Translations under genes and position numbers: made by a program
The notes under the pieces: generated by a model
Database searches by the model: none
Told to the model about the DNA's origin: nothing
What the model saw: the letters and a program-made list of their open reading frames with translations, nothing else
Assembly (NCBI GenBank): GCA_951406725.2
Contig: OX597819.1
Location: forward strand, 42,594,001-42,658,000
From: Octopus vulgaris
Lineage: Eukaryota
Direction: 5' to 3'
Length of the DNA: 64,000 nucleotides
Shown here: piece by piece, positions 1 to 64,000 of the stretch
Layout: each line of letters begins with the position of its first letter
How positions within the stretch are numbered: the first letter of the stretch is position 1

Positions 1-54
1 TTTACATCGGGAATTTCCGAAAGCGTCTGACCCGGGCACAAAAACAAAAACAGC

Positions 55-347
55 GTAATAGGTGTAAAGCAACTTGCTCTAAACGAATATGATGAAAAAA
101 AATGCGCGCTCGCGAAAGGGGGTGGGGGAGAGGCTTCGGAAATTTCACATCTTCAGTCCACGGCCTTTAAACTAAGAAAAAATAGTGTAATTGGTGTAAA
201 ACTACTTGTTCTAAACGATTATCAAGAACACACACTCACATATGAATCATAAACTCCGTATTTTTGTACATATTTCCCCCACCCCCTTTCGCGAGCGCGC
301 ATTTTTTTTTCCTATTCGTTTAGAGGAAGTTGTTTTACACATATTAC
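55..347. repeat. Imperfect inverted repeat (MITE-like), arms ~55-129 and ~275-347
   Basis: AAAAAATGCGCGCTCGCGAAAGGGGGTGGGGGA is mirrored by TTCCCCCACCCCCTTTCGCGAGCGCGCATTTTTT; flanking TGTAAA..AACTT..TCTAAACGAATA is also mirrored. Confidence 0.65.
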
Positions 348-1020
348 ACATTTTTTTTTGTTTCTTTGAGTGGGTTTAACGCTTTAGTTTAACCCTATGA
401 GATCGACTTTGTCTTTCATCTCTTTCGGGAAAAAACCGGGACCCATGCAATCGACTTATCGCTCGTATTAAAGATTGCTGACCCTGGGTCAGTTTTGAAA
501 TCATCATCATCATTACTATTATTAATATAACATTACCGTTTTATCAATGCCTCATAAACAACAGGATAACATATTCACATATCACTATTACAGCCTTAAA
601 GTAAATCTTTGTCAACTTACCGTATTCGGATATAAACTGCGAGTCAGTGATCAGTAATTAAGCACCTTAATTAATAATTGAAAAGAACCGAGGTTGAGGT
701 GTTGTAGAAGTTATTTCCCTTGATATGATTGTCTTTCTTTAATTCCCCAATAGATGGCGATTCGTTCCAGGGTTTTCCTTTGTTCTTTTCTGTCAACAAT
801 TTCCCTTCAACTCTTTTCAAATTTTCTCCATATTATTTTAACAAAGTCGACTCATATTCTACTCTGCAAACGTTTCCAGCACACGAATTAACCGCGTTGC
901 TGATCCTAGATGGAAGATGTCGTCTTTAACCTGTCTCTTCCTGACGTGACGTCATTTTCGTGGACCTTTCTGTTGATTCCTGAGGTCACTTCCTCTCCTT
1001 TCCGGTCATTTTCCTTCCCC

Positions 1021-1703
1021 TTTACTCCACCCAGATTTCACGATAACAGCTCCTCGGTACTACTTTAGAAGAGTGGTCTCGGTACGCGCACTCGTGCTTG
1101 CTAATCGTGACTAGTCGATCCTTTGTGTTTTATTTACTTTGTTAAAAAAAAAATCGGCGAAGTTTCGCATGTCGTAGATCAGATTTCCGTCGATTTCCGT
1201 AAAAAACTTTTATTTTTTTACATAAGTAATGAGAGCGAAAGAGACTAAGAGGAAGCGATTTTACGACGAGAAGGTTTCACTTTGAAGTCGGCCTGTGTGT
1301 GTTTGATGGGGTGTGGGAGACAGACAGTATGTTGTGTAAGTGAAGTGCTTCTGTTAGTGTGTGTGAAGAGACAGAGAGAGTAATGTGTGAAAGAGAGAGA
1401 TAACTGATTTTTTACTCGGTGTATGTGTATATGTATGTATGCATGTATGTGTGTGTGTGTATGTATCTGTATGTGTGTGTGTGTAAGTATGTGTGTGTGT
1501 ATGTATGTATGTATGGCCGATTCATCGTAATTTTTTACTCGGTGTATGTGTATATGTATGTCTGTCTCTTTACTCCACCCAGATTTCACGATAACAGCTC
1601 CTCGGTACTACTTTAGAAGAGTGGTCTCGGTACGCGCACTCGTGCTTGCTAATCGTGACTAGTCGATCCTTTGTGTTTTATTTACTTTGTTAAAAAAAAA
1701 ATC
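1021..1703 (+). repeat. 135-bp direct repeat (1021-1155 and 1569-1703) enclosing a (TG/TATG)n microsatellite
   Basis: TTTACTCCACCCAGATTTCACG...CTAGTCGATCCTTTGTGTTTTATTTACTTTGTTAAAAAAAAAATC occurs twice. Confidence 0.9.
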
Positions 1704-1748
1704 ATTTACTGTGTTTTTGTGTTTTATTTACTTTGCTTTAAAAAAATT

Positions 1749-1915
1749 GGCGATCCTTCGGTATAAGTACACACGAGGCGTTGCTTACATTTCTGAAAGT
1801 AACAGAAACCCTTTTCTCACCCCTAAACCCCCCTCCCCATATATATATATATATATATATATAAAACACTATCTTGAAATGTATTCGGTACTTCCGGTAC
1901 TTATACCAAAGTTAT
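1749..1915. mobile_element. Short MITE-like element (GGCGATCCTTCGGTATA terminus); second copy at 14319-14475
   Basis: Homologous to 14319-14475, whose ends are GGCGATCCTTCGGTATA and TATACCGAAGTTACGCC. Confidence 0.55.
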
Positions 1916-2267
1916 TTTGTGTAAAAAAAATATTTACTTTGCTAGGTAGCTGTTATAGGATTGACTAGCCAGCGCGAGTACACGCACCGGGACCACTCTT
2001 ATTAAGTAGTACCCTGCTCCTCTACTCCATTTCGTAACCCCACTTTCAGTTGGGTCAGGGGTCAACGTTCTGTTTCAGATGTCCGTAGGGTAATGTGGCC
2101 GGCCTCTCCCTCCCCGTCATCATAGGAAGAGCTAATTTCCCTTCGAGTATCCAACACGTGACGCAGCATTCCATCCACTGATACATTATTTGAAGTACTG
2201 ATCGCGATCACCCTTCCTATTTCCCTCTGCTTTGTGCACCGAATATAGCTTCCCTAACCCTAACCCC

Positions 2268-2668
2268 GGATCTTTTCGGTTTGACTGGCAGTTTTTAAAA
2301 ATAATTTCCACGTAACTAAACACTTTTAAACTTCGTATACTGGTAGAATGTGATCATAAAACATCTTTTTCTCTTGGCTTTCTTGAGAAAATTCTATAGT
2401 AAGATATTTGAGGGGTTTTCCCTTCAATTTCTGCGATTTCAACCAATCAATGACGTCTATTGAGGTGAAAACATACTGTGCCGTATGAATATGTCCCTCG
2501 TTTAAGAAACAGATTGGGTTTATTTACATTTCTGAAGAAAAAAAGATACCCTTCCCCCTAACCCTAAAACAGATTGAAATGCAATAGATCGATACTAGGG
2601 TCATAATTATGGGTGACAATTTCATATGACACCGCTAGAAAAAACTGCCATTCAAACCGAAAAGATCC
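2268..2668. mobile_element. Non-autonomous Merlin-type MITE
   Basis: TIRs GGATCTTTTCGGTTTGACTGGCAGTTTTT and AAAAACTGCCATTCAAACCGAAAAGATCC; 9-bp TSD CCTAACCCC on both sides; left part homologous to the leader of the ISXO2 transposase at 54164-54370. Confidence 0.8.
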
Positions 2669-2886
2669 CCTAACCCCTCACTATAAGTTTTATTACAGGT
2701 AATGACTGGTGGTGCTCATTCAAGGGGTTTTAGGTACTACTTAAGAAGAGTGGTCCCAGTGTGCGCATCCACGTTAGCTAGTCGTAATTAGTCGATCCTT
2801 ACTTTGTGTTTTATTTACTTTGTTTTAAAAAAATTATATATAACAAAGTGAAGTTAAATATATATATAGAGAGAGAGATACATATG

Positions 2887-3208
2887 GACATGGTTCAGTG
2901 GTTAGATTGTTGTGTTCACAATCATGTAGTGGTTATGATTCCTGGATCAGGTTGTGTGTCGTGTTCTTGAGCAAGACACTTTATTTCATGTTGCTTCAGT
3001 TCATTCACCTCCAGATATGAGTTGCAACATCAATGGTGCCAAGCTGCTTCAGCCTTTGTCTTTCACTTGGATAACATTGGTGGCTTGGAAAGGGGAGACT
3101 GGTATGCATAGGTGACTGCTGGGCTTCCAAAAAAAGAACCTTAGCTGGACATGTCTCAGAGAAGTTTCTTGATGCAATCCCATGGTCATTCATGGCCATT
3201 GTCCTTTA
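2887..3208 (+). mobile_element. tRNA-derived SINE (V/Meta-domain-like), degraded
   Basis: A-box-like TGGTTCAGTGGTTAG, then GTGTCGTGTTCTTGAGCAAGACACTTTATTTCA; homologous to 51450-51792. Confidence 0.7.
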
Positions 3209-4104
3209 GATATATATATATATATTGTAGCAATAGCCATTTTGAAATACAGCGCAAATTGGCAATATGACATAATGTCATATTGCCGAAGAATTATTGT
3301 TTTCGTTTTTTCCATTGGTTAATATAACTGCTCATATAAAGATTCTAAAAAGTTACGTAAAGGATATTTGTAATGGATTTCGATTCTTTTAAGTCAAGTT
3401 GAGCAGTTATAAAAACCCTAGATTTTGGGAAAAACTTTAGTGTTTTGTTGGATGTAACTGAACTCCACGACACTCACTCCTTTGAGACATTGGTGATTTT
3501 ATGCCATGTCCAAAGATAATCCCAAGTCTATTTTGATTTGTTGATTAATGTATTAGTTAGATTTACGAATTAGTTAATGGATATATAGTTGTTCTTCTAC
3601 ACGACAAAAATTGTCTTTCCTTCCTAATGTAAATAATATAAAATTAAGATAATGTTTCTCTTCACGTTTTTTTCAACTGAGTATAAATAAATATGCATTT
3701 TTGTAATCATTAAATTATATTTTTATAGCGGTTAAATGAACACGAAGAAAATATTATACATACGTCGTTAATATTCATAGCGTTTCATGAGTATATTTCT
3801 CTATGGCATTATATACTGTAGTTCAGATTTGTGTATAATGATAACACTTAAGTTATAAGTGACATTTTAATCATTATATTCACCCCTACTCAAAAAAGCC
3901 AAATAAAAATAATCTATTTCCCAATAGAAAACAATAAATAGCATTACATTACTGTAACATTAAAAAATATAAAAATTTATAAATATAAATTTAAAATTTT
4001 AAATATTTTGTATATTATATTAATTATTTTTATGTTTTAGTTTAAGTTTTTCACTATTTGATTTGCATAATAGTGGTTTTATCTGTAATTTAATTTATAT
4101 AGAG

Positions 4105-5496
4105 AATACCAAACGAGTTCCCTATGGATACCGTATTTATTACGAGTGTCTTGTAAACGTATCTAATGAGCGAAAGCGAGTTAGATACATTTACAAGCCA
4201 CGAGTTGTAATAAATACAGTATCCATAGGGAATGAGTTTGGTATTTTATTTATTACACACGAATAAACGACCATATTTTATTAACCCAATAACTAAATTC
4301 TTCACATCGTGTTCAAGCGCACATGAATACAGCTTGATTTCACGTCAGTGACGTCACAATGTGTAACTGTAAAAGATGTCATGCCGCAGGAAGATAGTCC
4401 GACTTTATAGCGCTAAGTTTTCAGGTGAAATGACTGATAACTGATGACTGCTTAACATTTTGTTAACATTCAAGAAATACATAACACAGATTGAATCTTC
4501 AATAACTTTAATAATACTCAAACCTGTTTTCGAGTAGCAATGTCAGTCAGAGTAGAGCACAACAGTCCATGCAGTCCAGTAAAACTTAACAGTCCTCATT
4601 ATCTGTGAGACGAGGTCGCTTTGCATCTGAACCAAAGAAGTTCACATTGATTGTTCCCCCATATATTGGAGCCGAGAAAATGGAGTGCACTGAACCAAAG
4701 CAAGTGACAGCGGTCCGAGATTGACTCAACATAACATTGACAGTGGAGGGGAGATCACTTGCACTCGCTGCTGCTGTGTGTGACGGAAGTACAAGCGAAC
4801 CAGTCTGGTCGTTGTTGCTACTAAGGATGTTACTGATGGCACGATGACGATCCATGGAAATATTGCTGTAACTATTGATGCTTTGCACATTACGATGTCC
4901 ACACCTCATCAGGGATGTTAGATCTAGGGTTCGATGACAATCCACTCGTCGATAACAGTTTCAGGTACCTTTGTTAACCTGTATCCAGCAATATGTCGAA
5001 CTTGGCCAGTATTGATCTTCACTTTGAACATTCTGTATGTTCCAAGAGGTTGAACAACGGATAACACTCTTCCCCCATCTTTACCATCAATCTTAACAAA
5101 ATTATTCACCTTGATATCGACAACAGTAGCCATCTTGTTGATAGATCTACCTGCACTGCAAGAGTATCGACGAGCAGACGAAATATGTTGTGATTTTTTT
5201 GGCAACAAAAAATTGAATTACCACCAGAAATGTTTATATTTTATGTGTATATGACTTTAAGTGATATTTGGTATAAAAAAGATAGTATGTTTGTTTAATT
5301 ACATGGCTACATTCTACCTGCTCGTGAAAGTAATGAATGAAGTTTAGTTGTAACTTATGAATGACAAAAGTAGTGCCGTCACCGTGACCTCGGGTCATCA
5401 CCATGGATTGACCAATCAGAAGCAGCGCTCGTTGTATCTGACATATGTTAGATACCAAAAATATCTCAAAGTGTTCTCACTCACGTGTGTAATAAA
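4105..5496 (-). mobile_element. Internally deleted Crypton-like (tyrosine recombinase) DNA transposon
   Basis: Terminal 140-bp hairpin at 4105-4245 with a GAGCGAAAGCGAG apex; inner IRs TTTATTACACACG (~4248) and CGTGTGTAATAAA (~5484); encloses recombinase box-II remnant. Confidence 0.65.
4586..5133 (-). pseudogene. Crypton/DUF3504-type tyrosine recombinase relic (N-terminus and C-terminus joined out of frame)
   Basis: C-terminal CGHRNVQSINSYSNISMDRHRAISNIL...IFSAPIYGGTINVNF resembles the box II GHRS...Y motif and tail of KIAA1958/ZMYM/QRICH1-like Crypton recombinases; N-terminal ORF MATVVDIK starts at 5133 in an AAGATGGC context. Confidence 0.6.
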
Positions 5497-5519
5497 TTAT
5501 GTTATATATATATCTATAT

Positions 5520-5663
5520 CATATATATATATATAATATAACCAGCTTCAACGGATTTCGCCCAAATTTGACGTCGATATTACTTAGTTTGATTTAAAAT
5601 AAAGAACTTGATTAGCTTAATAATCGTAACTTAATCCTGGGCAAGGCTGGGTAATACTGCTAG
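5520..5663 (+). mobile_element. Short non-autonomous Helitron remnant
   Basis: Ends in hairpin CCTGGGCAAGGCTGGG then TACTGCTAG|T, matching the 3' end of the other Helitron copies. Confidence 0.55.
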
Positions 5664-6150
5664 TCTAGAATAAATACTAGAAATATACAGAATGTAGATG
5701 TCAAATGTGATGGGGAGTGGTTAACGAAGAAGTAGTTGATAGAATGTAACAAGTTAGAGGCCAAAATACTTGTCTCAGCTGGCTTTCATCTCTGAACACC
5801 TTCTACTGTTCAGCACTCTTAAGAATTTCCTACCATTGTTATGTTTTAACATTATATCTTCACTAGATAACCACCATCATTATCATTTAATGTACAAACT
5901 CATCCATTCGTTTATCTCTCATCACTGCATCTTAACAGCTAATACCTTGTGTTTTGTATATTAAATAAGATCAACAAATTAAATAGCTTCAAAATAAACA
6001 TTTATTGTAAATCAGTTTGGAGAAACGTTACAGTTCTCATACATTGATCAACTGTGTAAATTCTATAGTTTATGTTTGTGTCCCAGCACAAGATTTGTTT
6101 GGATGGTCTGCATATAAAATGAGACAAAAATAATTGAAGAGTAAAACAAC

Positions 6151-6156
6151 TTTATT
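6151..6156 (-). terminator. Putative polyadenylation signal of ZNF-A
   Basis: Minus strand reads CTGAAAGGAAAATAAAGTTGTTTTACTC, homologous to CTGAAAGAAGAATAAAGTTGCTTTACTC downstream of ZNF-B (34481). Confidence 0.55.
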
Positions 6157-6739
6157 TTCCTTTCAGTTTATTAAATTTATTCATCAAAATTAATGAGATC
6201 AAATTTCAGGAATTTACAAAAAAGAAGCATGCAGTATCATTAACTGCACGGGTTCATACAGGACACGTTTGGATGATAAGCATGGTAGGGGAAAGGCTTT
6301 TGAAAAGTATATTGCAACCTCCATCCAACACAGTAATAAGCCTCCAGATTGTTCTTGGAGGTGTGGAGCCGTAGCAACAAAGGATGCAGGTGCTGGGATA
6401 CCTAAGCATGTCCAGTAGGAAACACCCAGTCTGGAATGTCATACATTAGTGTCATAATGACATATCTACATGGAAACAGAACAAATGAATTTAAATCAAC
6501 AATATTTGAATGAAAGATTCACATCATAATTAGTGAGTTGATGCAAATGAGGAAAAATGTAAAAAATTAATTTGCTCAATAAAAAGTAACACAATTGCTG
6601 TAATTTGTGTATATGTGGGGGTACAATATGTGTGAATGGTTATGTCTGTGGGGGAGAGTTTATTTTCTAGGGTATCCACATTTTAGGGATGTCAATATGT
6701 GTACATGGATGCATTGGTATGTGGTTTGGTCAAAACCCT

Positions 6740-7545
6740 ATTTGATGGTGAGGCGCAGAGGTAGGTTACTTTTGGGTACCTTTTGAAATTGATCTCTTCT
6801 CAAAGAAGCATAATCTGCACTTGCTGCTGCTATTAATGTATAGCTTGCATCTTTCTAAGGTCACCCACTTTATGCAGTACTCTATGGTGCCTTCTTTCAA
6901 AGCCCAGACGTACTTGCCTGCAGTTATGGCATTACATCTCTCTGAGATGGTGTATAAGGACGTGTGGTTATTAAAGTGGATTCTCACGAGGTCTGACATT
7001 GACCCCACATATTTCTGCACACTTGGTTGTCCATTTGCTCCTTGTGCTGTTACTTCTACCTGGTAAACAACAGTTTCCATATTGCAGTGGCTGTTTAGTG
7101 GACAAGTTGTGTTACACCTGTATGAGCATCCTGTCTCAGCCTTGGAGCTGGGCCTACCTGCTAAAATCTTTTTTACACTAAGTGCATAGCTAAAGCATAA
7201 TCTCTGTATGTCTTTTGCATATTTTGTTGAATCCATTGCTACAGACGAAACTAAACTAAGGAACATTTTACCTAGTGTGAACCATTACTTTTCAGTTGCG
7301 CTTTCTCTTGTGGTGGGGAGCTAGGCTCTGACTTATCCTTGAAACCACGAGCAGCAAGAGCCTGGTTGTAGTACTGGGCGGTAGCATCAAATTTCTCTTT
7401 GCTCTGGAGTTTCTCCTGCTGACACCCTTAATCAGGTTCCTGAACACTGTGGCTTGATGACAGGGAGCTGTGTTAATGTAAGACGACTTCTCATTTCGTT
7501 TCCAAAAGGACGTATATGTACTTGATTCCAGGTCCAGGGTCAGAT
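6740..7545 (-). mobile_element. Degraded Penelope-like element fragment (RT thumb plus GIY-YIG endonuclease)
   Basis: ORF 6766-7266: CPLNSHCNMETVVYQVEV...KYVGS...YVWALKE...IKW...CRLCFFEK, a GIY-YIG pattern of PLEs. Confidence 0.75.
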
Positions 7546-7573
7546 CAAATGAGAGAATGATTTACCACAAATA

Positions 7574-8380
7574 TCAGTTATATGGTTTCTCTCTTGTGTG
7601 AGTGTATTTGTGATGAGTAAAGTGACATTTTTGAGAGAATGATTTGCCACAAATATCACACTGATATGGCCTCTCATTATTATGGGTAAATTCATGAGTA
7701 GTCAAATGCTGTCTTTGTACAAAGGATTTACCACAGATATCGCAGTGATATGGTTTCTCTCCTGTATGAATCGCTTTGTGAGTGGTAAGGTTACTTTTTT
7801 GAGAGAATGATTTACCACAAATATCACACTGATATGGCCTCTCATTAGTATGCGTAAGTTCATGAGAAGTTAAATGACTTCTTATTACGAAGGATTTACC
7901 ACAGATATCGCAGTGATATGGTTTCTCTCCTGTATGAAGGGATTTGTGATAAGTAAGGCCACTCTTATGAGAGAATGATTTACCACAAATATCACACTGA
8001 TGTGGCCTCTCATTAGTATGGGTAAGTTCATGAGAATTTAATTTACCTCTTACTGCAAAGGATTTACCACAGATATTGCAGTGATATGGTTTCTCTCCTG
8101 TATGAATAGATTTGTGATAAGTAAGGCTATCTTTTTGAGTGAATGATTTACCACAGATATCACAAAAATATGGTTTCTCTTCACTATGAATGTATTTGTG
8201 TCTGGTAAGGTTGCTTTTCACCATAAAAGGCTTTCCACAGATATCACAGTGATATTGTTTTCCTCCTGCATGAATACGTTTGTGAATAGTGAGATTTCCC
8301 TTACTAGATAGAAACTTTTTACAGATATCACATTGGTATGATAATTTTTCACTTTCTTTTGTCACCTCTTGAGGATTCAT
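7574..8380 (-). CDS. Tandem C2H2 zinc-finger protein ZNF-A (9 fingers, no effector domain seen)
   Basis: 268-aa ORF of CxxC-x12-H-x3-H repeats with TGEKP/TNERP linkers; upstream acceptor TATCATTTCAG at 8710. Confidence 0.92.
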   Translation of the reverse strand: MNPQEVTKESEKLSYQCDICKKFLSSKGNLTIHKRIHAGGKQYHCDICGKPFMVKSNLTRHKYIHSEEKPYFCDICGKSFTQKDSLTYHKSIHTGEKPYHCNICGKSFAVRGKLNSHELTHTNERPHQCDICGKSFSHKSGLTYHKSLHTGEKPYHCDICGKSFVIRSHLTSHELTHTNERPYQCDICGKSFSQKSNLTTHKAIHTGEKPYHCDICGKSFVQRQHLTTHEFTHNNERPYQCDICGKSFSQKCHFTHHKYTHTREKPYN

Positions 8381-8915
8381 TATTGTTCAGTTTTTCTTTC
8401 TTCTTTATATATTTCTCTGTTGATACAAAAAGTTCTACAGCTATAATTAGAGCAAATCTAATCTTCGTGAATATCTGAAGGTAATACAAACACCTTTGCA
8501 GATTTTTCCAAGTATATATTCCTGGCAATGGAGGAAAGCAAATGTTGCTATTAATTCAGAAGAAACATTTCAGTTATTTACCAGGGATTTGTTACAGAAA
8601 CAGGGTTATATATATTATTGATAATATCTTCCATTAGTCTTCAAATGATGATCAATATTCATGATGTATCTGATGTAAAAACTCCTTTATACCACTAACA
8701 GCTCATATTCTGAAATGATACAGAAACAGTAGAAGATATAGGAAAGACTTAAAAAGCAGAGATTCAACAATAGAAAATATAACTACATTTTCATAATGAT
8801 AAACTGTGGATATAAACTTTTACCCCAATAATTAGTCTTTAAAATTTATTTCGTTATTAAAATTATATCATACAACCTTGTGTAATGTCCACATATGCAC
8901 GGCCTTCAGCTCATC
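8381..8915 (-). promoter_or_regulatory. Conserved intron end, splice acceptor (AG at 8710-8711) and 5' UTR of ZNF-A
   Basis: Homologous to 24255-24762 (-), 32200-32765 (+) and 39490-39947 (+); pyrimidine tract followed by TCATTTCAG|AATAT. Confidence 0.7.
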
Positions 8916-9139
8916 CACCTTCAGATATTATGTAAAATGCTAAACTACAAAATACTGGACAATAACGTTGTACTGTCTTAGGAAACATGATGAGTCAATG
9001 TTGTTTAGCCCCAGGTCAAACCTGACTGAGCAGATCTATTTAGGAAATTAGTGTTCACGAGTGTCAAGACTTTTAGAACAGACCAAACATAAACATCACT
9101 ATAATTTAGTCACTAACAACAATACAGACACACACACAC

Positions 9140-9440
9140 ATATACTGGGCTGACCCTGTGAGATCCTCTGTGCTGATCATCTTACAGCTGAATCAATACC
9201 AGCAAAAGAAAAGACATTTCAGGTGTGTAAGCAGGATCTGCAATTAGTGGGCCTTAGAGTTATTTTAGCAGAGACTAAAGTCTTAGTAAGTTAGTAAGCA
9301 GACAAATCCTACAGGGAAATGGCCCTGCTTGAGATATGGAAAAGGAATGTGCAGAAACTCCATAAGGTGTAGCCAGTGCAAGTTATGGATACATAAGATG
9401 TGCAGCAATATTAGAGAAACGTCAAAATGAAAAATAGTAG
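9140..9440 (+). mobile_element. Degraded RTE LINE fragment
   Basis: CCCTGTGAGATCCTCTGTGCTGATCAT (PWELLYADD relic) and GCAAGTTATGGATACATAAGATGTGCAGC; homologous to 16080-16350. Confidence 0.65.
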
Positions 9441-10061
9441 ATGTACATGTGCAATAAATACAAGAAAGTAGATGCCGTCAAATGTGGAGTGGAGAGCGAG
9501 TGCTAACTTAGAAATAGTTGATAGAATGTAACAAGTTAGGGAGCAAAACACTTGCCTCAGTGGGGTTTTGTCTCTGAAGACCTTCTGCTGTTCAGTTCTG
9601 TTGAAAATTTCCTACCATTGTTATATTCTAACATTTTATCAGTGACTGGGAAATATATTTTCCTCACACTCCCTCTAACGTGGCTACCATCTACTCAATG
9701 GCTCCATGACATATTCACTAAATAACCACCATCATTAAAATTTAAACTATTAACGTGGGTCATTTTGTTAGAAAAAACAGCAAACAGATATATGTAGCAA
9801 GTGATAATTTTATGATAAAACAATAAACGGCTTTGGATGGGGACAATTAGCAAATGGAATATTTACTGTAATAAAAGAAATGAAAATTTGGTGCTTTTTC
9901 GTGGCAATACCAAATAAAATACACTTTAGATTTTATTCGCCTAATTAAAGAAGTTTACCGGAGTACAGAATTTATATCGATGTCATACTAGCAATATTTA
10001 AAACTTTCAGTCAAGTAGCCGGGTTCATTGGCTTTTATTTAAAAAATGTGTTATATCTTAC

Positions 10062-10200
10062 CTCGTATCAAATAAATCCAGTTTAATGTGAATTAACGTT
10101 AATCAACCAAAGGAGTGGATTTAGCGGGAAATATAAGTTAAGGACACTTCAGAAAAGCGACACGGAAAATCAACGAAACGAACTAAATATCCAACCGTTG
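10062..10200 (-). promoter_or_regulatory. Putative non-coding first exon of ZNF-A
   Basis: Minus-strand donor AG|GTAAG at 10061; TTCGTT...TTTCCGTGTCG.TTTT motif shared with four other copies. Confidence 0.55.
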
Positions 10201-10334
10201 TAAACCTTATATTATTCCACAATTGTCTGTTGCTAAAACACAAGTGGTAAATTTTATGATTTTTATTGCTATAATTACTTTCTGAAAATGTGAATTGTAA
10301 TAAAAAAAAATCCGAATGATGGCAAAATATATAT

Positions 10335-10562
10335 CTCTTTACTACCCACAAGGAGCTAAACACACAGGGGACAAACTAGGACAGACAAACGGAGTAAGTC
10401 GATTATACTGACCTCAGTGCGTAACTGGTACATAATTTATCGACCCTGAAAGGATGAAAGGCAAAGTCCACCTCGGCGGAATTTGAACTCAGAAGGTAAC
10501 GGCAGACGAAATACGGCTACGCATTTTACCCGGCGTGCTCACGTTTCTGCCAGCTCGCCGTC
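10335..10562 (-). mobile_element. tRNA-derived SINE (Nin-domain-like family)
   Basis: Reverse complement GGCGAGCTGGCAGAAACG...GAGTTCAAATTCCGCCGAGG...TTCATCCTTTCAGGGTCGATAAA; other copies near 38835, 55090, 55555, 56000, 59330, 60310. Confidence 0.75.
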
Positions 10563-11449
10563 TTTATGATGGCAAAATATAGAAAACTAGTAACTGACTG
10601 CTTCTTTTACGCTATCCTGTTACCGAACCTACGTCAGGTACGGAAAGAAACCAACACAACTTGTCAGACAGTGATGATGGAGGGAGGTGAGATGTAGACG
10701 CGTGTGTGTTTCTCCCATAAGTGTTCGAAAACCATTGTTAGTTTGTTTACATTCCTGCATCAAAAGACTCCAACACTATAACTACCAAATGAAAACTAAG
10801 TTCTGGTGTTGCATTGCTGAACGGAACCTACGAGCTGATACTTCGGCATGGTCGCAGTTTAATTAGAAGTGATACACTCGTGTTTGTCTGTACTTAAGAA
10901 TGTGCGTGTTCATTTATCTATGTACGTACACGTCCAATCCATTCGTCTTTCCTCCTGCTTTCTCCTTCCCTCCCTCATATTCCTCATCAATACATGTCAA
11001 CTTTGGTATAGTTTCCACAGCTGGATACCCTTCCTAGCGCTAACAACTTCGCAGTGTGCACTGGGTGCTTGTTTCTTACTACCAGCACTAGTGACGGGTT
11101 GCCAAGTAACTTGTAAGATATGAAAAAATAAGACAAAAAAAGCAGTTCCCTTCGCTAAGTGGGAGGACAGAGTTTAAAAGGCCTGAAATGTGATTTTGCA
11201 CGAAGGAAGAAATGTTTTGCTATAGAGAAGATACATAGTTAACATACTTTTACCTAAGAGTGGGTGGGAGTATCAGGAATAAAAATAAGATGTTGGTGAC
11301 AAGATGCAAGGAAAAAACCCTCACAAAGTAAGAGATGATATGGGGAAGGTGTCAAGAGGTTAGGAATACAGTTATATGTGTGTGTGGGTGTCATCAGAAG
11401 TATGTCACACATCTACCTATTGAAACTAAAATTTATGTATATGTATGTT

Positions 11450-11493
<44 letters not shown>

Positions 11494-11494
<1 letters not shown>

Positions 11495-11610
11495 CATCAT
11501 CATCATCGTTTAACGTCCGTTTTCCATGCTAGCATGGGTTGGACAGTTCGACATGGGTCTGGGAAGCCAGAAGGCTGTACCAGGTCCAGGTGAGGCTGGC
11601 AATGGCCATG
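11494..11610 (-). mobile_element. RTE 3'-tail fragment
   Basis: CATCATCGTTTAACGTCCGTTTTCCATGCTAGCATGGGTTGGAC is the reverse complement of the RTE tail at 17490-17549. Confidence 0.75.
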
Positions 11611-12204
11611 ATCGGTTGGTGCTTTTTATACATGTTTGTGTGTGTGTGTGTGTGTATTGAAGTTATTGAGTTGATGTCCAGTCATAGAGTGACCAAATGT
11701 TTTGCATCTACAAAGGCTTTGTGTATGCAGAACCATTGATCAGTTAATAATCTGACATTAACTTGATTACTTTAATATATATATATATATGTGTACTAGC
11801 AGAGTTGCCCTTGTTATATGTAATTGAAGAATTAAACTTTTCTGTTATATTTTCTGTAATGAACTGGAATACCTATGTTTCAAATTTCATGAAAATTGCA
11901 GATGAGGGTTATTTCCTTCTTTACACCCCCTAAAGAAATTGTAATCATACCACATGTATCCCATACTACTGATTTTTATGCGCATATTCCAAAATTCCAG
12001 TCTTATAGAACCTGTTAAAAGGATTTTTCTCCTGATAAATGGAGGTCATGGAACTTTAAAATGTGAGAGTTGAGGCCCCTATTGAGGGTGGGTATCTTAA
12101 TGTCAACCAGAGAAGTTGAATTGTTGAGAATCTTTTTAACTTGGATCCTATATCTATTGTTTGAATTTCTCTGAAATAGGAAATATATGCTCACTGGGTT
12201 TGTA

Positions 12205-13485
12205 CGAGGGACGTTCAATAAGTAATGCCCCTGACCCACTTGCAATTGTTTGATCTAGCTGAAATTTTGCATGAGCAATTATTTCTATCTCTATAGATTA
12301 AATGGCAAATTACAGCTCTGAACTAATTGTGGTTTCTGATTTACAGGTGTTTGAACTGAGTCAAATGTGAAATGGAGCCTGTTGAGTGTCGAGCAGTGAT
12401 CCGGTTTTTGTATTTGAAAGGACGCACACTTTTGATGAAATGAAAGTAACTTATGGTGATGATGCCCCGTCATATGACCTTGTAAAACGCTGGCATCGTG
12501 AATTCAAACATGGTCGGAACTCTGTGGAAACAGTTCCCAGATCTGGTCACCCCGCTTCTGCCATTGATGAGGCATCTGTCCGTCAAGTTGAGGCTGCTAT
12601 TTTGGAAGAGCGACGCATAACTATTCGCCAAATAGCCCACGAGGTCAAGATTAGTACTGGGTCTGTGGAAACTATCATTCATGACCATTTTCATATGCAA
12701 AAGATGTCTGCCAGGTGGACTCCCAGGTTGCTCACACCTTTACAGAAGCAAGAACGCGTCGAGTGCTCGAGGATGAATTTGGAGATGTGCCAAGAAGATG
12801 AGTCAAAATTTTTCAAAAGACTGATTACACAGGATGAAACCTGGGTCCATCACTATGATCCAGAGACCAAAGCCCAGTCAATGCAGTGGAAGTACCGTGA
12901 CTCACCTCCAAAGAAGGCAAGGGTGCAGCCCTCCGCTGGCAAGGTCATGCTCACAGTCTTCTGGGACCAGGACGGAGTAGTGATAACAGATTTCCTGGCA
13001 AAGGGTACCACAATTACAGGAGCCTATTATGCTTCACTTTTGAGGAAATTAAGAGAAGCTATCAAAATCAAGAGGCGGGGCAAGATCAGCAAAGGCATCC
13101 TCCTCCTGCAGGACAATGCTCCGGTCCACAACTCGCGTGTCACCAGATCAGAAGCACAAGCATACGGCTATGAACTCCTCCCCCATCCCCCCTACTCTCC
13201 TGACCTTGCACCCTCTGATTTTCACCTCTTCCCAGCCATGAAGTTTGTTTTTGAAAGGAAAGCGTTTCCCAGATAATGCAGCTTTGATTTCTGAAGTCAC
13301 GTCGTGGTTGGAGGACCAAGCTAGGGTCTTCTACAAAAACGGTCTCCAGAGCTGCATCAAACGATGGGAGAAATGCGTAACTCTGTGTGGTTCCTATGTA
13401 GCAAAAGACTAATAACTGTGCCAAGTTTCGTTGCTCTACTGCTATGGGAAGTGGGTCAGGAGCATTACTTATCGAACACCCCTCA
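12205..13485 (+). mobile_element. Full-length (1281 bp) mariner DNA transposon, defective
   Basis: TIRs CGAGGGACGTTCAATAAGTAATGCCCCTGACCCACTT and AAGTGGGTCAGGAGCATTACTTATCGAACACCCCTCA, flanked by TA on both sides. Confidence 0.92.
12372..13412 (+). pseudogene. Mariner DD34D transposase with frameshifts near both ends
   Basis: Start MEPVECRAVIRFLYLKG at 12372; motifs WTPRLL, TQDETW, LQDNAPVH, YSPDLAPSDF; C-terminus RWEKCVTLCGSYVAKD lies in another frame. Confidence 0.88.
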
Positions 13486-13709
13486 TAAAAGAGAGCAAAG
13501 CTACAGGAAACCAAAAGACATATGATAACAATAAGCAGTCAGCTACAGTACCCTAGTTGTTACCACTCCCAATGAAGTATTCCTCACCATCCAGATGACA
13601 TGCATTTTACTTAGAAGGGGATGAGAACAGAATTCAGGAATCTGGGGCACACAGACTCAAGATTCAGTAAATGTTGGGCAATCCTTTTAGATAAATATTT
13701 CACAAGAAA

Positions 13710-14720
13710 TAGTTGGTAGAATGTAACAAGTTAGGGAGCAAAAGTTTCTTTGTGGTTTATCATTTAATGCTGAGAACCCAATGTTTGTATATCTTTTTAA
13801 GCCGTCCAAGAATCACTGTACATAACTGAGCCAGGTTTGATGTATTTTTGAATTAGTGGAAGCAATGTAGCTTTGTCACGCTTCTGACCAGTCACAGGAA
13901 CAACAAAGCGACGTTTGCTAATCCGCTCAATTCCAGCGAATATACAATCTATAAATGGAATTAATTGATTATATCTATAAGAGCAATCAAGACGATTGGA
14001 ACGGGAAAAAAATGTAAACTATTAACGTGGATCATTTTGAGAGAAAAGAAACAGCAGAGATATGACGCAAGTGATAATTTTATGATAAAACAATAAACGG
14101 CTTTGGATGGGGACAATTAGCAAATGGAATATTTACTGTAATAAAAGAAATGAAAATTTGGTGCTTTTTCATGGCAATACCAAATAAAATACACTTTAGA
14201 TTTTATTCGCCTAATTAAAGAAGTTTACCGGAGTACAGAATTTATATCGATGTCACACTAGCAATATTGAAAACTTTCAGTCAAGTAGCCAGGTCCATTG
14301 GCTTTTATTAAAGAACGGGGCGATCCTTCGGTATAGGTACCCTAAGTGGCTGTGTTTGCATTTCTGAAGATAACAGAAACCCTTTTCTTCCACCCCTAAC
14401 CCCTATATATATTTTTAAAAAAACACTTTCTTGAAATGTATCCGATACTTCCGGGTCGTATACCGAAGTTACGCCTAATTAAAATCGATCTTAGACTAGT
14501 AATATTGAAAACTTTCACTATTGTCTGGAATTTCTAATTAGCTAGGTTCATTGGCTTTTACTAAAATAAAATATGTAGTATATCTTACCTGTTAGGATAA
14601 ATAAATCAGTGTTTAATACGAAATATCTTTAAATACATGAAAAAGAGATTTAGCGGGAAATGTCATTTGAAGACTCTACGAAAAACCGACACTGTAAGTC
14701 AACGAAATTACCCTCAGATG
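13710..14720 (-). repeat. Duplicated ZNF first-exon/intron module (donor at 14588, exon ~14589-14710)
   Basis: 14017-14310 is near-identical to 9745-10040; TATCTTACCT donor and GAAAAACCGACAC...AACGAAA motif as at 10062 and 25959. Confidence 0.7.
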
Positions 14721-15014
14721 TGTATTTCGTATTATTACTCTTTTGGTCAGTTTTTAATGTGTCGGTGATTACATTTTAGAAATGCGAATTTTAAGAAAAA
14801 GATGCAAAACTGCTTATTTCAATTCAATTGCTACTTATACAGGGCCGGATTAAGGTCCACCGTTGCACGTAGAAAATTTTGCCCCTCATCCCATAAAGAT
14901 TATGTAATTCAAAATGTAAACAATAACAAGCCATAAAATAAATTTTTATTTTTCAAAACGAAACGAAACAGTAAGATGGAAAATAATGTTTATTTTTGCA
15001 TACTTCCACTTTAC

Positions 15015-15412
15015 TTTTTTACTTGGTTCAGTCATTTGACTGTGGCCATGCTGGAGCACCGCCTTTCGTCGAGCAAATCGACCCCAGGATTTATTCATTG
15101 TAAGCCTAGTACTTATTCTATCGGGCTCTTTTGCCGAACCGCCAGGTTACGGGGACGTATACACACCAGCATCGGTTGTCAAGCGATGTTGCGGGGACAA
15201 ACACAGACACACAAACATACATACATACACACACACATATATACATATATACGACGGACTTTTTTCAGTTTCCGTCTACCAAATCCCCTTACAAGGTTTT
15301 GGTCGGCCGAGGCTATAGTAAAAGACAGTTGCCGAAGGCGCCACGCAGTGGGACTGAACCCGGAACCATGTGGTTGGTAAGCAAGCTACTAACCACACGG
15401 CCACTCCTGCGG
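15015..15412 (-). mobile_element. tRNA-derived CORE-like SINE (octopus OR-type)
   Basis: Reverse complement of GGAGTGGC.GTGTGGT.AGTAGCTTGCTTACCAACCACATGGTTCCGGGTTCAGTCCCAC...CAGTCAAATGACTGAA. Confidence 0.85.
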
Positions 15413-15417
15413 TTTTG

Positions 15418-15535
15418 ACAAAATTTTGTATTTTATAAGTTATCTTGTGTTAAAGTTGTCATATTTGGGTAATTTTAACCAATCAACAACATGTATTCAA
15501 CTGTAGCAAGTTACTGCTGTTGTTTGCGGACAACA
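15418..15535 (+). mobile_element. Merlin 5'-leader remnant
   Basis: AAGTTATCTTGTGTTAAAGTTGTCATATTTGGGTAATTTTAACCAATCAA...TTACTGCTGTTGTTT matches 54300-54395. Confidence 0.5.
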
Positions 15536-15659
15536 ATATGGGTCCATTGACAAAACGATGAATCTTCGACAAAAGAAAAATTTAAACTGAAAATCTCTGC
15601 TAACAAAACCCTTTTTTAATAACCAGAAATGTTTTTATAGTAACATATATGATAATGTA

Positions 15660-15706
<47 letters not shown>

Positions 15707-16079
15707 TACGGAGATGTACTTGCATAGCAAGTGACCTGACCTGAGATCGTGTGCTGGAACGCAACAATTGCAGCGTGGAAGGTGTTTATAAGCCATTTAA
15801 GAAACACACAAAAACCGTTAGATTCACTTCAACATTTAAATTTAATTTGTGAAAATATTTTCGTCACTTTGAGACCGCGAACTGTTCACTGATAAAACTC
15901 CATGCTGCATCTGAGAAAGTAACAGTTAGTTCATGATATATATGTACATATGTATGTGTGCATGTATGCATTTATGTATGTATGTGCATATGTATGTATG
16001 TGTGTATATGTATATGTATGTATATATATATATATATATATATATAGTTCTGGTAGTGACTCAGCTATTAGAGCAAGGT

Positions 16080-17549
16080 ATATGCTGATGACCTTGCTCT
16101 AATTGCTGAGTCACTATCAGAACTAGAGGCAAAGTTTCAAATGTGGAGACAAGGATTAGAATCGAAGGGCTTTAAAATCAACCTAGCTAAAACCAAGGTC
16201 CTAATGTGTAGGAAGGCAGGTAAATCAAACGCCTTCAGGTAGATGGCCCTGCTCGATCTGTAGAAAAGGCGTAGGCAGAAGCTCTATAAGATGCACCAAG
16301 TGTAAGCTATGGACACATAAGAGGTGCAGCAATGTCAAAAGAAGGCTAACTAGGAAGGTAGTTTTTGTATGTGGCAGATACTCAGGAGCAATAAACACTG
16401 AAAATGCTCAGAGACCAACTTCTGCCACATTCCAGGGAGAAAAACTAGAAATTGTTGATAGCTTCTGTTACCTAGGTGACCAAGTCAGTCGCGGGGGTGG
16501 GTGTGCTGAAAGTGTAACTGCTAGAGTAAGAATAGCCTGGGCAAAGTTCAGAGAGCTATTACCTCCGCTGGTGACAAAAGCCCTCTCAATCAGAATAAAA
16601 GGCAGACTGTATGACGCATATGTACGAAAAGTCATGCTACATAGCAGTGAAACTTGGGCCGTGACTGCTGAGGACATGAGTAAGCTCATAAGAAATGAAT
16701 CCAGTATGCTCCGATGGATGTGTAATGTCAGTGTTCATACTCGACAGAGTGTAAGTACCTTGAGAGAAAAGTTGGACTTAAGAAGCATCAGATGTGGTGT
16801 GCAAGAGAGATGTTTGTGCTGGTATGGTCATGTAGCGAGAATGGATGAAGATAGTTGTGTGAAAAAGTGCCACACCCTAGCGGTTGAGGGAACCTGTGGA
16901 AGAGGTAGACCCAGGAAAACCTGGGATGAGGTGGTGAAGCATGACCTTCGAACATTAGGTCTCACCGAGGAAATGACCAGAGACTGAGACCTTTGGAAGT
17001 ATGCTGTGCGTGGGAAGACCCAGCAGGACAAGTGAGACCATAGCCCGTGGCCTCTACCTGGGATGTAGCCAGCCCACTTGTGCATACCTTTCCTTCTTGT
17101 GACACAAACTCTACTTGTGTAGACCTGTTGCGGTAAGTGAAAATGAAAATGAAAATCTAAATCAATCAACATCAATGGAAATTGTAGCTGTGATACCAGT
17201 GCCGATGGCATGTAAGAGAACCATCTGAACGTGGCTGTTGCCAGTGCCGCCCCGACTGGCCTCCGTGCCAGTGGCACGTAAAATGCACCATCCGATTGTG
17301 GCACGTAAAAAGCACCATCCGATTGTGGCCGTTTGCCAGCCTCATCTGGCACCTGTGCAGGTGGCACGTAAAAAGCACCCACTACACTCGCGGAGTGGTT
17401 GGCGTTAGGAAGGGCATCCAGCTGCAGAAACACTGCCAGATCAGATTGGAGCCTGGCACAGCCTCCTGGCTTCCCAGACCCCAGTTGAACCGTTCAACCC
17501 ATGCTAGCATGGAAAACGGACGTTAAACGATGATGATAATGATGATGAT
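16080..17549 (+). mobile_element. 5'-truncated RTE-clade LINE (RT C-terminus, embedded Cys-rich finger, 3' UTR, (GAT)n tail)
   Basis: YADDLALIAES...NLAKTKVL; WPCSICRKGVG..CTKCKLWTHKRC; FCYLGD; RIKGRLYDAYVRKVMLHSSETW; GRGRPRKTW; tail GGACGTTAAACGATGATGAT. Confidence 0.9.
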
Positions 17550-17569
17550 ATATATATATATATATATTT

Positions 17570-20500
17570 GTAAAAAAGAAGTTTGAAAACGCCACTATAT
17601 TAGATAAATTTTAATTTTCTTATGAATTTTACATGTTTCGGTTCTTGAAAAAACGAACCTTATCAAAAATATTATAGAAAGAAAAGTGCAATAGAAAAGT
17701 TCATAATTGTTTCTTACTGGTCTCAATAGAATCCATGTGGTGGTGTTTTGTCGGTAGTTGGTATAATCACTATATTATAGTTGAGTGTAGTAAAGAAGTT
17801 CATTATTGTTTCTTGCTGGTATCAAAAGGAACCATGTGCTTATTTTTTTTTTCCTTGTGTTCCAATGGAATGGTAGCAGCAGTAGTGATTGTTGGTCGTA
17901 GTAGTAGTAACCGTGGTGGTGGTTGGGGTTGCAGCAGCTTATTGGTTGTGGTGGCTAAGTTGTGGCTGTCCTAGCAGCAGCAGTATGTTTAGTGGCTTAA
18001 ATGGCAGTAGTAGCAGTTACTGTTGGTCGTAGTTTTGGCAACTGTGGTGGTGGTTGGGGTTGTAGCAGTTAAGCTGTGGCCGTAGCAGCAGCAGTAGTAG
18101 AGGACTGTTGCTCATAGCAGCAATAGTAGTGACCACGGTGGTTGTAGTAGTAGTGATAGTGGAAGCAGTCGTAGTGATCGTAGTGGTTGTGGTAGAATTT
18201 CATTTTCCTTTTCGGAAGACCAATGTTTTGTTTTTATATTCCTGGCCTATTGTGTTCAAACTTGGTCTAAATTTTTTGATGAAATAAAGTTCTTTATTTT
18301 GGCGTTGGGTGAAGGTTACGCTGTCACTGAATTTGTAAAGTGGGCAAGTTGTAAATTTCGGATTTTCATTTGAAGCACATCTATCTATGTGTCCGCTGAC
18401 TGGTATTTTCCGGTATTCAGGGTTTCTAATTTGGGATTTATGCACCGCCATCCTTTTACGTAAGCTATTTTTTGTATGGCCTATATATTGCCTATTGCAA
18501 CCTGCACATGTTAAGATGTAAATTAAGTTTTCTGATGCACAGGTGAAGTTTGTTCTAATGGTGAACTGATGGCCTTGCTTTAGTATAAATTCTGAACCTT
18601 CTACCAAGATGACACAGATTCCGCAGTTGGGCTTTCCACATGTTCTAACTGCTGGTTTTGTGGTTGATGTTGAGTGCAGTTTAGCTTGGGTTAAAATCCT
18701 TTTCAAGGATTTTGGTTGCCGTTACTTTTAATGATGGTGTGTGTTTCGAGGATCCGGTTCATCTTTGGGTCTCCCTTTAGTAGGGCTGTGCTTTGTAGTA
18801 TGGTGCTGAAGGCCGCATTGTTAAGTGGGTTGTGTGTAGAGATATAGGGAAGGGTTTTTAATTTTTCTTTCTTTTTTGGTTTTGTTTGTCTCAGGTCTTC
18901 TATACTTAATTTAAGTGCCCGTTGGATTGCACTGTCTATTAGAGGCTGTGGATAATTTCTATTTGTGAGTGTAGTTCTAAGTTCCTGGAGACGTGTGTGT
19001 TGGGTGTTTGTGTCTGATATTATGGTGCAAATCCTAGCTAAACAAAAAGGGACATTTATTCTAGTGTGTCTTGGGTGGCATGAATCAAAGGGTAGGTACT
19101 GCTTGGAGTTTGTCGATTTATAATAGATATCTGTGTCTATTTTGTTGCCGGCTTTCTTAATGAGGACATCTAAAAATGGCAATTCTTCTTCGTTATGATC
19201 CATCGTGAACTGAATATTATCATTTATTCCATTTAATAGTATTTTAAATTCCTCAAGTTTCTCTATACTTTTATCCCAGAGGATAAAGCAGTCGTCGAGG
19301 TATCTTTTCCAGTTGTTCTGGATATAGGTGGAGAAGGTGTTTCCATATTTCTCGAGTGTTTTCTGGTAGAGTATTTTCTCGAGGTATCCCATCACTAGGT
19401 TGGCAAAAAAGGCGCAGTACGCGTGCCCATCGCTGTTCCCGATCTTTGTCTGTAGAAATTATTGTCAAAAATAAAGTAATTGTTTTCTAAAATAAATGTA
19501 AGTCCTTCTATTATAAGTTCTTTATTTATGCGAGTTGGGAGTTCAAAGTAGTTATTTAGCCAGAAAGTGATCGCTTCTATTCCTAGGGTGTGAGGGATGT
19601 TTGAATAAAGGTTAATTACGTCGAAGGATACTAGAAGGGTTTTCTCATTGACTGTTTTGGGGAGGTGGTTAAGCATGTCTATATCATCTCTTACGTAGCT
19701 TTTGATGTGCTTTAGGAAAGGTTTAAGAAGTGTGTCTAAGAAATTGCTGAGGCGGTGAGTTTCACATGCTGGGCCTGCTATTATCGGTCTAAATTTAAGA
19801 TCATTTGGTGAAGGGATTTTGATGAGTATATCGGTAGATGTTTTGCATGTTTCACTAATTATTTGGCTTTTGTGGACTTTAGGGATACCGTAGAACAAAC
19901 TTGATTTGCACTTAAAGTTAGTGATGTATTCGTACTCCTTGTCCGTGAGTCCTTCTCGGTATGTGTTGATTAATGTCCTGAGGTTATACATTATTTTTGG
20001 CTGATTATACTGTTGGGCCCTTTCATAATACGTTTCATCTTTTAATAGGGATAGCACTAAATTTTTATAATCGTTTGTAGTCATTAATACTACCGCGTTG
20101 CCCTTATCTGCCTCCTTAATTGTTATTGTTTTGTCTTCTCTTAGTTTGATGAGGTCATTCCATTCTCTTTTGTTAAAGTTTTGGCTATGTTTTTGTTTCT
20201 TGGTGAATTGAAAAGGGAAATTAGTTATGTAGTCACAATAGCAGTCTAAGGCTTTATTCTTTCCCTTGGTAGGGGTGTAATTGCTGTTGTTTCTAGCTAT
20301 TGATTCATCTATTTGTTTGCCATGAAATTCCTCAGCAAGTCTTAGTTTCCTACAAAATTCAGAAATATCATCTTTCATTTCATAGTAATTAGAACGTTGT
20401 GGGGTTGGTGTAAATTTAAGTCCTTTGGAAAGTATGCTTATTTTGTTAGGTGTAATATCTTTATTTGAGAGATTGATTATTTTAATTACCTGTGGTTTCT

Positions 20501-21240
20501 TTTGTTTGTCCGTTGCCATCGTGTATCCCTGTTCCTGTGTGTTAGGTCTAAAAAATGGTTGGTGTAGTTATGTTCAAAAATACTGTTTATCTGTCTCCTG
20601 TTGTTATCATTTTCAGAGTGAGTTTGTGGTGCTCTGTTTTGTAGTGTGTTTTTGTACCTCGTGTTCCGTCTTAGTTTATCAGGTATATTGTGTTGGTAGT
20701 TGTTTCTTCCGTAGTGTATTTGTTGTTTGTTAGGTTTGTATAGTTGGTTCCTAGGGTAGATGTTTGGTGGTGGAGTCTTAGTTTGGTTATGTGGATTGTT
20801 TTTCATAGAATTGTATGTTGTAGCCCTTTGGTTCTCTAAATGGTTTGGTGGGCCCCTGTAAGTGTTTTGGGGTTGGTGTAGGTAGTGTGGGGTACATTTT
20901 AAATGTATTTTTCTGGTGTAGAGTGTGTTTAGATTTCTTGGTGGTTGTTCCATTCTGTTAGTATTTGGTTTTGTTTTACTTAATTTTATGAAGGGGTTGT
21001 TGGATATGAGTTCATTTTTGAAGTTGGTTTCATAATCCAAGAACCAGTTGGCGCTCTTTTCCCATCGTTGGAGGGACTTTGGTCCTTCTTTTTCACATTC
21101 TTCTTTCCATAGTGTAAGTAATGTTTCAGTATTGATGTTGTCTGTTAGTTTGATGACTTCTTCGTTGTTTTCTACATCTATGGTTTTTACTTTTTCTTCA
21201 TTCGTCTTAGCTCTCAGTTTAAGTACTTCTATTTCCATCC

Positions 21241-21241
<1 letters not shown>
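17570..21241 (-). mobile_element. Near-full-length Penelope-like retroelement (Neptune-like), frameshifted
   Basis: Collinear ORFs 20486-21240, 19395-20519 (LSKGLKFTP, ADKGNAVV, FYGIPKVHK, RPII, SFDVINLY, GTAMGT), 18703-19395 (RYLDD, LPFLDV, SCHP) and 18200-18706 (GIY-YIG: CGKPNCGIC, NLIYILTCAGCNRQYIG); flanked by (TA)n. Confidence 0.92.
17628..17675 (-). ncRNA. Degenerate type I hammerhead ribozyme in the 3' pLTR of the Penelope-like element
   Basis: Minus strand TTGATAA-GGTTC...GAACC-GAAA-CATG-TA; two core changes relative to CUGAUGA. Confidence 0.5.
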
Positions 21242-21286
<45 letters not shown>

Positions 21287-21512
21287 TCCTGTCATAACCT
21301 GGGACCTTGAAGACTGCTTAAATGCAAGAAAGTATACTAGTCCCTTAATATTTGATATTCAATATTTCATCTATTCAATAAGACAATCAATACTTCATTT
21401 CATTTTACTATATATACTATTTATATTATATATTCTATATTCTACATTAATATTATAAAGAATATAAATAAAACATAAAAAAGAGAGTTGGAATTTCTTT
21501 GAATACACACAT

Positions 21513-21543
<31 letters not shown>

Positions 21544-22295
21544 CATACATACATGTTGTGGTGCACCTAAGCACTGTATACAATAATTTCATTATTATTA
21601 TTATTATACACACACACACATTAATAATAGGCAGAAGTTACAGAGTGATAATGGCCAAATTCGTGTTTGATAAGTTCCAGTACACGAAACTCTCAGCTTT
21701 TGACTTAATTTCTAATTTCTGCAGATGATATATACACATACATACAAATATGTGTAAAAAAAATCTCATCACACAATCGAACCAATAAAAGAGCCTCTGC
21801 CTGGTCGCTCGACATGCTAAAAATAGCAGCCAAAGTATCCCTCTACTTAAATCACACGCCCATTGTACGTAACGTCCTAGATTATCCCTAAAAAGACAGT
21901 TTGCTGAAGGCTGGAATGTCTTTGATGATAGGTTTGTTGTATCAGGGTTGATTTGAGGCTAAATAACAATAAAATTATTACTGAGACTGACCAACGATGG
22001 AGCCTGTATGTGGTTGTATGATCTGCTAGAAAAAGTAGCCAAACTTCTTTATATTCTGAATAGAAAAACCTCTGATACATTCAACCAGTATCCAAAGTTT
22101 CAAACTGTTTAGCTAAGAAAAATTAATTAAAAAATCCATGACTGGGATTGACAAGATCCGTGAAACTACTCTCGTACAACACTGGATATTAGCCATAATA
22201 TGTACTAAGTTCCCATAACATTTTCTATTTATTTCATACGAAAATCTGAATAAAATTACGTTAGTTAAGGGAATCTCAATATTTGGAATATGGAT

Positions 22296-22699
22296 ACTCT
22301 TTTACTTGTTTCAGTCATTTGACTGCAGCCATGCTGGAGCACCACCTTTAGTCGAGCAAATCGACCCCGGGACTTATTCTTTGTAAGCCCAGTACTTATT
22401 CTATCAGTCTCTTTTGCCAAACTGCTAAGTGACAGGGACGTAAACACACCAGCATTGGTTGTCAAGCAATGCTAGGGGGACAAACACAGACACACAAACA
22501 TATACACACACACATACATATATATATACATATATACGACAGGCTTCTTTCAGTTTCCGTCTACCAAATCCACTCACAAGACATTGGTCGGCCCAAGGCT
22601 ATAGCAGAAGACACTTGCCCAAGATGCCACACAGTGGGACTGAACCCAGAACCATGTGGTTGGTAAGCAAGCTACTTACCACACAACCACTCCTGCGCC
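22296..22699 (-). mobile_element. OR-type CORE-like SINE, full length
   Basis: Same family as 15015-15412 and 56237-56642. Confidence 0.88.
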
Positions 22700-23159
22700 T
22701 ACTTGCGATCTTTTATTCTTTCAACTTTTCTTTAACTTCAGCTACTTCATCATTCAGTGAAGAATATTGTTTTAACCACAAGATAGCTCTGATTGTAATG
22801 GATCTGTGAGAAAAGGCGCTCCAGCCATGACCATTTTGTCTTATTCTTTTCTAGAAGTAATGAATTCCCAAGTGAACATTATAAAATAATATAAACTTGC
22901 ATTATTTTTTTTTCTTGAAAACGGTAATTTCATTTCTTTTCTTTTCGTCAGGAAGATTCAGTTACTCTTTCTAGCACTCAGGTAAAGTCTCTCTTGTTGC
23001 CTTGACTTGTTCCCTTTGTCACCTTTTGTTTAGTCCCGAGTTGGATCTGATTGGACAGATATGATCAAAGACGTCCCAACTGTGACCGTTCCGTCTTTCT
23101 TCCCAGACATAATGGAGGCTATGTATATATCACAGGATAGAGGTTTTTCTATTCTGTAT

Positions 23160-24251
23160 ATAAAAAAGTTTGGCTACTTCTTGATTTTTGAACTTCTTCT
23201 CTTGCAGGAAACCATCAAGGTGCTTGAAAAAGTGGAAGCTGGTAGGAGAAAGGCCTGGGGAATAAGCTGGGTGGGGAAGAACTTCATAGCCAAGTTCCCT
23301 CAACTTCTGGATCGTCATTAGTGAAATGTGGTCAAGCAATGTCATTAAGAATGGTTGGCCCTCTTCTGTTGACCAGTCTGGAATGGACAAGTAACAGTTT
23401 TGCATTCATTTTGGCAATTTCATAGCAATATGTTTCTGTAGTAATGGTTTTTCTAGGTTTTAAGAAGTTATAGTGGATGAGTCCATCTGCACACCACAAA
23501 ATAGTCACCTTAACCTTCTTTTTGAAGAGTTTGGGTTTAGGGAAGATGTTTGGTGCTTCAATTTGGTCCAACCACTGCGAAGAACGTTTTTTATTATTGT
23601 CCACTTTTCATCACAAGTTACAATATGGTCAAGAAATGGATCAGTCTGGTTACAGAGAAAAAGCGGCAAGCAAATTTCATATTTGCACAATTACTAATTT
23701 TCATTCAAATCGTGTTTTACCCATTTGTCAAGCTTTCTTGATTTTCTGAGAGCACGCAAGTGGTTGCAGGCAGTTTTCTGGCTAACTTTAAGTTCTTCTG
23801 CCAGTTTCCGAGTAGTTTTACATGGATCTTTCTCAATGACAGTCTTTAATTGACCATCATCGATGACAGACGGGCGTCCACTACGCTCACGATCTTCAAG
23901 GCTGAGATCACCACTACGAAATCGTTTAAACCATTTTCGAGCTGACCACTCACTGGTCATTTCCTCACCAAATGTTTCATTGATATCGCGAGCACTTTCA
24001 GCTGCTTTACGTCCTTTTTTGAAGTTGAAAAGCAAAATTGCTCGAATATCACGCTTTGATAGTTCCATTTCAGATTATTATAACTACAGTGAAAAAATAT
24101 CAATGTTAATTATATTGATGCATTTGGGCAAGTCTATGTCTGTATTGTCAGACAATTGGAAAACAAATGTTTAAAAAGATTCAAAACTCTGCAAAAATCC
24201 AGTACAGATTTTTCATGGTTTAAAATGTTGCTTACTTTTTACTGAACCTGA
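23160..24251 (-). mobile_element. Second mariner (different subfamily), 3'-truncated and frameshifted
   Basis: 5' TIR-like TCAGGTTCAGTAAAAAGTAAGCAACATTTT; ORF fragments MELSKRDIRAILLFNF..WVKHDL, IVTCDEKW, WCADGLIHY, HPAYSPGLSPTSFHFF; no 3' TIR found. Confidence 0.85.
23694..24068 (-). CDS. Mariner transposase N-terminal DNA-binding domain ORF (124 aa; expression unknown)
   Basis: Uninterrupted HTH-RSGRP-HTH region ending just after the WVPHEL-like motif WVKHDL. Confidence 0.45.
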   Translation of the reverse strand: MELSKRDIRAILLFNFKKGRKAAESARDINETFGEEMTSEWSARKWFKRFRSGDLSLEDRERSGRPSVIDDGQLKTVIEKDPCKTTRKLAEELKVSQKTACNHLRALRKSRKLDKWVKHDLNEN

Positions 24252-24254
24252 GGT

Positions 24255-26110
24255 TTCTGTTTCTTTGTTCATTCAAATACTTCCACAGTTATATTTACAG
24301 CAACTCCTATTTTTGTCAATATCTGAAGATGATATACACACATTCGGTGTTCAAAGAGAATGTGAAATACTTTTGTAAATATTCCAGGAAAACAAATGTT
24401 GCTATTAATTCAGAAGAAATATTTCAGTTATTCACCATTCATCTATTATATAAACTGGGTTATGTCTATTGTAACATCTTCCATTAGTCTTCAAAAGACA
24501 ATCAATATTCATGATATATTTGACGTAATAATTCCCTTTTACCACTAACATCTCATATTCTGAAATGACACAGAAACAGTAGAAGATATAGGAAACACTT
24601 GAAAAGCAGAGATTCAACAATAGAAAATATAACTTCATTTTCATAATGATTAACTGTGGATATAAACTTTTATCCCAATAATTAATCTTTAAAATTTATT
24701 TTGTTATTAAAATTATATTATACAACCTTGTGTAATGTCCACATATGCACAGCCTTCAGCTCGTTTTTGATATTTATTTTGTCATGGTTTTCGACACTCT
24801 ACAATTTTGTTGCAATTATTTTCAAATTTGGTGTATAGATTAAGTTTTGTTTACTAATTATGAAAATGAAAACCATTTTGGTACTTCTTTGAACCCCACC
24901 TCCTAATACTTTAAAACCAGTAATTAAAAAAAAAATTTTTTCAGATCTATGTTTTCCTATTTTACTTCCTTCCGTTATTAGACTCTGACCATGCTGGGGG
25001 CACCGCCTTGAAGAATTTATAGTCGAATTTACCGACTCCAGAACTTTTTTCTTACTTGTTTCAGTGAAGGCGGTGCCCCAGTATGGCCGCAGTTTAACGG
25101 CTGAAACGAGTAAGAAATAAAAATAAAACGAAAGACAACCGAAAAATATAACTGAGGAGTTTTGTCCTACACTCGTTGCAGTCAGCAATTTGTTTTATGA
25201 TGTTGCAGATAATTGTTTATTCCCAGGCGTAGGAGTGGCTGTGTGGTAAGTAGCTCCGGGTTCAGTCCCACCGCGTGGAACCTTGGGCAAGTGTCTTCTA
25301 CTAAATTAAAACATTAAGAACTGGCCATTTTAACTTTAGCATCCGATAAAATAGTAATAATACGAGGTACACAGCATCTCCCGAGTGTTAGTTCGGAATT
25401 CCTTGTGAGTGGAAACTGAAAGAGGCCCGTCGTGTATATATATGTATATGTGTGTGTCTGTGTTTGTCCCCCAACATCGCTTGACAACCGATGCTGGTGT
25501 GTTTACGTCCCCGTAACTTAGCGGTTCGGCAAAAGAGCCCGATAGTATAAGTACTAGGCTTACAAAGAATAAGTCCTGGAGTCGATTTGCTCGACTAAAG
25601 GCGGTGCTCCAGCATGACCACAGTCAAATAACTGAAACAAGTAAAAGAGTAAAAGAGGAGCTAAATAAAAGAGAATTATTTTGACAGAATAAACAGCAAA
25701 TACAGATGTTTAATAAATGATACCTCTAAAATAAAACAACAGACGGCTTTGAATGGACACAATCAACAAATGAAATATCTACTGGAATAAAAAAAATTAG
25801 AAATTTGGTGTTTTTTCACGGATATGCCAATTTTATCGGAGAATAGAATTAATATCGATTCAGACTTGTAACACTTGAAACTTTCACTTTTGTCTGAAGT
25901 TTCCAATTAGCCAGGTTCATCGGCTTTTACTAAAAATAAATTATGTATTCTATCTTACCTGTTATCTATCTATATAAGTATATATATATATATATAAAAT
26001 GATAAATAAATTAGTGTTAAATGTGAAATATCTTTAAGTACCTGAAGATGAAATATGATTTGAAAACACTTCGAAAAACCGACGCGGAAAGTTAACGAAA
26101 TGAACTGACA
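24255..26110 (-). pseudogene. Orphan ZNF 5' module (first exon ~25959-26110, acceptor at 24560, 5' UTR) lacking a zinc-finger ORF
   Basis: 24255-24762 aligns with 8410-8915; 25700-26110 aligns with 14040-14710 and 9780-10200; no fingers seen downstream. Confidence 0.75.
25225..25655 (+). mobile_element. OR-type SINE with internal deletion/insertion
   Basis: GGCGTAGGAGTGGCTGTGTGGTAAGTAGC...GACTAAAGGCGGTGCTCCAGCATG...AACAAGTAAAAGAG. Confidence 0.8.
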
Positions 26111-26683
26111 CTAGGAAGATGCTGTGTACCTCGTATTATTAATATTTTATCGGATGCTAAAGCTAAAATGGCCAGTTCTTAATGTTTTCATTTCGGTAAT
26201 TATATTTTGGGAAAATGAATTGCAAGAAAAAGATAGAAATAACAAAAGATACAAAAATATGCCTAGACTGTTTATTTTCAATTCAATTGCTACTTTTACG
26301 CTATACTGTTAACGAACCCCTAAGTTGTAGGGATGCAAAGAAATTAACAGCTTGTCAGGCAGATACGTGGCGTGCAAAGAGTGAAAAGACTTAATTTTTA
26401 CCCCACCAACCCTTCCTTTCTTTTATTATTTGTTTTTACAGAAACCCCGTTTCTCGGCTACAGAGATTCCGAATCTGAAAAAAGAAATTGGCAAAAATCG
26501 ACATTTCAAAATGCTGGAGCACCGCCTTTAGTCGAGCAAATCGACCCCCAGGACTTATTCTTTGTAAGCCTAGTACTTATTCTATCAGTCTCTTTTGCAG
26601 AACCGCTAAGTTACGGGGACGTAAACACACCAACATCGGTTGTCATGCGATGTTGGGAAGACACACATACATACATATATACT

Positions 26684-26716
<33 letters not shown>

Positions 26717-26724
<8 letters not shown>

Positions 26725-26960
26725 AAAGGGCTTAGTAAAATAAATTACTTTGCCACACACTGAACTCATTAGAAATAGCAGCTAAAAAAACTTTTTAGCT
26801 GCTATTTCTAATGAGTTCAGTGTGTGGCAAAGTAATTTATTTTACTAAGCCCTTTTATATAATGTAATAATTTGAATTCGCCTTAAATGGTCCCTTTACA
26901 TACTGAACACTTGGTGAAATTGATTAATAATTAATTAATTAATTTTACCCTCAATTGTTG

Positions 26961-26965
<5 letters not shown>
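26717..26965. repeat. ~147-bp near-perfect palindrome plus tail, inside (TA)n
   Basis: ATTATATAAAAGGGCTTAG...GCAGCTAAAAA-AAC-TTTTTAGCTGC...CTAAGCCCTTTTATATAAT. Confidence 0.85.
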
Positions 26966-26999
<34 letters not shown>

Positions 27000-27003
<4 letters not shown>

Positions 27004-28245
27004 GAGTGTATTTTTACCTTGTTAACAATTAACACGGAAAAATAAATAAATAGTTACCAGGGCAGCAAAAATCTCACAAGTAAAGATGTTGTAACTCCTT
27101 GATTTTAAAGGTAGAAACTTCGTGTTTACGTTGAATATTTGAATAATATGAATAAAAAATGGAGTTAACGCAGGTGTAAACAAATATTTTTACTTTCGAC
27201 ACATGTTTCGAAAATTCCACTGATACTATTCAAAAGAATAAATGGTATAAACAATGCAATCTTCTCTTCGGGAAAGTGAAAAAAACGAAACTTGTCAATA
27301 CGACATTTTAGCAAAAAATGATGGATTTGTATAGCGATAGACAGAACGCTATTAATATTGTTTAAAAAAACGTTATATGATATAACGTCATAAGTAGCTA
27401 ACAGAAAGAGTAGGGATATTAATAGTGAATGTTAAATATAAAGGAAGTTAAATTATATATAATGATAGAGACTACTTATATGCACTAAATGTATGTTTTT
27501 GCCAATGCTTACATCTGTAATAGAATTAAGTTTATGTCAAATAACTCTAAGGTTAAAAATTCTATATACCAGTGTATAATCAGTACTCGTAATAAAGTAC
27601 GATTTTACCTTGGAAGCACATCGTTAGAGTTATCTAAAAGAATTTCTATCCATTACTCAACATTTAGGGATAGAAATAAACGGAATAGTACCGGTCTCAG
27701 CAAACTGATTTGGGATTTAAAAGACCACAATGAACAATTTCATTTAGAATGGTTGATCCTCTTCATTTCGATACCATATGACAAAGGCAAGAAATTCTGT
27801 CTTCTCTGCAATTCTGAGCTATTTTCCATTTTTTTTTCTAAAAATACTCTAGTAAACACGGTTATAGAGCGAGCATACAGATGTAAGCATTGGCAAAAAC
27901 ATACATTTAGTGCATATAAGTAGTCTCTATCATTATATATAATTTAAACTTTAATTTCCTTTATATTTAACATTCACTATTAATATCCCTACTCTTTCTG
28001 TTAGCTACTTATGACGTTATATCATATAATGTTTTTTAAAACAATATTAATAGCGTTCTGTCTATCGCTATACAAATCCATCATTTTTTGCTAAAATGTC
28101 GTATTGACCAGTATCGTTTTTTTCACTTTCCCGAAGAGAAGATTGCATTGTTTATACCATTTATTCTTTTGAATAGTATCAGTGGAATTTTCGAAACATG
28201 TGTTAAAATATTTGTTTACACCTGCGTTAACTCCATTTTTTATTC
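27000..28245 (+). mobile_element. 5'-truncated Penelope-like element with inverted pLTR (arms 27150-27519 and 27876-28245) around a GIY-YIG fragment
   Basis: ORF 27489-27923 NSIYQC...FYLGST...RISIHYSTF...STGLSKLIWDLK...CLLCNSE; ~370-bp arms are near-exact reverse complements. Confidence 0.88.
27192..27277 (-). ncRNA. Type I hammerhead-like ribozyme (U4C core variant) in the inverted pLTR
   Basis: ACTTTC-CCGAAGA-GAAGATT...AATTTTC-GAAA-CATGTG-TC-GAAAGT. Confidence 0.6.
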
Positions 28246-28479
28246 GTATATATATATACATATATATTTTTTTTCTCTAGTTTCAGTTCAGAGCTGCGGC
28301 CATGCTGATGCACCGCCGTTTTGTGCTACACTGTTATTATGAAGAACCTCGTTTAATATGTGACACTTGGTGAAGAATGGAGTTTGATATAGCTACTCTC
28401 ATTTGCACCTCTTGCCGTGAGGTAGGTTCATCTGGGACTCTCGACAGGAAGATGTCCAGCTTTGATTGAAAAACCGCTA

Positions 28480-28969
28480 CATCTACTCTGTGCAAGTTCC
28501 TCAGACTCTTTGGGAGAATATTAAAAAGCTGTGGGCTCTTGAAACCCAGGCTGTTGCAGAAGCTGGGATCTTTGGCACTATGCAGTGTCGTCCCGTTCTA
28601 GCATTGGTCTAGCTTACAATGCCAAAATTTGGCACAATTCCTTCCAGGATCTTCCAGTCATATATTACTGCATACCTCTCCCGTCTTCTCTCCAGGGAGT
28701 AGAGTCTTAGCTGCTTCAACCTTTCCCAGTAGCTGAGCTGTTACAAAGAGACGATCTTCTTTGTGAATCTTCTCTGGATTGCTTCAAGGTCCGCTGTTAA
28801 TTTTACACTGGTGGGTGACCATAGCTTGAGCAGTAATCCAGGCGGCTGAGGACGAATGTCCGCTAGAGGACCATCATGGTTTCTTTATCTCTGGTTCCGA
28901 ATGTTTTTAGGATCCACCCAGCCAGTCGTCTGCACTTTGTCGCCATCCTGGTAATGTGCACTTGGAAAG

Positions 28970-28970
<1 letters not shown>
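28480..28970 (-). mobile_element. CR1-clade LINE RT C-terminal fragment
   Basis: Minus strand gives GWILKTFGTRDKETM..FVLSRLDYCS and YSLERRRE..WKILEG-like segments. Confidence 0.7.
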
Positions 28971-29021
<51 letters not shown>

Positions 29022-29027
<6 letters not shown>

Positions 29028-29185
29028 GACGGGCTTCTTTCAATTTCCGTCTACCAAATCCACTCACGAGGCTTTGGTCGGCCCGAGGCTATAGTAGAAG
29101 GCATTTGCCCAAGGTGCCACGCAGTGAGACTGAACCCGGAACCATGTGGTTGGTAAGCATGCTACTTACCACACAGCCACACCTA
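29022..29185 (-). mobile_element. OR-type SINE 5' half
   Basis: TTTCCGTCTACCAAATCCACTCAC...GGAACCATGTGGTTGGTAAGC. Confidence 0.8.
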
Positions 29186-29349
29186 CCTTTATATTTCAGA
29201 CGCAAAGGCCCATCTTCAGAAGGAAAAACACTTTGGGAAATAAAGTATGAAGACAACAACATTTCAAGAATTATTTCTACAGAAATTATAACCAGCATTC
29301 AGACGTCAGAGAACATAATAATGTGAAGATCACTGCAAACACACTAGAT

Positions 29350-29603
29350 ATGTCCCTCAGAAACAGATTGGATTTATTTACATTTGCGAATAAAAAAAGA
29401 TACTCTTCCTCCACCCCTAACCCTAATTCTAACTAATCGTAACCCTAAAACAGAATGAAATGCAATAGATCGATACTAGGGTTATAATTATGGGTAACAA
29501 TTTCATACGACACCGCTACGGAAAATGGGATTTTTTTCTAGCGGTGTCAAATGAAAATGTCATCCATAATTATAACCCTAGTATCGATCTATTACATTTC
29601 AAT
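29350..29603. mobile_element. Central part of the palindromic Merlin-type MITE family (same junction as 62568-63333)
   Basis: GACACCGCTACGGAAAATGGGATTTTTTTCTAGCGGTGTC is the reverse complement of the centre at ~62925-62963. Confidence 0.75.
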
Positions 29604-29747
29604 ATAGTGACTAGAACGTGTTTTGGCTTATAAAAACATTTAATATACGTTACGATATATTACGGTTGCTTACTGAAATATGCTGCCAATGTAGGATTTA
29701 AGATTGGCTAAAATAACATAACTTTTAGCTTGTAACTTTATTATTCA

Positions 29748-30034
29748 CTAGCAGTATCGCCCAGCGTTGCTCGGGTTTATAAGGGAAATAACTATATAAG
29801 CATTTTTAGAGAGTTACTTCCTTTATATCATTAAAAATGCGGAAAAGTTATGGTAAATTTTTTAAAAATCGTAAATTCATCGTAGACGCGCGCTAATACC
29901 CAGAAGGGCTCGATATGAATCACAACTATAAGATGCCCGCTTTTGGTTAAACTGCACCGCAAAATGTGGGAGTAGTTAGGAATCTAAATCGGAGTAGACA
30001 GACACACACACAACTTCATTTTTATATATAAAGA
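29748..30034 (-). mobile_element. Non-autonomous Helitron
   Basis: Minus strand begins 5'-TCTTTATATATAAAAA and ends CCCGAGCAACGCTGGGCGATACTGCTAG-3', inserted between A and T. Confidence 0.8.
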
Positions 30035-30484
30035 TTTCTAGAAAATAATCTTCAGCATTTCGAAACACCATTTTCTTTCTTAAATAATAATCTGGCGGAA
30101 TTTGAGATGTATCAATATCCATATCTACTATTAAGCATGATGATGAAAATTTTCTATTTTACCAAATTTAAAATTAACAGAGAATCATAATATTAAAGTG
30201 GAATTTTAGGATAAACTTAACTGATGTAACTTTTATTTAAATATTTTTTATCTTCTTTCTAATCTTGGTTTTTTTTAAACTTCATTTCTAGTTTCGTATC
30301 GTTTTTTTTTTATAATTCCCATTAATAAAATATAATTTCGTCGAGATATCCTTTACAATGCTTGGTTTAAAAAAGTCTGTATTATATTTTTAAGTGTATT
30401 TTGAAGCAATTAAAAAGGAAAAAATTGGTAACATTAATTTTGTAAATCACAAAAGATTGATAACATGATATCCACAACCATCAG

Positions 30485-30615
30485 AAATTAGTTCGTTTCA
30501 CTCTTTACCGTGTCGGTTTTTTTGAAATGTCTTACAATTCAATTTTTTGTTGAAACGTCTCTTAAGCTAAATTAAAGACATTTCACATTAATCCCAGATT
30601 TATATAAAACACCAG
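30485..30615 (+). promoter_or_regulatory. Putative non-coding first exon of ZNF-B
   Basis: TTCGTTTCACTCTTTACCGTGTCGGTTTTT motif; donor CAG|GTAAGT at 30616; acceptor TCATTTCAG at 32405. Confidence 0.6.
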
Positions 30616-32765
30616 GTAAGTAATTAATATACATTTCGGTTAAGTCGAAATCTCCGAATGCCTTGCTTTTTTATGTGTATGAAATATACCGTGGTCCCTT
30701 TCTCTTAGTATCGGCGATGGTTTGTCTACGTGTATATTCGGCTAAATTTGGGCAAGTGTATCCGAAAGATATACCTCTGTTTATACGATATATATGAAAA
30801 CAAATATTCACTTATAATGATAGAAAAACCAAAATGATTACTGCTCTCTGACTGTCGTTCTGGGCATAGTTTACGATTACGAGAACAATGATACAGTGGC
30901 ACAGTACCAAGGGAACAGGATTGGGGAGTTGGAGGCAAGCATCGTGCATGAATCGGAAATGTGAGGAAGCGAAGAGATATAGAGACGTAGCTTGGTTTGG
31001 CGTGGTAAAGTGTGAGAAGTTTTCTTGTTAAAAGTGGGTGAAACACAGCTTCTAGAATTCAGTTGCACATTTATTTGGGTACTACTAGAACAGTGGTCCG
31101 GTGCGCGCACTCGCGCATCCACACTAGCTAGTTGTAAGTAGTCGATCCTAGAACGACTCTTTAACCCTAAACGTAACCCTAACCTTTGTTTATAAAAATA
31201 ATTTATTTAATTTGTGTAAAAAAATTATTACATTGTTTTATATAAGCAGTTTTGAAGAGAGCAGGTTAGTTAACACTGTGGACCACAGTATTTTACTGGT
31301 ACTTTATGTTTATCGACTCCTTGGATAACCGAATTGACCACTTTGCTGGCCTCTGGTCAACAATGACAAGGAGTGGGGAGAGGATTGTTGGAAAGTTGAC
31401 ACGATACGTTTTTTTTTTTCCCTTCATAACTTTCAGGATCGAGTTTGGCGCCCTATCACGAACATGACGAAAAACCAGTCTAACGTTCAAAATCGTTGGA
31501 AGAGGTTATCGACTCCTTGGATAGCCAAGGTGTCAATGTTGACCACCTTGCTGACCCCTCGTCAAAACTGTAGATATGTCTGTTTGATCTGTCATGAAAA
31601 CAGCCAACCTTTTGTAATAAGCTTGCTCAAGCGAAGTTGACCTGGGACTAAACAACAGTGATGCTCCATGGGAGTCTCTATGTGGTCGGTCGACATGCTG
31701 GAAATAGCAGTTAAGTTCACTTCAAATTCTATTATCTGGTATTGAAAATTGAGAAGGAAGGCTGAGATGGTCATGGTAGGAATGCCTTTCTTCATAATTC
31801 TACTCTGACAGGCCTGACCTGCGACTTAACAACAGTGGATGTCTAGGCATATCTAGGGGGTTGGTCAACAGTAAAAATGTTTTACCTAAACTGCCCGTTT
31901 TGGTTTTAAAACTTAAGAATTATCTTGAAGAATAATATAGTTCAGGCAATAGAATGGCTGAAGCAAAGGTGGGATGATCATGGCTGGAATGCCTTTGATC
32001 ATAGACCTACTCTATCAGGACAGGCCTAGGGCTGAACAACAGTGACTAATTATGTTGCTGAAGATAGTGTTATCACAAAGCCTGGTGTAGTCTCCTGGGT
32101 CACCAGCTCCTCTCAAGCAGTCCAACCCATGCCAGCATGGAAAATAGGCGTTAAATGATGAAATGATGATTGTGTAGTTTAAAATGTTACATAATATCTG
32201 AAGGTGGAGGAGCCGATGCCTGTGAATATGTAGACATTACCTCAAGGTTGTAGAATATAATTTTAATAACAAAATAGAAAGTATCTTTTTAGGTAAAAAT
32301 TTATATCCACAGTTTATCCTTATAAAAACATACTAACATTTCTATTATTGAATCTCTCCTTTTTAACTATTTTCTTGATTTTATATTGTTTTTATATCAT
32401 TTCAGAACATCAGACGTCTGTGGCACGAACGGATTTTTACTAGAGATACATCAAGAATATTGATAAACTTTTAAAGACTAAAGGAAGATGTGATAAATAA
32501 TTGATATAAACATGTTTACATAATATGTCTATGATCAATAACTGTGAAATACTTTGTTCTGGACTGAGATTGATAGCGACATTTTTCTTCATCACTGCCT
32601 GGAATATTTACATTTCACATTCCAATTAAACATGGATACATTTACAAGGAAATCTGTAACCTTCAGATACTGACAAAGTCACTAGAAATATATATATATA
32701 TATATATATATAAACACAAGAAAAATATATATTTATTGTGGTAGTATCAGAAACATTATAGAACA

Positions 32766-33932
32766 ATGAGTTATGTTAGAAAGGATGGCTTATTTCCTGA
32801 AGAAACGACGAGAAAAAGAGAAAAATTATCATACCATTGTGATATCTGCAAAAAGTCTTTCTCTCAGAGAGGTTACCTAACTACTCATAAATGCATTTCT
32901 ACAGGAGAGAAGCCATATCACTGTGATATCTGTGGTAAATCATTCTCTCAAAATAACCTCTTGACTAAACATAAATACTTTCACACAGGAGAGAAACCAT
33001 ATCACTGTGATGATTGTGGGAAGTCATTTTCAACAAATAGTACCTTAAAAACTCATAAATGCAGTCACACAGAAGAAAAACAATATCACTGTGATATTTG
33101 TGGTAAAACATTCCCTGCGTTTAGTAACTTAACTATACACAAACGCATTCACACAGGTGAGAAACCTTATCACTGTGATATCTGTGGTAAGTTATTCTCT
33201 CAAAAAGGTAACTTAACTACTCATACACGTATTCATACAGGTATGAAACCATATCACTGTGATATCTGTGGTAAATCATTTGCAGTAAACGATGTATTAA
33301 CTAATCACAAACGCACTCATACAGGTAAGAAACCATACCACTGTAATATCTGTGGTAAGTCATTTGCTATAAATAGTACCTTGACAGCTCATAAACGCAT
33401 TCACACAGGCGAAAAACCATATCACTGTGATATTTGTGGTAAAACATTCTCTCAGATGAATAATTTAATTCATCATAAACGTCTCCATATAGGAGAGAAA
33501 CCCTATCATTGCGACATGTGTGGTAAATCATTTTCTGGAAGTGATGGCTTAACTATACACAAACGTATTCACACAGGAGAGAAGCCATATCGCTGTGATA
33601 TCTGTGGTAAATCATTCACTCAAAAAGGTCACTTAACTACTCACAAACGTCTGCATACAGGTAAAAAACCATATCACTGTGATATCTGTGGTAAATCGTT
33701 TGCTCTAAATGATGTATTAACCACACACAAACGCATCCATACAGGTGAGAAACCATATCTCTGTAATATCTGTGGTAAATCATTCACACAAAATGGTCAC
33801 TTAACTACTCACAAACGCATTCATACAGGTGAGAAACCATATCGCTGTGATATCTGTGGTAAATCATTTCCTCTTAATGATACTTTATCTAAACACAAAC
33901 TCATTCATACAGGAGAGAAAACGTCACCGTGA
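32766..33932 (+). CDS. Tandem C2H2 zinc-finger protein ZNF-B (13 fingers)
   Basis: 388-aa ORF with [16 protein letters not shown] repeats; finger 1 lacks the last His. Confidence 0.93.
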   Translation: MSYVRKDGLFPEETTRKREKLSYHCDICKKSFSQRGYLTTHKCISTGEKPYHCDICGKSFSQNNLLTKHKYFHTGEKPYHCDDCGKSFSTNSTLKTHKCSHTEEKQYHCDICGKTFPAFSNLTIHKRIHTGEKPYHCDICGKLFSQKGNLTTHTRIHTGMKPYHCDICGKSFAVNDVLTNHKRTHTGKKPYHCNICGKSFAINSTLTAHKRIHTGEKPYHCDICGKTFSQMNNLIHHKRLHIGEKPYHCDMCGKSFSGSDGLTIHKRIHTGEKPYRCDICGKSFTQKGHLTTHKRLHTGKKPYHCDICGKSFALNDVLTTHKRIHTGEKPYLCNICGKSFTQNGHLTTHKRIHTGEKPYRCDICGKSFPLNDTLSKHKLIHTGEKTSP

Positions 33933-34260
33933 CATCATCATTTTCATCAACATTTAATGTCTGTTTTCCATGGCTTTGCAGGAGCTGATGAGGCCAGGGG
34001 CTGCACCAGGTTCCATAGTCTGTTTTGGTTTGGTTTCTATGACTGGATACCTTTCCTAATGCCAACCATTCCACAGAGTGTACTGGGTGTTTCTGACGTA
34101 GCCCCATCACCAGTGCTTTTTACATAGCACCTTGGTTTCAGGATCTCAATTGTGTTATGGTGGGAAGGTCTTCTCCAGTACAGCAATGTACCACATATCT
34201 CAATCGTCTGTCATCTCCTTTATAAGGTTCAGCATTTTGAGATTGGCCTTCAATACTTCA
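33933..34260 (-). mobile_element. RTE 3'-tail-derived insertion immediately after the ZNF-B stop codon
   Basis: CATCATC...TTTAATGTCTGTTTTCCATG...CCTAATGCCAACCATTCCACAGAGTGT. Confidence 0.7.
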
Positions 34261-34480
34261 TCCTTCTGTGGTAAATAATTCTCCCAAGGAAATCACTTAA
34301 CCAGGCATATAAGTATCCATACAGGAAAATATCACTAGTTGTGTGAAATCTCCCATTTTTTTACTGAGTGTTGGACCTAAAAACATTATCTCAATCTTTA
34401 GTCATTTCAGCTGCGAGATTGAGATTTTTCACTTCTGAACTCATCATATTTTGTGATTATTTGTTGAAACCTGAAAGAAG

Positions 34481-34486
34481 AATAAA
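34481..34486 (+). terminator. Putative polyadenylation signal of ZNF-B
   Basis: AATAAA in a context conserved with ZNF-A (6151). Confidence 0.55.
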
Positions 34487-36718
34487 GTTGCTTTACTCAC
34501 TAATTATTCTCCATTGATTTTATATGTAGAACGTCTAAGCATAGGTATAGGCGTAACTGTGCGTTAACAAGTTTGCTTGCCAATCACATGGTTCTGGGTT
34601 CAGTCCCAATGTGTAGTACCTTCAGTGAGTGTCTTCTGCTATGGCATCAGACTGACCAAAGTTTTGTGATGGAAACTGAAAGAAGCCCATCATATATATA
34701 TATATATATATATATAAGGAGATGTAACTTTAGAATGAAGTGTATATGTAGAAACTAATAAACACTAAATGCACATACACATATATTTATGTGTATAAGC
34801 AAATTTTATTTCACCTTTTATTTTTATTTTATTCTTTATTCCTTGTTTCTTCTTATTTATATTTTATTTTATAAATACCAACAAAGTGATCCATTTATGC
34901 ATATACACTTACACATGAATATACACATAGGAACTGATGTAGTAACTTTACAAGGAAGAAATATCTGCATATGCAAGCTAATATATAAACAATATACACA
35001 TACGCATGTATGAACATGTATAAACAAATTTCATTTCACCTTCATTTTTTTTAATTCTTTATTCCTTATTTCTACATATTTATTTTTTATATTTTATATA
35101 TTTTATAATCACCCTTCCAGAAAAATGTGTGATTTCTTTCCCTAATGGAACCAGAGTCAGCAAGTCTTGTCTCTTGCAGGGCAGTGCTGTCTGCATTCAG
35201 CTGTGTGAGCTCCCTGACAATGATTGCCATTCCAGGTCCCCAGTTTCAGTGGGGTTCAATTTCAATTTTCTTTCTCTTTTGCCAGGTGCTGGGCTTTACA
35301 TCTACTTTTCAGTTTTTATCCTAGCTCCATACACCCTTAGCGGACAGACGTGGTGGATGAGCACCTTACTGACTGGAGACTGCCCAGTTTAAGGCGGGCG
35401 GTAGCTGATCAGTGCGATTGAATAATCACTCCTATCGTTGAAGATGACCTGTGGTAACATCCCGCTTCACCAAATAAGGATACCTTATAACCTGTAATCT
35501 GCCACTCCTCTGTTGTTTTCCTTGACTGTTACAGCAAAGATGAAGTGTCCTCTCTTTTTTTTTTTATCTTTTTGCTGCGTCCTCCCAGAAATTCTATGTC
35601 CTTGGCTAAGCTAAATGCCTGGGCTCTGAATGTATGGAGAATGTGCCTTACCCAATTTGCACGATCCCTCTCTCGAATTCACTGATTTAGTCCAAAGGAG
35701 AGACAAGGTCAGTACATCTGGAACCAGCAAAGTTGCAGGGGCTGCCAGAGGATAGTTTGGATCATTCCTCCCCATCAACTGCCTTAGGGGCCCTCTCTTC
35801 TGATTTTCTATTTGGGTTTATTCCCTTAGCCTTTCATAGTCCTGTATATGTCTACAAGGCAGCAGAAACAACCGCAGGTTGTACCATCTTCTGTCATTTT
35901 GGTAGCAGCATTAGTCTAACCTGACACACACACAAAGGAGATAAACGAAAAATAAAGTGTAAAATGATATATATAGATGAAAGATATGACATCAAGAAAT
36001 AGAAGATAATATATGTACATAAAGGTAAAAATAAAATTTAAAATATGACATGCATTCTCTTTCTTTTTCTCTTTTACTTGTTTCAGTCATTTGACTGCGG
36101 CCATGCTGGAGCACCGCCTTTAATCGAGCAACTCGACCCTGGGACTTATTCTTTGTAAGCCCAGTACTTATTCTATCGGTCTCTTTCGCCGAACCGCTAA
36201 GTGACAGCATATATATATATTACAGACATTTTTTTGTTGGATGGCCATTGACTGTTCATGGAGTTCCTCTGCCCTTTGACGGAAATTATTTTTTATGCGC
36301 TTAAACGTACACACACATTTACAAACATGAACATAAACTTTCTTTCATGAATATAAATTATATTTCACTTTTTAAAAATTTTATTCATTATATAATCTCA
36401 TTCTAACATACTGTAAAACATTATTCATGATTATTATTATTATTGAAGTTAAAAATAAAGTAATATTTTTAAAGCATGTGTGCACACATATATACACATT
36501 GGAGTATTCCAACAGATCATGATGTAATCCTTAGATTGTCCTTTTGTCTTCCCCAATGATTTTCCACCACAGCTGTTTTAAAATATAAGATTATATATGT
36601 TTTGTAATTTAAATTGTGGTTGTAGAATGGAACAGTTGTAGGTGATGGTTTTAATAAATTAATAAAATAATTTATATCCAATAGATCTCTCCGTTTTCTA
36701 ACTTATTAATAATATGTA

Positions 36719-36755
<37 letters not shown>

Positions 36756-38014
36756 AGATCATCAATTAACATCCATTTTCCATGTCTAGATCTGGTCAGC
36801 CAGAGGCCTGCACCAGGCTCCATTTGCCTGTTGTGGCATGGTTTCTATGGATGGATGCCTAATGCCAACCACTTTACTGAATATTCTGGGCATCTTTTAC
36901 ATGTCACCAGCACTGGGCACTAAGATTATTTTATGGAGAGCATCTCCAGTGATGTTGCTGACAGTGACTTGCTCCCTTCTGATATCAAAACCTGATCTCT
37001 CATCTTCTGATTCATTCCATGGGTCTGCTACTGAATCACCGTCATCTGATAAGGAAACGTTTCCAAAGAGATTTCCGATTTAACCACAGTAATATGAGGT
37101 TCTGATCTTGTTTCATGACTTGTGGCCATGCTGGTGCACCATCTTAAAGGGATTTGAATGAAGCAATCCCGGTACTTATTTTCATACCAGGCACCTAATT
37201 CTAGTGGCCATTGTTGCCAAACTGCTAAGCCATGCCGATGTTAACAAACCAACACCTAGTGTCAAGCAGTGATGGGAAACAAACACAAACAGACCACACA
37301 CATATATATATACATATGTACATACATACACTGGACATCTTACAGCTTCCACCATAGCCTTGGGCTATAGTAGAAGACAGTTTCCCAAGGTACCACTTAG
37401 TAGGACTTAACCTCGACCCATGAGGTTCTGAAGCAAACTTCTTACCACACAGCCACACCAAAGACTCCATATATATAAAAGAAAGAAATCCCCATTGAAA
37501 ATCATGGTGACTCCCATGGCATATTAAGAATATAGCATGGGGCATCACTACCGACTCCTTATATTATATGGCGGAATGTATCAAAATCCATATCTACTAT
37601 TAAGCATGATGATGAAAATTTTCCATGTCACCAAATTTAAAATTAACAGAGAATCATAATATTAAAAATGATCAACTATCTCAGATGCTTCAGTGGAATT
37701 TTAGGATAAACTTAACTTCTGTAAATTTGATTTAAATATTTTTTTAATCTCATTCCAAATAATCTTGTTTCTAATCTTTTGACCAGATATCGATAGTTCG
37801 CTTCCTTCATTTCATTTCTAGTTTCGTATCTTGTTTTTATAATTCCCATTAATAAAATATAATTTCGTCTAGATATCCTTTATAATCCATGCTTTAAAAA
37901 GTCTGTATTATATTTTTAAGTGTATTTTCAGGCAATTAAAAAGGAAAAAAATTAGTAACATTGATTTTGTAAATCACAAAAGATTGATAACATGATGTAC
38001 ACAACCATCAGAAA

Positions 38015-38141
38015 TTAGTTCGTTTCGCTCTTTACCGTGTCGGTTTTTTGAAATGTCTTACAATTCAATTTTTTGTTGAAACGTCTCTTAAGCTAAATTA
38101 AAGACATTTCACATTAAACCCGGGTTTATATAAAACACCAG
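38015..38141 (+). promoter_or_regulatory. Putative non-coding first exon of ZNF-C
   Basis: Duplicate of 30485-30615; donor CAG|GTAAGT at 38142; acceptor TCATTTCAG at 39633. Confidence 0.6.
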
Positions 38142-38834
38142 GTAAGTAATTAATATACATTTCGGTTAAGTCGACATCTCCGAATGCCTTGCTTTTTTTA
38201 TGTGTATGAAATATACCGTAATTAATTCAGTTTAATTGATTATAGTAGTCACATAAAATGATAATTAATTAGTGAACTCAGGTGAATGTCGCAAACCGTT
38301 TCTGCGTGGTCCCTTTCTCTTTGTATCGGCGATGGTTTGTCTACGTGTATATTCGGCTAAATTTGGACAAGTGCATCCGAAAGATGTACCTCTGTTTATA
38401 CGTTATATAGGAAAACAAAAATTCACTTATAATGATAGAAAAACCAAAAAGATTACTGTTCTCTGACTGTCGTTCTGTTTAACCACATAAAGAGTCGACA
38501 ACCTTGTGGTTAGTGATAACCGGTACAATAATTTGTTTTACTATAGCTATTGCAGTTATTGCTCAGGTCCGTTAAAAGAGCGAGACATTTTGTTGGCTAT
38601 ATGAGTCTCTGTCGGTAAATTGTGTTTTATGATGCTGCAGAATTCATTGTTCTCAGGTACTAAAAACGGAACGTATATACGACTGTAGTCCTCTTTGGTA
38701 ACTCAAATAGTCGACAAACATGTGGCTAGTGATAACCGCTACGATAAAACAATACACAACTTTTAAGGAACTCAGTCTTCAAGCAGTATAATGAATATGG
38801 CTAAACCTTTACGAGTGCTTTTAGAACAATGTCG

Positions 38835-39025
38835 TTAGCACGCCGGGCGAAATGCTTAGCGGTATTTCTTCTGCCGTTACGTTCTGAGTTTAAATTCCGC
38901 CGAGGTTAACTTTGCCTTTCATCCTTTCGGGGTCGATTAAATAAGTACCAGTTACGCACTGAGGTTAATGGAATCGACTTAATGCCTTGTCCATGCCTGT
39001 CCCCTCTGTTGGCAATCAAGAAATA
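38835..39025 (+). mobile_element. Nin-like SINE
   Basis: GTTAGCACGCCGGGCGAAATGCTTAGCGG...TTCATCCTTTCGGGGTCGATTAAATAAGTACC. Confidence 0.75.
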
Positions 39026-39259
39026 AATATAAGTCTTCATTAGATTAAAAATAACATTATCAAAGCATGAAGGTAAAACAAAACAAATAGCAGCTTATAC
39101 ACCGGATAATAGGGTAACTGTAGTGGCAGTGACAAGTTTGCTCAGTGGATGCTAGTTGATAGTGTATAAGGGGGAGAAAGAGTAAGGAATGTACATTGCT
39201 CACTAGGAAGGATAAACGTGATGAATACAACAGAGTGGTGACGTTTAGTAGAGATGACC

Positions 39260-39450
39260 CGGAAGTTGTTCCCCTTCGATTACTATCATAAACAGCAGTA
39301 GCTTTCTTCAACGGAATACACGTCGTTGATTGGTTGAAATTACCCAAATACGACAACTTTAACATGAAATAACTTCTAAAATAGGAAATTTTGTCAAAAA
39401 CATTCAGAGAAATTCTACCAGTATTTGAAGATTCAAACTTTTTAGTTAAA
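39260..39450 (-). mobile_element. Merlin 5'-leader remnant in the ZNF-C intron
   Basis: GATTGGTTGAAATTACCCAAATACGACAACTTTAAC...TTCTACCAGTATTTGAAG is the reverse complement of 54215-54400. Confidence 0.55.
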
Positions 39451-39947
39451 TTTTTTTTTTTACTTTGTGATTGAGATGGAATAGATCCAATTTTAATAAC
39501 AAGGGAAAGTAACTCTTTAGCTGAAAATTTATATTCACAGTTTATCCTTATGAAAACATACTAACATTTCTATTATTGAATCTCTCCTTTTTAACTATTT
39601 TCTCTATTGTATATTATTTCTATATCATTTCAGAATATCAGACGATTGTGGCATGATTGGATTTTTGCTAGAGATACATCAAGAATATTTATAATCTTAT
39701 AAAGACTAAAGGAAGATGTGATAAATAATTGATATAAACATGTTTACATAATATATCGATGATGAATAACTGTGAAATACTTTGTTCTGAACTGAAATTG
39801 ATAGCGACATTTTTCTTACACACTGTATTTCACATTCTAATTAAACATAGAAACATTTACAAGGAAATTTGTAACATTCAGATACTGACAAAATCAGACA
39901 AGAAAAATATTTATTTATTGTGGTAGTATCAGAAACATTACAGAACA

Positions 39948-41624
39948 ATGAGTTATGTGAGAAATGTAAAGGATGGCTTATTTTGTGAAGGGATGTCAAT
40001 AAAAAGAGAAAAATTATCGTACTGTTGTGATATCTGCAAAAAGTCTTTCTCTAGGAGAGGGAACCTAACTACTCATAAACGCAGTCACACAGGAGAGAAA
40101 CCATATCACTGTGATATTTGTGGTAAAACATTCCCTGCATTTAGTAACTTAACTACTCATAAACGCAGTCACACAGGTGAGAAACCATATCGCTGTGATA
40201 TCTGTGGTAATTCATTCTCTCAAAAATGTAGCTTAACTACACACACACGTATGCATACAGGTGAGAAACCATATCACTGTGATATCTGTGGTAAATCGTT
40301 CGCTATGAATGGTACTTTAACTAAACACAAACGCACTCACACAGGAGAAAAACCATATCACTGTAATATCTGTGGAAAGTCATTAACTCAAAAAAGTAGC
40401 TTAACTATTCACAAACGTCTGCATACAGGTGAGAAAACACATCACTGTGATATCTGTGGTAAATCGTTTGCTCAAAACATAGTATTAACCACACACAAAC
40501 GCCTTCATACAGGTGAGAAACCATATCGCTGTAATATTTGTGGTATATCATTCTCTAGAAGTAATACTTTAACTACACACAAACACATTCACACTGGAGA
40601 GAAGCCATATCACTGTGATATTTGTGGTAAATCATTCTCTCAAAAATGTAACTTAACTATTCACAAACGTCTGCATACAGGTGAGAAACCACATCAATGT
40701 GATATCTGTGGTAAATCGTTTGCTCGAAATGTAGTATTAACTATTCACAAATGCATTCATACAGGTGATGAACCATATCACTGTGATATCTGTGGTAAGT
40801 CATTTTCTCAAAAAAGTAACCTAGCTACTCACACACGTATGCATACAGGTAAGAAAGCATATCAATGTGATATTTTTGGTAAAACATTCTCTCAGATGAA
40901 TGATTTAATTCATCATAAACGCATTCATACAGGAGAGAAACGCTATCATTGCGATATCTGTGGTAAATCATTCTCTGGAAGTAATGACTTAACTACACAC
41001 AAACGCATTCACACAGGTGAGAAACCATATCACTGCAATATATGTGGAAAGTCATTCACTCAAAAAGGTAGCTTAACTATTCACAAACGTTTGCATACAG
41101 GTGAGAAACAATATCACTGCGATATCTGTGGAAAGTCATTCACTCAAAAAGGTAGCTTAACTATTCACAAACGTTTGCATACAGGTGAAAAACAATATCA
41201 CTGCGATATCTGTGGTAAATCATTCACTCAAAAAAGTAGCTTAACTATTCACAAACGTTTGCATACAGGTGAGAAACAATATCACTGCGATATCTGTGGT
41301 AAATCATTCATTCAAAAAGGTAGCTTAACTATTCACAAACGTTTGCATACAGGTGAGAAACAAAATCACTGTGATATCTGTGGAGAGTCATTCACTCAAA
41401 AAGGTCACTTAACTACTCACATACGTTTGCATACAGGTGAGAAACCATATCACTGCGATATCTGTGGAAAGTCATTCACTCAAAAATGTAACTTAGCTAC
41501 ACACACACGTATTCATACAGGTGAGAAACCATATCACTGTGATATCTGTGATAGATCATTTGCTCTGAATGATACTTTAACTAAACACAAACTCATCCAT
41601 ACAGGAGAGGAAACACATCCTTGA
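39948..41624 (+). CDS. Tandem C2H2 zinc-finger protein ZNF-C (19 fingers, one with C to F)
   Basis: 558-aa ORF; paralog of ZNF-B (shared MSYVR start, PAFSN, QMN and LNDTL fingers). Confidence 0.93.
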
Positions 41625-41654
41625 CATCATCAGTTTCATCTCCAAGCTGTCCAT

Positions 41655-42102
41655 TACCCAACAGAGTTCATTAATTCTCTGGAGCCACCTGGAATTCCAC
41701 CACAGAAACTTTTTCTGAAGATAGGAGTCCCAATAATGCTTCCAAGAAATTTAGATCCTCTTAAATTATGCGATGGAACAAGGTTTATTGTGAAGACATT
41801 ATCACCTAATATAACAGAAGCTACCATCATCACTGGATGTGCCTCTGGGGAAGAGGTTTTCATTCCAAGAATTACAACCAAACCAACAGACATGCCCTTT
41901 CAGTTCAAACGAACAATTCCCAGTGCTACTTCACTTTGCAGTGTCTGTTCATAAAGGTCAAGGCCAGTCTTTGAAAACTACTTGTTTGCTTTTCTCATGG
42001 TCAACTTTGTTGCTTGCTCCAGGGCAGGCAATTTGCAAGACTTATTTGTCTATGGTCCAAACCAGAAAACAAAAGAATGTTGTTTACCCAAAAGCTCTTT
42101 GA
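41655..42102 (+). pseudogene. Helitron PIF1-like helicase C-terminal fragment
   Basis: YPTEFINSLEPPGIPP..LKIGVPIMLPRNL..LCDGTR..VFIPRI..FQFKR/QFPV..FAVSVHKGQGQSL..NVVYPKAL, frameshifted. Confidence 0.88.
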
Positions 42103-42498
42103 TAATTTCCTTCAACATATGTGATAGAATTTCACTCCTTTCATAAAAGTGGTAAATTTTTTTTTTTCTTATGAATTCAGACTTGATTTCCCAATTAAAG
42201 AATAAATTATATCCCATTTGAAGAATAAACTGAAATTACAGTAACAAATTTCTTTGCAACATATTTTGTTTTTTTCTTCCAATATGTGAGGAAAAATTTC
42301 ATATAATCTTACTCTTACATGTTGTAAATCATTATTCATGATTATTATTATAATTATTGAATTAAAAAATGTTTTGTAATTTTAATTTTGGGTATGAAAT
42401 GAAACAATTGTAGGTGATGATATTAAATAATTTATATCCAATAGATGTCTCCATTTTCTGACTTAATAATACTTATAATATATATATATATATATATA

Positions 42499-42795
42499 CT
42501 AGCTGTGTTGCTCGGGTTTGTAAGGGAAATAACTATGTAAGCATTTTTAGAGAGTTACTTCCCTTATATAACCCAAGCAAAAATCATAAAAAATACGGAA
42601 AAATTATGGTAATTTTTTTTTTAAATCGTAGACTCATTGTATACGCACGCTAATACCCAGAAGTGCTTGATATGAATGACGACTATAAGATACCTGCTTT
42701 TGGTTAAACTACACCGCAAAATGTGGGAGTAGTTAGGAATCTAAATCGGGGGAGACAGAGTCTCACACGCACAACTTCACTTTTATATATAAAGA
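42499..42795 (-). mobile_element. Non-autonomous Helitron, same family as 29748-30034
   Basis: A|CTAG...GTTGCTCGGGTTTGTAAGGGAAATAAC...TTTTATATATAAAGA|T. Confidence 0.78.
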
Positions 42796-43279
42796 TGTGT
42801 GTGTGTCTGACATCAACATTTAACATACATTTTCCATGATTGGATCTGGAAAGACAGAGAGCTGCTCCAGTCCTTTGATGTGGCATGGTTTCTATGTCTG
42901 GATGCCCCTCCCAACAGCAACCACTTTACAGAATGTTCTGTGTCTTTTACACTGGGCACAAAGATTATTTTATGGAGAGCATCTCTAGTGATGGTGCTGA
43001 CAGTGACTTGCTCCCTTCTGATATCAAAACCTGATCCCTCATCTTCTGATTCATTCCATGGGTCTGCTACTGAATCACGGTCATCTGATAAGGAAACGTT
43101 TCCAAAGAGATTTGAGATTGAACCATAGTAATGTGAGGTTCTGGTCTTGTTTCATGGACTGCAGCTATGCTGGGGCACCACCTTAAAGGGATTTATTTGA
43201 ATGAAGCAATCCTGGTACTTATTTTCATACCAGGCACCTAATTCTATTGGCCATTCTTGCCAAACTGCTAAGCCATGCC

Positions 43280-45030
43280 GATGGTATGGTAGGATAGTAT
43301 GGATGGTATGGGATGATATGGATAGTATGGTATGGTATGGTAAGGATTGATGGATGATTGGATGGTATGGTATTGAAGGATAGTATGTTTGGTATGGTAT
43401 GGATGGATGGCTGGATTGATGGATAATTATTAGTTTAAAACAATGCCTGTTAGAAATTATTTGTGCGTTTGAATTTAGATGGATTGATGGGATGGATTGG
43501 TATGGATGGATGGTATTGATTGGATAATAAGGTATGGATAGTATGGTTGGGTGGTATGGATGGATGATGGTATGGTATAGATGGATGGATTGATGGATAA
43601 TTATTAGTTTAAAACAAAATGCTTGTTAGAAATTATTTGTTTGTTTGAATTTAGATGTATGAATGGTATGGGATTGTATAGATGGATGGTATGGTATGGA
43701 TTGATGGATGGATGGTATGAATGGAGGGATAGATTGCATGGATGGAATGTATAGATAAGTGGTATGGATGGATGTTATGGTATGGTATGGAAGGATAGTA
43801 TTGGTGGTATCGTACGGATGGATTGATGGATAATTATTAGTTTAAAACCAAATGCCTGTTAGAAATTATTTGTGTGCTTGAATTTAGATGGATGGATGGA
43901 TGGATAAATGTATGGATGGATGGATAAATGGATGGATGGAGGGATGGATGGGTGGATGGTTTCATGGACCGATGGATGGATCGATGGATGGATGGATAAT
44001 TATTAGTTTAAAACAAAATGCCTGTTAGAAATTATTTGTGTTTGAATTTAGATGGAAGGATGGATGGATGAGTGGATGGGTGGATGGATGGGTGGATTGG
44101 TGGATGGATGGATGGATGGGTGGATGGATGAATGGTTGGATGGATAATTAATAGTTTAAAACAGATTATTTGTGTGTTTGAATTTAGTTTGATGGATGTG
44201 TGGATGGATGGATGGATGGATGGATAATTATTAGTTTAAAACCAAATGCCTGTTAGAAATTATTTGTGTGCTTGAATTTGGATGGATGAGTGGATGGATG
44301 GAGGGATGGATGGGTGGATGGTTTCATGGACCGATGGATGGATGGATAATTATTAGTTTAAAACAAAATGCCTGTTGGAAATTATTTGTGTGTTTGAATT
44401 TAGATGAATGGATGGGTGGATGTGTAAATGGGTATATGGATGGATTGGTTGATTGGTAGATGGGTGGATGGATGGAAGGATGGATGGGTGGATCAGTGGC
44501 TGGATGGATGGGTGGGCAGGTGGATGGATGGATAGACAATTATTAGTTTAAAACAAAATGCCTGTTAGAAATTATTTGTGTTTGAATTTAGATGGATGGA
44601 TGGATGGGTGGATGAATGGATGATTGGATGGGTTGATTTGTTGGGTATATATACAGTTTATAGAGTGCTAAACATTTTCGGTATGCAAATTAGGGACTCC
44701 TGCATTTATTGTGTATTTAAACAGTTTATAAAGTATTAAGCATTTTCGGTATGCAAATTAGGGACTACTTCATAGAATAACTGCTGTATTTGTTGAGTAT
44801 TTAAACAGTTTATAGAGCGGTTAAAAATTTTCGGTATGCAAATTGGGGATTCCTTCATAGAACAACTGCTGCATATGTTGAGTATATATACTGTTTATAG
44901 AGTATTAAAAATTTTCGGTATGCAAATTAGGGACTCCTGCATAGAATAACTGCTGCATTTGTTGAGTATTTAAACAGATGGATGGATGGATGGCTGGCTT
45001 ATTAGTTTAAAACAAAATGCCTGTTAGAAA
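43280..45030. repeat. Compound satellite: ~55-bp AT-rich unit interspersed with (GGAT)n/(GGTAT)n, plus four ~70-85-bp ATGCAAAT-containing repeats (44640-44975)
   Basis: ATAATTATTAGTTTAAAACAAAATGCCTGTTAGAAATTATTTGTGTGTTTGAATTTAG repeated about 8-9 times. Confidence 0.85.
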
Positions 45031-45528
45031 TATGGTTTCTGCTTTTGTTTTAAATTTTCACAGACCTGACTGACAGAGCCTGTTTTTTTACTTCCTTTTG
45101 TAAGAGTATAATAGACGCGGAACTAATAGTAAATTTCTAACCAGTCATAACCAATGACTACATAGGCTTTACTTCCACACACGCCAGCTTAATTTAAGTC
45201 GCCCTTAGTCAAAAGACAGCTGTTGTTATGTCCTGTTATTTGTATTTGTGTACACTTCTCTGGGTTTTTTTTCATCTTTATTTTCATATACATTCGTTGC
45301 TTTCTTTCAAGAAATCTAATGCTCTTAGCTTAGTTTTTCCTTGGGGTTGGCCAGATTGGATCAATCTCGAGTTTAACCAGCCGAAATTGCAAAGATAATC
45401 TGGAACTCGACTGAAGAAAGAAAACTTAGAATGACCTGTCCTTGTTTTCTTTCTATCATCTATCTGGATGTTTTGTTGTCCATTTCTTGTATCACCTAAA
45501 TGTCTGGATGTTTTGCGTTCTTGTCCCA

Positions 45529-45562
<34 letters not shown>

Positions 45563-45740
45563 TATTTATTTTTATTCTTTTTTTTTTGCTGTATTGTGTG
45601 TTAGTTTCCCTTTTTGCATATGTTATTTTATTATTGATCTTCTATATAAATGAAGCTATATCCTTTAATTTGCTGCTTTTCTTCACATGAACTAAGCAGG
45701 TACATTGTGGAACTGTTATTTTAATGAGTTGTATCTGTTT

Positions 45741-45843
45741 ATCACCCGAAGAGACACATCTCCACCGTCGGATGATCCTGAACCAGTTAAGTATCCTACC
45801 CGTGAGTGTTCGATGCTAGTTGTATCAAAACAATTGTAGTGAT
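45741..45843 (+). ncRNA. Inactivated type I hammerhead-like motif in a pLTR-like relic
   Basis: ATCAC-CCGAAGA-GACAC...GTATC-AAAA-CAATTG-TA-GTGAT; GAAA changed to AAAA. Confidence 0.45.
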
Positions 45844-46264
45844 TAATAAAAACTCTTGTATCTTCCATCTTCCGTCTCTCGTTAACCAAATACATAACGA
45901 ACATAGTGAAAGTGACCATGCTTTACCAGTAAGCTACCAGGTATAAACCATTCATTTTATTATCTACTATCTAATTATATATATGTGTGTGTGTGCGCGC
46001 ACGCGCGTGCATCTCTCTCTATATATTTATATGTATAACTAGCAGACATTTCCTCCCATTTTCCCATGTGAGTTTGCATGGTGGAATCGAGTAGCTGAAT
46101 TGTTTTTGCAAATTTTCTCTCGATATTTACCATTGGAGCAAGACTTACCATCTATACATCTATGTTGTTTTATTATAATTCCATTCACATCTAAAATATT
46201 TTGTAGCTAAATCAACTCCATTCCTTCGCTCTTAAATTTATTCTATCGATGGCCAGAAATGCGC

Positions 46265-46575
46265 TGCTTACTTTAAGAAAACAGCACAGCTCCCATGACT
46301 TCAGGAAACATTTTTTCACGCTGAGAGTTGCTGAAGCGTGGAACAAACTGCCGGCATCGGTTGTTAGTTGTCGGAGCACTGCATCCTTCAAGACTTCCAT
46401 GCTTCCTGAGATTCACCAACACTACACTTGATTTTCTCCCCTCCATACACACACAAGCATGTTCACTTTCCAGACATTTCTACATTACTGCATGTACTTT
46501 ATATGCACTTTCTGACAAGTTGTGGTGCACCTGAGCACTGTATACAATAATTTCATTATTATTATTATTATTATT
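46265..46575 (+). mobile_element. CR1-clade LINE 3' end with (ATT)n tail
   Basis: RKHFFTLRVAEAWNKLPASVV..STASFK; tail GTGGTGCACCTGAGCACTGTATACAATAATTTCATTATTATT, also at 21555-21605. Confidence 0.82.
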
Positions 46576-46639
46576 ATAATCAATTAATTAGCATTGGGTG
46601 GTGTTATCTCCCCTGTGATTGGTTGGTATAGCAGCAATA

Positions 46640-47560
46640 TCATGAACTGCTGCAAAAGCAATAGAGATGGTTTAGAAAGAAGAAAATGTAAACGTATAAA
46701 AATGGTGGGCTAAATTAGGAATGTTACTGAAAGAGTTATAGCAAAGCTAATCAGTGAGATAATTAACTTAGATATGAGACAGTTTGAGTTTAGGCAAGAA
46801 CTAAGAACGACCTAAATCCTCTTTCTAATCGGACAATCACAAGAAGAGTTCGTAGCCAAAAGTAAACCATTATATTTAGTATTCATTGGTTTATAGAAGG
46901 CCTTTAAAGTGTTATACGTTCTTTAGTCTGGTGATCACTAAAAAAGATGGAAGTAAAGGGAAGGTTTGTGAGAGTCGTGCAAAACCCGTAGAGAAGTGTT
47001 GTTAGCTAAACAAGAGCTTTCAACGATCTCAGTAAGATATTCATGTAGGTGTTCATCAGGAACTTGGGTCTCAAAATTCTCCTCTTTTCATAAATCGACT
47101 GACTGTAACAGAGAAATTCAATGTCAGAGTCTCCAAGAGAAATTTGGCAAAGTAAAACAAAACAATTTTCAGGCTCCGAGATGGGAGGAGTGCGCAGAGC
47201 TTATTTTTCCTTTTTTTTTAATGCATTGCTCCAGCAGATATTCACTTTACTATCCTTGATCCAGAAACCCAAGGAAGAGCTAAGTAAGAACTCAAAGTGA
47301 TGCACTAGCTGAGTCATCTCTCATGAGCGCCGTTTAAGACTGACCGTGTGCAGGAACTCCTGTAAGCTCACAATCTAGTTATCATACTTGAGCCTAGAAT
47401 TGAGATCCTTAAAGGTCAATAAACAAAGACGAAAGTTTTACTTTCTAGGAGAAAACAGAATATTGCTACCAACAGGGAAAGTAATTATGCTCACTCTGAC
47501 GACAGAGGGTATATAGGAGCGGTATATTTAATGCAAACAAAAAGTGCACAGAGGTGCAGT
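46640..47560 (+). mobile_element. Highly degraded RTE LINE RT region
   Basis: Relics of QFGF, KPLYLVF.DLEKAF, GVHQG and PWELLYA (CCGTGTGCAGGAACTCCTGTAAGCT). Confidence 0.5.
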
Positions 47561-48097
47561 GTGTTTTCGGCAAGTCAAAAAAATTAAACTAAGTTAATTG
47601 TACATGTGTTCTTTTATAAGTGCATGCATGGTTATATGTTTAAGACGAAAAGCTAATGATATTAGAACAAGAACAAGTTGAGATAAGAATACTGAAATTC
47701 TTATGAATACACTTATGTTGGCTGCAAAGAATATTAGTAAAAGGGTTGGCAACAAAAAACTTACTGACGTTCCTCATAGAGGAAGGTCTATACGTTTTTG
47801 TTAATTACAACCCTAATGGTGAACGTAACAAAAATTTCAAGAGGAGTTTACAATGACGACAGTTCCTGCACTGAACAATACAGAAATGATGCACCATAAA
47901 CATCAAACCATTTTGGATAAGTTCTTTAACCCTTTAAGGAGATGATGATAATGAACTACAAGATAGAAAATTGTAACCGTCATCCTCACAGTAACTCTTA
48001 TTCTATCTCCACTTATTAGAGAATTGTCGACATCTTTATTACGATCCTAACTTATTTCACTCCAAATGTTTTTATGTATACATATTGTACAGTGTAT

Positions 48098-48420
48098 GAA
48101 GGCGCGTAGCTTACTGGTTGGAGTATTCGGGTCATGATCGTGAGTTCGATTCCCGGCAGAGCACTGTGCGTCCTTGAGCAAAACATTTTATTTCAAGTTG
48201 CTCCATCCACTCGGCTGACAAAAATTATTATTACCTTTATTTCAAAGGGCCAGCCTTGTCACATTCTGTGTCACGCTGAATCTCCTTGAGAACTACGTTA
48301 AGGGTACGCATGTCTGTGGAATGCTCAGCTATTTGCACGTTAATTCCATGAGCTGGCTGTTCCGTTGATTGGATCGACTGGAAACTTTGTCGTCATAACA
48401 AAAGGAGTGTCATTGTTTTG
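48098..48420 (+). mobile_element. tRNA-derived SINE (V/Meta-like)
   Basis: GAAGGCGCGTAGCTTACTGGTTGGAG...GAGTTCGATTCCCGG...GTCCTTGAGCAAAACATTTTATTTCA. Confidence 0.72.
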
Positions 48421-49184
48421 TGTATATTTAGAAATTATTATTTTAATGCATAAAAGTAAATGTGTAGGTGTTTTTTGTTGTTGTTTTTTTTCTTGTCACC
48501 AGTCAGAACATATATAAAAATCAATGGGGATATTAATTTCGTGTTACAGGTTTTTCACGTTACATCAAGTTTTTCATGGAATCATTGCTCTTGTGGCATG
48601 TTACGGGATGTGTGCGAGCGCGTGGGGTAATTCCAGTAGCGTGTTTATGCCGCGTTCCGCAACCATTTCGACAAATAAAGACTGGTGGAATAGCTAGTAG
48701 ACCACAATAAGTACAGTGGTTGATATGGTCGTCATAATTTATAAATGTGGTGCACCAGTATTCTCCCACTGAATCCACTAAACAAATTCGATGGAAACAA
48801 GCAATAAACTGCCTTGTAGTGTAAGGGAGATAATTAATTATTACAGTTCTTATGACTTATTTCCCTTGATATACCACTTTTTACTTGACCTTTCAGTGAG
48901 GTCTACGAAAGAACATTTCTTTGATAAAAGGTTCTTCCAATAAACTTCAAACATGCAGATTTTAATGAAAGAAACTGCATCACGAAATCACTTAACCTCT
49001 CATCACACTGAATCTATCATATTTTATGAATGTTGCCTCCTGGCTTTAGCTAATTCCAATAATGTTACATTTTGCGTTTTTCTGTTTCGTTTTATTTTGT
49101 GCTGCCGTTTAATCATTTGTTAGTCTTTCGTCTTTTTGCAATTTTATGTAACTTCTGCAAAATGTTGGAAAGGGGATTTCATGA

Positions 49185-49470
49185 CGTTTCTCACAAACGC
49201 GACTTTGGCTCTGGTGGGTAAGGCTAATTGGTAGTGGATGAAAAATTTTCTATTAGTGGCTTTTCTGTAGAATTTGGTAAATATAGTCTTCCTCTGTGAT
49301 CTTGAGCTGGAAGCTGAGTAGAGAGCGGGTTCCCGATTCGTCTGGATGTTCAATCTCGAATTTGATGTTTATGTTAGGTTTATTGAAGATCTGGTGTATA
49401 TTAATGGCCTAATCCCTTAAGGATATGATGATAAGGATGTCATCAACGTACCTGGAGAAGAAGATGCATG
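49185..49470 (-). mobile_element. Penelope-like RT fragment
   Basis: Minus strand FSRYVDDILII and FYRKATNRKFFIHYQLALPTRAK. Confidence 0.7.
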
Positions 49471-49577
49471 AGTGGCAGGTGTTGAATGCTGTGTGTTCTG
49501 GCTTATCTACATATACAATATACTCTACACAATGCTTCATAGTAGTTATTCCATATATATATATATATATATATGTA

Positions 49578-50901
49578 CTAGCAGTATCGCCCGGCGTTGC
49601 TCGGGTTTGTAAGGGAAATAACTATATAAGCATTTTTAGAGAGTTATAAAAAATAGCAAAAAAATGCATTAAAAATGGAATAAAAGATGATGGTAATTTT
49701 TTTTTAAATCGTTGACTCATCGTAGACATTTTTAGAGAGTTACTTCCCTTATATAATAGCGAAAAATGCATTAAAATGGAAAAAATGATGGTAATTTTTT
49801 TTTTAAATCGTAGACTCATCGTAGACGCTTTCTTAGCCATTTCTGTTTTGGTGTCTTCAAGCCATGAAGTCGTTGTTCTAAAAGAACGCTGGTCTCCTTG
49901 ACAACGCTTTACGACGTTGATTTCCTTACACTCCCTTCCCCACAGCTTCACGAGGGAGGGAAGAAGGGGGAGAAGCAACACAGGTGCCGGTGTGAGTATG
50001 GACGCCAACTCCGCCGCCATCGACACACGAAAAAATATGCGTTAAAAGGGAAAAAAATTACGGTAAATTATTTTTAAAATCGTAGACTCATCGTAGACGC
50101 GCACTAATACCCAGACGGGCTCGATATGAATCACGACTATAAGATACCCGGTTTTGGTTAAACTGCACCGCAAAATGTGGGAGTAGTTAGGAATCTAAAT
50201 CGTAGGAGACAGACACTCACACAACTACAGTTTTATATATATAGACTAGCAGTATCGCCCGGCGTTGCTCGGATTTGTAAGGGAAATAACTATATAAGCA
50301 TTTTTAGAGTTATAGCAAGAAAATGCATTAAAAATGGAATAAAAAATTATGGTAATTTTTTTTTAAATCTTTGACTCATCGGAGACATTTTTAGAGAGTT
50401 ACTTCCCTTATATAATAGCGAAAAAATGCATTAAAATGGAAAAAATGATGGTAAATTTTTTTTTAAATCGTAGACTCATGTAGACGCTTTCTTAGCCATT
50501 TCTGTTTTGGTGCCTTCAAGCCATGAAGTCGTTCTAAAAGAACGCTGGTCTCCTTGACAACGCTTTACGACGTTGATTTCCTTACACTCCCTTCCCCACA
50601 GCTTCACGAGGGAGGGAAGAAGGGGGAGAAGCAACACAGGTGCAACTGTGAGCGTGGACGCCAACTCCGCCGCCATCGACACACGAAAAAATATGCGTTA
50701 AAATGGAATAAAAAATGATGTTAAATTTTTTTAAATCGTAGACTCATCGTAGACGCGCGCTAATACCCAGACAGGCTCGATATGAATCACGACTATAAGA
50801 TACCCGAATTTGGTTAAACTGCACCACAAAATGTGGGAGTAGTTAGGAATCTAAATCGAAGGGGACAGACACTCACACAACTACAGTTTTATATATATAG
50901 A
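49578..50901 (-). mobile_element. Two head-to-tail non-autonomous Helitrons (49578-50245 and 50246-50901)
   Basis: Exact junction ...TATATATATAGA|CTAGCAGTATCGCCCGGCGTTGCTCGG; both carry a ~190-bp GC-richer insert. Confidence 0.85.
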
Positions 50902-51071
50902 TATATCGTGATGTAAATATGCCACTTGAATATGGCTAACCCCTAAGGGTGGATGCTACTGTAGTTTTTAGCCCCAGGAAGACATCTCCTCCAGCTGGCT
51001 ACAGACACACTTTCTGTGCCCTATCAATATTTGCAATGGGAAGCCATCCTTCTCGTCTTCAACTTCTGATA

Positions 51072-51116
51072 CACACGGACCCAAGTTTCAAGGTATTGAC
51101 CTATCATCAGCGTGTG
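51072..51116 (-). ncRNA. Type I minimal hammerhead ribozyme (left arm)
   Basis: CACACG-CTGATGA-TAGGTCAATACCTT-GAAA-CTTGGG-TC-CGTGTG. Confidence 0.75.
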
Positions 51117-51175
51117 ACAATCACAGTTGTCGATAGGAAGGAGGCTCTCTCCTTCCTATCGACAACTGTGATTGT

Positions 51176-51220
51176 CACACGCTGATGATAGGTCAATACC
51201 TTGAAACTCGGGTCCGTGTG
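51176..51220 (+). ncRNA. Type I minimal hammerhead ribozyme (right arm)
   Basis: CACACG-CTGATGA-TAGGTCAATACCTT-GAAA-CTCGGG-TC-CGTGTG; 6-bp stem I, AGGT/ACCT stem II. Confidence 0.78.
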
Positions 51221-51449
51221 TATCAGAAGTTGAAGACGAGAAGGATGGCTTCCCATTGCAAATATTGATAGGGCACAGAAAGTGTGTCTGTAGCCAGCTG
51301 GAGGAGATGTCTTCCTGGGGCTAAAAACTACAGTAGCATCCACCCTTAGGGGTTAGCCATATTCAAATGGCATATTTACATCACGATGTGTTTCTGCTAC
51401 TGTTGATAACTCACTCTGATATTTATCATTATATATATATATATATATA

Positions 51450-51792
51450 AAGGGTAAAGACCCCCTTCGGTCATGAATGACCATGGGATTGCACCTAGAA
51501 AGTTACCCTCCTAGACACAAGTCTGGGCAAGGTTGTTTTATGGAAGACCAGCAGTCGCCCATGCATACCAGCCTCCCCTCTCCATGCCACCAGTGTTATC
51601 CAAGGGAAAGACAAAGGTCGATACAGCTTGGCACCTGTGACGTCGCAACTCATTTCTACAGCTGAGTGAACTGGAGCAACGTGAAATAAAGTGCCTTGCT
51701 CAAGAACACAACACGCAGCCCGGTCCGGGATTCGAGCTCACAACCTCACGATCGTAAGCCCGACGCTCTAACCACTGAGCCATGCGCCTTCA
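51450..51792 (-). mobile_element. tRNA-derived SINE (V/Meta-like), full length
   Basis: Reverse complement GAAGGCGCATGGCTCAGTGGTTAGAGCG...CTCGAATCCC...GTGTTGTGTTCTTGAGCAAGGCAC. Confidence 0.85.
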
Positions 51793-51994
51793 CATATATA
51801 TATATATATATACATATACATACATACACACATGTAAATAGATAAGTAATGGATTGAACAACATTTATTTTATTTAAAACCACTACAATTGTTTTACACT
51901 TGTAATATATTGGTAAGATATTTTTAATATGTTGTGTAAATTACAATCATTCATCAAAGGTGCAAGATGTATTTCTTCAGGTGATTGTTTCAAA

Positions 51995-53445
51995 TCTTCA
52001 TGGGAAGTTCCGAGGATCTTCTAACTTACTGGAAATTTGGTCGAAAACTTCCTGGGAAGTTCCGAAGATTTTCTAACTTCCGGGAAATTTTGTCGAAAAC
52101 TGCATGGGAAGTTCCGAGGATTTTCTAACTTCAGGGAAGTTTGGTCGAAAACTGCATTGTAAGTTCCGGGAAATTTGGTCGTGAACTCCATGGGAAGTTC
52201 CGAGGATTTTCTAACATCCGGCAAGTTTGGTTGAAAACTGATTGGGACGTTCGAAGGATTTTGTAACTTCCGGGAAGTTTGGTCGAAATCTTCCTGGGAA
52301 GTTCCGAAGATTTTCAAACTTCCTGGAAAATTCGGTCGAAGACTTCCTAAGAGGGGCAGGGTCAATCCATAATATTACATGACATGTCAGGAATTCGGCA
52401 GAAGGGCAGATTCAACCCATTACGTTACATGACATGTTGGGGGATTCGCCATTAATGTAGTGTTATGGATTTGAACTGCCCCTCTGGTGGAATTTTCAAA
52501 GGATTTTCATGAAAATTTTGAAAAACTTTTCAAAGAACTTATAGACTATATAGGCATCCCTGGACCTATATAGCCTACACAGGCACCCCTGCACCTCTAT
52601 AGCCTATATGGGCCTATATAGCTACTCCTGTGCCTATGTAGGATTTTGGTGAATATTTTGAAAAACTTTTCAAAAGATTTTGATGAAAATTTTGAAAAAC
52701 TATATAGCCTATATAGGCACACTTGGGCCTATATTGCAATACCTGCACCAATATAGATTCTGATGCACATTTTGAAAAAATTTTCAAAGGTATTTGATTA
52801 AAATTTTGAAAAACATTTCAAAGGATTTTGAAATGCTTTTTAAAATTTTCATCAAAATTCTTTGAAAAGGTTTTCAAAATTTCCATCAAAATTCTATATA
52901 GGTGCTGGAGATGCTATACAGGCCCAGATGCTATATAGGACAAAAGGTTTCTATATAGTTTAGAAAAATTTTCATCAAAACCCTTTGAAAAATTTGTTCA
53001 AAATTCTTCAAATTCTCACCAAAATCTATATAGGCACAGGAGTTCCTATATAGTCCTAGGGGTGCCTATATAAGCCAAGGGCTGTCTATAGGCTTAGTGG
53101 TGCCTATAAAGTTTTTCAAAATTTTCATAAAAATCCTCTGAAAAGATTTTTTTAATTTTCACCAAAATCCTATATAGGCACAGGAGATGCTATATAGGCC
53201 CAGGGATGCTTATATAGATTATATAGACCAAAGGGTGCCTATATAGGCTATATAGGACCAGGGGCTTCTATATAGTTTTGAAAAATTTTCATCAAAACCC
53301 TTTAAAATTTTTCAAAATATTTTGAAAAGTTTTTGAAAGTTTCCATCAAAAATTTGTTCAAAATTCTCACCAAAATCTATATAGAGGCAGGAGTTGTTAT
53401 ATAGACCCTGCAATACATATATAGGCTATATATGCTCTGGGGTTT
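51995..53445. repeat. Minisatellite blocks: ~52-bp GGGAAGTTCCGAGG unit (51995-52345), then TTTTGAAAA/GCCTATATAG units in opposed orientations (52490-53445)
   Basis: GGGAAGTTCCGAGGATTTTCTAACTTCCGGGAAATTTGGTCGAAAAC repeated; orientation flips near 52830. Confidence 0.75.
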
Positions 53446-54163
53446 CCATTATTTTCTTTTTTGTTTAACATATTTTACAATATTCACATTCTTTTGTTAC
53501 AGTTGTAATTTTTCCACAATTGGAGAAAAAGTACCCCAATAGAAAGTTTAAACATTTACTTGTTCAAATAGGTAAGCAATATAGGTTTTGAACTAACATA
53601 AATGCGCGACTCATTTTTTTTAATTCCAAGTTTCATTTTGTAGAAAAACAAGCACTTTCAGTTGTAAAAAAAAAATGAACACTTTAATTTCACTTTTTGT
53701 CACAGTAAACCTCATTTTCGAGAAATTTCTCTGAAAGACATCTTTGCAGAAAGGTGAGTATATTAATCGCATATTTCTTTCATTATTTTGAAATTTTGAA
53801 ATGCCAATTTTCTTTTAGGGATTCGGAATCTCTGGAAGCCGAAAACGTGGGTTTCTGTAAAAAAAAAAAAACTGGAAGTGGGTGTGGTTACAGTTCGCCT
53901 TGCCCATGAAATGTGCAATCCCATTTTCGATTTGATGGTGGTCTCGCTAGGGGTCACTCTAATTTCTAAGAAAATAAGGGTCTGTTTTATTAGAAATAAA
54001 GAGAAAGAGGGCTTATTTGTCATTCTTCCAATTTTCCCGGCAAAGAAAGGTCACATGCAACATGTGTCTCATCGAAAACCAGAAACACTGGAAGCAGTAA
54101 TAATTTAAAGGTATTTTAGAGACAATTTATTTTAACAATTTTCTGTTAGTAAATGTTTTTCTC

Positions 54164-55100
54164 CGATCTTTACCTTTTGACCTACAGATTTAAAAAATAA
54201 TTTTTTGTAACTAAACACTTTCAAACTTCATATATTGGTAGAATGTGTCACATAAAACATTGTTTACTCTTGGCATTGTTGAGAAAAATTTGGAATTTGG
54301 AAGTTATTTGTTGTTAAAGTTATCGTATTTCAGTAATTTCAACCAATCAATGACGTCTATTGAGGTGAATACAATTACTGCTGTTGTTTATCAACAAGAA
54401 GTTCCAGCGGTGTATATTTCGTTTGAGATACACGTGTGTATTTTCATTTAGTTTTAGCGTTTCAGTTTATTTTGTTTATTTTGTGTGTAGATATTGTTTG
54501 AATTTTAAATTACTCATTTGGAAAATGAGTAGTCTAGGCAAGTTGTTTGAAGTAATAAAAACGGAGGAGGATGCGGAGACGTACTTGGCAAAGGTATTAT
54601 ACCCTGTACTAAAAATTGTAGAAATGGGCACTTGATGAAAAAGAAATTGGGGGATAAGAATATTTACTGGCGGTGTAGTCGCAAAAGTTGCAGTCAGAGA
54701 GTGTCTGTCCAAAAGGGGACATGGCTAGAAGGTACCACACTTCTTCTGCGGACTATAGTCATTTTTTTGTACTCTTGGATCAAGGAACTGACTACAGTGC
54801 GTTATTGTGTAGAAGAACTGGGGATGAGCCACAATGCAGCTGTGGATTATAACAGTTATGTGCAAGAAATATGCGCACATGACTTGCTCATGAACCCAGT
54901 TGTAATAGGTGGTCCTGGGAAGATTGTTGAGATAGATGAAACAGTCTTCTCTAAGAGAAAGCATAATCGAGGAAGGTTGCTACCTCAGCAATGGGTATTC
55001 GGAGAAGTGCAGTACCTTGTTGGAATCGCGACACACTCAAGGAATGCATCCGCCGCTCAGTCCTCCTAGGTACCACAATATTTGGTGAACTGTGGAAAAA
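54164..55100 (+). mobile_element. Merlin DNA transposon 5' part with defective IS1595/ISXO2-type transposase (ATG at 54525)
   Basis: Zn-ribbon-like WRCSRKSCSQRVS..GTWLE; IGGPGKIVEIDETVFSKRKHNRGR..QQWVFG; later GTTIFGELW relic; leader begins GATCTTTACCTTTTGA like the MITE TIRs. Confidence 0.85.
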
Positions 55101-56190
55101 TGCTTAGCGACATTTCATCTGTCTTTATGTTCTGAGTTCAAATTCTGCTCAGGTTGACTTTGCTTTTGATCCTTTCAGGGTCAATAAAATAAGTACCAGT
55201 TGAACACCGGGGGGGGGGCAATGTAGTCAACTTAACCTTGCCACCCGGGCTTGCTGGCCCAGTGCCAAAATTTGATGGCACATAAAAAGCACCATTTGAG
55301 TATGGTCAATGCCAGTGCTGCCTGACTGGCACCCGTGCTGGTGCCCCGTTAAAAGCACTATTTGAGTATGGTTGATGCCAGGGCCGTCTGACTGGCTCCC
55401 ATGCTGGTGGCACATAAAAAGCACCATTCAAGCATGGTCAATGCCAGTGTTGCCTGACTGGCCCTGTGTTGGTGGCAGATAAAAAGCACCCACTACACTC
55501 TCAGAGTGGTTGGCATTTAGAAGGGCATCCAGCTGTAGAAACCTTGCTAGAAAGGCGGCGAGCTGATAGAAATGTTAGCACACCAGGGAAAATGCTTAAC
55601 AGTATTTTGTCTGTCTTTACGTTCTGAGTTCAAATTCCGCCGAGGTCAACTTTGCCTTTCATCCTTTCAGGGTCAATAAATTAAGTACCCGTTACACACT
55701 GGGGTCGAAGTAATCAAATTAATCTCTTTGAATAAAGAAATAAGAAACCTTGGCAGATCAGATTGGAGCCTGGTGCAGCTTCCTGGCTTGTCAGTCCTCA
55801 GTCAAACTGTCCAACCCACGCCAGCATTGAAAGCAGACGTTAAACAATGATGATGATGATTAAATAACCAGTTGAGTACTGGGATCAATGTAATCACTTA
55901 TTCTCTCCTGCAAAATTTCCATTAGTAGAAATAACTGTTGTTGTTGTTTTGAACACTGCTCACTTTAAATAAAATGACTTCAAATTTTGGCACAAGGCCA
56001 GGAGGTTTGGGTGAGGGGTAAGTTGATTACATCAACCCCAGTGTTCAACTGGTACTTATTTTATCAACCTCAAAAGGAGGAAAAGCAAAGTGGACCCCGC
56101 TGGAATCTGAACTCAGAATGTGAAGTCAGAAGAAATGTCGCTAAACATTTTCACTGGCATGCTAATGACTTTGCCAGCTCACTGCCTTAA
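55100..56190. mobile_element. Nested cluster of Nin-like SINEs and an RTE 3' UTR/tail
   Basis: GGCACATAAAAAGCACC repeats and ..GACGTTAAACAATGATGATGAT tail, interrupted by a SINE at ~55552-55740. Confidence 0.7.
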
Positions 56191-56236
56191 ACTTCAGACT
56201 AAAAAAAAAAAAAAATAATAATAATAAATGTGTTGT

Positions 56237-56642
56237 CAGGAGTGGCTGTGTGGTAAGTAGCTTGCTAACCAACCACATGGTTCCGGGTTCAGTCCCACTG
56301 CGTGGCATCTTGGACAAGTGTCTTCTGCTATAGCCCCGGGCCGACCAATGCCTTGTGAGTGGATTTGGTAGACGGAAACTGAAAGAAGCCTGTCCTATAT
56401 ATGTATATATATAGATGTATGTGTGTGTGTGTTTGTGTGTCTGTGTTTGTCCCCCTAGCATTGCTTGACAACCGATGCTGGTGTGTTTACGTCCCCGTCA
56501 CTTAGCGGTTCGGCAAAAGAGACCGATAGAATAAGTACTGGGCTTACAAAGAATAAGTCCCGGGGACGATTTGCTCGACTAAAGGCGGTGCTCCAGCATG
56601 GCCGCAGTCAAATGACTGAAACAAGTAAAAGAGTAAAGAGAG
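56237..56642 (+). mobile_element. OR-type CORE-like SINE, full length
   Basis: AGGAGTGGCTGTGTGGTAAGTAGCTTGC...GCCGCAGTCAAATGACTGAAACAAGTAAAAGAG. Confidence 0.88.
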
Positions 56643-56850
56643 TCACATCTTCTACATAAATTTTTAAAATGTAAATTTTAAAAAGTGTTTATGTATTTTA
56701 ACCTATAAAATATAAATAAATTAAACTTAAGATCACAAGTACTTACTTGTTTATCTTCATTCAAAGACAATAAACAATGATAAAACATGAAACACTATCC
56801 TATTTTGAATTTCATGTTTAACACATTTATAATCATGTATACATACATAT

Positions 56851-57205
56851 AAGAAAATGAGATGACAAAGGAATAAATGGTTATTTTATGAACTCCATTA
56901 GCTTACAGCTGTCTCTGCTGTAAGATGCATTCAGCTCATAGTTGAGTGCCTGAGTAACACCTTATAGCTTCATCTGAGTTTCAAATTTGAGTCCACTGCA
57001 TCTTATAGCAGAAACAGCGCCAAGCTAATGAAGGTCATGAGATAATTATTAATTCCTTTGTCATTTCATTTTCTTGTTACCATTCTAAACTCAACTTATG
57101 CTTAGTCTTGAAGCATAAGTATATTGAGTTCTACACCAGGTTATTAGCCTCACAATGCCTAAGTGAAATAGTAAAATGGAAGAGTTCTAACAACTAATAA
57201 TCCTT
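56851..57205. repeat. Degenerate palindrome (56851-57075) plus tail; pLTR-like with partial hammerhead (stem II, GAAA, CAGC)
   Basis: AAGAAAATGAGATGACAAAGGAAT...TAAGATGCA mirrored by TGCATCTTATAGCAGAAACAGC...ATTCCTTTGTCATTTCATTTTCTT. Confidence 0.65.
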
Positions 57206-57249
57206 TGACATTCATTCATTCATACATACATACACTTGTATACATGCTG

Positions 57250-57820
57250 CTTCTGGCAGCTCAAGGAATAACAGAGGAATTCAAGACAGACTGCCCCTGG
57301 GAGCTTCTCTATGCTGATGACCTTGCTCTAATAGCTGAGTCACTACCAGAACTGGAGAAGCTTCAGGTGTGGAAGCAAGGTCTAGAATCGAAGGGACTTA
57401 GAGTCAATCTAGCAAAAACCAAAGTTTTAGTGAGTAGGAAGGCAGACAAATCACAAATCCCTTCAGGTAGATAGTTTTTGTGTGTGGAAGATGTGCAGAG
57501 ACAATAAACACCAAAGATGTACAGAAAACAGATTTCATCACATGCTAGGGGGAAAGAAAGCACCCTTCAATTGTCAGGCAATATGCTGTGCTTGCGAAGA
57601 CCTGTTGAGTCAAGTGAAATCGTTGTTTTGGCCAATGCCAGGGCCATCTGATTGGCACCTGTGCCAGTGGCATATAAAAAGCAGCATTCGAGCTTGATCA
57701 ATGCTAGTGCTGCCTGACTGGTCCTCATGCTGGTAGCACTTAAAAAACACCCACTACACTCTAGAAGTGGTAGGTATTAGGAAGGGCATCCAGCTGTAGA
57801 AACCTTGGCAGAACAGATTA
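57250..57820 (+). mobile_element. Internally deleted RTE LINE fragment plus 3' UTR
   Basis: ITEEFKTDCPWELLYADDLALIAESLPELE...RVNLAKTKVL. Confidence 0.85.
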
Positions 57821-58582
57821 AACTCCATTTAATTGAACAATGCAATCATTACATCAATTTAAAATGCAGAGCAATCTTCAGCTGCACAAAGACATAGAAT
57901 TTGATTAAATTAGAACAGATGGACACATTAGTATAATTATACCTAAAATGTCCAAGAAGTTAAGGAGAAAGACAAAGAACATGTTGGCTTCACTCCAGCA
58001 TAGAAATTACTAAGTTATCAAGAAGATATACATTGTTACAGACTCTGCCTGTCACTGATTTTTTTGTTTTTATGGGGTCAGTTTTAATTTATAGACTAGT
58101 TTATCAAATCCTTGTATAACTAAGGCTGAGAGAACAAAGGGTAGTATCTGTTGAGAGTAGGGCTGAGGGAGCAGACAGAAATCATTTCAGCCCTACTCCT
58201 AACAGATACTACCCTTTGTTCTCTCAGCCTTAGTTATACAAGGATTTGATAAACTAGTCTATAAATTAAAACTGACCCCATAAAAACAAAAATCAGTGAC
58301 AGACATGTCTGTAACAATGTAGATCTTCTTGATAACTTAGTAACTTCTATGCTGGAGTGAAGCCAGCATGTTCTTTGTCTATCTCCTTAACTTCTTGGAT
58401 ATTTTAGGTATAATTATAATAATGTGTCTATCTGTTCTAATTTAGTTAAATTCTATGTCTTTGTGCAGCTGAAGATTGCTCTGCATTTTAAATTGATGTA
58501 ATGATTGCATTGTTCAATTAAATGGAGTTGCATGAAACAATCGTACTGCATTACCTCTGGATATCCTTGTTGCTTATTTTGA
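57821..58582. mobile_element. ~710-bp palindrome (57821-58529) plus tail; inverted pLTR pair with hammerhead
   Basis: ~345-bp arms with scattered mismatches; 20-nt loop at 58167-58186. Confidence 0.85.
58464..58550 (+). ncRNA. Type I hammerhead ribozyme with long stem II
   Basis: TGCAG-CTGAAGA-TTGC...GCAT-GAAA-CAATCG-TA-CTGCA. Confidence 0.7.
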
Positions 58583-59729
58583 TATATATATATATTTGTG
58601 TGTGTATGTATGTATATAAGTTATATAATATATTGTATGAATGATGACAGTTGCATCAAAAGGTGCTGATCTCTAATTCTGGAGGGAACGACCAAGGAAG
58701 AGATGAGAAGTGGTGAGAAAGGATCTTCAGATATTGAATCTCACATAGGGGATAGCAGGAGACCGATACTCTTGGCAGTTTACTGTGCTTGAAAAGACAT
58801 GTCAAGCTAAATAAAATCAGGGTTGTCTTTGCATACAGGCATGTCTCCTGCGTCCCTCCTCAGCTGAGCGTTCCTAATCTTTGTGGGATCATGGGTGCTG
58901 GTGCCATCTAAAGAGCACCCATACCAGTACTGCATAAACAGCTCACAGTACTCTCTGTAAAGTTATTGGCATTAGGAAAGACATCCAACCATAGAAACCA
59001 TGCCGAAACAGACATGGTTTCTTCAGCTGGCCTGCTCATGTCCAACCCATGCCAGCATAGAAAACAGACGTTAAATGATGATGATGATGTATTACATAAA
59101 TACATTTTATTCAGAATTTTAGTTTGTATTTTTTCCGCACTTTAATATAATTTCATTATTCATTTTCAAGCACCCACTACACTCACGGAGTGGTTGGCGT
59201 TAGGAAGAGCATCCAGCTGTAGAAACACCGCCAGATCAGACTGGGCCTGGCTTCCCAGACCCCAGTTGAACCGTCCAACCCATGCTAGTATGGAAAACGG
59301 ATGTTAAACGATGATGATGATGACTACAGTAGCAAGTTGGCAGAAGCGTTAGCACACTGGGCAAGATGCTTAGTAGCATTTTACTGACTTTACGTTCAGA
59401 GTTCAAATTCTGCCATGGTCAACTTTGCCTTTCATCCTTTTGGAGTTGGTGAAACGAGTACCAGCTGAGCACTAAGGTCAATATAATGGACCAACCCCAT
59501 CCCACAAAATTTCAGGACATGTGCATGTAAAAGAAATGATCATCTATTTTCACTGTATGTGCTGTAAGCATGACTGTGTGGCTTAGAAAGAAGTTCACTT
59601 TGCAGCAGGTTCAATCCCACTGCTCAGCAACTTGGTTAAATATCTTCTACTATAATCTCTAAACTGACCAATGCTTTATGAATAGAATTAACAGAGAGTA
59701 ACTGCATGGAAGCTCTCTCTCCATGTATC

Positions 59730-59880
59730 TACATGGAGCAGGTGAAGTCATAGAAATTCTCTAACAACCACTCCTGACTCTTTCCAGAGGTATGGCAAGG
59801 AGCTGAATCTTGATGCCACATACAGCCTTCTAGCAGCTTCACATAGCCATCTGAATTGAGTGCAAGGCCCTGTTCATCAA
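59730..59880 (-). mobile_element. Tc1/mariner transposase fragment
   Basis: MWHQDSAPCHTSGKSQEWLLENFYDF, a QD.AP.H motif around the second catalytic Asp. Confidence 0.65.
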
Positions 59881-60904
59881 TTGTTGGATGAATTCCAGTG
59901 TTTGGATGCATTCAGAAGTACTCCTGCAGTTGCCTCACCGGGAAGATAACATTGGTGGTGCTTCTAGACAAATCCAAACAGCATCTCATCTATGCTCTGT
60001 TCCTAATTAATTGAGCTACGACCCTTTCTGTAACTTTCATCACCTGATCCAGCCTTTGAAGCCTCTATAATCATTTGTTTAAGGCATCACTTTTGCCTTT
60101 GTAGCAGTTGACTATAATGCTGCAACACCAGTCATTGGGTATGACTCTCTCACGGACAAGCATAAGCATGGAAAGAAGTTTGCTTCCCAACCACGATTCA
60201 TCCCATTGCATAGCACCATGTGCAAATATCTTCTACTATAGCCCCAGGCCTACCGAAGCATTGTGAGTGGATTTGGTAGACAGAAACTGAAATTCCCCTT
60301 GTCTTGATATTCTTTTCTACTCTAGGCACAAAGCCTGAAATTTTGGGGGGAGGGGGCCAGTCAATTAGATCGACCCTAGTACACAACTGGTACTTAATTT
60401 ATTAACCCTGAAAGGATGAAAAGCAAAGTTGACCTCGGTGGAATTTGAACTCAGAATGTAAAGATAGACGAAATACCAAGCATTTCACTTGGTGTGCTAA
60501 CATTTCTGCCAGCTCACTGCCTTCTCCTTGTCTTGATAATGTGATAGTTGTAAAACATATATCAGTCTTACAAGCAGTGTCATTCATTTCAAGTATTCTG
60601 CAAAAAACATACCAGCTCAGGGGAAAATGTTACCTTGCCTGGAAACAGGTGAGAGTAGACAACATCCAACAGTAGAAAATCTACTTCAAAAAAAGATTCC
60701 AGCCAACCCATGCAAGCATGAAGATGTGAAAAAGATGATAATAAATGGGGTATTACAGTAGTTCTCAATATTAGACAGGATGGTCACAGTTGGAACGTCT
60801 TTCTGGTATTTCTTTTTAATGCAGTGAAATTTAAGTAAATCTCATAACAGTTATATTTTGACATTTCTGTTACAGTTTTCCCTTTCACTTCTGAAGCTTT
60901 CTAA

Positions 60905-61262
60905 CATCATCATCATCGTTTAACGTCCGTTCTCCATGCTAGCATGGGTTGGACGGTTCGACCGGGGATCTGGGAAGCCAGAAGGCTGCACCAGGCTCCA
61001 GTCTGATCTGGCAGTGTTTCTACAGCGGGATCCCCTTCCTAACGCCAACCACTCCGTGAGTGTAGTGGGTGCTTTTTACGTGCCACCTGCACAGGTGCCA
61101 GGCGAGGCTGGCAACGGACATGATCGAATTGGTGCATCTTATGTGCCACCGGCACGGAAGCCAATCAAGGAGGCACTGGCATCGGCCATGATTCAGATGG
61201 TGCTTTTTACGTGCCACCGGCACGGAAGCCAGTCTAGGCGGCGCTGGCATTGGCCACGTTAG
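60905..61262 (-). mobile_element. RTE 3' UTR/tail
   Basis: Reverse complement of 17230-17549. Confidence 0.85.
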
Positions 61263-61785
61263 GAAACTCACCATGATACCCTCGCCTTTCCTTTCAGTCA
61301 TCACTGCAACGGTCCTATTAGAACACCTTTTTTTATAAAACACTTCATCAAATTACATATTGCCTGTAAGATAGCTACCGCTACCATAAATAAGCATTCA
61401 GATTGCCACTAGTTTATTTAATCAAACCGTCAGATTTGAAATAATATGGAGGAATGCAACTAGTGATCATATACTACGTTTGCTTTAACTTCTATTCCAT
61501 TCACAGAATACAATTAATATAGCTTTCAATAGTATTATTGTAAAATTTTAGGCAAACAAGAAATAATAGTGCAGGGTAGTATAACATAAATACAGACCCC
61601 CAAAGAGGAAAACCGAATTTGGGAGCAAAACAAGACAGACGAAATACCACTAAGCATTTTGCCCAGCATGTTTAATGATTCTGCCAGCTCACCGCCTTAA
61701 ATGAGCTTACAAATAATATTAATTAAACTTTAAATCAGCATGCTAAGGAGTAGATTTCTGCACACACACCCACCGACTTTGGATA

Positions 61786-62026
61786 CTCTCTTTTACTTGT
61801 TTCAGTCATTTGACTGCGGCCATGCTGGAGCACCGCCTTTAGTCGAGCAAATCGATCCCAGGACTTGACGGGCTTCTTTCAGTTTCTATCTACCAAATCC
61901 ACTCACAAGGCTTTGGTCGGCCCGAGGCTATAGAAGACACTTGCCCAAGGTGCCACACAGTTGGACTGAACCCGGAACTATGTGGTTGGTAAGCAAGCTA
62001 CTTACCACACAGCCACTCCTGCGCCT
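61786..62026 (-). mobile_element. OR-type SINE with internal deletion
   Basis: 5' and 3' halves joined at CCCAGGACTT|GACGGGCTTC. Confidence 0.8.
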
Positions 62027-62034
62027 GGATGATC

Positions 62035-63990
62035 ATATTTTCAGAAAAATGGAGATTTTTTAATGAAATTGTCAACAAATGTGTTATATCCTGTAAGTTT
62101 TGAATATACAAAACTTGTGGGGGGGGGGGGGTGTTTAGAATGGGTGGGGTGCGGATCGTCTTAACTTTCGAGAAAATGGATATTTTTTTAATGAAATTCT
62201 CTACCAATATACCTCAGATTATGTTGATTCCGAGAACACAAGAATTTGGGGGGAAAACAATTGGAGGTTATTTTTGAGAACTGTTCCCCACTCAAGGGTG
62301 TTTCGGAAAAAGTCGTCCATGTTTCATTTTCTCCGATTTGTGCATCCGTAGATCTCTACCACTCTCCCTCACACAATGTAATTAAAAAAGTTCAAACGGG
62401 GAATTATTCCATTCAATATCATATTTACTATAGAGATTATGTAACAAATTATACTTTACACTTCTATATTTAACTATGCGTGTATATTATTTATTTTTGC
62501 TTCTGCCTTTCTATTAGTAACGTTTACCTGGGAATTTACTTAAAATAAAAAAAAGATCGTATGCAACGGATCTTTTCCTTTTGAACGGCACATGTCAACA
62601 CAATTTCTAGTTAACCACTTTTAAACTTCGTATACTGGTAGAATGTGTTTATAAAACATCATTTTTTCTTGGCTTTATTGAGAAAATTCTATAGGTTGTA
62701 ACATATTTCCACTTTAATTTCAAGCATTTCGGCAATCACTGGCGTCCATTTAGCTAAATAACATTCCGTGCTGTATGAATATGTCCCTCGTTTAAGAAAT
62801 AGATTGGGTTTATTTACATTTGCAAAGAAAAAAAAGATACCCTTCCCCCACCGCTAACCTTAAAACAGATTGAAATGCAATAGATCGATACTAGAGTTAT
62901 AATTATGGGTGACATTTTCATTTGACACCGCTAGAAAAAAATCCCATTTTCCGTAGCGGTGTCGTATGAAATTGTCACCCATAATTATAACCCTAGTATC
63001 GATCTATTGCATTTCAATCTGTTTTAAGGTTAGCGGTGGGGGAAGGGTATCTTTTTTTTCTTTGCAAATGTAAATAAACCCAATCTGTTTCTTAAACGAG
63101 GGACATATTCATACAGCACGGAATGTTATTTAGCTAAATGGACGCCAGTGATTGGTTAAAATTGCCGAAATGCTCGAAATTTCAGACGAAATATCTTACA
63201 AACTATAGAATTTTCTCAATAAAGCCAAGAAAAAATGATGTTTTATAAACACATTCTACCAGTATACGAAGTTTAAAAGTGTTTAGTTAACTAGAAATTG
63301 TGTTGACATGTGCCGTTCAAAAAGAAAAGATCCTATGCAACAGATAAGTCGTCTTAATAACATATTTCTGTGTACCAGACTAGTAGCTGTTATTTTTAGC
63401 ATAACGAATTTTCTGGTGAGGGCTTCATTTACGTGTTTGTTACTTCAGTAGAAATCTACGGATGCATAAACGCACAAAACGGAGAAAATGAAACATACAG
63501 ACGACTTACTTCCAAACACCCCCGAGTGGAGAATGGACCCCCAATTGATTTCCGCCAAATTCCTATGTTCTCGGAATCTACATAGTCCGAGATATATTTG
63601 TAGAGAATTTCATTAAAAAATATTCATTTTCTTGAAAGTTGAGACGAATTGAAGTGTACGCCAGTGAATTTTCCGAAATTCCCTATCCCCTCCTACCCCC
63701 CCCCCAAGTTTTGTATATTCGGAATCTACATGATATAACACATATTCGTAGAAAATTTCATTAAAAAATATCCATTTTTTAAAAAGTTATGATCACCCAA
63801 AGTCGGAGGGAGGGGCAGTAATCTGTAGTTATGCCAAAAAATATCATTTTCTTGAAAGTGTAGACGTATTGAAGTGGACGCCGAGGCTCGAAATAACAGC
63901 CAAATCTCACAAAACTGCGAAAACAATGAAATTTTGAAAATGCGATTTTTGGAAAAAAAATTTTCGGAATCGGGTCCTCCATAACTAAAA
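62035..63990. mobile_element. Older foldback-type element (inverted arms ~62035-62360 and ~63448-63860) hosting the Merlin palindrome
   Basis: CATGTTTCATTTTCTCCG..TGCATCCGTAGATCTCTAC versus GTAGAAATCTACGGATGCA..CGGAGAAAATGAAACAT; GAAAATGGATATTTTTTTAATGAAATT is mirrored. Confidence 0.6.
62568..63333. mobile_element. 766-bp palindromic Merlin-type MITE with 8-bp TSD
   Basis: Ends GGATCTTTTCCTTTTGAACGGCA and TGCCGTTCAAAAAGAAAAGATCC; TSD TATGCAAC on both sides; each arm is homologous to MITE 2268-2668. Confidence 0.88.
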
Positions 63991-64000
63991 ACGTGGGATT

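Follow-up and report, generated by a model that had tools for sequence, protein, structure and literature searches.

How does the 5′ end of a zinc finger (ZNF) gene come to lead into the DNA-binding part of a mariner transposase, and is the open reading frame (ORF) found there a host gene or a relic? The question is raised by a minus-strand locus of Octopus vulgaris in a window of 64,000 nucleotides, that is, the whole stretch of DNA that was analyzed (contig OX597819.1, positions 42,594,001 to 42,658,000). This AT-rich animal DNA contains many repeats and three C2H2 finger ORFs. An earlier note on the sequence had proposed that a ZNF locus replaced its finger array with a TIR-binding domain. 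The finger ORFs and the parts of the ZNF cassette at the mariner locus are as follows (positions are those of the window).

7574-8386, minus strand: C2H2 finger ORF
32745-33932, plus strand: C2H2 finger ORF
39927-41624, plus strand: C2H2 finger ORF
25959-26110, minus strand: putative noncoding first exon of the ZNF cassette, aligned with four other exon 1 copies
25953-25958, minus strand: splice donor GTAAGA (CAG/GTAAGA at 25959/25958)
24560-25958, minus strand: putative intron with SINE-like repeats
25303-25394, unstranded: inverted duplicate inside the intron, 93% identical to the putative promoter/start segment 26102-26193
24560-24590, minus strand: conserved ZNF cassette acceptor (pyrimidine tract and TTTCAG), invariant in four of four cassettes
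24252-24559, minus strand: ZNF-derived 5′ UTR, ~80% identical to ZNF-A

Alignment of 24260-24762 with ZNF-A 8412-8912 gave 83% identity over 511 columns (E 5e-150), in line with the UTR similarity claimed by the earlier note, and the same block was 72-73% identical to the upstream regions of ZNF-B and ZNF-C. The putative exon 1 comprised 152 nt without an ATG; its 5′ end is uncertain, and a TA repeat lies directly before the donor. The donor was found at 25958 as previously claimed, and its AG/GTAAG was kept in all four other exon 1 copies of the window (donor G at 14588, 10061, 30616, and 38142). The acceptor TCATTTCAG, likewise located correctly at 24560, showed no variation among the mariner locus, ZNF-A, ZNF-B, and ZNF-C, and a second TTCAG acceptor at 24323, inside the UTR, was conserved in all four cassettes. 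Donor and acceptor were both intact despite ~20% UTR divergence, and the final 200 nt of the putative intron was 95% identical to ZNF-A (191/201). By these alignments, the cassette at the mariner locus is a homologue of ZNF gene 5′ ends, and the conserved splice signals suggest that its blocks act here as promoter, exon, and intron. A protein fusion with exon 1 was rejected, given that exon 1 has no ATG. Since the ZNF-like sequence ended at ~24260, where the mariner starts, and the ZNF-A ATG lies 329 nt past its acceptor, the break was computed to lie about 23-30 nt ahead of the expected ATG position, close to the 25-30 nt proposed earlier. Neither tblastn (E ≤ 1) nor a motif scan detected a C2H2 remnant or finger array in 8450-32700; the claim that no zinc fingers remain downstream was thereby borne out, and a shift of the fingers further downstream was rejected.

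The mariner DNA-binding part was co-oriented with the ZNF cassette and comprised the following features.

24222-24251, minus strand: mariner left end (putative 5′ TIR), placed by the end of ZNF similarity and a jump in DNA depth
24084-24100, minus strand: candidate acceptor within the leader of the mariner (T-rich tract followed by CTGTAG), proposed from sequence
23694-24068, minus strand: 124-aa ORF with HTH1, AT-hook linker, HTH2, and WVxHxL linker, pI 9.8
23823-24068, minus strand: constrained core, codons 1-82, with 2 of 80 positions off consensus and at least six silent changes
23691-23696, minus strand: tandem stop codons TAG TAA, three residues beyond WVKHDL
23130-23690, minus strand: decayed, 3′-truncated catalytic region, presumably now 3′ UTR, with AATAAA at 23595

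The left end owes its label as a TIR to its placement at the repeat's edge, where DNA depth jumps, and to a likeness to cecropia-type ends; a search of the window for a partner arm gave nothing with 10 or fewer mismatches out of 31, the best second match having 11/31. Because only one TIR is present, the element is 3′-truncated. Thus, the TIR claimed at ~24251 stood as the edge of the repeat but not as one of a pair. The 124-aa ORF was open, as stated in the earlier note, contained both HTH motifs, and ended three residues past WVKHDL; it matched Pfam HTH_48 at residues 5-54 (E 2e-19) and HTH_32 at residues 43-99, indicating a bipartite HTH DNA-binding domain. Two altered mariner motifs were present, WVKHDL and YSPGL, presumably corresponding to the WVPHEL-like and YSPDL-like motifs of mariners. 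The catalytic part was indeed broken: stops and two shifts of the reading frame interrupt it near 23600 and 23327, and its similarity faded at ~23130; an active autonomous mariner was rejected, as the catalytic ORF is broken and one end only is present. In two large runs, the mariner had a summed contig depth hundreds of times that of its unique flanks, indicating a highly repeated family, although this depth ratio should not be read as a number of copies. Among named proteins, those of Octopus sinensis and O. bimaculoides were most closely related to the ORF. Its protein cluster had one member, with no second annotation at ≥90% identity, and the protein occurs in two collections, solely as a predicted sequence. 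A protein atlas search returned generic HTH_48 clusters only, and the metagenome scans and viral scan detected no copy of this mariner family.

Transcription of the locus was then assessed from sequencing runs. Among the 24 runs listed, none is on record as RNA, 20 contain part of the stretch, and 15 of these 20, from four studies, were guessed to be RNA. Contigs of four of the 24 runs, which do not give the strand, were aligned to the locus, including X1, guessed to be RNA, and X16, which is unlabelled and comprises 68 million letters. Locus-specific contigs with 0-1 differences spanned the border of UTR and mariner in these two runs from two studies (X1, 24113-24415; X16, 24117-24423). The ORF was covered by X1 contigs 23623-23844, 23826-23948, and 24020-24142 and by X16 contig 23516-23946, and X16 contigs extended to 22710, the edge of the examined stretch. 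Both runs were empty at 24570-24693, within the intron, where two large DNA-sized runs had depths of 218 and 9225, and so they fit RNA libraries. X1 and X16 are probably RNA runs, and the locus is probably transcribed. Neither run had cover over exon 1 (25934-26400), and at 24446-24569 cover was sparse or absent, a gap that proves nothing; the junction listing was dominated by an intronic SINE, and the TA repeat at 25962-26006 beside the donor was skipped, so that an exon 1 junction could not show.

The route to translation depends on the acceptor. Splicing to 24560 would leave 491 nt with 11 upstream ATGs, compared with four to five in the ZNF paralogues with the corresponding acceptor. Use of 24323 would leave three at the mariner locus and none in the ZNF genes, and the candidate acceptor at 24084, 15 nt before the ATG, would leave none; X1 contig 24020-24142 runs across this site unspliced. 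The earlier concern that upstream ATGs might prevent translation therefore has weight for the 25959-to-24559 form, but all 11 are closed before the main ATG and the 24084 acceptor would avoid them. All upstream ORFs stopped before 24068, and no host domain is joined in frame to the transposase domain. One reading is that the ORF is domesticated, but that its RNA begins in the UTR block or another upstream exon, leaving ZNF exon 1 and its promoter as bystanders. The border contigs of the two studies give a weak hint of this, ending close together at 24415 and 24423, well short of the 24560 acceptor, and the burden of upstream ATGs on the 24560 form points the same way. However, the exon 1 block, its donor, and the acceptor have each stayed intact and in the same orientation, and the RNA-like contigs take in ~160 nt of ZNF-derived UTR. 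We consider a start outside ZNF exon 1 unlikely and favor transcription from the ZNF promoter.

Conservation of the protein was measured against a consensus of 12 family copies out of 62 matches (either named as Octopus or Logan proteins that were 57-75% identical), with the query excluded. The remaining matches, other mariners at ≤56% identity, were left out, as were the spurious alignments of P0012 and of the first part of P0062 (score 19). Residues 1-82 differed at 2 of 80 scorable positions from this consensus, whose 12 members are fragments of proteins retrieved for their similarity to the query and come from mixed or unnamed species. The 12 other copies, each compared with a leave-one-out consensus, differed at 22-36% of positions (193/737 pooled), giving a binomial P of 1e-8 for 2/80 versus the pooled rate and 2e-5 when 2000 copies were allowed for. 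At one of the two differing positions, R20, the codon is CGT and other copies mostly have H, C, G, or R; R20 is probably ancestral, as the other copies' residues largely fit CpG decay. The remaining difference was a conservative Thr-to-Ser change at residue 25. All 10 CGN arginine codons in 1-82 still encoded Arg; by a hand count, Arg survived in 51 of 95 cells among the other copies. Constraint was concentrated in HTH1, the AT-hook linker (residues 55-82, 0/27 changes), and helix 1 of HTH2. Across residues 83-124, 9 of 42 positions were unlike the other copies (five of the nine read by eye), with six of the nine changes yielding Lys or Arg, and the HTH2 recognition helix (95-104) together with R87 exactly matched the in-frame copy P0050. 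This pattern suggests that HTH2 is only partly held and that residues 83-124 evolve near neutrally, the 82/83 boundary having been chosen after the data were seen. This counts against the proposed gene, and in SETMAR HTH2 supplies seven of nine major-groove bonds (PMC9062482). A profile-free search of 50% representatives yielded neither another conserved copy nor an octopus copy that stays in frame across most of the catalytic part, so the latter was assessed from DNA rows alone.

The best solved relative was the SETMAR DNA-binding domain 7s03 (phmmer E 1.7e-33; Foldseek E 3e-9), which covered residues 1-109, and the structure model had six helices with a pLDDT of 90.5. Residues were mapped as SETMAR numbering minus 330, an offset verified against the engineered sites that PMC9062482 lists. 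The SETMAR dimer residues I341, F344, and F363 correspond to I11, F14, and F33, and the DNA contacts R392, R395, and R417 to R62, R65, and R87, all of which were identical. W41, Q97, K98, and N102 were unlike SETMAR and were shared by 9/10, 2/4, 3/4, and 2/3 family copies, respectively; any target would therefore be the end of this mariner family and not that of Hsmar1. A homodimer model scored 0.45 versus 0.00 for the best of three controls, with 100% contact agreement between runs, a pLDDT of at least 60, and a SETMAR-type interface that takes in residues 11, 14, and 33. This mark was reached by 21/30 solved pairs and 0/23 single chains in a microbial calibration and by 17/29 pairs (animals, 7/16) and 0/30 single chains in a eukaryote calibration, but by only 1/7 eukaryote pairs without an older solved relative; a similar complex has been solved, so the pass, which the model may owe to its memory of SETMAR/Mos1, indicates likeness, not binding. 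The 124-aa protein is small and basic, and it is predicted to dimerize. Such a protein might have been kept for HTH1-mediated contacts with itself or a partner, and not for sequence-specific TIR binding. The strongest constraint does lie over HTH1, the SETMAR dimer surface, residues 83-124 are near neutral, and a precedent exists in Caenorhabditis F-box proteins, for which this role was proposed and whose captured mariner HTH domains showed no EMSA binding to their TIRs (PMC12062965). The unchanged AT-hook linker and the exact match of R87 and helix 95-104 to P0050 speak against it. A role in contacts only is improbable in our view, and binding to the family's ends is preferred.

The DNA test covered 40 of 115 difference rows, and 19 family-majority differences among them fell in the coding part. 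Among the rows listed, the ORF carried seven silent and three replacement changes, versus one silent and eight replacement changes in the catalytic part (Fisher p = 0.020). For codons 1-82, these rows gave at least six silent changes on 52 sites versus one replacement on 194, a pN/pS of ~0.05 (p = 0.0004); four of the six silent changes were grouped in codons 51-55, and counting them as a single event gave p = 0.03. The pN/pS of residues 83-124 was ~0.64. At the silent sites 23904, 23910, and 24030, less than 1% of the depth of run X17 was without the majority base, and at the other three the figures were 3%, 3%, and 16% (hand arithmetic). The silent changes are mostly private to this copy and are therefore not marks of a young subfamily, an origin that was rejected in view of these private alleles and the decayed tail. 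The frameshifted copy P0059 independently had the majority base at codons 51, 53, 55, and 66. By the stops and frameshifts in its catalytic part, the locus copy is old. Measured against the family consensus only, codons 1-82 appear to be under purifying selection and codons 83-124 do not, and the catalytic part appears to decay neutrally. The comparison of ORF and catalytic part that the earlier note had suggested thus favored domestication, and its proposal of a finger array replaced by a TIR-binding domain gained partial support, with constraint confined to codons 1-82.

The note's own alternative was a dead pseudogene. A dead or read-through copy would require that later gene conversion or chance made the 5′ part look ancestral and that the open frame is luck. 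An open frame is by itself little evidence, as the plainly decayed copies P0002, P0003, P0004, and P0006 hold ORFs of 93-148 aa; moreover, the sharp shift at codon 83 could mark the edge of a converted tract, and the silent changes are grouped. Nevertheless, no conversion donor is known and none of the 12 copies came closer than 22% to the consensus, the private silent and replacement changes stood at 6:1 where sites favor replacements by ~4:1, and the CGN codons were kept. A core that is constrained yet carries silent changes leaves the pseudogene little probability, and we conclude from the sequence comparisons that the ORF is likely a domesticated host gene. It is highly improbable that codons 1-82 are an internal coding exon whose weak donor CAT/GTAAAA at 23821 splices HTH1 and linker downstream into a fusion protein: the GT sits exactly at the drop in constraint, but X1 contig 23623-23844 and X16 contig 23516-23946 span the site unspliced, a weak search for longer protein forms gave two matches, both ordinary transposases at 51-55%, and joining to the ZNF-A acceptor leads to an immediate stop (by eye).

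We propose that the domesticated gene arose and acts as follows. A cecropia-type mariner would have inserted in the 5′ UTR ~25 nt ahead of the ZNF start codon, a deletion would then have taken the 3′ end of the element together with the finger array, and stops would have truncated the transposase past the WVxHxL linker. Selection thereafter would have kept HTH1, the AT-hook linker, and the HTH2 contact residues. Transcription would start from the ZNF promoter, and exon 1 would be joined, most plausibly at the acceptor that lies 15 nt upstream of the ATG, a site favored because upstream ATGs are avoided. The product would form a SETMAR-like dimer via HTH1, without an effector, and would hold or bridge the family's scattered terminal repeats via HTH1, AT-hooks, and HTH2. 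At an early stage it may have damped the active family by blocking its ends. A structural or competitive regulator at terminal repeats is the more likely present role, because the mariner family looks extinct; the transposon repressor suggested in the earlier note is doubtful today, all 12 other copies found being heavily decayed. Replacements near zero, a silent drift of ~10%, and the dead state of other copies make a lasting host role likelier than transposon defense alone. The full model, in which a stand-alone gene for a mariner DNA-binding domain sits where a ZNF array was lost, uses the ZNF promoter, and has a product that binds TIRs, is in our judgment moderately probable. More tentatively, octopus ZNF clusters might serve as expression cassettes that can swap their whole payload, here for an effector-less, dimeric, lineage-specific factor that has a ZNF expression pattern and reads, or perhaps loops, dead mariner ends; cephalopods would then have evolved a SETMAR-like network of their own, with no protein fusion involved.

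Captured transposases are well documented in tetrapods, with KRAB or SET as the effector, and in flies and nematodes. With SETMAR, the primate SET-Hsmar1 fusion, the octopus protein shares the fold and the span of query residues 1-109 (PMC9062482), identical dimer residues and AT-hook arginines, and a DNA-binding part kept while catalysis is lost. It differs in being a stand-alone 124-aa ORF without SET or another host domain, in the four base-contact positions (W41, Q97, K98, and N102), which would imply another target sequence, and in its independent mollusc origin. In KRABINER, as described in the accessible part of the report, a mariner was also inserted in a zinc-finger gene, ZNF112, and joined to upstream exons, but a KRAB domain and a full-length transposase are present and ZNF112 persists (bioRxiv 10.1101/2020.05.07.082677). 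In contrast, the octopus locus has only noncoding ZNF parts, its finger array is gone, and its transposase is cut to the DNA-binding domain. The same partial source places the acceptor just upstream of the transposase ORF in eight of nine vertebrate host-transposase captures, a pattern that the candidate acceptor at 24084 resembles (bioRxiv 10.1101/2020.05.07.082677). In Drosophila, CG4570, cag, and LOC26532114 are likewise stand-alone Tc1/mariner HTH genes under purifying selection, and LOC26532114 has a 5′ UTR intron and a promoter shared with its neighbor; these genes differ in having orthologue-based dN/dS and expression data, and the available text does not report them as replacing a ZNF coding region (PMC13548663). 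Caenorhabditis F-box A2 is, in the accessible part of its report, a similar case of a multicopy host gene family capturing a Tc1/mariner HTH (PMC12062965), but there the HTH is fused to the F-box and multicopy, whereas the octopus locus is one copy without a host domain. Assembly-site occlusion, or dominant-negative mariner control, offers a further likeness, in that a catalytically dead dimer on the ends would damp transposition, according to the part of the source available (PMC3687335); however, the 12 other copies of the octopus family are decayed, and maybe nothing is left to repress. By analogy, the octopus gene appears closest in kind to the stand-alone Drosophila HTH genes, SETMAR-like in action and KRABINER-like in origin, without a fused host domain.

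A literature search on octopus or cephalopod mariner, SETMAR, and transposase-derived genes, with most subscription papers and supplements outside its scope, found no report, and the main text of a cephalopod C2H2 paper contained no occurrence of transposase, mariner, or SETMAR. Octopus ZNFs have been tested for predicted binding to transposons, and the available part of that report does not mention transposases (PMC10547256). If real, the locus would represent a datable gene birth to which a ZNF locus contributed a promoter and a noncoding exon only. It would connect two much-discussed octopus features, the C2H2 expansion and the transposon load, and one small protein with one short repeat would offer a test of whether dead transposon ends form a regulatory network without a fused effector. 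In run X19, which is ~3% diverged in the flanks, a 153-nt piece over the ORF end had one difference versus 4.3 expected (P = 0.07).

A second, conserved TTCAG acceptor lies at 24323 in the cassette, the ZNF-gene 5′ module on the minus strand that runs from a putative exon 1 (donor 25958) through a putative intron and an acceptor at 24560 into a UTR and then a mariner. Its counterparts at the C2H2 finger ORFs ZNF-A (7574–8386, minus), ZNF-B (32745–33932, plus) and ZNF-C (39927–41624, plus) are found 66–99 nt 5′ of the ATG, and splicing to this acceptor would leave ZNF-A, ZNF-B and ZNF-C with no upstream ATG. The actual splice pattern of the cluster may differ from that in the earlier note, which had the intron end at 24560. 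An additional exon-1/donor copy, which has no acceptor of its own, was located 5′ of ZNF-A (14477–14744 and 14009–14315, minus); part of it is 94% identical to the start of the ZNF-A intron, and it is possibly an alternative first exon. A degenerate finger remnant (34162–34350, plus side) lies a short distance 3′ of the ZNF-B stop.

Within the cassette, the intron end (24560–24760) is 95% identical to ZNF-A, compared with about 80% for the UTR exon, and is multi-copy in the two large DNA-sized sequencing runs. This conservation could reflect either a regulatory element that the paralogous ZNF genes have in common or gene conversion between them. An inverted 93% duplicate of the putative cassette start region (26102–26193) was observed in the cassette's own intron (25303–25394).

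P0001, the 124-aa two-HTH ORF (24068–23694, minus), derives from an octopus mariner family in which nine of ten other copies, like P0001 itself, carry Trp at the position (P0001 residue 41) of the base-reading R371 of SETMAR, the primate SET-Hsmar1 fusion. Because Trp replaces this arginine, end recognition in the octopus family must differ from that of SETMAR. A 44-nt piece of the mariner's truncated 3′ end (23139–23182) recurs inverted 1.1 kb downstream (22030–22073, 91%).

The window also contains the following elements.

12203–13476, plus: second mariner, unrelated to that of P0001; ends match by eye
18200–21358, minus: frameshifted ORFs resembling a Penelope-type element
54551–55069, plus: 172-aa ORF like the front part of an IS1595/Merlin-type transposase, by eye
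26714–26866, 27146–28249, 50905–51387, 57821–58529 and 62612–63285: long near-perfect palindromes or foldback elements (94–99%)

The second mariner, which holds a 295-aa open stretch with Transposase_1 and DDE_3 domains, is placed antisense between ZNF-A and the exon-1 copy with its donor G at 14588. A Pfam scan of the 172-aa ORF returned no match. In the frameshifted ORFs the likeness is to the reverse transcriptase and GIY-YIG parts of such an element, and similar nuclease-like fragments occur at 6766–7284 and 27489–27923.
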